This document shows, one piece after another, positions 1-64,000 of a stretch of DNA of 64,000 nt. The notes beneath the pieces were generated by a model. The model saw nothing but the letters and a program-made list of their open reading frames with translations, ran no database searches and was not told the origin of the DNA. Both the position numbers and the translations under genes were made by a program. Where the stretch lies: the NCBI RefSeq assembly GCF_006345805.1, contig NC_042998.1, forward strand, positions 172,236,001 through 172,300,000. Direction: 5' to 3'. The DNA is from Octopus sinensis. Lineage: Eukaryota. Each line of letters opens with the position of its first letter. Positions within the stretch are counted from its first letter, which is position 1.

Positions 1-169
1 TTCTTTTACGGACTGTGATACTGGCATGTTAAATGTATTTTTTTTTTTGTCTGACTTTAAGGTAAAAACTAAAATATTTGCTTCAATAATCATATCTTTT
101 TCTGAAGACTGATTTAGTTGCACTCCCTGAAGGAAATTTTGAACAAATTTTAAAGAATAATATCGTCTA

Positions 170-1195
170 AAACATAAGTGATGCTCACTACTGTCTCTAG
201 AGATCTTTACTAGCTGCCATCAGTATTAGTTAGTGGACTGAAACCTTTTGGCATTTTGCTATTTTGGAAATATGGCATAGTCTGGGGAAGGCCAGATTGA
301 TTTTTGATAGATTGGAAGCTTGAGTGTGGTTACTCAAGCTGCAAGTGCATTGCTGGGTTGGGGCTTGAGCAGATAGATATAAGGTAGTTTAAGTAATGCT
401 TGAAGTATTATTATATAGACAAGAATAGCTAGCTGTAACATTCTGAGCATTAAAACCATTGTGGTATTTGTGTGTGGTTAGTAAAGTAGTTCTTTACAAG
501 AAATAGGAAGTTCCTGGCAGTAGTTATCATGGCATATCAATTATGAGGGTGATTACACCTGACTTACTTTCAGCTGTCTGGTAATCCTTGGGCATGGGGA
601 TAGATTGGATATATATATACACACTCACACACATACATATAAAGTAAAAGCACTTTTTAGGTAAGGTATTGTTATTGTAGGGGGCTGTTTTGTTAGAAAT
701 TTATTCATTGTAGGAAAAGTAGGAGACTCTTATTGATGCTTGTTAGTAGGTTCCTAATTATAGCTGGGGGGGTGATAGTTCTTATGGATGTCTACTGTTT
801 CCTTGTTAGGTTTCATATATGTGTGGTGCTTACCTGTCTTACAAGCTAATGTAATATCCAAGAAATTGGCTATCATTTGGTTGGTGGAGAGGGGCATATT
901 GAAAAGGTTTGGTTTTTCTACTACAATTTTCATAAAAGTGGTGTGCTGATCAAGTATTCATGTTACATGTGAGAGGGAAGCAAGTGAAGAAGCAAAAAGG
1001 ATTTTTTTCCCCCTGAATAACTAACCAACATAATATTAATAACTTGTTTTTAACAGTTCATCATACTAAGGGGAAGTAATTCAGAAAGGAGCTGTTGGGA
1101 ATCATAGTGGTGTTGGCTATGGTGATATTGAAGACAGCAGAGGGGAACAATTTTGAACATAATTTCTGTTTGCTTTTTCATTTGCTTTAGACTAA
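170..1195 (-). mobile_element. Degenerate Penelope-like (RT + GIY-YIG) retroelement
   Basis: Minus-strand fragments IANFLDITLACKTGKHHTYMKPNKETVDIHKN-HPP and ARNFLFLVKNYF..YHNGFNAQNVTASYSCL resemble the PLE RT C-terminus and linker (recalled NFLDVT..YRKPN..IHKNSNHPP; KIFN..VKVSYSC). Many stops and frameshifts. Confidence 0.6.
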
Positions 1196-1204
1196 AATTC
1201 ACCA

Positions 1205-2703
1205 TTATCATCGTTTAACGTCCGCTTTCTATGCTAGCATGGGTTGGACAATCTGACTGAGTACTGGCGAACCAGATGGCTTCACCAGGTTCTAATCTAA
1301 CCTGGCAGAGTTTCTACAGCTGGATGCCCTTCCTAACGCCGCCCACTCCAAGAGTGTAGTGGGTGCTTTTACATGCCACTGGCATGAGGCCAGTCAGTTG
1401 GTACTGGCAATGGCCACGCTCAAGTGTTTTTTACATGCCACCTGCACAGGAGCCAGTCCAGCGGCACTGGCAACGACCTTGCTCGAATGTTTTTCATGTG
1501 CCAGTAAGGCGATGCTACTAATGACCATGTTTGAATGGTGCTTTTTACGTGCCACCGGCACAGAAGCCAGTCAGCTGCTCTGGCAGCGATCACACTTGGA
1601 TGGTGCTGTCAGCGCTCTACTGGCATGGGTGCCAGTCATCAAATTTGAAAATTTGCTTTGATTTTGATTTCGCTTGTCTCAACAGGTCTTCACAAACAGA
1701 GTTTAGTGTTCAATGTAGGAAAGGTACCTATAAGTGGGCTGGTTACACCCCTGGCATAGCCCACAGGTTATGGTTATCCTCATCCATTCTCACCACATGA
1801 CCAAACCAGCGCAGTCGTCTCTCTTGCACACCACATCTGATGCTTCTTAGGTCCAACTTTTCTCTCAAAGTACTTACACTCTGTTGAGTATGCACACTGA
1901 CATTACACAACCATCGGAGCATACTGGCTCCATTCCTTGTGAGCTTACGCATATCCTCAGCAGTCATGGCCCATGTTTCACTGCCATGTAGCATGGCTGT
2001 TCATACACATGCGTCATACAGTCTACCTTTTACTCTGAGCGAGATGCCCTTTGTCACTTGTAGAGGTAAGAGCTCTCTGAACTCTCTGTTTATTGCCCTG
2101 AGCATCTGCCACATACAAAAACTATCTTCCCAGTTAGCCTTCCTTTGATGTTGTTGCACCTCTTATGTCTCCATAGCTTACACTGGGCACATCTTATAGA
2201 GTTTCTACCTACACCTTTTCTACAGATCGAGCAGGGCCATCTACCTGAAGAAATTTGTGGTTTGTCTGCCTTCCTACTTATTAGGACTTTGGTTTTAGCT
2301 AGGTTGACTCTAAGGCTCTTCGATTCTAATCCTTGTTTCTACACCTGAAACTTCTCCTCTAGTTCTGATAATGACTCAGCAATTAGAGCAAGGTCGTCAG
2401 CATAGAGGAGCTCCCAGGGGCATCCTGTCTTGAATTTCTCTGTTATTGTCTGGAAGACTATGATAAATAGGAGGGGGCTGAGGACTGAACTTTGGTGGAC
2501 CCTACCTCTACTTGGAATTCTTCACAGCAAACCCTCACCTTACTGACGGTGTCCCTGTACATGGCTTGCACAGCTCTCACTAACCATTCCTCTATCCCTA
2601 GTTTCCTCATTGACCACCAGATAAGGGATTGGGGGACCCTGTCAAAGGCTTTCTCCATGTCAACGAAAGCCAGGTACAGAGATTTATCTTTGGCTAGGTA
2701 TTT
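1205..2703 (-). mobile_element. 5'-truncated RTE-clade LINE (RT, PHD-like finger, 3'UTR with tandem subrepeats, GAT-type tail)
   Basis: YLAFVDMEKAFDRVP, WELLYADDLALIAES, MLHGSETWAM, RRLRWFGHVVRM. The 3'UTR (1205-~1700) is the sequence repeated as short tails across the window. Confidence 0.92.
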
Positions 2704-2859
2704 AAAATTTGTCATGCTGATTTCAAAACTGCAGTCAATTTTCAACTATCACATCAGGTTTTTTTTTCTACAACTTAATCTCTGAATAAGTACAATTGTG
2801 TTGTTTTTTCATAAGTAATAGGGCTGGTCAGCTGCTTTCATTATTTTATAACATGGAGG

Positions 2860-3348
2860 AACATTTAAAAAAAAAATATTTAGTTGTCTTGCTTTTTACA
2901 AATAGTCCTACTTAATTTAATGGTGCTGGGTTTAGAAATTTTCTATCATATCAATTTTTTTTTTTGTTAAACAGGAATTCACAACTGCACCAAAAGCATT
3001 CCATGCTTCTTTTTAATGCCAGAAACATGGTCTCCCAGGACTGCTCATCTTGTAATAGCCTTTTAATCTGTGGCCTATTAAACACACCAACTTTAATTTT
3101 CTCACAAGAAAAAGCTAGAAACTCACTGCTTAAATATTTGAAACAGTCAATGTCTGTGTTTCAACACACGTTTTGCACACTATAGGAGGTGTCCAGGCTT
3201 TGTCTTGATCACCCAGTTTCATGCTAAAGTATGGTAAGGTTTCTTCATAAAATCTGATTTTACTTCACTGCTGAGATAAAGTGTAACGCACACAGATATA
3301 GTAGAAGACATTGGGGCTGTTTTTGCATTTTCTCTCACAACTGGCCAT
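2860..3348 (-). mobile_element. Internally deleted CMC/Chapaev-type transposase remnant
   Basis: ATG at 3348: MASCERKCKNSPNVFYYIC, then MKLGDQDKAWTPPIVCKTCVE and EKIKVGVFNRPQIKRLLQD..EAWNAF. These motifs are recalled from Chapaev-like transposases. Confidence 0.6.
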
Positions 3349-3599
3349 ATTTCTGAAACGCAAAACATATTGAGCCAGTTGTCAGCTGGGAAAGGCATTT
3401 TTAGTATTGTCAACTGTTATAAAGTAAGTAAATACAGATTTGTGATGGTAAAATTCTATAAAGAGCATACATACCATGAAGTTCTTTCTACAGTTCTTTG
3501 ACTATGCTTGACAAAAAGTGACCTTGACCCATGTGACCTCACAACATTAAGGGGTGCATCTAAAATACAATTTTCGTAAATAGTTAAAGGTTCAACAAA

Positions 3600-4100
3600 C
3601 CAGGTCTCATCTGGTTTGTCATGATAGTTCCATTAAATCAAGCACAGTATGGTGATATCTGCAGACAAATTCCACAAATATGAGGCATATTATGTCAAGG
3701 ACCACAGAAATGTGCTTATTAACATCTAATTGTATAAAGGATATTTGTCATCATGGCATTTAAAGTTGGTTCCATTGAAATTAGTGAAGTTACTCATGTT
3801 TGCTGCGCTTTATTTACTGAAGATACTTAAATCATGACTTCTGTTTTCACTTTTGTAATTGCATTTACTTCAAATGATATTGAAAAACTGTTTTCAGTGT
3901 TATGTCATGCTCCATACATGAGTCTGAATTTGATGAAGCCAAATCTATCATTAGAAATAGTGATAATACTGGAAATGTTGCAAAATGGATATTTGAGTTT
4001 GTAAAAAATCTTTGTGATAAAGCAAAATGGATTTCATTTTTGAAATCAGTGTCACAAAATTACTTGCAAAAATGTCAACACCAGATGACAAAAGCCATGT
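3600..4100 (+). mobile_element. Possible old Tc1/mariner remnant
   Basis: Weak motifs only (VLCHAPY resembling HPPYSPDL); no TIRs seen. Confidence 0.3.
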
Positions 4101-4804
4101 TCTCCAATGTAATAAATGGAGGGAGGGGGAAAAATTGTTGTTTGTTATTAGTGGTTGTGTTGGTATGGTAGTGGCGGCATAGCAGTCACCCCACAACCAT
4201 AACTCAATATATTTTTGTAACGATTTTTAGTAAAATTTGAAATAAACATGTAAATATTTGTAGTTCATCAATGGTTTCAAAATTAGAGAGCAGATTATAA
4301 TAAAACCTTAATCATGAGTAAAATAGAAACTTGTTAACTTTTATAAAATTAGTTAAAGAATGAATTATTATTGAATTGAACTTATTTGTATTGCATGTTG
4401 TCAAATACTTTGAAAAATTAGCTAATGTTTGAATTAAAAATAAAGAAGTGTAATATGTTAATATCTTTAGATTTTTATGATTACATTACGAAAATAATTC
4501 ATGTTTCCCATGGTGGTGGTGATTGTTGTAAGAAGACAGTGGTAAAGAATATTAGACTAGAATTTATATTTTTAAAACTTGTCTTATTTGGCTCATGCAA
4601 AGACTGAATCTGGACATTCTCTTCATAAATTTCAACATCCAAAAAGTACCCATTCCATGCTGTAACAACTGTTTGCTTATTGTTAGTGTGACTAGTGTTT
4701 TTTTTTTTTATATATATATTTGTTTGTTTCTTATAGGTAGTCATGTTAGTAATGGAACTGGTGGGTTTATTATTCTCTGCTTCATATTTTTCTTTTATTA
4801 TTCT

Positions 4805-5000
4805 CTTACAGTGATTATCATCATCATTAATGTCTGTTGTCCATACTGACATGTGTTGCATGGTTTGACCAGTGCTGGCATGCTGGAGAGCCTCACCAGA
4901 CTCTAGTCTCCTTTGGCACAGTTTCTATGGTTGGATGCCCTTCCTAACACCAGCCACTTTACAGAGTGTACTGGGTGCTTTTACGTAGTTCTGCCATGAG
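4805..5000 (-). mobile_element. RTE 3'-tail fragment
   Basis: atcatcatc...ggatgcccttcctaacaccagccactttacagagtgtactgggtgcttttac, homologous to 1205-1370. Confidence 0.75.
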
Positions 5001-6530
5001 TGCTTTACACCACCAGAGGGATCAATTTTCAAACTTCTGCCATGGAGTACGGGTCTTATGTTTGACTAGTTACAGTTGTATTTATTAAATACTTCATATT
5101 TCCATATCTATAAACAAACTGTTAATTAATATTGTGCTACATTGGTATGAAGTAACATTTAGTTGATATAAGGCTATAACAGATTCCACGCTGAAGGAAA
5201 TTTAAATGTATGGCAAGTCATAGCATGTGGAACATACAGGAAAATCCTTATGAATCTACACAAGAATACCATGTGTATGTGCACCCAGCTTGCTTTTAGA
5301 ATACATACAAACATACAAGAGTCTGATGCCATGGGTAAAAAAGCTAAAAGGAAAAATATAAGTTTATCATCAAAATTTTTCATATGTATGTATGTGTGTA
5401 AACAAACACACGCACATTCCCCCTCCCTCTCTCTTGCATGTAAATATTATAGTTTGAGTCACTTCAGTTGCTTGTCTGCCTGGTATATATGTGATTGTCT
5501 TTCTCTATGTGTATAAATGTATGCCTCCATGTAGGAGACCTCCAAAGGATATCTTACTACTGCCACTTCTATGACAGTGGTAAAAACCCCAAAACAGTGT
5601 TGCTGGCTAAACTAAAAGCTTAAATGATACTCCACCATCCCTAACACATGCAGACTTGTGTATGTATGTGTATGCACATGAATTTGGATATGTGTGTATG
5701 TGATTGTGTTTACATGTGTAATGTGAGTGAACATATCTATAAATGCATGTTTGTGTGTGTAAAACTTTTTTAGTATGTCTTTTGACACCTCCCACTCCCT
5801 GCTATTTCTTTATGAAGTATCTAAAGAAATCAGCTGCAATTTCCACCTATTTGCAGTTTATATTGATCATGTTCAATATACAATCTTTCCACCTTACACG
5901 TCATTCCACATTTCATGTTCCACAATTGATATTAGAACTATACATTTCAGTTGTTAATAAAATACTTTTGTTATTCATCACTGTATATCCTAGAAATAGT
6001 AGCTACATAATTTAAAAGAAATCCACTCCTATTATCATTGGAAATAAAATGACTGTGGATACAGATATTAAGGAAAATGGAACTTGGGAACAAATAGAAA
6101 AAAAGGAGTGACTAAAAAAAAAAAACAAAGTGAAAAGATAATAAAGTCTATCCTATGTAGAAGACAGATAGAATGCATGAGTAATAGAGACGAGGAGAAA
6201 ACTAGGGCATATCCATATGTCTCTATGTATGTGTATGTGCAAGATATATATATATGGAGAGTGTGTCACATTCTATAATGTATATTTTACAATTTTTTTA
6301 TGTTAGATGTTTCAACATCTTCTTGCTAAAAATAACAGCCACATATCTATCAGCCCAATTATACATCTGTTTAAGAAATAATGTGGGACAAAAAAAAAAA
6401 AAAAAAGTAAAGCAAGAGTGAAATATGCAAGGAAAGAAGTACAAATTTATGATATTTTTCCTTTTCTCATTCTTTTTCTGTTTTGCAACTCACTTGGTGA
6501 CCTCCCCAGTGCCATTGGCTCAATAGAACG

Positions 6531-6569
<39 letters not shown>

Positions 6570-6714
6570 CCCAGTGCACACTAAAAAAGTTGGTGTTAGG
6601 AAGGGTGTCCAGCTTTAGAAAACATGTGAAAGCTGACACTGAAGCTTGACAGCTTGCTGGATTCTGTCACACCCTGTATGGGAAAGGGATGTTAAATGAT
6701 GATGATGATGATGA
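6570..6714 (+). mobile_element. RTE 3'-tail fragment with (GAT)n tail
   Basis: gttggtgttaggaagggtgtccagc...gatgttaaatgatgatgatgatgatg. Confidence 0.75.
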
Positions 6715-7714
6715 ACAATGAAAGTATGAATATTGTTAGGGATAATATTAAATTCATGGAGTCATTAACTTGTTTTCTCACTAATATGATTGAACACTTG
6801 GGAAAATGGTAACCATTCTTTTAAAATTGTGTTGCAAGCAAGCAACAACTTTACTAAGTCACCTGGATGAATTCAAATAGTATGAATTACACAGAAATGA
6901 TACTTAGATCAACTTATGTTAGCTTTCATTTGAACAACTAAACATTTCTGCTGATAAACAATTCTTGAGCTAACAACTGTAGTGTCATTGTCTCTTTTTC
7001 TAAATTTCTTGTTTTCATAACTTCTTCCTAATTTGGGGTTAGAACCCTGTTTTTATGGCAGTGTCCTGTCTATTTCTTTGTCTAACACAGTGGCTATCAC
7101 TGGAGTGTGTTCTCTTTAAAACATTGAATGCAAAAATGTTTATCATTGTTTTTAAATCTCTCTCTTTCACCTTTCTCTATTTATCAAACCTCTTTCTCTA
7201 CCTATTTAACTTTCTATCAACCTTCTAAATAGCCAGTCATGTTTATCCCATAAATGGGATAGACATGACTGGAGATGTCTATCATCATAACCTGGTCACA
7301 AAACTATTGAATGTAAAATGCCAAGGTTTCACTAACTTTGATTCAAGATTCCTTCAGCTGCCTATCTACATACACACTTCATTCACTTTTATGCTTGCCT
7401 GTATAACTACTTCTATCAAGAATAGATCATCCACCTTACTTTTTAACATATACTTTCTGTGCTGACATGACTTGAACAGATTGTCAAGTTGGAGTCCTTG
7501 TGTACAATTAGGATACTCCTCAGCAGATTGAAGGACCACATCTTGCTTAAATGTTTCAGTTTTGGTTTGGTTTCTATGATTGGATACCATTCCTATCTCC
7601 AGTGACTTTACAAAGTGTACTGGATGCATTTTATTGTGACATGAGCAATAATAGATCCATATATGTATATGTTGTGGCACAGCACCACATATTTAGTAAG
7701 TTATAGTGGTTGAT

Positions 7715-7830
7715 TATGTGAATGAGTGAGCATATATGTACACAGGCACTTATATGCTCACTCATTCACATAGATAGGTAGGCAAAATTTGTATGTACAC
7801 AGGCACTTACAAATTCTGCCTACCTATCTA
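7715..7830. repeat. Tandem double hairpin with identical 14-nt loops
   Basis: Arms 7715-7736/7751-7772 (22 bp perfect) and 7771-7793/7808-7830 (23 bp, 1 mismatch); both loops are TGTACACAGGCACT. Confidence 0.97.
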
Positions 7831-8090
7831 CCTTTTTATTTTCACGAACATGCTCTAAATAATTGTCATATATAAAAACCAGTCAGTGTGTTTACAATGG
7901 TATGTAAGTATACATGTATTTATATATGGAGGTTTTTATAATTATGAAAATTGTGAGCATTTACTGAACTAAGGCCTCACTAACTGTAATCTGATATTTA
8001 TAATAATTGTATTGACTGTGACTGATGAGGCCAACTACTGGTGGGACTTTGAAGTAACTGTCAATAAAATGTGTGTGTGTGTGTGTGTGT

Positions 8091-8403
8091 GCAGAGGCAT
8101 GGCTGTGTAGTAAGAAGTTTGCTTCCCAACCACATGGTTCTTGGTCAAGTCCCACTGCATGGCACCTCTGGTAAGTGTCTTCTACAGCCTTGGGTTGACC
8201 AAATCCTTGTGAGTGGATTTGATAGGCAGAAACTGAAAGAAGCTTGTCATGTGTGTGTGTGTGTGTCTTTGTGTTTGTCTCTCGCCACCGATTGACAATT
8301 TGTGTTGATTTGTTTACACCCACTTAACTTGGAATTCATTTGACTAAAGATCGTCGGGATGGTACTCCAGTATGGCCACAGTCTAATGACTGAAACAATT
8401 AAA
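8091..8403 (+). mobile_element. tRNA-derived SINE (octopus-type family 1)
   Basis: A-box-like ggcatggctgtgtag, B-box-like region, central ggatttgataggcagaaactgaaagaagc, (GT)n, and tail ggtactccagtatggccacagtctaatgactgaaac. Confidence 0.85.
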
Positions 8404-8889
8404 ATATATACATATATATTCTCACACATCTGTAATTTTAAATAATACTAGCTTAAAGTTCCCATATGCTCTTCATGCCACCAACCCTTTTGTAGTAAAG
8501 ATATTTTGTGATGTTTGTGTCCACTTCTCTACACTTACATGAATTGGGTGGATCTTCTTTTGCACATTTTCTTGTCACTTGTTACAATTATTTTAACTAA
8601 TTATTTAACTTTTGTGGAAGGTTTAACAAAATTTATCTTTCTGGTCATGTGTGCCTAGTTCCTCATGCACACTGACATTATACATTTAGCTGAGTATACT
8701 TGCTTTTTATATGTGATGAATAGGCGATAATGACGCAGATAAACAAACCTGCTTGGGTTAGATATGCAACATCATCATCATTTGACAGGAGCTGACAGAC
8801 AGAAGACCGCACCGCGTGCGCGCATATAATCTAGAAAACAAAGACTGAAAATTTTCAGGTACTGAATAATCAAGTATAAATATATAGAT

Positions 8890-9530
8890 AGTTATATATT
8901 AACGAAGCAAATTTACAGAGTAAAAGACACAGAAAGTTAATAGGGAAAAGGTATGGTGTTACATCAATCTTATGGCAGGAAATAAGGGAGAAAGAAGTGA
9001 TCAGTGACTGGATTAAGAGAAAAGAAAAGATGTAGCTGAAAAGGTGGTACAGTGGGTTGTTTTGGGGGAAGTCTAGTGTTCCCTAACATGAGGGGTGAGC
9101 ATGAACACAAGGTACCAAGGAACGAGCAGTAGACCAGAGTGGAGGGAAAGTGTTGGCCTGCAGGTGAGTCAGAGGGTAAACACTTAGATATGTTGGGGTT
9201 GAAGAAGCAGGGAAGCGATGGGAGAGGGGAAAAAATAAGAGGTAAGTAGATGCTGGTGGGTACTATAGTAAGAGGGAAAACACTGTGTGAATGCTGTGAA
9301 AACATTGTAGCTAGCAAGACAGTGAAGAAGGAGAGAATGGTGGGTAGAAGTAATGGCTAGTACAGGAGAAAGGCTTAGAGGGCATCCTGGAGGTGTAAGT
9401 GTGAGTGGTGAGTAAAAGGTAAATGATGGTGGATCACTGTAAACCCAAGAGAGTGTGCTGTTAGTGATGAAAAGATGGCAGTCCTGGAGGGGAGGTGTAG
9501 CGATGAGCAATGTGGGCTTGCTGGAAGCAG
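8890..9530 (-). mobile_element. Penelope-like element 3' region (pyrimidine-rich on the minus strand)
   Basis: Ends ctctgtaaatttgcttcgttaatatata on the minus strand, bounded by (CA)n. Classification is from recalled similarity only. Confidence 0.4.
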
Positions 9531-9531
9531 T

Positions 9532-9564
<33 letters not shown>

Positions 9565-9719
9565 CTTGTCCTAATGTGTTGCAGCTTCTGTTCAGCTGTG
9601 ACTCAGTTTTGCAGGTTTCTCACAGAAGCCTAGCTCATTCAAGCTTAGATTACTGAATGGAAAAATACAGGAAGTTCATACACACATATGATTGGAGTGT
9701 TTTTATATAGATGTGGGAA

Positions 9720-9930
9720 ATTCTGTCTGTGGGTGCGTTTGTGGAGTTGTTAGCTAACTCCTCCTACATCGTTTTATCGATTTTGATGAAACTTGATATG
9801 TGAGACCTCATGTCTAGAAACCTCATGGCATACTCAGATTGTTGAACAAATTGATAATAGAGCCCCTGGAAGGGATCCTTATATATAGCCAAGGGAAATA
9901 ACCCATTAATTTTCCTAAATTATTTGGTAA
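9720..9930 (+). mobile_element. Possible Helentron-associated (HINE/DINE-1-like) fragment
   Basis: ctgtctgt...gctaactcctcctacatcgttttatcgattttgatgaaacttgatatg resembles the HINE core motif. Confidence 0.35.
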
Positions 9931-9934
9931 AAAT

Positions 9935-10842
9935 GAAATTGAGTGCGATGTGTGGCTGAGCGTTGACGTGGAGAAGAATTGGTCCTTTTCTGTTGACCAA
10001 TGCTGGCTGTTATTGTTGGAGTTTCTTATGCATTTCATCCATTTGCTAACAGTACTTCTCTGCTGTAATGGTTTCACCTGGATTCAAAAAGCTGTGATGG
10101 ATAATTAGGGATGAATAGTCACTATGACCTTCTTTTGGTGCAATTTTGGCTTATGGAAGTGCAAAACCAACCACTGTGCTGAGCCTTATCGTAAAGATTG
10201 CACTTTTCATTGCAAGTCACAATCTGGTCAAGAAACGGGGTCATTCTTGTTGCGTAAAAGGAGGGAAGATGACACTTCAAAACAGCGTTTTTTTTGGTTG
10301 TTGTTCAATTTGTGCAGCACCCATTTCTCAAGTATTTTTGTTTTTCCAATCTCTCGAGTGGTTGGAAATTGTTGTATATGTTACGTCTAATTCAGAAATA
10401 AGCTCTCAGTTGTGTATGGATTGGCTTCTACTAAGGCTTTTAGTTGATCATTGCCAACATCCGATGGCTAACCACTATGCTTCTCGTCTTCAAGACTCTC
10501 GTCCCCGCTACGAAATTTCTTGAACCACCATTGTGCTGTACATACATTAATGGTTCCTGGGCCAAATACATTGTTGATATTGCAAGCTGTTTCAATAGCT
10601 TTTCAGCCTCGCTTGAACATAAGAAAATTGTGCAAATTTGCTTTTTGTCCACGTTGTATTTCAACGTTCTTCAAAAAATGGCCTAATTATTCAAAAAGAA
10701 AAAATGTAACACGATTAGATAGAGCGAAAAACGGGCTTTAAAATGATATATAAAGTCAAAATAATTTAATGAAAATTAATTTGAAAATATATAATTTAAA
10801 ACTAAAATTAAAAATTCTGCAAGAACTTTCTTGACAACCTAA
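9935..10842 (-). mobile_element. Mariner transposon, 3'-truncated
   Basis: 5' TIR on the minus strand TA|TTAGGTTGTCAAGAAAGTTC ends at 10842. Frameshifted transposase: ACNINNVFGPGTINVCTAQWWFKKFRSGDESLED, GPILLHVNAQPH. No second TIR found. Confidence 0.8.
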
Positions 10843-12251
10843 TAGTATGTTTGTGTGGATGTTTTCTAAGTTTGGAGTGTGAGTGGTCAAGTTGATATGA
10901 AAAGATATTGGTATCTTAGTGGTTAGCAGTTTTTAAACTTTGACTACTGCTATATAACTCTTAAATATGTATGTGGATACCATGGTGTGATGTAGTTCAT
11001 TGTTCTAAACTGGCTGGACTGTAAAATTTATAAGTGCTTCACTAGTCCTACTGACTTCAGTTCCTTTGATAGTAAATGTTAAATATAAGATAACAGCACT
11101 TTTAGACATACAAGAAAGCAGTAAGGGAATTGACTTATCAACAAATGTTCCTGCCTCTGCATCCAAGTCCCTTCTTATTTCTCTTGGGATGGTAATTAGG
11201 GATGAATTGTCACCCTTCAATTATTAACAATATTTCTGTGTTTTTTTTTTTTTTGGTTTTTTTCCTGTCTTTATTGGATGCCTTGCAGCTGTGGCTTAAT
11301 GCTAACACCAAGTTTTTGGCTGCAAAAGAACAAGAGAAAATGTAGCTTGAACAATTACACTTAATGGTCTTTAGGCCCCTGTTATGAATCCAAGAATCTT
11401 AAAAGATAATTCCTTTTCTGTGTGTGTGTGTTTGGCAGTTAGCAATTTGTAATCTGTTGGAATCGAAATTTTTGCAATTTTTTTTTACTTATCACTTTTA
11501 AGTTTTTATATTTCCAGTGTTATCCTCAGTCTGTTTTAGTCCCACTAAGTTCTCTCTCTCTATCTATATATAAAAACGCACTTCCGCCATATTAACCATT
11601 GCCAAAGTTTCTGCAACTGTACAACTGGGTACTTTTGACAATTCTAATGCCTTTATTTTGCCAATCAATGGGCATAAAATTATTTGTCATTAACCACAAA
11701 GGTAATGGAGTTTCCTTGTAATACCCTATCTTGTTGATTAATGAGGTAAAAGGCATCACTATGCAAATATTGGTAAACAATCAAGATTTGCTAATTCTTG
11801 AATAACTATTTGAGATTTTTTCCCTTTGCTTTATTTACTGTATTATTAACTTATCTAATATACTCTGTACTTTCCTGTTTTAGAAAGGAACTTCATCCCA
11901 ACATTATAACTAAACTCTAGTCTTGTTTCTGTAACTAATCAATTTAGTTGACCTTTCACTTAATTTCTGTAATCTTTGTTGTTGATATCTTTATCTTTTC
12001 AACTTATTTTCCATTGCTGTATATATATTTTAATTGCTTTAGATAATTACCTTGTCCCAAGTTTTATACCCTCCCCATTCTTTTTAATATCTAATCCAAA
12101 CTGGAAGTAATTTATTATGCCTGTCTGACTCGGCTCCGAAAGTTCTTTGAACTTGCAAAGTTGAAGTCAACATGAACAATAATAATACCTTGCAGTTTGT
12201 TTCCACAGTGCTATGTAAATTTCAAAAGACCATATTTTGAAGCTACTCCTC

Positions 12252-12628
12252 GAGCATGGCTGTATGGCTTTAGAAGTTTACTTTCCAGCCATATGATTTT
12301 GTGTTCAGTCTCCTTGCATGATGCATTGAGCAAGTTTCTTCTATAGCCCAAGGCCAACCAAAGTGGATTTGGTAGAGGGAACTTGAAATCTCTTTGCGTG
12401 TGTGTGTGTATTTATATATCTTTGTCTTCACATCCTGTGATAGTTGTAAATGAGCATCATCTTCATAAAAGTAAGATCCTTAATTCCCAGCCTTATGTGA
12501 AAACATCTCCTACTACGGGGAAATACCCCTTGTTTGGAAACAGGTGAGGGTTAGCAACAGGAAGAGCATCCAGCCATAGAAAATCTGCCTTAACATATTC
12601 TGTCAGATCCATGGTAGCATGGAAAAGT
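12252..12628 (+). mobile_element. tRNA-derived SINE carrying an RTE-derived 3' tail
   Basis: Head shared with 21995; ends caggaagagcatccagccatagaaaatctgcc...agcatggaaaagtgttaaa, matching the RTE 3' end. Confidence 0.75.
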
Positions 12629-13499
12629 GTTAAAATGTCACATATAATGGCTAGAAACATTCAGTACATTTGAGTGAATAAGAATGCCTGTTTAGATGGG
12701 AGATGCAAGAGGTGAGAAATGTAGATTTCACCCTATACAACATATCGTCTACTTTCAAGATATAAGATGCAAGTGCCAGAAAGTACAGTTAAAATTTCTG
12801 GATATTTTTATATGATGAAAAAAAAATAAGTTGCACATCACACTAGAAAGAATTCTAAGTGTATGCAAGGAAATATAAAAAAAAAAAAGTCTCTAAGTTT
12901 GACCTTACCTTAATGTTACTTCCATGTAAGTTTTTAACCAAAAGAATATTTTGGCAGGAAGCCTAGTTTGTTCAGCAGTGAAAAGATTGGTATCATGATG
13001 TCTTGTTAGAATCTGGTCATTTTGGTGTGACGACACTTAATCAAATTGAGGTAGGCTGTAGTTATATAGTAAAGCATATTTGGCAGGAAGAATATCCCCA
13101 CATTATATAACCGTGTTCCTAGCTGATGTCACAGCACACTTGATGTTTTTTGCCATGAGTACCAGTTGGCATAAAAATAAGGTTATTGTCTTGTGTTTAT
13201 TGAATAACAACCTTATCTTGTGATTGCCACAAGAAAAATACAACTTGATGGTCCACTCCGAAACATGTGGAAGAATCGGTTCTAATACTAGTTAACATCT
13301 TTATCCTGAACACCTTGTTATGCGTCTACTATCCAAGTAGCAGTGAATACATCCAGTTTTTAGTCCAACTTTGAAGTTGTCTTTGCTTTGTTCAAATCAA
13401 TATTTGAAGAGAAAATTATTACATTTTCTTTCACATTCATTAGGTATTTGTTCTAACTTATGGCTTTATCTGCTCTGCTTGTTACCTTTTAATAGTTTG

Positions 13500-15620
13500 T
13501 CCTTGTTTTGGAAGCCCAATCATTTAGAAATAGATTTTTGTTTAGATCTTCTATATCTTGTTCTTGTAGTTTGATGCTGTTCAACATTTATCATCTGTTG
13601 GAATTTCTGGTTCAAACTTCATAGCATTCTCTTTGTAAGTAGATACTCTTTAAGTATCATTACACCAGTTTTGTAGGGTAAGTTCATCTTCTGAAGAACT
13701 TTCATGTGCTTCAGGATAGTATACTAAACAGGATGGATGCACTCTTATAAGTGTGCCTCCTTGTTTGATGAGCACTTATTTATACTTCTGTTCTATGAGA
13801 ATTTCTGGTCTAAGCCATCTATTACACTTATATCTTTGATAGACAACCATATTTTTGTAAAGTTAGGACAAGTGCCCTGCTAATTTGGTTTTTGAAGTGT
13901 ATGTCTTTCTTTGTAAGATTCACACTCTATGAGTGCTTTTCTAGCAATATGCACAGCATTCAAATGACTTGTTACAATGGGAAAACTATCAAAAGTAGGA
14001 AGTTTGTTATTTAGAAAGGAAAATAGGTTGAAATTCCTAAAAGCTTGTTGATTTGAACTAAAACCATGAACACTGAAGGGCATTTTTGTTACTTATGACC
14101 TTTTAATGTGACACCCTGTCTTCATTTGTTTCACTTTCTCCCTGAATGTCACTTTGTTCATTCAGCTGCATATTACATTGAAATGGCTTTAAAACCTTTG
14201 GAGCAACTAGGGAACTCAGTCAAGCCAGACAGTCCTTCTTTGGTGCTATGTGCTTAGACCCTGATCAATAACTAATCCTTCCTCTCATCACCAGTTTGAC
14301 TACTTCGCACTTATTTGCAAATATTTTTGCTTTGCTAGCTTTATTCAAATTATTCTCACTCTAATCAAAATTCAGCAAGTTTCCTGAGATCCTGCAATCA
14401 TTATTTAACAAATGATTCATCAAATAGAGGCAAATTCTCTCATATGTTCTAATATGTTTGACCATTACTTGTTTTTCTAAACCATTAACTTAACCAGGAC
14501 CTGTCTATCTTTCAGTCATATTTCTTTTGTGTTACACATGGTCCCCATTGTGATATCTGGTGTTTTGAAGCTCTTCTAGTCTTTTCAAAAGACTCACTTT
14601 TGAAGTAGGTTTTCCTAGAGCATTCGTTCAAATTGTCCATGAGTCTGAGTTGTAGAGATTCCATGCAAAGCCAGTGGCTGATTAAGCAACGTGTATGCTA
14701 GACTTGAATTTTTTTACAAACCTAACTGGTTAGATGTATGTCCATAAGAATTATGTAAAGTTCCTAACTTAGAACAGTTTCAAGAAGTTTACAATCTGTG
14801 TGTCTCAGAATTCACAGTGATGTTTAATCATATAATTACCTGAGGGTTTTACACTGTATTAGTTCTGACAATCACATTTAGATCTTAGTTGTCAAACATT
14901 TTCTTATTGTCAGTTAGAAAATTCTTAGACGAACCAAAGTATGATGAAAACCAGTGTTTAAAAAGTTGCACTTGGGATTACATATGATACATCTCTTGTC
15001 AAGAATCTTCACAGCCACACTGCATTTGGTTGCATAATTTATCAGATGAAAGATTTTATGTCCATGAATTTTCTTTAGGTCCATAACTGCAGTCTCATTG
15101 GAAACAGTTGTCAATGAGAAACCCACGACTGGAATCTGCTACTGTTTTCTTCTTAATCTTAATGTTCTTTGAATATTGTCATTGACTTATTTTCAGTCAT
15201 GAACATGAGTTGCATAGTCATTACTTTGAATGTCAAACCACTTACTGTTTCTCATTCTCTGCTGTCATATTTGCTCTTTGGAAAGCTCTAAATGCAAGTA
15301 CATGTTCAAGAAACAATATTTTTGAATGTTTTCAGTTGTGCAATTATTTTGTCAAATTCAATCAAATAGTCTGCTTTTGAGTTATCTGATAGTCAAATAT
15401 GGTTAAAACCTGAATATTGTTTGAGCTTTAGATAACTCACCTAATTTGTCATAGTTTTGTATGGTCATTAAAAATTTTTCTGGATCCATTTTCAAGTGCC
15501 TTCTTTGGCATTGCTTGTCATGGACCGAAATAATGTAACTACCAATTTCTTCTCAACATTGTATGCTGCATCCCAGTACATCATCTCTTTCCCATGTTCT
15601 TTATTTTGTAGGCACTAAAG
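13500..15620 (-). mobile_element. Rearranged, degenerate Ty1/copia-like LTR retrotransposon (gag, integrase, RT pieces)
   Basis: gag-like ADYLIEFDKIIAQLKTF..HVLAFRAFQRANMTAENEK (~15200-15400); integrase GFSLTTVSNETAVMDLKKIHGHKIFHLINYATKCS (14914-15126); SHLNAVHIARKALIECES (13880-14083); integrase C-terminal motif seen twice (~14425-14555 and ~13725-13860). Confidence 0.7.
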
Positions 15621-16007
15621 GCAAAGGGTTAATGTTTCTTGTCATTTTGTTAGCTATGTTCTACTATTAATGTTAAACACAGAAAATATATTCTCAATTT
15701 ACTATGTAACTATATAAAATTTTCAGCAAACAGTTTTGTTATAATGTCACCGGAAACTTACCCAAAACGCAATTTGTTTAATGTATGTCTTGTAATGTTT
15801 GTTCTACACCAGAGCAACTTGTCTCAACAGAATATGGCTGCCACCAAAATGTAAGCAATACTCAAAAACAGAATGATCTCTTTCTCAAACATAATGTACA
15901 GTAATCTAACACCATACAGAAAAATAAAACAAAATAACAAGAAATATATAAATGTGCATGTATGTGCTTATTAATATTAAATGCTTTTAATTTTTTTCTA
16001 ATTTCAG

Positions 16008-16138
16008 GCATGTATTGATGACAAAATTGACATGGTGAAGTTTCTTGTTGATAATGGTGCTGATGTTGATGTCTGTGATAATGAAGGTTGGACACCTCTT
16101 CATGCTACAGCTTCATGTGGCTTTACTGACATAGCACA
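16008..16138 (+). CDS. PPP1R12A: MYPT exon 2 (131 nt, phase 0 to 2), ankyrin repeats
   Basis: tttttttctaatttcAG|GCATGT...GCACA|GTaagt; ACIDD...GWTPLHATASCG. Confidence 0.96.
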
Positions 16139-19100
16139 GTAAGTTGCTTTATTTACATCACTGAAGTAAATTGAAGTTTACATTGAGTTTTAGTTGCTGA
16201 ACTACAGTCATATACAACAACCTTTTCCAAATTTACTACAGTCAAAGGATTGTCTCTTGATTAAATGTTCATTGTGCATGCTTAAATCAGTCCAACTTAA
16301 AATAAATGCTGTTTCCATCATTTCACAGTTTGTTGGTAATGAGGAAATATCTAAACTTTACAAACCTATGTATGGTTATGTGGTTAACTTGGCTTTAGAA
16401 CCATTTGGTTATGGATTCAGTCTCACTGTGAGACATTTTGGGGCAGTGTCCTCTATAGTCTTGGGCTTACTTAAGTCTTGTAATTGAATTTGGTAGATGA
16501 AACTGTCATGTGTGTACATGTCTCTTTGCCTTGACATATGCTTACAGTAAGCAAACATCATCATACAAGTTGTATCACTTGCAATCTCTTGTGAAAACAT
16601 GGCCAGCCTTTATGCTATGTTTATATTGGAAGGACTAAAGAAGATATTGACTTGCTTGGAAACAAGTAAGAGTTGTCAACAGGAAGGGTATCTGGTTATA
16701 GAATTTTATCTGATCAATGCAAGCATGAAAAAAGCTAACATTAAAATGATTGAATTCTACCAATGGTTGTGTGGACATAAAATGGGTAGAAAGAATAAGA
16801 GAAAATCATTTCCCTCCTTCATATATGTTTCAGCATGTTGCTAAACTTAGCATATATCAGAGCCTATCAGAGTAGATTATCTCATTGATTTTACTTATAC
16901 TTTGTCTCGATGCTTTATAGTGAACTGCAGTTTGGTTTCATTTGTGCTTTTCTTTTCATTGTTCTTTCTTATTTGTCCATTAATAACTAACCAGTTGATC
17001 AACATGTTGGAGCATGAGTTTCTTTGTGGTATTGATTCGTATAAGTTTGTCAATATTTTGTTATTTCTTTTGGTTTTTCATATTGTTGTCTTTTTTTTTA
17101 TCAATATTTTTCCTTCAATAATGCTTTAAGCAAATTTATATAATTGTTAACACGTAAATATTTTACTGGTTTAAATCATGAGATGTATATGTTTTTTTTT
17201 TTTTAAATAAATAAATCAAATTGTCATTTTTCTTTTTATAAGTATCAAGGTCATGAGATTAACATCAATCTACTGCTTTGCTAATGAAAGATTAATGGTG
17301 TCACACATACACTGCAATGTTACATAATAGAAGAGAACTGACATAAAATGTAACCATATATAGCATTGGTTATTTATTTGAGAGTAGCACAGTTATAGGT
17401 AAATGTAAAACAATCAGAATATACTGACCACCTGCATATCTAAATTGTCTTGTTATATGGTCTTGATTACTAACGGCAATGTCTTATTTGCTGCTGTTAG
17501 TTTTTATTTCTAGCAGGAATTCTTAGACATATTCTTGGAAATCATTATTAAGATGATGTCTGGAACATTTTAAAGGGTTCCTATACACAAAATTATAAAT
17601 ATGTAGTGAAAAGGGATCTTGATATTGTATATCCTCTAATTGTTAGACTAATTGAACGTGGTATTAAATGAATGGTTTTTATTTTGGACTTGAATCCTCT
17701 TTGAACAAAGGCAACATTTTTTAATTAAGTTAGGTTTGTTTATTGACAAATACTGAAAAAGTTTTTAAAATAATTTAAAATGGACTTCTTTACCTCTTAG
17801 AGAAAATGCCAAAATTGTCTTTTATTTTAAAGCCAGTTTTGAATTCAAGTAAAAAAAAAACCCTTTTTTTTTAAACTTTTTTTGAAAATTGCTAGATATG
17901 GCAAAGTGTTGTAGAGTGTCAGTTAAAAATGTCAGTGGTTCAAGCAGAGTGCTGTATTGACAAACTAGATTGAACCACCTAGCTGTGGCTTGTATTGCAC
18001 TGTTTTCAGGAGTAGTTATGTTGGTTTGTCATGATTCAGTTCAGGTAATCTTTGGATAAGGTCATGGGAGACTACATTTGATTGACTTTTTTCATTTATT
18101 AGATCTAGTATCTAGTTTTGGTTACAAGCTGCTTATAATGATTGGTTGGTGTACAACTCTAAAAAGACATCACCCACTCAGCATGAGCTGACTGTATTAT
18201 TCAACTTAAAGGAAATCTGTGATAACTTGTTTTTATAAACAGTATTTGTCATATCATCCTCATTTGCCAAAAGCGAAAGTATGACTATTTTGGTTCAGCT
18301 TTTATAGTGACTAAGAATACATTCATGTTGCAGAAATTGGGGAAATGAAACTAAATAATTAAGGTTGGGAAAGCAGTTCCAGAGAGATGTAGATTAATTC
18401 TTTTGTTACTATATTTGTAATGAAACGCACTGCCTATTTATTTCATTACAATATCCTTTCATTTGAAATTAAGAATTTTGAGGGCTTTATAATAAAGTAA
18501 CTGATTTCATCATTATTAAGATAATGTCTGGAACATTTTAAAGGGTTCCTATATGCAAAATTATAATGGACAGTTGTAATTTAAATGTTTTAAAACAGTT
18601 GGTTTGTATTAAAAAATCAGAGGTCAGTTGAGTTTCAGAAGTGTTTATGAAGAATTTATAGATATACTTGATGGCAGCATTTATACATCTTAGTAAAACC
18701 ACTGGAGGATGCATAATTAATCCTCTTTTTCATCATAATACATTCCTCATCTTGCCTTTATATAACCTATGCCTGCAATGTTTCAGTTATTCTTAAAATC
18801 AGTTGTGATAGCCAAAGAGAGGACTTAACTCATACATAAAACCAAAGTACTAAACCTCTTTAAATCACGAAAAATTATAATATAAACTTGGGAAATTTTC
18901 AATTGACTAGATTTGTTGCTTGTGATTTTGATATTCCTTACATGCCTTTCACCTGTTATAGGTTCAGTGTATAAGTACTATTTTGTTTTATATAAAATCC
19001 TAAGTCCCAGTATTTATGAATGAATGGCATCTGTGTATTACTAATGTGAATAAGGTAATAAGCTCTCATTTTTCTTAATCCTCAAATTTGCAATTTCTGA

Positions 19101-22100
19101 CTGTTTATTCCGATCATACACAAGAATGAAATAAAACTTTCAGCAGTTATGTGAGGAAACTGACAATTTATATTTCTGTTTAACTATTTTGAAAGCTTAT
19201 CTTCATTATTTCATATTTCTTGGGTGATGCTATGACATTTTTATTCGATTGTTTAGTCAGAGAGGGAAGGATTGCATTTATTACAATTTGTTGTTTTTGA
19301 GGATCTTTGAGACAGGTTAGCAGGAGAAATTTATCCTCAAACTGAAAACCAGGTTGGAATGCTTGCAGTAGATTAAACTCTACTAAAGGCATCCAATGAG
19401 CAAATGGTGGTGTTAAACAAATGATGGATTAACACTTATCCAAGAACTCAGAACACAGTGTTGGAAAAAAATGCTGCAAAACATCTTGTCTGACACTAAC
19501 AATTCTTTCAGTTCACTGCCCTTGACTGGTATTTCATTTTATTGATTTCAAAAGTACGAAAGACAAAGTTGATCGCAGTGGGATTCAAACTCAGAGTATA
19601 GAGAATCAGAGAAGAAACAACAAAGGCATTTTGTTCCATGTTACAGTAGTAGTTATGATACTGTACAAATCAACCTTACATTTGTAATTTAATTAAACTG
19701 TGTTGTAATTGGTATATTCTGATTGCCTCCAGTTATATATTTCTCTATGCTGCTCAATATTCAGTTTTCTTATTTCTACAGCCATTCATTACTATTGAAG
19801 AGGAGTTTTTATTTCATTTCTCTTGCTCTGATAAGATGGATAATTTTAGCAAGCTTTACAGTCTGTCCTGTGTGTGTGTGTCTACATGCAAACTAGGATA
19901 TCATACATCTTGCCTCTTTTTAACAGAGCAGGTGACTACCTCTTCTGCTCACCCTATTATTTGAACATCTGTCTCATATAACTTACAACTCTTATCAATA
20001 AAATATGCTAATGACTGATGTTAGTGTTAAGTTACATTATAATTTTATCAATTTCTAATTGTTTAACTGAAAGAAAGTTTGAAAATGTTGAAATCTTAGT
20101 TTTTATGTGATTATCAAATTGAAAAAAACTATTATTACAAGATGTATGCAGATGCATTTAATAAATTGAACTTCAAGTGAGACGAAAATAGTTTTTGTGA
20201 ATAGTATGAATTTTTTCCAAGATAGCATAATTGCAATTACATGAATGCGTTATCCTGCTAATACTAGTAAGGAATAGTTAAAAGAATGTCCAACCATTGT
20301 CTTGTACCTCAAGATATAATGATAAAGCTGTAAGAAATTTGAACTGAAGAGAATGTGCCCCTTGGTTTACAAAACCCTTCAATGTATTGCCTCTGATATG
20401 CAATAAGACCTTAAATATTTCAAATAGTTTTTATTATAAAAATACAGTAGGACTTTTATTATGTTCATTGAATGGCTATAGAGGTCCAGTGAAGTAAAAT
20501 AGTAATCTAAGGGGTCCATCGGTAAAAAAAAAAAATGCTGAGAACCACTGCTTTAAATGAAATAGTTGGCCATCTGATAATTGACTAGTCTATGTTAGTA
20601 TTGGTATTATTGTTACATGGTTGTCCCTGATTGAATAGATCTACCTTTGATAAAACATGTCTTGTCTTCCTTGAAAATGTGTGACCCTAACACTACATCA
20701 GAAATAAATTTTATAGTAGGCAAAGTTTTGGGTTTTCCAGATTTTGAACTTTAATGGGTTAACCATCCTTTACACTATAGAAATCATATATATACACTCA
20801 AAACTTCATTACCTTTAACTGCAGAAAGCAGTTTTATATACCAATCAATCATTTTTGTAATATATCAAGCTTGGAATAACATGACTTGTAGAAAATACTT
20901 CCTATTTTTTTAATAGATATTTAACATCATTATTGGAATAACGATAGAATTTAGTTTTGCAGTCAAAGAGTTAACATGTATTTTAATCATTAGTTGGCAC
21001 AGCTCTTTTTGTTGTCTTTTATGGTACCTCAAGGGAAGTATTAGGAATGGTGGGGATATGGTTTAAAATTTTTGTGTATCATCATCTCAAATGTTTTTAA
21101 AACTGATTATCTGAAAGTCAGATATTGTCAGTTCTAACAAGAATGTCCATGCATCTGTATTCTTGATATGCATGCTTGATTTAAATTGAACAAAAAGCTG
21201 GTAATTAACTTGAACTATTGCTAAAGTTGTAACAATGTTATAAAGCAAATTTTAGTTGATATTTCATCATCATCATCATCATTTAACATCCGCTTTCCAT
21301 GCTAGCATGGGTTGGACGGTTCAACTGGGGTTTGGGGAGCCCGAAGGCTGCACCAGGCCAGTCAGATCTGGCAGTGTTTCTACAGCTGGATGCCCTTCCT
21401 AACGCCAACCTCTCTGAGAGTGTAGTGGGTGATTTTATGTGCCACCGACACAGGTGCTAGACGAGGCTGGCGAACGGCCACGCTCGGATGGTGTTTTTTA
21501 TGTGCCACCGACACAGGTGCCAGACGGGTTCAAGAAATTCCTTTCAAACAAGGTAGTTCATTTTCTTTTCTTTTTCAAATGAAAATTTCAGTTTCTGCTT
21601 TTGATGTTGTTGACCATGTATTCTGACCACTGACAAGTTTAGTTTTATACTGTCTAGATTCTGGTAATTGACTACAGTAGAGATGGGTAGTTATTTTTGG
21701 TCAGAGCATGAGGGTTGGTGTTTGCCTTCATTTTTTATTGATGGGCAAACTGGCAGAGTCAAGATGTTTTTTTTTGTTTTTGTTTTTTTTACCCCTTAGT
21801 TCAATTCCCACTGGGATCAACTTTGCATTTCATCTTTTGAGGGTTAATAAAAGAAAGTACTGGGGTTATTAAAGAGGCATATGCCAGCATGTGGTTGTTT
21901 CAGCTCTCTCAGAGTATATGGTGGGTTTTTTTCCCTCCTTCATTGTCTAGGGTGAGTGAGAGAAATAATGATTTTAGGATGCTGTTGTGTTCAGGGCTGG
22001 AGTGGCTGTGTGGTAAGTAGCTTGCTTACCAACCACATGGTTCCGAGTTCAGTCCCACTGCATGGCATCTTGGGCAAGTGTCTTCTGCTATAGCCCCGGG

Positions 22101-22161
22101 CCGACCAATGCCTTGTGAGTGGATTTGGTAGACGGAAACTGAAAGAAGCCTGTCGTATATA

Positions 22162-22212
<51 letters not shown>

Positions 22213-25200
22213 TTGTGTGTTTGTCCCCTTAGCATTGCTTGACAACCAATGCTGGTGTGTTTACATCCCCGTCACTTAGCAGTTCGGCAAAAGAGACCGA
22301 TAGAATAAGTACTGGGCTTAAAAAGAATAAGTCCCGGGGTCGATTTGCTCGACTAAAGGCGGTGCTCCAGCATGGCCGCAGTCAAATGACTGAAACATGT
22401 AAAAGAGTATATATATATATATATATATAACTGGATGTTTGAGGTAATTTTTTTATGTTGTAGTATGGATTTTTAGGGTTGAAGTTAGATGTATCAACAA
22501 ATGAAGCATCTTCCATCTGCAGGTGGTCTTTCGCCCCTTTTTTTTTCTTTTCCATTTTTGTTTTTGTGTATGTAATCTATGGGCATGGTGTTATATAGTG
22601 ACTACATCATTTTGTGTTCCCTCTAGTATAGGGTTGATGCACAGGAATTAGTAAGGCTCTGGTAGAGCTGACATAATCTTTGATTAATATACCGTTTGTA
22701 CATAGTATTCTTGTTGTTTCCTACTGTTGGCTAAATGTGGTACCAATGAGTGTTCTCAGTATGTTTGTGCATTATTTTACTTCATTTACTGTTTTCACAT
22801 CAGTTATGGTGTTGTATGTAACCCTTAAGATTTTCTGTCTTCTGTGTCTGGGGTATGTTTGTTTTCTCATGCCGCTAGTAAGAAAAAGGGATACAGTGAA
22901 TTCTAGTAGATGCTATTTTGTTGTTTGAAGCTGCAGGTTTCTATGGTTCAAATAGTTATATAACTGTGTCTAGTGAGTAGTAGGGAGATGTATCATGTTA
23001 TCTGCATATGAGGTGTGTATATATTTTGGGGAAGGTGTGGGAAAACCATGTAAAGAGATAAAGACTGAAAGAGTTGGCGAGAAATGCAGATTTTTGTGGA
23101 AGTGCTAGTTGAGTGTTTTTGTACAATACATAGGCTCTGTGACCTAGCCAGCATTTTGTTTCTTTAACGGTTCAGCATTCAAGGTTTATGAATATAATTC
23201 CCACAATATTCAATATTTCTTTAAGTTTTTGTTAGATGATTGTTAGGGAATTTTGCTGCTAATTTTAGCAGACCATGTTATTGTGGAGAGGCACTTTGTT
23301 GGCTCATCTTTCTGTGTCCATACTCTTAACAAGATGTTAATTTATCAATGTCTGTTGTGAATGTCTATTAAGTAGTTATTTCATTTACCTATTAACTTTG
23401 GCTACACTTGTCCTACTCCACAAAAGATGAAAAAATCATCTCTGTATAATAATGGCTGATATAAATATTGGTTGCTTTGTTAGTTGATTCCTCTAGTCAT
23501 CCTTTACATCGTATAGAAAGTAAAAAAGAAGAAAGAAAGAAAGGAAAAATACAGTGAGAGTTAACATCAGGTTGAGGGTAGATAAAAGGTTTGGTGATAT
23601 GCAAGGAGTAGAGGAATGCTACACTCACACACACACACACATACACACAATGAACTGAAGAAGAGGAGAGGTAGTAAATGAGAGTAATTAGGGAGGAGTT
23701 ATTCAAATGAGAAACTTGTTTTAATTTGAAGATAAGTATTTTTATTTGGAAAATTAGTATTCATTTAAGTACCAGGAAATTTGATAAATGTTAAATTACA
23801 ATTATCATATATCAGTCATAATTCCTGATACCACCCACAGTAGAAAAAATATATCTCTCAAGTTACATTTTGTCAAGATGTTGCTGATAGTTAGCTAATG
23901 AATACAGATTTATTGAAATCAGCTATCCTCTTATTTGATAGGTATTCTTTTAGAGAAGATGCAGAATTGGTTAGATGTTCATTCAACCTTTGTTTGTGAA
24001 TTGCTTGTAAAAATGTAGGGTTGCTTTCAAACCTTGATGTGGTCTATTTTAATCTTGTTTTAGTAGATTTCATTCATAGGATTTGCCTCACAGATTTGAA
24101 TCCTATTAGTTGTATCTTTCTTATTAGAAAATGTACTATATTGTCAAATTAGTGATTAATTTTTTAAAAACTGAGTTGTCTTTAAAGTTTTAGTGTTTTA
24201 CTGTAATACTAACTGGCATTATTATTATTATATTACTGCACAATGCAATTGTACCATCCTGTTATTATTAATACTTATATAATGCCAGTTTTACAGTAAG
24301 TGAATAGTATGAAACAATAATACATCAGGCATTCATTGTTATCAGGTTTTTGCTCTTTTGTATACCATTATTGCACACCAAAATAAAAGCATTAGCAATT
24401 GCACCCGTAATTGTTTTCAAACTCATTTAGTCAACATTGTCTTTTAAAATACGAGATTGAAACAGTTATTTAGCCATAATGTATGCTTTTGAAGCATTAT
24501 CTCCTAATTGAATTAGAATCAATTCATGTATTTAAGCAGTTTGTAATTACAGTCTACAAAATGTAGCATTCTTACAGCTCACTGTTTTCACACTCATCAC
24601 CTTGAAATAATCTGAAATGTGTAATTTGTCTAAAGTGAATATATTTGTCTTAGAACAATATATATTTTGCCAAATTTTCTGAGATATTTTAAGACTTTTC
24701 AGAGATGATATAAAAATATATTTCTATGATAAACATAATATTTGAATAAACTATATTAATGTATTTCTGTGCTATACACAGAAACCACAGAAACATACAA
24801 GTACTGTTTATGCATATGAAATAGTTTCAATAGATTTTCTGGAACAAAATTTAAGTGTCAACATTTCCCACCCAACAGTCATAGAATAATATTGCTGTTA
24901 AGTACTTTTGAAAGATTAATGCTATTAAATATTTTGATAAAATCTTTTTCCCAGATTGCTTGGCATGCATTACATAACCAAAACTAATAGTTTGCTCTCT
25001 GTTGTAGGCTTCACGTAAAGCTATTTTCTACTTTATCTGTTGGCTGTGATTCTTAATTTAACCTGTTGAGCACTTATGCATGGTCTACAACATAAAATCT
25101 CTTATCACATCTCTAATAAATTTCAGTAATTTTTTTATATTCACTAATATCTTTGCAAAAGTACTTCTGGTTTCTTTCAAACTCAACTAGGCTTTAGATC

Positions 25201-28200
25201 TTGATAGTGCCCTTTTCAGTAATCTCAAAGAAAGAGCCTTGGAACTCGCTTCTGCCCTCACCGAATTCTTCAATCTCTCCTTTCCTCTCTTTCTCTATGT
25301 ACATACCCTGATCTTTGGAAACAGGGTTGCATGAAAGGTAACCCTTCTTAGCTTGCCAGCTACTGTTCTTTGGCATTTGACTTCCAATACTTCAAAGGTG
25401 ATGGAACGAGCTGTTAAGAACAGCCTTCTCTCATACCACTAGCAAATCTACTCATATATTCACATACCCTCAAGAAATTTGTTCAAAATGTTGTTGCCAC
25501 AGTAATCATCAATAAAACTTTTAACTGTGTCTGGTACATGAATCTCATGTTATAACTGCTTATCTATCATTTCTTCTATCAGGTCATTAAGAATGAAATG
25601 TCTGATTTTGAACTGAAAGTTTATTTTATTTCAATAAAAAAGCAATGCAGTTAATGAAAGTATGCACCTAAATTATCAACACTATTTTGCCATTTTATTG
25701 GTAGCTTATTTATGCCGGCAGCGAAGAATTCTGGAGAGCAAGAAGTGATGAAATCACAAAAGACTGTTTTTGCATCTTCTTCAGATTTTTTTTCTGATGC
25801 ATATGGTGGATGACAGAATACTTCCAAGTTTAGTTCCTGTAGCTTGAGTAGTGTTCTTTGTTCAACATGTGGTCGAGCATTCTTAGAAGAGAATTGGCCT
25901 GTGTCTGTTGACCAATCTCAGTTGTTTAATTGCAAGTTCATTCATCATTTCATTCTGTTGGTTGATGTATACATTTGCTGTAATTGACTTACCAGGTCTC
26001 CTGAAACTGTTGTGGATGACACCAGTGCTGGACTACCAAACTGATATCATTAGCTTTTTTTGGCAAATATTCGTTTTGAGATTGTGTTTTGGCACTTTGT
26101 CTCTATCCAACCACCATGCAGAATACTTGCTATTGTTGAAAAGAATCCCTTTTTCATCACACATAAGAATACAATGCAAAAATGGTTTGTTTTTATGCTG
26201 TAACAGCAAGTTTCAAGATGACTTGTCATTTGATGCTTGTGCAGTTCGTGTGGTACCCTCTTGTCCAGCTTCTTTACCATGCTGATTGGTTTCAGATGGT
26301 CCAATACAGTTGGAATTGAAACATCAAACCTTGCTGCTAACTCGCGTGTAGTTTGAGATGTATCTACTTCCACTACAGTTTCCACCTCATCATTTTCCAC
26401 CTCATCATTTTCCACTTTGGCTTTAGGTCTACCATGGGGCTGATTTTCAGGAGTAAAGTCACCAGACTGGAACTCCTCAAACTCTTGACGTACAGTGTGC
26501 TCATTCGCCACATCTTCACCAAGCACATCATTGATGTTTCGAGCTGTCTGGGCTGCGTTGGTTCCAAGACGGAACTCATATTCATAAACAACAAAAATTT
26601 TTGATCTATCCATGGGTTCACAAAAATTGATTTATAAGAGAAAACTCGTAATATAATCAGACATCATGAATTGCATTTCAAAAAGTGATGTAACTCCTCA
26701 GTGTTGTAAAACAAAGAATTGTGAGGATAAAACATTCGAGTTAACAACTGTCAAACTTGGTGCATCAGAAAATCGGACATTCCATTCTTAATCACCTGAT
26801 ATTACTACAGATACCTCTACCTCTTCAAGCTGACTAATTTTCTGCCACTTTAATTAAACCACATGTGACTAACTTTTCATTCTTCATCTCATTGCCCACT
26901 CTCTTTCCAGTCTTCAAAATCAGCACATGCCCACTACATCCAAAATATTAGTTGTTTAGAATTCCCCACTTGGACATGTTTCTCAGCCTATTGACTTGCA
27001 CCATACAATTGAAGTGGTAGGTTAACAGGATCAATTGCACTGATCTTAGAGGGGCTACAAAGGCCATGTGCATAGCCCTTACTTCCTTACCAAACCAGTA
27101 AGTGGGGAAAAAAAGGGTTCGACCATTGATTTAAACATATATTCCAATGCTCTAAAAGGTATTATAATCCATTCAACATCATATCACTTCCTTGGTTCTA
27201 ACACTCAATATAGTTCATACAATAAATACGTATTGTTTACTTGCTCAAGTGTTCCTTGACAATATATCTCTATATTCATCTGAAACACTGCAAATTAAAA
27301 TAAATTGATGATTCAGCGGTGGTGCCCCAGCATGGCCGCGGCCTTCGGGCTAAAACATTTTTAAGGATTTTAAGGATTTAAGGAATGTAAGTACTGATAA
27401 TGTGAAGTGCAGTATAGCAGTTTTAGGATCCAACAGAATCATAATTCATAACCTTTAAATTCCGTTTAAGATCTTCAAACACTTTTGAAGATCTTAAATT
27501 TCACCAGTGAACAAGTCATTTCTCTAATGTCAATATCCTCCACTCGGCTCCATAATTTCATGCAGCTAAACATGATTATTTGTTAATGAAGGGAAAAAAG
27601 CAATATAAAAAATAAGTACCCAACACCTTTTAAATCATACTGACTTAAAGTTACTGCCCATTCATAAACAATACTTAATATCACTACTAGTTAAGCACAC
27701 CAAAGACTGGTGTGCAGTGTACCAACTCTGTTAAACTCTGATAAACTGTTAAAATCTCCATTGACATAACCTGTCAAATGAGATAGCTTTCAATTCATTC
27801 TTGTCTTCTGTCCTTGTTAGAATATGCAGGTTCTTCTGTCACTTTACTCTGCATATGTAGCATCCTATGCCTTCTGACCTCACAATTATATTTTCCTATG
27901 ACTTCAGATATTTTGTCTCTTGACAGACATCAAATCTTATGCACCCAACTTGGTACAAACAAACTATTCAAGATGTCTTTTGCACCCCCATGTCCTCTGC
28001 ATGCACATACATAAGTACACCTGTTCATGCAAGGTGGAATTAGAATATTAAGTTTCTCTACCTTGCACAACCTCCATGTTTAACTGTTACATACATGTCT
28101 GTATATTAGGCAAATGCCAAACACTCATACATTTGAAAATAGCTATGACATCCATGTGTTCACCAAACTCTAATTTGGATATCAGCATGCTCTCACCATC

Positions 28201-31200
28201 ATACACTTTTCAAACAACCAGTCACTGCATGATTGAATACACACTGTATAATTTTTTGAAAACTAACATATCACTAGGTGCAGTACATGCGAATTGCTCT
28301 GAAGAGTTCTTTTGTCTAGCTAGACCTGTGCTGTGAATCTGCTTGCACAGAACTGACTCATGTATGCAACAACCAATCTTACTAATGTTTCAGATTGATT
28401 GAAGATGGTGTGAATGTACTCAAAGACAACATATAGATGTTCCATATATTGTGATAAGTAGAGAGAAGCAAAAAAACAGGTTAATAACATAAGGCTATAC
28501 AATTCATAACTAGTCAGAAAAACCTGTCGCACAATCAGCTACATTTCGTATGATATTGACCATTATCATATTAAAATGAGAGAACTCTCTTACCTGATCT
28601 ATTTATTCTGCTGTGATAAGAATTCTTTATATTATAAATACCCAAACTAGTCATTGGTTTTGAAATTATTTCTTCCTTTGTACATCATTCAGATACTTGT
28701 TTTTATTATTCATGCTTGCTATCTTTGTTACCAAGTGTTTTTTTTTTTTTTTTTCTCTAAATTCTGCTTGCCCACTCTAATGGTATTTTAGTTTTACCTA
28801 ACTTTTTGGCAAATAAACAAAATTGTTTTACCAGGGAAACTTAATTTTTTTTTATATATTTCACTTTTGTTGCACTAATTGATTTTTAGAATTAACAAGG
28901 AAAAATAGTGTATTGTTAAAGATTGCACCATGAAAATAAGTGGTAGGTATAAAAGAGTATATGAAAAGAGATAATATACCAACAGGTGCTAACATTTTTA
29001 TCGTTTTATGTTTTTTTATATCTGCATTCCTTGCTGTATCTAAATATAAAAATAATGTATTGGTTTTATGAGTTGGCCAGCATTATGCAATAACTGAAGA
29101 ACTGAATGATTTTATTAACTTTTTAACACACAAGCATCATGCAAATATGGAAATTAAATTCCTGCAGTGTAATTCTGGAAATCACTTAGTTGAAAGAATT
29201 TTCCCCACTGAAATTAATTCAATCTCCACACATGGCTTTGCAATATATCTACTTCTGTGCCCATTTCATTCTATATCAAGTATACTATTATGTTTCATCC
29301 ATTTTATGTGATTTATCTAAATCTCTCTTCTCTCTCTCACACACACGCTTTTTTTTTTTTGTTACACGTTTAATGTGTACAAAAGTAAGATTGATTTTTA
29401 TCATCTTTGTTTATGGAAGAACAAAAGGAAACTAATGAAAATAGAGTAAAATTCATTCCTCCTCCCTGCCATGATAGTAATGATTTACAAGTACTGTTTT
29501 AGTATTTGCTTTTCATCAGTAGCCAGAGATAAAAATTGCGATGGTTTTATTTCTTTGTAAATCTTTCACTTTAAAGAATTCCTACATATATTGGATTTAA
29601 CACTTTATTTTTATAGAAGATAGATAAAGTTTTTTTTTTGTATCAGCTCCAACTCTCCAATATTGTTGGGTGGGTGTGAAATTTATATACCTAGTAATTT
29701 ATTTCTCAAGTGCTAGCTTGCCACCCAAAATGCAAACTCCCTTCCCTTGCCTTTGTAAGGAGGGGGTGTTTCACTAGCCATATGATATCCCTATTGGAAA
29801 TAACTCTATGTTCAATTTAGTCAGATTAGTACTTATGACTGCTGCTTCTAGTTAGCTGTCTGCTAACTAGTGATAATACTACTGCTACCACTGCCAACTT
29901 TTCTAGGTGAGCTAGTGGGAGAATAAATAAGTTTTGTATGAGTCACTTTCGCATTAGTTCCCTCCAAACATCCACCATCCTTCTCTTCCTTTTTCTCTCT
30001 CCCTTCCTCCACCTTCTCAGATTGTGAAACAAATAACAAGTGACTTGGGTCCATTTTTCTCCCTCTTTACACAGCATATTTCTTGTGCTTACAAAGAAAA
30101 ATACTTTATTTGTGCTAAATCTCTGAACAGTGGTAGTAGAAGTTGTTTTGCTATGGTGCATGGCTGGAGAGATTCTCCAGCCACATGATGATACTTAGAA
30201 TATTGTCAGTGATCATAGTAGCAGCAGTGGTAGAAAATCTAGCAGCAGTAGCATTGCAGATTTTTGGTATAAGACTATTAAGCCTTATTTTATTGGATTC
30301 TAAAAAGTTTTGTAATTGCTTTTATTTAATTATTGAGAATTCTTAGTTTTCTGTATCTTAGTCCTTTTTCTTTTAATAATACATGGTGTTACTTAGGATA
30401 AAAGATTTCATTTTTCAAAATAATTTAGTAATTTAAAAAGCCTAAGAACATTACTTTTTTTATTTGAAACATCTGTTATCTTCTACTTTTTTCCTTTTTG
30501 TGGAATAGTTTTATTAGAATGTAAACAAGGTTTTCTCGATAAAAGATTTAAAAAGCCTTATATATATTATTCTATTGAAATAATTATTTTTCTATGTTTG
30601 ACTCTCAAGCAAGCAATTTTAACAAATAATTATAGCCACTTTTAATCTTTATAGTCCAACGTACCTTATCACAAAGTTCATAATTAATTATACTTGTTAA
30701 TTTCCTGTTAGGAATGAAAAATCTAACACTTTGGACACTTGTTCTTATGGTACTTTTTGGTTATCTTATCCCCATTAAAAAATTGGATTATCTCCCCAGC
30801 TAAAAATATTGTTTAACCCTTGATAAAAGAAAAAAACTTAATAAACATGAAAAGTGAAAAGATTAAATGTCTCATTGAATCTGATAATATTTTAACAACA
30901 AATCATACAGAACTGAAAAAATTAAACATTTTATTGAATCTAATAACATTTTTATAACAAATCATACCATGCCTATTGAGGAGGCCAAAAGTCAATGTGT
31001 TAAAGTATTGAATCAAAAGGATCTAACCCAGTCTCTTGTCACCACATAAACTCGATATTTTAGTGGGGACATAACCCAATTTTTTTAATGGGGGTGAGAT
31101 AACCCCAAAGTACTGTTCTTTCTTGGCAAGAAAGAATATGGAAACTAATACAATGGTTGCAGTGCACCTGAGCACTCTATACAATAAGCTCATTACTATA

Positions 31201-34200
31201 TTATGGTCACGGGAAGCAACCTTGTTAGTGTCTAAATTCTACAGCAGTTGTATGAGCCAGTGCTTTTCTCAGACATGAGTACACAGGATAGTTGCTTGGG
31301 AAGCTCCAGTACTAGACCATGTATGATATGCTTATGCATGTTGGAACCCCATTGCATTGTTTTTCCTAGCAGGGGACTACAATGTTAAGATACCCCTGGT
31401 ATTAGCTTTCATATTCTTACTTTCTAGAAAAGAAAAAGAAAAAAAATTGAAATACAGTTGTCTCAGACCTTCAATTTTTCATCCCTAATGGCAAATCGAC
31501 TCATTGTAATACTCCCCCATCCAAACTTTTGCCGATTAACATTTAAAGATGCTGGCTCAGCAGTTTCCATGGTTTCTGGATCATACATTATATTTGCTTG
31601 TTGGTAAAATACCTACAATCCAGTTTAAAGAGTATTCAATTATAATTTAAATTTCTACAAGTTGTTTGATCTTGGTTGGACCTGATTTAGCAGATAGACC
31701 TTTGATGGAAAAAAAAAAAAAATACCAGCAATACCCTCATATCTTATATTATGTTATACTGTGTAGTTTTAGATGTAATTTTTTGTGGTCAGATGTAACT
31801 CAAGTGAAGTTGGACTGTTGTTTCTAACAGGTCAAGCCACCATGTAATGCTCCCCACCTTTTGGCTTGTGTAACTGTTTCAATCAGTCTGTGCCAATAAA
31901 CATTTGATTTCATGTTTTTTTTCCACTCATCTTTTTATATTCTCTTTTAACTTTCATCACTCTGAGCCATTGCTAATAAAAGTTTGAAGTCAGTCAGTTT
32001 GTGTGACTTTCTTAGCTCTTTAACATTTAAACTGGCCATATCTAGCCTAAATATTCTATTATATAGGTTGTACTGATGCATCTCAAATTATCTTATTTTC
32101 TGTTTTAAAAAGACACTAACTTTAAATATGTCAAAACATATTTTCAAATTATCAGAAGTTTTTCAGAGTTGTTTACAATTTGTAATGGATGAGCTATTTA
32201 CTGAGAGTTTGATAGATCCAATGTCAACAATTTTTATAATTGTTTTGTGAAAGTGTCATTCATGAAGCATAGCATATAATAATCACCGAGGTATTAAGTT
32301 TTTATAGTTTCATTCACAAAAGCAGCCTTGTTAAATTTTTATTCTCACTCCTTCCTCTTGCATTCAATTTCATATACAATTGTTTTATGATGGATCATAA
32401 TTGACATCTGTTTTTGATGAATTTTCTCATAGATTCCAATTCACCATTTTTTGTTGTTTTTACTTGGTTTTTTGCTCATGATGTTTCACATGGTTTTAAC
32501 TGGACCATTTCAGGATTGGTTACATGTCTTTATTACCAGCTGCCTTGTTGGTCATGGGGTTAATGTGTTTATCCTGTAACCAGAATTAAACAAGATTAGG
32601 AGTCTCTACTTCATGTCAGTCATGCTAATTAATTATTTACATCTATTCAGTTCAAAATAAAAATAAAATAAGTAATTTTGTCACTCGGAGGTTTGGTAGT
32701 AATTATAATTTGCACATAGTTTGATATTGTTACAAGGCTTTCTATTTTAATGCAAGCAATAAACTCCCAGCGAAGTGAGCATTCAACTAATTCTTTTGAC
32801 TCCTAATACCCTTCAGTAAAGTAAGAACCTGCATATGCCATCTTCCCTCTATCATTTATAATACACACTCATATGCGTTGCATACCACTAATTATGGGTA
32901 GTGAAAAAAGTAGAAAAAATATTTGGAATAAATGCACCAGCATTTCTTTAGGATATTACAATCCATGAGAAGAGTGTTTTAGTTGGATTTATAATTTTTA
33001 TATGATACATTGAGAAAGTTCATGAGACCAAGACAAAACAAAAGTAAGTTCAATAGTAATTTATGACCTTTACTAGTGTAGACCATAAAAGTACACCTGT
33101 TAATTTGACATTGTGGAAATCACGTTCTTTTTTTTTTTTTCTGGAAAATCTCATTTTGATAATGATGGTGTAGTTAAAGAGGTATTTAACTTTACTATTC
33201 AGTTACTAGTGATGCATAACATTATTGTGTTGTCACAAGAGAAAGTTTATATATTGAGCATACTTATTTTAGTTTTGTTTTAAAAACCCATTTTTATTTT
33301 GCATTTCTTTTTTCAAAAGAAAGAAAATCTTCAAATTTTTGTATTTGAGCATTAAACATTCAGGTTCTTGTAATTCTTTTTAGTTTGTGTGTGTGTGTGT
33401 TTCTGTTTTCTTTAAACAGAATTTTAAATTTTCAGCAAATCAAATTAAAATGTTTTAAAATCATTTCATTTAGGATTTTGTATTCTATTAATAAGTCTCA
33501 TTTTACTGAACTGCTATGTTAAGGTTTATAAACAAACCACTTTAGGCTGTCAAATCCTGCAGAAAGACACATGTACAAGATCAGTTTCTACCTACCAAAT
33601 TCACTAACAAGATATTGGTTGACCTGAAGGTGCCATGCAGTAGGACTGAACCTGAAGCCACATGGTTGTAAGGCGAACTTCTTAACCCTTTTGATACCAA
33701 CCCGGCTGAGACCACCTCTGGCTCTGTAGTACAAATGTCTTGTTTTCATAAATTTTGAATTAAAATCTACCACCAAACCGTAGTCAAAATTTGTTCCTAA
33801 CACCAGCTTAATGATAACAAAGTTATTTTACTAATTTCTTTGTTATATTTAAAGTTAATTGAAAGAAACACAGAGCATCTCAGAATAAATACGGTAACAA
33901 AAATTTAAGCACATGGCCATGCCTGTGCCTAATGGATCAAAGTAGTGAGACTGTGCCAATGGTTGCATGAAGCTTTTATATTGATAGTTTGATGTCAAAC
34001 ATGAAGTAAGCTGCACTTGGCTAAGCTCATACACTGAAATTTCATAGGGCAAAAATTGTTATGAGCCTGCGCATAGATAGCATTAAATGTGTCATGGCTA
34101 CCAATGCCTCACTTATATTCTGATTGTTTCCTATCAACAATTACAAACAAAATTTTGTTATCGTTCGTTAGACATTTATTGACATGCTGTCTAGTTTGGA

Positions 34201-37200
34201 CTTGCATGTGAAATAGAAGGAACATTTGTAGGGAAAATGTAATATAAGTGATTTTAAAAAAGTAATAAAATGTTTATCAATTAAGCTTGTGCAGTAGATG
34301 TAACTGCTTTTCCTAATGTGATCCGTACATGCAGGGATTGGAGGGGAGAGGAATAACATTTACTTATGTATAATGGACACATTTAATTTTAAGTAAAAAG
34401 TGCATGTTCATCATCATCTTTTAACATCCGTTTCCCATGCTGGCATGGGTTGGACGGTTTGACTGAGAACTGGCAAGCCAGGAGGCTGCACCAGGCTCCA
34501 ATCTGTTCTGGCAAGGTTTCTACAGCTGGATGCCCTTCATAATACCAACCACTCTAAGAGTGTAGTCGGTGCTTTTTACGTGCCACCAGCACAGGGGGCC
34601 AGTCAAGCGGCACTGGTAACAACCACTCTCAAATGGTGTGTTTTATATGCCACTGGCACAGGAACCAGTCAGGCAGCACTGGCATCAACCATGCTCGGAT
34701 GATGCTTTTTATGTGCCACCGGCACGGGAGCCAACAAGGTGGCAATACATAATGAATATGGTAACTCCTGGTGTCAAAAACCATGAATGTTGCTGATGGA
34801 CTATAACATGGCAGTTAAAAGATCAGTTGTATCCAGTCTTTTTGAACTGAAAGATTCTGGCAAAACTCTATTCTGGTAACTTCAGTGTTATGTTAACCCA
34901 TTTTAACCCTGTTGAAATTTTGAAGATAGTTATATAAATAGGAATAACAAACATACAGAAGCGTCCAGTTAACCTTTATTGCAGTAAATAAACTAAATAC
35001 AATGATTAAATACAGCAAGCACTATTTTGCATCCAACGAACCTTTATTGCAGTAAAGAAACCAAATACAACTGTCCACAAACGAGGACAGTGGGTTAATA
35101 TGGATTAAGGTTGTAAGAACTTCAACAAACAAATCAATCATCAACTGATTCCTCATTTCTGGATGTATCCTTCTCTAGATACCAATTTGTGTCCATGTGA
35201 AGGCACAATTGTTTGTCTGTAAAAAGTAATTACTGTTGCAGAATTTGTGGCATTGGGCTAGATAATTTGTAGTAATTAGTTATCTTTATATTTTGAGTTC
35301 AAACACTTCCCAAATCTAAAGTCAAATATTAGGGGTGATTCAATCAACTATACTTCTTCCCCAGCTCGATAGCTTTGTGTTGATGTTTTAAAAAAAAATG
35401 TAGAAGTGCTGTCAACGGTTGGCTCTCTGGTATGTTTTGTAATCTCTTAGCTGTGTTAACAATCCAGTTTTAATGCCATCATAATTTAAATGTTTTTTGT
35501 TGACCTGGATGAATTTACTGCAAAATATATTGCTGTTCTACCTTGTCTGTGAGGTCCAACATTATGAAATCTAATTTCTTTTCTATGTCTTTTATATTTT
35601 TCACCTACCACAGATACATCTACTGTTAAAACCTGTCATTTATCTACTGTTATTTATCCACATCTCTTTTCTATATTGGTACATTTGCCTTTTATATGCA
35701 TCAATTTTCTTACATCACTTGCACTCCACTATCATACTCAGCTTCTCCACCTTCACACTTCCCTCTATTTTTCTTTTTTTGCCAACAGAATTACTTCCCT
35801 GAATATTTTTCATCTGTTTATATTTTATTAACTTTATATTCACACTAAAACTCCCTCCTGAATTGTGTCACATAACCAGAGAAATTCTCATTGTATAAAC
35901 CACATATCCATGTAGTTTATTGACTTCATGTCAATGCTTCCACCATTGCCAACCACTCCTGAATATCTTGGTCATCTAAAGTCCTGATTCATTCCCAGTC
36001 TGTTTGATACCCAGCTACATTAACCAAATACTTTTCCAGGTGACAGTAAAATCTTGCTGATAATAGGTGCTTCAGTTTTTGTAATATTGACTTTTGACTC
36101 TAGACCACTCTTCCAAATTTGGAACAAGTAGATTTTTCAGTGAAACTCGGTTATCTGTATAGGAGTTTTAAGGACATGATTTTTCCGTTTTTTTTTTTTT
36201 GCTTATCATTTCTTACATGTTAAAATATGGTTTTATTAAACATTTACATGTACACTAAAACCTCATTAAGTGCAGGAGCTTGTTGGTGGTAGCTATAAAC
36301 CACTGGTTATTGGTGCACACCACTTACAAATTTATGGAGGAGTTTTGAGGTTTTTCATGACACTGCTTTTAGCACTGTTATGCCTTGCAGCACTTTTGCA
36401 GGCTATTCATGTATCATGTCTCATTAGGCATTTAATTGTACAACACTGGACCTGTCATGTTAACAAGAACACCTGTATGAATTCACTTGGCATTCTAAAA
36501 ATAGCAACTAAATTCTCTTGTACACTTGTTTTAACAAATGATAAGGTCTTTACGCCAGTGTTTTTGACTGTAGCTCTACTCAATCAGGGTAAACCTGGAG
36601 TTTAAAAAAAAAACACTAAAAAACACTAGGTGTGTTCAAAATGTTTCTCCAGATGGACAAATGCAAAGAAGAATTATTTGTTCTTAGCTAAGAACATTTT
36701 CTTTCTTTTTTTTTTCCTTTGATTTTTGTCACTGGAATATGGTATTTACAGTTTCAGCTTTAGATACAGACCCAAATTGGATTTTGTTCAGCCTAACTTT
36801 GTCTGCCATTAACTTTACTATGACCCTTTCTATCATGTTCTTGATTTGCTCTTTTATCTTAAGGTTTCTTTAATTACCCATATCTAATGTCTTCATTTCC
36901 CTTTATTAAATGGTTTGATTTGATCCTGGATGCATGCACTGTGTTTATGAAAAAAATAGGAGAGTCAAAGCTGAAATGCTTGTCATTTTTCTTTTCAATC
37001 AAGACTAACCTGGTTCTAAACTACAACCTGATTAAATAACCAAGAAAGTAACTTAGTACTTATTTAGTTTGATGCTCTCAACATCTCAGCAACTTTCCAC
37101 CATGGATTTACTGTTACCATTACTTTCATGCCCTTAATTTTTTTAATTAAACAATAGCTAAATTGTATGACTTATACAACTGGCTATACCCATTTATATT

Positions 37201-37495
37201 CATCCATCATCATCATCTTATAGTTACACTTCCATGCCTTTTACTTTTATGTTAATACAATTTTGAAGTATCATTCTGAGGCTATTATTAATCATGATTG
37301 GTGTAGTCAGAAATTGTCACCTTCAAATCTAATGCTTGTAGCTTAGTTTTTCCTTGGGGCTGGCCAGATCGGAGTAATCTCAAGATTAATCAGCCAAAAT
37401 TGCGAGGATGATCCGGTTCTTGACTAGAGGCTTCGAATCGCCCGTCCGTTTTTTGTATCGTCTATTTGAATGTTTTGCATTCTTGTCTTATTTTG

Positions 37496-37547
<52 letters not shown>

Positions 37548-40500
37548 CACACAAATGTTAAATGTTCTACTAATGAAAGTAAAACATTACCTTTATTAAT
37601 AAAAAAAAAAAAAATTGTTTTGAGCCTAAAAATAATGCATTAAATACTTGCAATAAATCCCATGTTACCTATGTGAAATACCAAATTTACTAGTATCTAC
37701 TACTACTTGAGTTGAAAGCCACTATTCTAAGCAGAAGGTTATGGAAATGCAATATACAAATGAGTGGAAATAGAATATATAATATTTAACATAAAGATTA
37801 CATAAATTCTTGTCTGTTATAACCTTTCCAAAGACAACAAAAAACCAAAAATGTTTCTTACATAAGAGGTGGCATGAAATGAGAACGGAGAATACAAATG
37901 AATTATTGTAGGCTACTTTGCAGATGTCCTCAATACTTGCTCATACTGTAAAAACACATGTGAAAGTATGATGCTGAAGTTAATGTTGGTTGAAATATCT
38001 AACAAAATATGCCAATTAATTTTAAATGCTGTATTATGTGTGTGTGTTGTCTGTAACAAACTTGCAAATGAAAAAAAAAAAGAATTATTAATTTTTATGC
38101 AGCATATAGTTCTTTAATCTTTGTCAGAATTTTAGAACCTTTTAAGTAGTATCTATTTGCATGCACTTCTAAGAGTGTGGTTTGCATTCTTTTTCTTTCT
38201 CGTTGTTGTTGGAACAATAGCAAAAAAAAAAAACCTAGGTCAGAACAATTAGCCAGAATTTCTGACATAAGTTTAGTGTTGCCAGTTTGATGGTATTTAT
38301 ATTAGCATAATCTCTGAGAGGGACCAGTTGGCACAGAATTTAGAACTATCTGTATGTAATCAATGAGAGCACCTCCCTAAAGTTTTTGGCACAGGCTATT
38401 AATATGGTATGAAATGGTTGGTTTAGACGTAATTTCTATTCTGAGAAGCTGTGTGTTATTCTGATTTTCTAATCAAGAGTGCTTATTTATTTATTTATTT
38501 GGTATACTTTTGAAAGAAGTATATTTATAGTTTATTAGTCATTTTAAAGGGGAGCAAGTATGCAAATATTTACATCATATTTGAGTTTATTAACATCAGG
38601 TTTAAGATATCTTGATGCAATTTTCATGAGTTACCTTCGATTTTTATCAGTATATTACTGTTGGTGTTTTTTCTTGGTAATACATTTAAATTTCATATCT
38701 GAAGAAAGATTTAGAATGTCTAAAAAAAGATGGTATTAATCATAATTCAGATGTTAACTTTTTTGTTTGTTAGTTTTCATTTTTTGTATTCTTAAAGAGT
38801 ATTGACCCTAAACTTCTTTAATGGCCAGAAGTAAGCCTTACTCAGTAGTTCATTGTCTATGAAAAAGGTAAAAAGGTCATAAAAGAAGACCAATCAAAAA
38901 GATGTTAGCACATTTTATTGTACGAGAACACACAGTAATAGCTTCAAAATTTTGGGATTCTATTTTTTCACTTGGTATTTATTTGTTATATGATGATAGA
39001 AGGTGGCTAAGTACTCTAATCATCAGTTTTGACTTAATAATCATAGCAGTGAATGTTCCATCATACTGTTTTGTTAGGTAACAGCAAATGTTATGTTTTC
39101 TCCTATTAAATAACTCCAAGGTGAGTAAAATATCAAGCTATGGCTTTGTATCATATAACAAAACAGTTTACTACCTGATGTTCTTCAATTAACAAGTTAA
39201 TTCTTCATTTATAAATGTCTCTTAATTACAAACTACTCTTCATTATTTTAGTTAAATCTGTAAATTTGTAATTAAGTCTGTAAATATATTTTATTACATT
39301 ATAGTCAGTTCTCCTCTTCAATTAAAACACACATCCTCATTGCTTTAAGTTCCACTTTTCCATGTTCACATGGGTTGGACAGAATTTGTTAAAACTATGT
39401 GATAGTCCATAGTACCGAGTATAGGTGCTATTATCATAGCATCTCTCTGCATTCCAAAGACATGATTTCTTTTATGTCATTGAAGTTTGCTGTCAGACTT
39501 TTACTTTCTGATCTGTCCTGCATGGTTGCACCTACAGAGAGATTATTCTCCCTCCAGCATAACCAGGTCACAAGCATGTTTTTTTTTCTTTGGTAATAGA
39601 TTTAGAATTTAAATTTCCAGAATTTTTGTAATACACCAACATACAGTCACAGATCCACACATACACAATATGAATATATGTGGACACTACTGGAGGGCTG
39701 TTGATTCTCAAGAGTTCTTCCACCCTTTAGCAGGTTTTGTATTACATCTTGCCGGGTGTCCAAATAGCAAAGTAAACCTTGGTGGGGTTGCCATACACCT
39801 GACCATAGAACAGATTGTACTTGGTTACATGTTACTAGCAGCACTGAGTGATCTACTAAGAAAAATGCAAGGCAGTTCTTGGAGACAAGTGGTTAATGAT
39901 GTTTGTGTGCAGGCAGCACAATAACAGTATAGTTTGCTAATGGAGGATGTATTTCATGATAGCTTTGGCTTTCTTGAGAATCTTTTAGAAAATTGTTGCT
40001 TGATATGAAGCATTGCCATTTGACAGCCTTCTCTCATTTAAAATGGTTGTTGTTTAACTTTATGTTGACTCAAATCAAGTACACCTATAATCAAAGGCAA
40101 TTCAGCTGACTATTCCATGCCTTTACAAAGTTTTTTTGGACTATATCATCTAATTTATCCTTCTTTTAAAAACAGTTTTGATTTAGAGTTCTATCTGTTA
40201 TTTCTTGCAGGCCAAATGACCACTTAGGGCCTTGGTGTGCAGTGCTGAATGTGTTACTTTATACATAATGAAAATGATACTACTTTTGGGAGACAAATTA
40301 TTAAGACAGTATTGTCTGGAAAAAGAGTAATGGTTTAAGGATTGGATATTTTTGGCCATAGAAAGTGTGTGTTGTTATTAAGTTTGATATAGTAATCAAT
40401 GATAATGAGAAACAGTCTCTATTACCTGCTGTAGAATATTATCAGACACATAAAATTTTATGCGCGCGCGCACACACACTCTGAGCAAAGAGAGTCCATT

Positions 40501-43500
40501 TTCCATGTTGGTATGGGCTGGACAGATTAACAGGATTTTATGATCCCTAAGAGCTGTGTCATACTCCTGTCAGTTTTGGTATGGCTTCTACAGCTAGATG
40601 CCCTTCCTAACACTAGTCACTTTAAAGCATGTACTGGGTGCTATTTTCATGCTACCAGCACTAGTAAGGTTACCAGGTAACTTGTAAGGCCAAAAAAAAA
40701 AAAAAAAAAACAGGAAAGGGAATAGGATAAAAGCCCCTTTGACTAAGTGGCATGGGGCATTGGTTTATGAATAATAGTTTTATAGAGCAATTAAGTTTTA
40801 CATATTTGCTAAATGAACTACATTAACTTTGACTAATTGTGTACTCTTTTAGCTAAAACTCAACTGTAATTTTGTTATGATGTCAAATTTATACATTTGT
40901 TTTTCCCTTTCAAAACTATGAAAATGTTTCTTGTGGAATGTTTAGAAAGTTAACATCAACTAGTTTTATTAAAAATTTTTTTTTTTAAATTGTGATCTAC
41001 AATATACCCATTACATAATGCAGTGAAAGTATGTTCTACATGTGGAAATTAATCAGTTGTAGTGTCTGCAAAATAAACATTAGTGGCATTTATTATTTAT
41101 TGTTTTTTTGGGTAGGGCTGAATGGTAGAGTGGCAGATAAAATGTTTTGTAGGTTTTTTGTCATGTCTTTTTACATTCTGAGTCAAATTCTGTTGGAGTC
41201 AAATTTACTATTCAACTTTTCAAAGATGATACAAGTACCAATTATTCGGGTCTATCAAATTGACTATAAGAAAGGAGGTTGGAGATTGTCTGTTAGAAAT
41301 AATTTTTGTTTTATTCTAATGTTCGTTGTAAAAATGAAATTTGTGTGGAGAGTAGGAAGGACCAAGCTACATACGTGCACATTTTTCTCTCGTAAATGTC
41401 TAGAGTTTAAATCCACCCCCACCCCCCTTTTTTATGACGCTTTTGAATTTTGCTGAAACTAACAAATGATTACAAGTCATTTTCTAATCTGTTTGGATGC
41501 TTAAAACTACTTGAAATTCCATAAGAAATCAGGAAATATTTTCTGGCCAAGCCCTGTTGTTTTTGTATGGTTATTGTTTTAAATTGTCTTTAAACTCACA
41601 GCTCTGACAATGAACTTTGAACCTTTTAAAAAGCTTATACAAGTTGACACTTGAGATCATAATGGTGAAGTTATTAGGAAAGGATTTTTTTTTAATACTT
41701 TTGTTGGTGTTTGAAAATTTAGTCACAAGTATTTGTTTAATAATCCTATTAAGAATAGTCTCTGTTCTATGATAGCTTAAAAGAAATAAAAGCTCTCGAC
41801 CATTATTTTATGTAAGAACCTTTATAGCCAAGGTACTACTCCCTCCGTGTTTTTTTACTGTGAAAAGTAATTTAGTATATTTTGTTAGTAAAATGCTTAC
41901 AGAAAGTTAATGGACAAATAACTAGAACTATTTACACATTAGGTTACTTGGCTGAACTGAACTGTTAAGATTTTGTTTATTTCCTGTTGTAATCTATTTC
42001 TAAGCCTGCACCTTTCATATCCTGCTCTGTATACTTTTCAATCAGAATCGGACTTGAGCTGCTGCTGAAATTCTCTTAATGCTACTTGTTGAAATATTTT
42101 GTGTTATTTTTTTAATGAAAATATGTACAGGTTGTTAGTCTGCGTTCTGCTGCAGGCAGCAGCATATTGTGTCCATGAGTATTGCCTTTTTATAGAAACT
42201 GAAGATTAAAATTTTAATATCAATTTTAATCTGTCTAGGAGTCAATGTGTAAATTATTAATCTATTTCAAGGTACTAATACTTTTATAGAAGTTGACTGG
42301 TGGGCTGCTAATCTTTGTAGTGAGAGGAGAGGTTGTTAATCTCTCAGGTGTTAATAGTGGTTCTATGGCTAATTTCTCTTGGCAGTTGTTCGTTCTGTTG
42401 CTAATCCTTCTGAGAGGTGTTGGTGGGTATCTTGCTAATTCTAATGTGGCTTCATTCCAGGTTCTGTCAGCTCAGCTGGTAGATTTAACTAACTACTTTG
42501 CCTAAGATTATTTTCTTTCTGTATTCTACAACAAAGTAGCTGCCAATCTCTCATAACATATTCTTAGTTGTCTGTGCTATATATGCTATATGTTATGTAC
42601 TATAAATTTTATAATGCCACACTGTCCAACAATAAAGAAAGTATAGATATAATTGGGCAGAGTGAGCTGAAACCTACCAACAGTTATTTATATATCATGA
42701 TAGTGATGAATACAATATTGTTTATTCAAAAGTAACTCTTGTTATAATCTTGTTTATGTTTCTTATGTTTATATTTAATGTTATAAATTTTTTCTCACCT
42801 TCTGTGCTACAGGTGAGTTCTGTGTTATTTTTCTGAAGATATATTTTCGATTGGTAGGTTATAGAAACTTTTTAAATATTGTCTATAACATGGCATTTAT
42901 GATCACTTGAGAAAGCCCAATTATGCTTATGTTAATCTTCATTAGTGTTTTATATAGTGTTTCATTATAAGATAGATCTTTTTTCCTCTATGTATGTAGC
43001 CTTTCTGATGTACTGATGTAAGAGAGGGATAGAGATTTAAAATAAATTTGTCTTAAAATAGTTAGGGTCTAAGGATTACTGTTCTATTTTTCATGAGTCT
43101 AAGGATTACTATTTCTGTTTTAGATATTGCAATATGGTTCTGTTGCTTATTGGAATTATTTACTTAAGATGTTACAAGCCACTTAGAAGAAATTCCTCTC
43201 TTGTGAGAAAGATGGGGAGGGAAGCTTTCCATGAGTAATTGTAATATGGGGGCATGTGCTGTAACAGCGCATCTCTGCATCCACCATGTATTGGTGATTT
43301 CCTACTGCTCCTGGTGGACAACATCTTTGTACCACTCAGGTGACAACCCTCCAACCCAGGGGTTCTCAACCATTTTTAATCTATGGACCCTTTTGATCAC
43401 TATTTTATTCTGGTGGACTCCTAAAGCCATTCAATATTCAAAAACTGGTTTTATAGAAACTGCTTTCAAAATTCTTATTTTGTTTTTCACATATTAAACT

Positions 43501-46500
43501 GTGTAGGTTGAAATGTGTAAAACATTAGAGACAGTAACCTAGCAATTTCTTGCAGTACATACTGATACATACATCTAAAGCAAAATTTTTTCAGAGTATT
43601 GTTGTTGATCCCTAATTTACTATTTTGCTGCATGGACCCTCAGGGACCATATGGACCTCAGTTTAGAACCACTGCTCCAACCTATGGGTCTGTTTGGGTA
43701 GTCGTTGCTGGTGAGGGTTGTACGAGTGCAAATCCTATCTCAACCTGTTATGTTACATGATAATTTTGCAGAAACTGTTGATAAATTTATTGTCCATTTG
43801 GAAAGATATCTTACATTCCTGAAGTTAGATGAGAAGGATAAATTAGATTTTATTTCTCTTAGTTTATTTTAAGTTGGGAAGATACACTAGTTAATTACAA
43901 GAATGAAATAAAGTGGCCTGAAATTACAAAAGAGGTGTTTGATGATAGCATTACATACTATTCAAGAGCTAAATATGTCATTGCATTTAAATTTACTTGC
44001 AGCTAAAATATACACAGTGAATGAATAAAACTCTGTTCATTGAAACAACAGACAGGACAACCTATTAATGACTTTCCCAGGTCTCTTAAAGAGATATCAA
44101 AATATTCTAAATTTTCTTATTTATGGATGAGATGATACAAGTGCTTATTGGCAAGGACTTAACATGGAAGCCAATTGAAAGGCAACAAAACTGGGAAACC
44201 TTTATATTAGAGGATCTGGTTTCTGTAGTCTGGATGGAACAGTTCAGGTGGCTATAGAAGATCTTCTGTTAATAAACAGTGCCTTAATTGAATCAGTTTG
44301 AGCAGCTTGTTAAATGTTGTAATTAGTTGTTTTTGATTTCTGAAAACATAGTGAAAAAGCTTGGTATTGAATCACACTCAGCTTAAATGATGCCATCTAT
44401 TGATGGAAACAAGCTAAACCTGATTGTAAAGACAACGCCTAGCAATTGCTACCTTACACCTGAAATATCTCTTGAGAATATCTGATTCTGCAATTTTGAG
44501 AATCTCTAATTTATCGCAATTCCAGTCATTTCAAATGGAATTTAAGCTACACCCTTGACTTTGCCGTCTATGTTGATCTGAAATCGAAGAGCGTGTTTGT
44601 GAAAGTTTCAAAACTCCAAATATTTACTAACACAAGCATAGAAATTTCTACACAAGCAATACCCATACATTGCCCATCCCACTTCAGAATTGCTCGTTTA
44701 AAGACTGGCAGAATTCATTAAAGTTGAAGTTAATAAACTACTAGTTGAGGGAATAATTACACATCCAAAAAGTTGTCATGGCATTCTCAAGCTGTTTTAG
44801 TCAACAAAAGTGGTGGCAAAAGACATTTAGTGGTTGACTCTGTCTGCTATTAATAGATACACACAGCTAGATGCATTTCCCATTCCACTCATTAGTGATG
44901 TTTTAAGCCAAGTTCACGGAAATCATCATTTTAGTACTGTTGACTTTTGTTCAGTATATTATCAAAAGCCTTTGCCTTCTCAGAAATATTTCAGCCTTTG
45001 AAGCAAATAATTATCCTAATTTATGCAATTGCCTTTTAGAGTAACAAATGGAATGTTGATTTTTAGCAGAGTAATGAGAGAAATTGTTAGGGATTTAAAA
45101 GGGGTAGTTTGTTATTTGAAGTAGGATATGTGGGGAAAATAGGATGTATATTTGGAAGATTTTCTATGAAATAAACAAAATAAATGTTATGACAAAATAA
45201 GGAAAACTGTTTGGTTTGAAAATATATATTGTGTGAATTCTTTGTCTCATGTATGTGTGTAGGCAAGCAGACAAGCATACTTACATGTTTGTGTGTATGT
45301 ATGAATGTATGTTAGGTATGTATATGAAGCAAAGAATTCTCACTTTAATGAATATTAAATCATTGCTTTCTAGAGCATTAAATATGTAACCATCTCATAG
45401 CATTTGAACATAATTCTACACTGGAAAATTCAAATGATTTTCTCTTTAATTCTTTAATGTTTCCTAATTGTAGGCTTCTTTTTGAAAATTGGTCCATCTT
45501 CAGAAAGTATTTAAGGAAAAAAGATCCCTTTGTTAAAAAAAGGTGCTCTTTTACTACCATAGTTCAATTTGCCATATAGAGGCATAATAGTCTGAGCAAG
45601 CTGCTTATTTTGAACTTTTGAATCTAAAAGTCAGTACTGTGTTGTGCCTGGAGTCACTTTGAGCCTAGAGTCTGGTGTTTCATGTTTACTGAATTGTTTC
45701 TCTTGTCTTGCGCCTGTTTGTCTCATTATTTTATCAAGTGGTTCTTCTATGAAAACTTGATCTTATAATTACTAATTAAGAAACCTATCTCCTGTTCAAT
45801 AGGATATAAATCAATCACATGTTCTGTTTAATCCATAGAATAGACTACATGTTAATTTTTGAGAACTAATTCTGGCTAAGCCAAATATGGGAAATACTAA
45901 TCTCTGGCAATCAAGTTGTCCAGATGGAATTTGAACCACTTAACTTTTGGCTCCCACGCTTATACTGTGGAAAGTCTTTTGTTGTTTTGAGTTATCCTTG
46001 TACTGAACATTGTAAATTTGTAATTCTGATTTCATGTTCTTCTTATGTTATTCTCTGAGAATATATTTTCACATAGTTGATAATAAATCCATTTTGGCAA
46101 AAGTCAATGCTTTTTATATGAGATGAAGCTTTTCTAATTATTCTGAAGATTGATTGCTTTTATATTAAAAATCTATTTAGAGAAAATTTGTCTCAGAGGT
46201 TAATTTAGATCTTCCAGTGTTTATTATTAATATATGAGGATTATTTTATTTTTAGTTTTACTTTGGAAGTTTAGAATTGGCAGTTTAAAAATTTGGCACG
46301 TTATATGAATACTTTGTTATATTTTAACTATCTGTAACAAAAGAAATTGATCTTTACTTTGAAACTGGTATACATGCTTATCTTAGTCCTTGTAACAATA
46401 ACTTAATTCTGTAAAAGACTATTTTTGTAACTACTAGTGTAAATTATATCAGCAGTAACTGATAACTATCAGTATATATAGAGATAATATTCGCTTTATA

Positions 46501-47029
46501 AACTGTACTAAAAGGAGGGATAAGGCCAAAAAAGAAAAATGGAGTTTTACAATACAAACACTGCTAGTTTTGCTCACTTTTATCGCAGTGAGGTTAAAGA
46601 ATGCAAATGAATCAATGTCACTCAGAGTAATTATTAGTGTTAGTGATATTGTTTACTTGGCTCATCTCATTTAAATTCATGTTTATTTTTCTGGTTAGAT
46701 TAAAAAAAAACAAAAGTGGGGAGGGCGGATAATTTATTATCTCTTATTGTGCCTTTTGAATTGAACTATCTCTTGGTCACCCACTTACTCTCTTGTCAAA
46801 AGGGGTTGAGCATTTTGAATTATTGATTTTTAAACAGATGACCTTACGAAGGACATCTAGCTGTAAAAACCAGTCCAAAGCAGACACTCGAGTATGATGT
46901 GCATTGTACTCTAGTGACAAGGACTGTAGTCCTTAACTCATTGGGTCCTTGTCAAACTGCCACATGCACCCCAGTATGGAACAGATGTTAAATGATGATT
47001 TTTAAGTTGAATATATATATATATATATA

Positions 47030-47067
<38 letters not shown>

Positions 47068-50000
47068 GGGCTTCCACACTGTTTCTAGTTCACTCACCAA
47101 ATTCACTTACAATAGCTTTAGTAAAAGATACTTGCCTAAGGTACCATGCAATGGGGCTGAACCTGAAACCATGTGGTTGCAAAACAAGCTTTTTAACCAC
47201 ACACCCATGCCTGTGCCCAAAACATTTAAGTGGCGTTCAACAACTAATTTTTTCCTTTGACTTCTAGCAAATTATGAAGAAACTTTATAGTAGTGTGTGA
47301 TTACCAAATTTTGACATTGAAACAGCTTCCTATGACTTTAATTTGTAGTTGTTCTATGATAATTAAAAAAATAATATAAAAATGAGAAAATGCGTCAGAA
47401 CAATTAGTTTCATCTAGCTGAAAACAGTAGTTAGACTTTTCGATAACATTGCAGCCATAATCATCATTTAATGGCATCTTTCTGTGTAAATGTGGTTTAG
47501 ATGCCTGTTCAGTATTATCATCACTAATTTTGATGCTATATTGACTTGTCTCGAAAGGGCTCATTGGCCTCATCATTTCATTCCATGTTTTCTTCGGTCT
47601 TTAGTTAATGATGATTTTTTTTGTAATCCTCACCATTCATTTATTTACATTGCGTGTCAATAGCAGTATAGTTGTCTGTTGCAAATATTGGCTGATGCCT
47701 TTGAATGTCTCTCAGAACTGCTCTCAACTCACTTATGCTCTGCCTTTCAGTCAAGTTTGCCAATCCTTTCTGATGATTTTTATATTAGATGATATCTATA
47801 TTTATGAGTGTAAATTATATAGATATCTATGAATTCTCTCCCTCTCAAACACACACTCACAAAAGAAACGTATGCTAGAATGCTAAACTAAAATTATTAC
47901 TTAAAGAAATTTCAAATATGAAGTATTAAAATTTTTCTTATTTTAAAATGTAAGTATATAATTGATGTATAAACCATTATCTACAAGGGTGTACCAATAA
48001 AAATTCAATGTTTTTAACACCTGTGCTTCATTAGAGTTTTATACCTGTTTCCAAGCTGTTTGTAAAAATGGAATTTTTTTAATTATATAATAGTATTTGT
48101 ATGTTTATGTTTTGGGTTAGGAGCAATAAAAATGTCTTTTATTACAACTATCACCACTAGTTTTGTAATGGGATTTTGAAATTAATCTTTGGATTATCAA
48201 TGCTAATTAGTCATTTATCATTTTTAAAGTGTTATTAATTGGTTTTATGGTAATCTGTTTTGCAATTACTGTCAGAAACACCTAAACATGCATTACATTA
48301 ATTTTACCCTGTTAGGCAAGATAGGGTTTGAAAATATTCCCTTATGAATATTTAGAGCTACTTTTTCTGTTTTTTAACATGGCACACTTTCTTCTGTTAA
48401 TCACTCAATTGTGAAATGGCACTGATACTATATTCAGTTAGGTAACATTGTTTTCCTTTGGTTTAGAGCATTGACTAAAGGGGAGTTTAAAGTCAAAATC
48501 TTGTGGGTGGCTGTTCAGGATTTGTATTTCGTAGGCTTCATCTTAATAACATGTAATTTTATGTTCTTTTTGTATTAATGCCCATAAGAGAAGAGAGGAA
48601 ACAAGCTAAACAAACCTGAAGTTTCTTTTCTCTGCATAAATACTAATGTTTGCCTTTCCTATTATCACCTGTTGTGACAGATTAGTAGAAAAGAAATAGA
48701 ATGAATGTATGTCTCACCCAATACCTGCATTATATCCATTATATATACATATATATATATATATATAATGAAATGTAAAAGCACCTGCCTCGTGGAAGCA
48801 ATGTGACCAGTCTTGCATAAATGGTATGTAAAAAGCACCTTTGGAGTGTTGGGCCATACAAAGACATCAAGCATTGGGCCTCATGGAGGCAATGTGGCTG
48901 ATGTCAGTGTTGTGTAATTGGCACCTGTGCTGGTGGCATGTAAAATGTACCTTTCAAGTGTTGGGTTTCACAGAAGCAATGACAAATAACTGAGACCTTT
49001 GGCAATATGCCATGCTTGAGAAGGATACTGATTAAGCCAAGTGAAATTGTAGTCGTCGTAGATACCGGAGTCATACAAGTGGCACCCGTGCTGGTGGCTC
49101 ATAAAAGTACTTGTTACACTCTTGAAGTGGTTGACGATAGTAAGAGCATCGAACTATAGAAACCATGCCAAATGAGGCTGGAGTCTAGTGCAGCCCCTCA
49201 GCTCACCAGCTCTGGTCAAACTGTCCAACCCATGCCAGTATGTACAACAGATGTTAAAAGATGTTGACGATGATTTTTAGATATATATATTTACATTGAG
49301 TCATCCCATAAATATTGCGGTTTTTTTTGTGCTACTTTTATTTTTCATAATTAAGATAAAGTTCTTTTTCAATCTAAAATATACCTTTCTACAATGCTCT
49401 TCCATCTTTCTGGTAGACTTGCACAGTCCATGTTCTAAAATTCACTTGTACGTGATGAAAAGTACTCCAGTACTGTTCTGACCTCATCTACAGAATTTAT
49501 GTTTTCTGTCCAAATGATTTTGAAGACTATAGAATAAATAATCAGATGGAGCAATGTCCAGCGAATATGGTGGGTAGGGCATTGTTTTCCATTCTAACTA
49601 CTCCAGCCTTTGGAATGTCATCCTTGCTGTATGTCGCCAAGCATTATCCTGGTGGAAGAACACCTCTCATCTTGAAACCAAAGATGGTCGTTTTTCTTCT
49701 AGCTCTGACTTGGACTGGTTGAATTACTAAATCCAAGCTTCTCTGCTAGTTTCTCAACAGTTACAATGGGATTTTGTTCCATCAGGGTTTGCAGGATGTC
49801 CCTGTCAAGCTCTACAGATCTTTCAGGATGAGGTTCATCGGCTAGGCTGTAGTTTCCAGCTCCGAATTTCTGAAACCACCATTGACACTAGTTTACACTT
49901 ATTTTTTGATCCCCATATACTGCCTTAATATTCCTTGCACTTCCCATTGCATTGTTGGCTTTATCGAACTCCTAAAGCAAAATATGCCAAACATGCTCCT

Positions 50001-53000
50001 TTATCACTTCCATTATAGCTTTGGAAAAATAACTTATCAAAATCGAACTGCACTCTTCAAAACTTGCACTTAGAATAAGGACAATGTAAAATTACCATCC
50101 TCTAACACCAAGTTGATGCAGACTTTAAGTTCATGCAATTAAAAAAAACTGCATTATTCATGGGATGACCAAATATAAAGGCTAGTGATTTTACTGGATA
50201 TGTAATAGTATAAATAGTTTAAAATTTCTGAATTAAAATATCTTATGTCCACTAATTTTCAAATATTTTCAAAGGGCACCACCAGTTATATTGAATCAGT
50301 TAGTTGTGATTTAGGCTTTTTCATTGAAAAGCATTAATTGCTCTGAAGATAGATTGTTGTGTTTTAACTGATCTGATTATCTGTAGCTTATATTGTAAAG
50401 ACTGCTTTTAGTATCACTTTATCACATATATTTTCCATTTTTATAGATATCTTATCAGCACCTGTGCCAATATAGCTGCTGTTAACAATGATGGCGATCT
50501 TCCTCTTGATATATGTGAAGACGCCAAAATGGAAAAGTTGCTTCAAGAAGAAATGAATCGCCAAGGTGAGTTTACATTTTTGATGTATGAGTACAGGAAT
50601 TTTTTGTATATGTATTTAAACTTTTTACCACTCCCTTCTGGAAGTAAAACATTAGATTTTTCTTTTTTTCTAGTGTATGTAAATGTGTATATATATATAA
50701 TATATATATGTATGTATGTGTGTGTGTGTGTGTGTGTGGTGTGTGTGTGTGTGTGTGTGTATGTTTCATCATTGCTTAATGTCTGTTTCCCATGCTGGCA
50801 TAGGTTGGGCAGTTTGACTGAGGTCTAGAGAGCCAGTGGCTGCACCAGGCCCCAATCTGGTCTGGCAATGTTTCTACAGCTGGATGCCCTTCCTAACGCC
50901 AACTACTCCAAGTGTGTAGTGGGTGCTTTTTACATGCCACTGGCACAGCAGCCAGTCAGACAGGCCTGGCATCAATCATGTTCGGATAGTGCTTTCTACG
51001 TGCCACTGGTATGGGAGCCAGTCAGGTGGTTCTGGCATCAGCCACATTTAGATGATGCATTTTACATGCCACCAGACTGGGTGCCAGTCAGGGGTCACTG
51101 GCCACAGCTATGATTTTAGGTTTACTTAACAGGTATTCTCAAGCATATCATATCACCTGATGTATCATATATGTATATGAATGGGCACCTCCGTCAACTA
51201 TTCTGCGTATATGTCTGTGCACACCCGTCAATGCAATGTATGTCAGAAGAATTGCAAATCTGACAGACATTTTAAGATTCACAAAGATCAGAACTTATCT
51301 GCAGCTCTTGTTGCTCCAAATCACAAATGCAATCTATGTGGGTGTCTTTCGAAAACATTGTCTGGTTTAAGACACCACATCAGATGCCATGATGGTTTTA
51401 ACGTCTAGGTGCAGGAGGTGGTCAAACTTTGCAGAAGCTATAGACAACTATCATATATACATGTGTATGTGTATATATGTGTGCGCATGTGCATATCTAT
51501 GTATATATGTATATACGTATATGTATGTGCGTGCGTGCGTGCATGCATGCATGTGTGTGTGTGTATCTGTATGTATGTATGTATATATATGTCTATGTAT
51601 ATGTCTGTATATATGTATGTGTGCATATGTATGTCTATGTATATGTGTGTATGTGTATATTGCAGTATGTGTGCGTATAATGACTAATGCATACATTTCC
51701 ATAATTTTTAACTGATTTTCACCAAAGTCTATGCACAGATTACTTATGTCCCAAGGATGGTCATGCACTATAATATTTATCCAGTGCTCCTGTGTAAATG
51801 GGTATAGTTTTCTTGTCTGTAGGGTCTCCTTTACTTTTTTAATCTGCTTTATAAAAGTGGAAGGATTTTGTCTATTTCAACATTTATTAAATTAACAATG
51901 TACGCGATAATATCCAATACCAAACAATCTTAACCTCCATATTTAAACTGCATTAAACTGGCAAGCATATCTTTACCTATTCTCAGTTACTTGAAAGGTG
52001 ATGTTCCCCTTCTATTTGTTGATACCTTTGTTTACCTACCAATGTGTTGTTTCACTTTGAGGATGCTTATTTACTCATCCATTATATCTCAAATGTTATC
52101 CTTTGTTCAAATACGTTTTAGCATTGTCGTTCTAGCCTTCTTTAAACACTCACATATGATTTGTCTGAAAGAATCTACATTTAAATAAGAGTTTTGGTCG
52201 GAGTTATGATGTAAGCACATGCTAAAATCCCCTCATAACATTTTTATTTTTGCAAATTCTTGCAAAATTTTTCCGATTCTATCTTCTGCATAATGGAATT
52301 AATGTGATTATGCAAAATAAAAAAAAATTTTTTTTAATCAACCCAAACCAACTTCTTCCTTAATTTGTGATTTTAAAATACAGACAGTGCAAGTCTACTA
52401 CTTGTTTCTCTTTATGATTTCCAAATAACTTTTTAATACTTTTATGGAAAAAAGGCAATTGTCTTCACACTTTTTATGGGAAAAAGTCAAGTCTTCACAC
52501 CTTTTCACACAATTCTGGACTTTACATGTGAAATGTCAGTGACATGCATGTCCATCAACAATATTAGCAAACATATAGTCCAAGTAGACAAATCCCTTCT
52601 TTTTAAGAGGTAGTAAAATGAAGTTAAAGAGTGGTGAAGAAGTTTCGGATACTTGTAATCATTGTAACCGACGGTGTGTCAATTTTGTATGTGTGTATGT
52701 GTGTGTATAAAGATATAATTAAAACCATATGTATACACATATGGAGAGACACATCCATACATACGCAGTACATAGTCACTTGCCCCCAAACACACTCAGG
52801 CATGCACACACAAGGAGACAGAGGTACATACACATGTAAACACACAAACACATGAATATGCAGAATACATGCATACAAGCGTACACACACATGCACATAC
52901 ATATATATATGTGCACACATCCATACATGCCTAAATTTACATATAAATACACGTTATGTTTGTATTTACAATGGTGGGTTTGAAAGTATGGTCCATGTTT

Positions 53001-55670
53001 CAGAGGTGAAAGTTTATATGTAGGATGTCAGTTGGTACTAAAGAGAGTATGGCACCAGGTGGCAACCAAAGTATGGTGTTCATGTTAGTTATTTTTTTGA
53101 TCAACAAGTCCCTGAATCCTTGTGTGCAGTGGTTAGGGTCAGTCCTGCAACATAATTGGTCAGCTATTTTTTTTTTAAACTATGACACGGTTCCGGTTCG
53201 TTGATGGTTAACACGGAAACAAATCAGATAAATAAATAAGTAAATAAATTAAAGAATAAATGGATCAATAAACAATGGACAAGTAGGAGAGTAAATTAGA
53301 TTAAATTAAATTAAATTTAGACAAGTAAATAAATATGTGAGTACGATATTACTAAAGCAATATGACTAAGGGGATATGATCTAAGGGACAACATAAGAAA
53401 AAATAAATTATTGCAAACGTATAAAAATAAAAATATAAAATATCTATCTAGCAGGGGAATCAGCTATATTGTTAAACATAATATTGAAGGTCAGAGGATT
53501 CATTTTTGTCGGAAAACATAATGAGGATTATCTGACAAGGAACAACAAATGGAACAGATCGATTGCTTTCAAACCCACCACTGGGTTTGAAAGTTACTTT
53601 ATTTATGTATTTTTATTTTTGGATGCAGTTGAGGATATCTGCACATACAACAGCAGCACAGTCCTAGATGTTGGAGCGGTACTACTCTTGTGGTTTCATC
53701 TGAGCTTTGTTGTGGGTTAATAGTTGTTGGGAGCTGAAAAAGATGGCTGCTTTTTTTTTTTATGTAGTTAGTCTTTGCTATCATTTAGCAATAAATATTT
53801 TTATTATATTAAAAATACTTTAATATTGGTGTGATTGGAAAAGTTTTTAAGTACTTAACTCAAGATATTTATTTTTAAAGAAAACAGTTCAAATTGTTTG
53901 ATGTTAATTTAAAAGGGTTTTTAAAACACCTGTTAGAAAATTTTTTTTATGTTCTGGAATTCAATCATTTGTTTTATTGAATTTGTTTGAAAGAAAGAAC
54001 AAAGAGTAGGGAAGTTGAAAGAGCCAATCTCATGGTTAATGTAGTGAAAGAATTTCTAAGATAAGGATAAGGCCTCGATTTTGTAGGGACAGAAAATGAA
54101 ATTGAGTTTAGTTTTTTCTTTCTAGAAGGCAACTAGAATAGAATATAGGAATAGAAACTGAGTTACTGACTAGCAAATGTTATATTAAATATTTTCTGTT
54201 TTATAGTTTCGCTCCTATTTCATGATCAACATATTTGTAGCAGGAACACACACCTGCAATAACAAACATCATCCAACCAATGACAGCATGGAAAAAAAGG
54301 TGTAAAATAGTAAAAGTGTTTGTCACTCAACTTGGGTCACCTGCTAATCTTTGTCATTTGAACTTTTATGGTGATATGATTCTCGTGAAACCTACCTTTT
54401 GTAAATACAACCTTTGTAAAATATATGTAATGGTCAACCTTATTCCAGAAGACCTGTCCTTCACAGCAGAAGTGTTAAGGCAGCGTCTCCTGCTGAAGAG
54501 GATTGGCCTGCGAGAGTCCTGTGTCAGTGCCATGTCCAAAGCACTCATGCTGGTGCCACGTAAAAGCAGTTGTGTCACCGGCATGTTAGAAGTGCCAAGC
54601 ACACTCTAAAGTGGTTGGCGTTAGGAAGGGCATCCAACTATAGAAACCAAGTCAGATCAGACTGGAACCCGGTGTTGCTTCCCAGCTCTGGTCAAACCCT
54701 CCAATCTTTGCCAGCATGGAAAACCTATGTTAAAGGAGGAGGAGGATGATGATTTTGATGCACATAGGCCTTTGAAATTTCAATGTCCCTTTGACATACT
54801 CCTCTATCAGATTCTATTATTTCATGCCAGCATTCTCTTCAGAATGAAAAATACCAAATCAATGACTTGATTTTTAAGAATTTACCTCTACAATACAATT
54901 ATATACATTTTTGTAAGTCTTTCTAAATAAATTTTGATTAATTATTTTCATTTATTTAATTTAAGGTGTGGATGCTGAAGCAGCACGACGAGAAGAGGAA
55001 GAAATGATGCTTTCTGATGCTAACCAATGGTTAAATTCCAATTGTGTGACAGAGCGGCCTCATGCAAAAACAGGTGCTGTTGCTCTTCATGTAGCAGCAG
55101 CAAAGGGCTATATCAAAGTTATGCAGTAAGTTCATACTTCTTAATGACTACTTGATAATTGGCTAGTAGTTTTGGTGTACCTTCTAAGTAATTAGATCAA
55201 TATATTTGTGAAAATCTAAGCCAAAATTGATGTATTATATTTATACTTGCCAGTCAATCTGACAGTCTTCTTTTGAACATCATCTAGCCTTGTGTTTGTA
55301 GCAGCAATATGAGCCTAGATATGGGAATAGTACACCACTGTGTATTCTGAGCGTTTGTAGAAAGGTTCAGTTGCTAATCATGGCTGGTGTATTTTTTAAC
55401 TCTGTAGAGCAGTGGTTCCCAACATTTTCACTACCAAGGACACCATTTATTTAAATAAGTTTTTCCACGGAATCCCTTTTAATATTCTTATGTGTATGTA
55501 TGTGTGTATATATATTTTATATCACTGGCGGTGTCCCAGCATTGCCACAGCCTCAAGGCTGAAACTAATAAAAGTTTATATATATATATATATTTATTTA
55601 ATGTAGGATAAAATTCTTTTCGAAAAAACATTTTATCAATGGCCAGCATATTAAAAAATACCTTTAAAGG

Positions 55671-55763
<93 letters not shown>

Positions 55764-58700
55764 TACACACACACACACATACAGAAAGGGAGAGAGCAAT
55801 AAGAAAATAGAGGGGATCATTAGGTGGTATTCATCAACTTTTAGACATTATATTTATTTACTAAAAGGGCAATTATAACAACATACATACATGTATAACA
55901 TATTATGCTTTACATATATGATATATAAAATATAAAAATATCAGTAATTATTAAAATATATAACATAGAGCAATAGAAATTGGGATAATATCTTACAGCT
56001 GTTTCAGCCAAAAGGCAATATTACCTCATTCTACTTTTATCCCTCCAGTGGACTGAAGTAATTAGTAGATGAAATTGAGGTGCTTGGGTGTTTCTCTAGG
56101 CTTCGTCAGAGATTTTAGAAAGTACATAAGGTTGTTATATAAATACACACATATATACATACTTTGACATATACATATAACTATACCTACATATTACCAA
56201 ATTGTAGTCATTATCGCTAAAAATATGTTCAAAATCTATTATCTCTGACAAATTGCCTCAAATTATGTTCAAAATCTGTTATATCTGACAAATTGCTTCA
56301 TGTAGGTATGGGTCTCAAGGAGTAGTGTCCCTGCTTCCTGAGCTAGTTTTCTACAACATTTCTTAAAAATCATGGTAGAGGCCTTGGTCTCAGTACCACT
56401 CATGTCTAGAAACTGAGGTTGGGGGTAAGCAAGGGCATGCTCCCTGAGAAAATCCAGCTCTAAAAAAGCCTCATGATAGCAAGGGAGAATGGGCACCAGC
56501 TAGCCCAAAGGTTGGGGTGGGCTGCACTTGTGTGCTTCAGTTGCTGTGGCATTGAGGTTGATCTGGCCACCCCAGTTAACAGAGGCAAAACTCAGATTTA
56601 AAACACTGGATGATGGTGTTATATCAAGTTTTGAATTTAGTTTATGGACCCTCCCCCCTCCCAGTACTACTTTTGCAAACCACCTGGTGTCTATGAACCT
56701 CAGGTTGGGGACCATTGCTGTAGAGGAATGTAGTTTTGACAGTGCTTGTATCTTTTTAATGGGCTAGTCACTAAAGGTGGGGCAATGCCCATAGCTTTTA
56801 CAAGATTTCTTAGATTAATAAGATCCATGTGATTCTGTTTGAATATCTGAAGAGTGATGTCTGCAGGAAAAGTGGGAGCGAGTGGATTTCAGAAAATTAT
56901 AGTTCTGAAGAAGAGGAATTAAGACTGGGTAGGTGATATATATATATACAGCAGAGCTGATAAAAGAGATTAGTAGGGATGGGTATATCAAGTATGCTGC
57001 TATTTAGTTCAAAGGAGCAGATACCGTTGGTGAGTAAAAATTTCCTGTCGGTCTGATGGACTTCTTTTTGACATGGTCTAAGTTTGTGTGTGCATCAGTA
57101 GTACTCCATTGTGTGCCGTAACTTTCAAAGTGAGGTTTGCCAGCTGATCTTGGCTATGTTTTTTGGATCTGAATAGGACACAGCTTTTGCATTGCTATAT
57201 ATGTGAAGTAGAGATTTTAAAACCTGGCAACTGATGGATTTTAAAGTTTAAGTTATCAGTTGTCAATGTGAGACATAAGGCTGTCTCCTTTAGTGTGTCT
57301 TTGTGCCGTGGAGACTGGATTGTTATGTCTTCAGTAAAGTTTTCGTTTTAAAAGTCTCTGCTCATGGAGACACCTAAATTGAAATTTGGAAGTAGAAAAC
57401 AGTGATATTGCCCGCATAGGAATGATGTCAGAAGTGAAAATAAGTTGTTATTGTGCAGAATTAAGAGTGTAGGAGACCCAAATTAAACTTAGGGGCACAT
57501 AAGAGTTGGTAGTGTACGAGTTGGAAAGAGCTCTGTTATTATGAGCTGTAATAGTAGAGTCTGGCAAGAAGCTTCCAGTTCAAGTTTGGATACTGTCCAT
57601 ATTTGTGCAGCTTGGTTAGAAGTTTCTCTTACTTGATAGCTTCAGGTACTGCTGATGTCATATGCACTGACCTTGCTTTTACTGGAGTTATCAAGAGTAA
57701 GTGATATAAAAAGAGTAGGTGCCCAGTAGATAATGTCTGTGTGGAAGCTGTAATGATCAATAAGCAAGAAAAGATTTTTAGAAGGATGAAAGAAGTAATT
57801 GGTAATTTCAGTATTTTGGAAATGAAGTGAGGGTAGTAGGACTAGTTCCCAGGTTCAAAGAACGGCTTTTCTTAGAGATGAAGCACACTAGAGCTCTTTT
57901 CATGAGAAAGGAATTAATTTCTACAGTGAGAAATTTTGAAGAGGTTGGCAAAAAATAGTGGCTACTTCTGGAGTATCTTGTTTAAATTCAAAGGTAATGG
58001 AAGAGACATTACTAGAACCAGTTACTACACTAAGTTGCAAAGATTGGAGGTATTTTTACCTTTGATGACTGAGTGTATCTAGTGACAAGGCTGACAGAGG
58101 AATACTTTGGAGGAGTTTTACTGCACGTATTGTGAAATTGGAAGTAAAATGGATAGTGAATATAGAGGCCTTCACAGAAGGCCTCTATATTAGTTGCTTA
58201 CAGAACTATGTTATAAGCAGAACTATAAGTTATAAGCATTATAGTTGAGGAATGGTAGTTAAGAGAATTACTCAGTTGGTTGAGACCTTACTGAGGAACA
58301 TGTCCTGACATTAATTTAGAAGAACATTTAGCAGAACATTGTTGTGATGTTCTGAAGCTTTTTATTTTTTGATGCAGTTCTTTTTTTTTCTTTTGATAAT
58401 CTACATGATTATTTTTTAATTGTAGTTTATTAATCCAAGCAAAAGCTAATGTAAATATCAAAGACTCAGATGGTTGGACTCCTCTTCATGCAGCAGCTCA
58501 CTGGGGCCAGGATAGAGCTTGCAAAATATTAGCTGAAAATTTCTGTGATATGGACTCAAAAAACAATGCAGTAAGCACTTTTATCTGGTTTACAGACCTT
58601 CTTTTTATTGTTTCCTTATTCTCTTACTTCACCTCATTCTGATACACGTTATTGCAGAGTTATAGCTTCTAGTCCCTTATCCTTTCTGTGAACCACCATT

Positions 58701-59515
58701 GTTTGAACCGTTTGTAAAGAATTATTTCTTAACATATTGAACTTACTCATGCACTTTTCTCTCTCTGATTGCAATACAATATATGATGATGAAAAAAGTC
58801 ATAAAATTTCCTATTTTAATTTTTTATCAGTATTTATTTCATTGGCTTACTAATGGCTGTTGTTTACTTCAAATCTTTCCACACTTGTTTTACTGTAATT
58901 TTAAAAATCAATGTGTGTGTGTGTTTGTGTAAAATAAGAGAAATAGATTGCATTAAAGATGAGTAAAAATAAGAGAGAATTAGTGATACATGGCACTAAA
59001 GGTAGATGATGGAGTGTGTGTGTGTGTGTGTGAGATACTTGTGAGTAATGAGTGACCTGAATGAGAGGGGCTGATTGCCAGTACATAAGGTATAGAAAGG
59101 TAGTGAGTATTGAACACAGATTTCAGTTGTCATTATATAAGCAGCATAGTACAGGAAATAAGAGTGAAATGAGAGTGGGGTGGCAGTATATGAAGACTTA
59201 AGAGGATCAGTGGGCAGGAGATTCAAATGTAGGTGTCTTATTCATCCTACCTTCCACCACCACACATATAAATGAGCATGTGTATATCACTGAAAGGCTC
59301 TGAAATGGTGTGTACTTTAGGAAAAGGGATTTGATTTTCAAAATCTGCCTCCCAAAGAGAACGTTTATGGTTAAGAGTAATCAAGAATTTCAATTTGATA
59401 CTAGAAATAACTCACCTTTCAGATTGCCAGATCGACTTCTCTCTATCTGTTCTATCTTTCTCTTTCTGTCTTTTATGCTTTCCCCCTCTCTCTATATATT
59501 TACCACACTCTCTCA

Positions 59516-59553
<38 letters not shown>

Positions 59554-60558
59554 TGCATGCAGCCCCCTCCCCCTCTCTTGATATGACTTGTAATTGCTTT
59601 CATTTTGTTTAAAACTTTATCATAATGTTTTGCTTTCATTTTCTGATAGCTATCAAGCAGAAAATGCCAGCTTCTAAATCTTGTTTTCAGATTGGGTAAA
59701 AATGATCAAACTTTAAACATCTATAACATGTTTCTGGAACAAATGAATCACCAAATCAGATTCAGTGTATAAAATTACATCTATATACCAAATTTGAAAA
59801 TATTCACTTAATTTTAAAATTTCCAAATCTGACAGCAACAGATCTGTCTTTTATGCTTTTCTCATTGTAAACTTCCCTTTCTATATATATTTACCACACT
59901 CTCTCTTCCTCTCTCATATATATTGCTCACACTGTGTGTGTGAGTATGTCAGTTACTCAGTGCATGTATGCATCTGTTTAAGGAATTTCATAAGGGCTAA
60001 TGCTGAAAGACCCTTACAAGGCATTGGCAGCAAGTTTAGGAGACACCCAAGCATAGGATGCATAAATTAGATGAGTGCTCAAGAGCCTCTGTTGCACACT
60101 CAGGTGATGTTTCATCTCAGTCATATGATTTCAATTTCCTGTTAGTCTTGGTTGTGTAATGACCATCGACATATCACAAGAGGAAAGTTTGTAGAAAAGG
60201 CAGAGACAGAGAGAGGATCCAAAATGTCTTAAATAATTTTAGCTGGTGTGTGTGTGTTTGTTTGTTTGTTTGTTTTACATTATTTGCATATAAATTGTTT
60301 GATTATTTAAGATCTGTTTTACTTTGTCTCTCATAAAATTTGATATTTGTTTTCATTATTTCAGGGGCAAACTGCCTTTGATGTTGCTGATACTGAACTT
60401 CTTTCTTTACTTGAAGAACTCAAAAAGAAACAAGCTATGGTAATACAATATCTCTTACTATCACTAGGAATTCCCTTACTCTCTATAACCATCTGGAAAT
60501 CTATTTGCTGAACAGTGTGCATATTCCTTTGCTCTCTAAAATTGTGTGTGTGTGTGTG

Positions 60559-60607
<49 letters not shown>

Positions 60608-60871
60608 TCATGTATGTGTTGTCTTCGTGTAACCCCATTGTCTGTATATACATATCCTGTTGTAGGCATTGTGGTTTATTGCTTGCAGCCAGGATAGTTT
60701 CCGTACATGTACTTCTTTCTAGATAACATTTGCAATGTTTTCTTATGATTGAGTCATCCAAAATGTCTCTGCTCAACCTACTCACATTTATACTGTGGGA
60801 GTTCAACATTGTTTTATTAAACAAATGGAAGACATTTAATGAATATAATTATCCTGTGTGTGAGTGAGTGA

Positions 60872-60917
<46 letters not shown>

Positions 60918-62496
60918 TGATGACTAAGACAGTTAAACCTGAGATTTGATGTAAAAAAAAAAAATGTTAGAAATGTTTTAAAGAATTAGGATGAATGGAA
61001 ATAGTAGTTATCTTGGCAAAGATTTGAAGAAATGAGATTTTGGGAAGTAAATTCTTCTATATTGTAATTTATTGATGACTTTTCGATCATTTAGCTGTTA
61101 AGATGTGATTGTAATATTTTCAACTTATTATAACCACTGAAATGTTAGGTATAGGTGAGGACAGCATATTTGGGGTGAGTAAACATCTAATTAATGAAGG
61201 GTAGAAAGTCTTGTTTTTTATATATAGTTTTGCAAGTGGTTATATTGCCACACTAATCAATTCCACCTGGTCTTGTTAGAATGGTTCTCAAGAGTTATGG
61301 CATTCAGCAGTAATGCAATTCTTATTACTGGGAAATCCAAATCCTGTGATGCCTCATCATTATTTCTTGTCATATTTACTCATGATCAAAACCACATGAT
61401 CCAGTGATAGCCTTAACCTATAATAGCATTGCTCTTATGATAACTTTTGCATTCTATTACTGCCAAGAGCAATTTCACAGGGCGTAATGAGAGTTTTGGT
61501 TAGGTTCTGTATTTCTCCATCATAAGAATTTGTTGGAACAACATCTTAGTTTAAAAAACTACCTAGTGGCAACAGATAGACAGAAAAGCTGACACTGGAT
61601 GCCCTAGAAGCTGAAGAAGAAGCAGAGACTGACAACAAACAAGATAAAAGGATGAATTAGTGATTGACACCAAAAGCTGAAGTTTGTGGTGAGATAGAGG
61701 GGATGACATTTGCACAGCAGTGAGAGAACAATGGCTGATTTGATTGGTTGATTGAAACTACTTATCAATATACATAATTACATTGATTTTTTTCTTTACT
61801 GTACTGAACCAGTTTTATAAAGTGTTAGTGTATGAATTGTCCATGGTACACTCCTAGCATAGGAATGTACTAGGGGCAATTGGCATGAATCATAAGCAGA
61901 AAGAAAATAACTTATTCCTGTGATATACGAACATGGAACATGAAGGAAACACACCAAATATTGAAAACATCTAACCTTGACTCTAATTTTCTTTTTACAC
62001 CTCTCACACACAACAATTGATAACAAGAATATCTTTCACTTCACCACACAATTTTTTTCTGTGTGGGAAGGTATGATTAAATATATTTATCCATTGTATT
62101 ACTGAAATTCGATAATAAAAACAAGTTAGTTCTTTTGGTGTTAGTGTTTAGGATTGTGTACCTCGGAATTAAATACTATAAAATGTATAATTGCTATTTT
62201 GTCAACTTATGACTAGTTGGATTTTGAGATAGAAATTGAGATATCAAAATAAGTACAGTTAAAAGTTAGTCTTACTTTAATACATCCGTTATATTATTTC
62301 CCATTACATACTGCATTATATGTTTATTTTGAGATGTTTTGTTACATTAATTATGGCATTAACTTCATGTTTATCAATATATGATTACCTTTGGGCTTCT
62401 AAATGATCATTTTTTTTTTTTATCTTTCTAGCTTAGAGATAAAACACCCGTACACAAAGATATTATTGTTGCTAGAGGAATTCCTCCGAAACGAAG
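16008..62496 (+). CDS. PPP1R12A: Myosin phosphatase targeting subunit (MYPT1/PPP1R12A-B-C pro-ortholog, Mbs-like), partial multi-exon CDS: join(16008..16138,50447..50565,54966..55125,58426..58570,60365..60439,62432..62496)
   Basis: The spliced frame is open across six exons: ACIDDKIDMVKFLVDNGADVDVCDNEGWTPLHATASCGFTDIAQ-YLISTCANIAAVNNDGDLPLDICEDAKMEKLLQEEMNRQG-VDAEAARREEEEMMLSDANQWLNSNCVTERPHAKTGAVALHVAAAKGYIKVMH-LLIQAKANVNIKDSDGWTPLHAAAHWGQDRACKILAENFCDMDSKNNA-GQTAFDVADTELLSLLEELKKKQAM-LRDKTPVHKDIIVARGIPPKR. It matches the MYPT1 ankyrin region as recalled (ACIDDNVDMVKFLV..., EAARKEEE..., GQTAFDVAD...). The symbol is family-level; the specific paralog is not resolvable. Confidence 0.95.
17541..18566 (+). 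repeat. 58-bp direct repeat pair (17541-17598 and 18509-18566)
   Basis: atcattattaagatRatgtctggaacattttaaagggttcctataYRcaaaattataa; 55/58 identical; 968 bp apart. Confidence 0.95.
19480..19630 (-). mobile_element. Degenerate SINE, octopus-type family 2
   Basis: Minus strand ctgagtttgaatcccactgcgatcaactttgtctttc...aataaaatgaaataccag. Confidence 0.55.
20380..20550 (-). mobile_element. Partial hAT MITE, same family as 43357-43674
   Basis: Reverse complement cagtggttctcagcattttt...atggaccccttagattactattttac...tatagccattcaat aligns to the start of the 43357 element. Confidence 0.65.
21265..21525 (-). mobile_element. RTE 3'-tail fragment (young, 2 subrepeats)
   Basis: catcatcatcatttaacatccgctttccatgctagcatgggttggacgg... 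Confidence 0.88.
21745..21870 (+). mobile_element. Degenerate SINE family 2
   Basis: ggcaaactggcagagtc...agttcaattcccactgggatcaactttgcatttcatc. Confidence 0.5.
21995..22408 (+). mobile_element. Near-intact tRNA-derived SINE family 1
   Basis: A box tggctgtgtgg, B box gagttcagtccc, CpGs retained, internal (GT)/(TA) repeats, tail ggcggtgctccagcatggccgcagtcaaatgactgaaac followed by (TA)n. Confidence 0.92.
22445..23300 (-). mobile_element. Degenerate I/Jockey-group LINE RT fragment
   Basis: Minus-strand SYADNM (~22997-23013), KILRVTYNT, LRTLIGTTFSQQ. Confidence 0.55.
25190..25460 (+). mobile_element. CR1/Jockey-group LINE RT N-terminal fragment
   Basis: LKERALELASALTEFFNLSF...SKVMERAVKNSLLSY-like motifs. 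Confidence 0.5.
25579..26799 (-). mobile_element. Near full-length mariner (1221 bp) with both TIRs and TA TSD; transposase pseudogene 25651-26613
   Basis: 31-bp TIRs tcaggtcattaagaatgaaatgtctgatttt / tcaggtgattaagaatggaatgtccgatttt (28/31), TA at 25577-78 and 26800-01. HTH N-terminus, RVPHEL (WVPHEL), CDEKG, NARPH, HPPY then a deletion, C-terminal GINKLPIKWQNSVDNLGAYFH*. Confidence 0.94.
27315..27383 (+). mobile_element. Isolated young SINE/LINE 3' tail
   Basis: gcggtggtgccccagcatggccgcggccttcgggctaaaac followed by three aaggattt(t) units; CpGs intact. Confidence 0.6.
27465..27498. repeat. Perfect 15-bp hairpin, 4-nt loop
   Basis: tttaagatcttcaaa-cact-tttgaagatcttaaa. Confidence 0.97.
30850..30968 (+). 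repeat. Degenerate ~60-bp tandem duplication
   Basis: Two units of tgaaaa..attaaa....attgaatct.ataa.attt...acaaatcatac. Confidence 0.8.
33585..33930 (-). mobile_element. SINE family 1 head interrupted by a MITE
   Basis: Removing 33686-33908 restores ...gcgaacttcTTAAgcacatggccatgcctg, the reverse complement of the SINE 5' end. Confidence 0.8.
33686..33904. mobile_element. piggyBac-type MITE (~219 bp) with TTAA TSD
   Basis: TTAA|cccttttgatacc ... ggtaacaaaaat|TTAA; TSD at 33682-85 and 33905-08. Confidence 0.78.
34408..34740 (-). mobile_element. RTE 3'-tail fragment (3 subrepeats)
   Basis: catcatcatcttttaacatccgtttcccatgctggcatgggttggacgg...gtgccaccggcac. Confidence 0.88.
37358..37540 (+). 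mobile_element. Unclassified young CpG-rich repeat fragment with (TA)n tail
   Basis: ggggctggccagatcggagtaatctc...ggcttcgaatcgcccgtccg; CpG-dense in a CpG-poor context. Confidence 0.45.
40495..40680 (-). mobile_element. RTE 3'-tail fragment
   Basis: ttccatgttggtatgggctggacag...ctacagctagatgcccttcctaac. Confidence 0.7.
41115..41270 (+). mobile_element. Degenerate SINE family 2
   Basis: ttacattctgagtcaaattctgttggagtcaaatttac...acaagtacca. Confidence 0.5.
43357..43674. mobile_element. hAT MITE (318 bp) with perfect 8-bp TSD
   Basis: TIRs caggggttctcaac / rc cagtggttctaaac; TSD CTCCAACC at 43349-56 and 43675-82. Confidence 0.9.
44050..45125 (+). mobile_element. Ty3/gypsy pol remnant (RT clearest at 44690-45125)
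   Basis: FIKVEVNKLLVEGII..AVLVNKSGGKRHLVVD..INRYTQLDAFPIPLISDVLSQV..FSTVDF..LPFRVTNG..VVCYL. The 5' boundary is tentative. Confidence 0.75.
46845..47000 (+). mobile_element. RTE 3'-tail fragment
   Basis: aaggacatctagctgtaaaaacc...ccagtatggaacagatgttaaatgatgat. Confidence 0.6.
47060..47216 (-). mobile_element. SINE family 1 head
   Basis: Reverse complement ggcacaggcatgggtgtgtggttaaaaagcttgttttgcaaccacatggtttcaggttcagccccattgcatgg. Confidence 0.75.
47301..47576 (-). mobile_element. Possible hAT (Buster/Charlie-like) transposase remnant
   Basis: ISDDNT..KSNYCFQLDET resembles the recalled LSDNTI..FSLQLDEST motif. Confidence 0.4.
48765..49274 (+). mobile_element. RTE 3'UTR fragment with several subrepeats
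   Basis: Repeated gtaaaagcacc units, then ctggtcaaactgtccaacccatgccag...gatgttaaaagatgttgacgatgat. Confidence 0.8.
49296..50173 (-). mobile_element. Internally deleted mariner (878 bp) with both TIRs
   Basis: 29-bp TIRs ttgagtcatcccataaatattgcggtttt / rc tttggtcatcccatgaataatgcagtttt (24/29). ATG at 50013 MEVIKEHVWHILL..CQWWFQKFGAG, FHQDNAWRH, YPPYSLDIAPSDY. Confidence 0.87.
50447..50565 (+). CDS. PPP1R12A: MYPT exon 3 (119 nt, phase 2 to 1)
   Basis: ttttccatttttatAG|ATATCTT...CGCCAAG|GTgagt; AVNNDGDLPLDICED...LLQEEMNRQG. Confidence 0.95.
50765..51125 (-). mobile_element. RTE 3'-tail fragment (3-4 subrepeats)
   Basis: tttctacagctggatgcccttcctaacgccaactactccaagtgtgtagtgggtgcttttacatgccactggcac. 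Confidence 0.88.
51181..51460 (+). mobile_element. Probable LINE ORF2 C-terminal end with two C2H2 fingers, short 3'UTR and microsatellite tail
   Basis: CNVC..HFKIH (shortened) and canonical CNLC-x12-HIRCH, TAG at 51406-08, then gtggtcaaactttgcag...acaactatcata and a compound repeat to ~51680. Confidence 0.55.
54530..54753 (+). mobile_element. RTE 3'-tail fragment
   Basis: gtggttggcgttaggaagggcatccaactatagaaacc...ccagcatggaaaacctatgttaaa..gatgatgat. Confidence 0.82.
54966..55125 (+). CDS. PPP1R12A: MYPT exon 4 (160 nt, phase 1 to 2)
   Basis: tttatttaatttaAG|GTGTGGAT...ATGCA|GTaagt; VDAEAARREEE...ALHVAAAKGY. Confidence 0.95.
55676..55782. repeat. Long (TA)n-(CA)n microsatellite. Similar tracts at ~6536-6562, 37500-37540, 50690-50762, 51460-51680, 52690-52930, 59521-59551, 60545-60606, 60877-60916 and 63820-63930.
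   Basis: Directly visible dinucleotide arrays. Confidence 0.97.
55785..56200 (-). mobile_element. Penelope-like terminal (pLTR-type) fragment hosting a hammerhead motif
   Basis: Bounded by (TA)/(CA) tracts and contains a hammerhead core; the PLE-hammerhead association is established. Confidence 0.55.
55986..56117 (-). ncRNA. Type I hammerhead ribozyme motif with 89-nt loop II
   Basis: Minus strand UAAAAUCU-CUGACGA-AGCC-[89 nt]-GGCU-GAAAC-AGCU-GUA/AGAUAUUA. All core nucleotides are present; stem I 7/8 bp, stem II 4 bp, minimal stem III with palindromic loop. Confidence 0.68.
56830..58150 (-). mobile_element. Degenerate CR1-group LINE RT
   Basis: Minus strand AYDISS..LLTKLHKYG (~57650), VP..LGP-like motif, YAGNIT (YADD position, ~57403-57420). 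Confidence 0.65.
58159..58191. repeat. Perfect 15-bp hairpin, 3-nt loop
   Basis: aatatagaggccttc-aca-gaaggcctctatatt. Confidence 0.97.
58426..58570 (+). CDS. PPP1R12A: MYPT exon 5 (145 nt, phase 2 to 0)
   Basis: ttttttaattgtAG|TTTATTA...AATGCA|GTaagc; KDSDGWTPLHAAAHWG. Confidence 0.96.
60365..60439 (+). CDS. PPP1R12A: MYPT exon 6 (75 nt, phase 0 to 0)
   Basis: tttttcattatttcAG|GGGCAA...GCTATG|GTaata; GQTAFDVADTELLSLLEELKKKQAM. Confidence 0.95.
62432..62496 (+). CDS. PPP1R12A: MYPT exon 7 (65 nt, phase 0 to 2), start of the post-ankyrin region
   Basis: Long T tract + tatctttctAG|CTTAGAGAT...CGAAG|GTtagt; open frame LRDKTPVHKDIIVARGIPPKR. Poorly conserved region, so support is mainly splice signals and phase. 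Confidence 0.8.
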
Positions 62497-62904
62497 GTTA
62501 GTTAATTATTGATTCATATACAATATGAACGTTTTTACTATATTTTCTTAATATAATTTAAACATTGTTAAAAAAAAAGTCTCTAAAAATGGTTTACTTA
62601 TGTGGTTTGTAGATTTTTTTCAAGTATTATACATTCTTTTTGGCAAATCATATCAATGAACTCTCGCTGTCACCCTTCAGGATTTAATAAACAAAGTAGC
62701 TGTTGAATGCTGAAATTGATCCCATTCCCCCAACATTTGTAGCCTTGTGCCAATGTCCGTATTCAGTATTATCTACAACTTGTTTGTCCTTCTGGGCAAA
62801 ACTTAGTTTATAAAAATTTGGCAAAAACAAAGTCTTGTTAAATTTTCTTAAATAATGATTAAAAATTGGACAGACAAGCATTCTTGTGTAGTTGAAACGA
62901 TTGC

Positions 62905-63030
62905 TTAGCAACTATGTGGTAATGGGTTCAGCTCCACTATGTGGCACCCTTTAACAAGCATCTACTTAGCTCTGTACTGATTAATGTTTCTGAATGAATT
63001 TGGTAGATGGAAACTCAGTGTATGTGTGTT
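62905..63030 (+). mobile_element. Degenerate SINE family 1
   Basis: aactatgtggtaatgggttcagctccactatgtggcacc...gaatttggtagatggaaact. Confidence 0.65.
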
Positions 63031-63079
63031 GATTTTTGTCCTTGAAATTCATTTACGCAAAAAGGTGACCAATAAAATG

Positions 63080-63245
63080 TTATCATCATTTACTGTTGGT
63101 CTTTGGATGGTTTGAATGCAGCTAGTAGGTCTGGGGAGTGTGTCAAGCTCCACTGTCTGTTTTGGCCTGATTTTTATTGCTAGATGCCCTTCCTAATGCC
63201 AGCTACTTTACAGAGTGGACTGGATAGGTTTTACCTGGCACAAGT
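63080..63245 (-). mobile_element. RTE 3'-tail fragment
   Basis: tatcatcatt...gctagatgcccttcctaatgccagctactttacagagtg. Confidence 0.65.
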
Positions 63246-63850
63246 GAAGTCACCATATAGCTTGCAAGACAAGAATCCCTCAACTGAGAAAGCCAATGGT
63301 ATCAAAGGAGGTTGCTTTGTGCCTGGTGATGAGTGGTTAAGCTATGATACAGGGACAGAAAGAGGTGGGTACTCTAGTTGGAAGAAGAGAGAGAGTATGA
63401 GAGATGGTGGCAACGTGCCAAGGCACACTCCCAAGGTACATGGATGTGAATTCATCCTATGTCTTCCTGGGTTTCCTTCTTCCACAACTGTGGAAGTATG
63501 TCAAGTGCTTGCCTATGTTTTAATGATGTATGTTGGATGTTAACATCAGCAAGAAAATTGAAAATCAATGCTTTTTCAAAATAACCTGTTGTAATGGATT
63601 TTCTTCACCCAGTTATATCGGCACTCCCTTGTCACTCCCATCATGGAAATTAGAACTCGTGATTAGGTCATTGAAAACACATATATCTAACATTGCATGT
63701 TAATCAATTATGGTGATCTTCAATTATTAAATGACCTATTTTGGACCAGGGTGTTATCATTTCTATAGAATGTGCATGCATATATGTATAATTGAGAATG
63801 TGTTCCTGTCTGAGTATGTGTGAATATCTATGTATGTATGTATGTATGTA

Positions 63851-63882
<32 letters not shown>

Positions 63883-64000
63883 ATATATATATGTTACATA
63901 CATACACATATATATACACATATATACACACATATAACTACACTGAACTGTCTTATAGTGTACAATTAGTGTGTCACATACTGAATTTGAGTGTGACAAA

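Follow-up and report, generated by a model that had tools for sequence, protein, structure and literature searches.

Pol theta makes flank-templated inserts through reiterated priming, extension and dissociation, and snap-back of an end gives rise to reverse-complement inserts (PMC5068794). These inserts average ~10 bp, the copying error is ~1 in 30 bp and snap-back represents a minor class in C. elegans (PMC5068794). In SD-MMEJ, snap-back is commonly primed by TA/AT repeats (PMC5728401), and templated extension has been described both in cis and in trans (PMC4912351). Fill-in of staggered breaks leads to small tandem duplications (PMC8355091). Template switching makes perfect hairpins in a single event, often within introns (PMC10710096). 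Template-switch mutations (TSMs) are frequent in introns, can invert segments in place and are raw material for miRNAs (PMC10710096; bioRxiv 10.1101/2021.04.15.439925). Octopus A-to-I editing concentrates in hairpins within introns and 3'UTRs (PMC9699675).

The window, by which we mean the whole 64-kb stretch of DNA that was analysed, is AT-rich (~33% GC), carries many microsatellites and is without long ORFs. At 7715-7830 it contains a twin hairpin with the order a-L-a'-b'-L-b, whose parts, identified by reading of the sequence and with a repeat finder, are listed in Table 1 together with the other features of the window. Hairpin 1 (7715-7772) has a perfect 22-bp stem. Hairpin 2 (7771-7830) has a 23-bp stem with a single A:C mismatch at 7785/7816, which becomes a G:U wobble on the minus strand, where the predicted fold is fully paired. 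The original prediction had described both stems in these terms, together with identical 14-nt loops flanked by TA and a TA at 7771-72 shared between the hairpins, and this description was borne out in each respect. Arms a and a' are exactly reverse-complementary, TGTACACAGGCACT forms both loops, and the TA common to both stems is the last TA of a' and the start of b'. Because the TA on each side of the loop is repeated as well, the exact direct repeat, TATGTACACAGGCACTTA, is 18 nt and not 14 nt long; its copies at 7735-7752 and 7792-7809 are 57 nt apart. The predicted folds place two pairs (plus strand) or four pairs (minus strand) inside the 14-nt "loop", so that the terminal loops are effectively 8 nt and 4 nt, respectively.

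Table 1. Features of the twin hairpin, the host gene and the repeats. Positions are those of the window unless L001 (O. bimaculoides) is given.
Feature	Position	Strand	Remarks
Arm a (X)	7715-7736	+	TATGTGAATGAGTGAGCATATA; 5' arm of hairpin 1; left flank of putative ancestral site
Loop copy L1	7737-7750	+	TGTACACAGGCACT; with flanking TAs forms the 18-nt direct repeat 7735-7752
Arm a' (X')	7751-7772	+	exact reverse complement of arm a; putative templated tract 1 of insertion
Arm b' (Y)	7771-7793	+	putative templated tract 2; reverse complement of arm b except A7785 (faithful copy would be G)
Loop copy L2	7794-7807	+	identical to L1; with TAs forms the 18-nt repeat 7792-7809; putative templated tract 3 (direct copy), or equivalently a TSD-like duplication
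Arm b (Y')	7808-7830	+	3' arm of hairpin 2; right flank of putative ancestral site; C7816 faces A7785
PPP1R12A-like ankyrin-repeat exons	16008-16139, ~50445-50567, 54965-55126, 58427-58579, ~60300	+	introns 2-34 kb
Exon 2 of PPP1R12A/MYPT1-like gene	16008-16139	+	tblastn; polypyrimidine tract and AG acceptor, GTAAGT donor
O. bimaculoides PPP1R12A-like retrocopy	L001 10001-10589 (CM046618.1)		195 aa, 589 bp, intronless
Mariner, internally deleted, ~1.2 kb	25577-26801		33-bp terminal inverted repeats (91% identical), TA flanks
Mariner transposase N-terminal ORF	26050-26613	-	
SINE-like repeat	8078-8419; 22003-22422, 47121-47219, 33628-33684; L001 978-1376		copies 77-85% identical
~80-bp interspersed repeat fragment	7556-7632 (+), 6560-6638 (-); copies 40570-40647, 54602-54652, 50871-50935, 21377-21438, 4922-4976		
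Reverse-transcriptase fragment of decayed LINE-type retrotransposon	~1900-2800	-	motif ...LAFVDMEKAFDRVP...
Inverted copy of loop 14-mer, 12/14	7493-7506	-	230 nt upstream of hairpin 1; flanks without further similarity

The twin hairpin is far beyond chance. Based on base composition, a perfect 22-bp stem enclosing a loop of 3-40 nt is expected 8e-7 times per 64-kb window, and stems of at least 14 bp were absent from 57 of 60 windows simulated under a first-order Markov model. Outside low-complexity sequence there were four perfect hairpins of at least 14 bp in the window, two of them being this pair. The predicted folds were similarly extreme, at -65 kcal/mol (z = -9.7) for the plus-strand RNA, -76.7 kcal/mol (z = -13.4) for the minus-strand RNA and -40.3 kcal/mol (z = -10.9) for the DNA.

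Additional short perfect hairpins, with stems of 12-15 bp and loops of 3-7 nt, were observed at 58159-58191, 27465-27498 and 53566-53593 in the window and at 6357-6393 of L001 in O. bimaculoides. Such hairpins are far commoner than chance (0.007 expected per 64 kb for a 15-bp stem), and their excess hints at a general palindrome-generating process in this genome. A scan of 84 kb returned no other abutting hairpin pairs, although it had little power because the query pair itself escaped its settings.

Removal of 57 nt, in any register across the 18-nt repeat, leaves the simple arrangement a-L-b. The hypothetical ancestor would have been the 59-bp sequence TATGTGAATGAGTGAGCATATA-TGTACACAGGCACT-TACAAATTCTGCCTACCTATCTA. 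The 57-nt insert can be read as three tracts, namely 7715-7734 in reverse complement, arm b in reverse complement (interrupted by the mismatch) and L copied directly, with the exact register ambiguous as the 57-nt segment slides by 18 nt. The insert has no untemplated bases and, apart from the single mismatch, matches sources no more than ~40 nt from the site. At each of the new junctions (L/a', a'/b' and b'/L) the sources overlap by exactly TA (2 nt), with the bases differing on either side. TA accounts for 11.6% of local dinucleotides, and suitable primers are plentiful because TA is so common locally; for the same reason, some of the TA junction microhomology could be coincidence. The single mismatch corresponds to a copy divergence of 1.7% (95% CI 0.04-9%), and may just as well have arisen as a copying error in the course of the event.

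Based on these sequence features, we consider that the twin hairpin is probably a one-off mutational scar, i.e., a 57-bp templated insertion into a-L-b, and not a gene or mobile element (probability roughly 0.55). Such a scar would be an example of a known mutation class in an unusual symmetric form. The original prediction had also proposed a repair scar, in which a staggered break duplicated L and each end then copied its own flank. That proposal fits all the sequence features, with a', b' and L templated and the joins at TA, but it is not proven, and its staggered break is not required since copying in trans from the other end can suffice to duplicate L.

The ancestral state, the enzyme and the order of steps are what we infer. 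The most likely route would be a double-strand break at or around L, followed by microhomology-primed end joining of the Pol-theta type (SD-MMEJ). L would reach both ends either through fill-in of a staggered break or through copying in trans by the right end from the left end. The 3' strand of each end would then snap back, priming at its own TA (two bases past L), and copy ~20 nt of its own flank to give a' and b', after which the two extended 3' ends would anneal at a TA and be sealed. Three template switches at a replication fork would lead to the same product.

Several properties of the insert are consistent with Pol theta and SD-MMEJ. The inserted bases can be traced to sequence near the junction, in direct or reverse-complement orientation, and the 2-nt junction microhomology lies within the 1-4 nt expected of these pathways. 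One error in 43 copied nt also fits the ~1-in-30 error rate of Pol theta. Against a Pol-theta scar, 57 bp and two ~20-nt snap-backs exceed typical inserts. Pol-theta inserts are typically <30 bp and usually accompanied by a deletion, whereas none can be inferred here, size not being a strict criterion.

A single switch-and-return from a-L-b cannot yield the structure because a'b' is reverse-complementary to b+a, two arms that are not contiguous in a-L-b; at least three switches are needed. One template switch would be enough only if the ancestor had already been a-L-b-a-L-b. This ancestor is the intermediate of a two-event history, in which a 57-bp microhomology-mediated tandem duplication (TA junction) would have been followed later by an in-place inversion of the 43-bp b-a, with TA at both junctions. 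In a variant, L'-b-a-L' would have been inverted from an ancestor with an oppositely oriented loop. Inversion of 7751-7793 in silico indeed produced a perfect tandem repeat of a-L-b, and just two ordinary events are required, as small tandem duplications are common (PMC8355091) and in-place inversions, including hairpin-loop inversion, are documented for template switching (PMC10710096). We nonetheless consider the two-event history unlikely, as it offers no reason for inversion breakpoints exactly at both L boundaries, or for their symmetrical position around the duplication junction, with arm lengths of 22 and 23 nt. The products of the two models are identical, and the window sequence therefore cannot separate them.

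The structure was unique in the sample, and closed gaps can produce local inverted or duplicated insertions, which raises the question of whether an assembly, gap-closing or polishing artefact has been superimposed on a true genome of a-L-b or other simple sequence. However, a graph-walk would need an a'/b' join backed by just two shared bases, and a computational copy should be exact, but stem 2 has a mismatch. In addition, Ns or other signs of a gap are absent nearby. We regard an artefact as very improbable.

TA borders each hairpin on either side, as in Tc1/mariner-type MITEs, and the unit or each hairpin might be a copy of a multi-copy foldback or MITE inserted at TA, with the shared loop as family sequence. 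A mariner copy is present in the window with several interspersed repeats close by, and the check for copies covered 84 kb of a multi-Gb genome. The flanking TAs are ambiguous as a TSD because they belong to the stems. Against a repeat family, no further copies of a, b or L were found in the 64-kb window and 20.6 kb of O. bimaculoides DNA, a result that excludes only copy numbers roughly >1e5. The arms are unrelated and the interior identical, whereas in transposon families it is the terminal repeats that are conserved and the interior that varies. When the two ends of the 116-bp unit were compared by eye as inverted repeats, 5/12 positions matched; the unit lacks terminal inverted repeats and so is not MITE-like. 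The inverted terminal repeat (ITR) of the resident mariner, TCAGGTGATTAAG..., is unrelated to L. Together, these data make a repeat-family origin quite doubtful, and the statement in the original prediction that no known repeat class explains the structure holds across the 84 kb examined, in which the arms and the loop are single-copy.

Other sources of the loop or of the whole unit were considered and rejected. No paper with the loop 14-mer was found in the literature, in either orientation or alphabet, and the loop 18-mer had no matches in viral contigs. It had six matches in metagenomes, in which 0-7 of 20 flanking positions were complementary, i.e., chance level. With no literature or viral match, and with metagenome matches that were without flanking inverted repeats, the loop was rejected as a known module or adapter. 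Derivation of the loop from the mariner ITR was rejected as well, given that the ITR is unrelated. We also dropped hAT/RAG-type hairpin opening (P nucleotides), which would give loop-less palindromes, and Helitron insertion, whose termini do not fit. A lox-like recombinase site, which has conserved arms and a shared core, is the reverse of the arrangement here, no recombinase being present, and parvovirus-like T-shaped termini require an outer stem, of which there is none; these were likewise dropped.

Several interspersed repeats lie close to the hairpins (Table 1). The nearest SINE-like repeat begins ~250 nt downstream of the hairpins and recurs at the O. bimaculoides retrocopy locus described below. 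The ~80-bp repeat occurs a short way upstream of the hairpins as two oppositely oriented copies separated by ~1 kb, which may be independent fragments or mark both ends of a single element. Breaks might have come from a transposon end situated 83 nt from the putative scar. A paralogous "empty" copy of the site reached through these neighbouring repeats was rejected because the homology of the 7556-7632 and 8078-8419 repeats stops short of 7633-8077. A search with the mariner transposase returned no octopus proteins. Loop matches with at most two mismatches are expected 0.47 times window-wide and ~0.004 times within +/-300 nt (a post-hoc estimate), and the inverted 12/14 loop copy may be due to chance or be an older local inverted copy.

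Six-frame translation and tblastn identified five ankyrin-repeat exons of a PPP1R12A/MYPT1-like (myosin phosphatase targeting subunit) gene on the plus strand. Exon 1 had no tblastn match anywhere in the 64-kb window, and orthologues indicate that it presumably lies upstream of the window. With exon 1 having no match in the window and exon 2 lying downstream, the hairpins lie in intron 1, on the sense strand of the gene and ~8.2 kb upstream of exon 2. These findings, in which the best matches were to Octopus bimaculoides, supported the earlier proposal of an intron in a coleoid, and together with the SINE-like repeat shared with O. bimaculoides they make an octopod source plausible. The best protein match to the exons was an intronless "LOW QUALITY PPP1R12A-like" gene of O. 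bimaculoides (84% identity), and this 589-bp gene represents a processed PPP1R12A-like retrocopy. At its cut-off of 1e-60, which would hide short fragmentary gene models, the exon search yielded no octopod parent protein encoded by a gene with introns. Exact look-up of ten ORFs around the hairpin site gave no match, nor did the concatenated ORFs of 7265-7765 when searched for homologues.

At this position the inverted repeats would be passively transcribed within intron 1 of the PPP1R12A-like pre-mRNA, and the RNA would be predicted to fold into two 22-23-bp hairpins, possibly attracting ADAR. A scar origin would also be compatible with function, either as a small-RNA locus (newborn miRNA or endo-siRNA pair) or as an ADAR target under selection. 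The hairpins are very stable and lie in a transcribed intron, in the sense orientation. The lone mismatch is A:C on the sense strand, which is a context favoured by ADAR. New miRNAs have been documented to arise from intronic template-switch hairpins (PMC10710096), and octopods have gained many miRNA families and concentrate A-to-I editing in intronic hairpins (PMC9699675). Given this concentration of octopus editing, it is plausible that the sense-strand hairpins are passively edited by ADAR.

Against a functional small RNA, the stems are 22-23 bp, compared with the ~35 bp preferred by Microprocessor (PMC10710096), and their perfect pairing is siRNA-like and not miRNA-like. Both hairpins persisted in a 351-nt fold, with no basal extension there or in a 146-nt fold, and stems of this length without such extension are too short for canonical Drosha processing. 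A ~35-bp pri-miRNA stem with single-stranded basal flanks is thus not present at the locus. The site is not at the intron ends, and the hairpins are therefore not a mirtron. Searches of Rfam gave no match at gathering thresholds, and hence no curated family; below threshold there were generic hairpin matches only, to unrelated families on both strands (15-33 bits versus gathering scores of 55-170). The arm sequences were absent from the text of the PMC9699675 supplement, but so were the let-7 and miR-1 controls, and this absence is uninformative because that text contains no miRNA sequences. The pre-miRNA geometry put forward in the original prediction was consequently weak: the ~58-60 nt hairpins with ~22-nt arms stood, but there was no basal stem and Rfam similarity was sub-threshold only. 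We consider a functional small-RNA or selected ADAR locus highly improbable, and infer an absence of function.

Taken alone, the locus is probably a single, neutral event in a large intron. If the interpretation as a templated-insertion scar is right, it is an unusually legible natural case of multi-step microhomology-primed template switching, with 57/57 inserted bases traced. One event would then have placed two perfect RNA hairpins, proposed raw material for new miRNAs and, in cephalopods, for ADAR substrates, in a transcribed intron. The value of the locus rises only if the pattern recurs genome-wide or small-RNA or editing data show use. We also speculate, as a long shot, that the symmetric form may be a recurrent, undescribed repair outcome in cephalopod germ lines, seeding perfect intronic hairpin pairs that ADAR and the small-RNA machinery would use. 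One possible source of this form is double snap-back at staggered breaks, such as those of aborted LINE-endonuclease activity. If this speculation is correct, a mutational process would be linked to the growth in editing substrates and miRNAs seen in coleoids.

Comparison of the twin hairpin with known systems revealed partial likenesses to several of them. Like Tc1/mariner-type MITEs, it consists of short foldbacks with TA at both ends of each hairpin; unlike them, it has unrelated arms around an identical interior, no other copies in 84 kb and no similarity to the mariner ITR. Like animal pre- and pri-miRNAs, the hairpins are ~58-60 nt, with ~22-nt arms, intronic and on the sense strand. They differ from pri-miRNAs in that the lower stem of ~11 bp is absent, the stem is 22-23 rather than ~35 bp, the pairing is perfect and there is no Rfam family. 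They are also far shorter than hairpin-derived endo-siRNA (hpRNA) loci.

A length of 14-18 nt is within the range of LINE-type TSDs. As in staggered-break fill-in duplications and TSDs, the 14-18-nt L is directly repeated around inserted DNA (PMC8355091). In contrast to TSD insertions, the DNA between the L copies is 39-43 bp of inverted flank copies, and not a mobile element or a simple junction, and there is no evident endonuclease target motif.

The likeness to TSMs lies in the generation of perfect inverted repeats from unstructured sequence (PMC10710096; bioRxiv 10.1101/2021.04.15.439925). TSM hairpins are usually single, whereas here there is an abutting pair with the same loop, and three switches would be needed, or a prior tandem duplication and one TSM.

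Compared to a typical Pol-theta insert (~10 bp), the insert here is long, at 57 bp. Both ends would have snapped back over nearly equal lengths, and the break-site sequence is duplicated, not deleted, in which the locus is unlike typical Pol-theta/SD-MMEJ products. It is like Pol-theta/SD-MMEJ insertions in that the insert is wholly flank-templated, with reverse-complement tracts as in snap-back (PMC5068794, PMC5728401, PMC4912351), and in having a very short microhomology at every junction, with several rounds of priming and dissociation.
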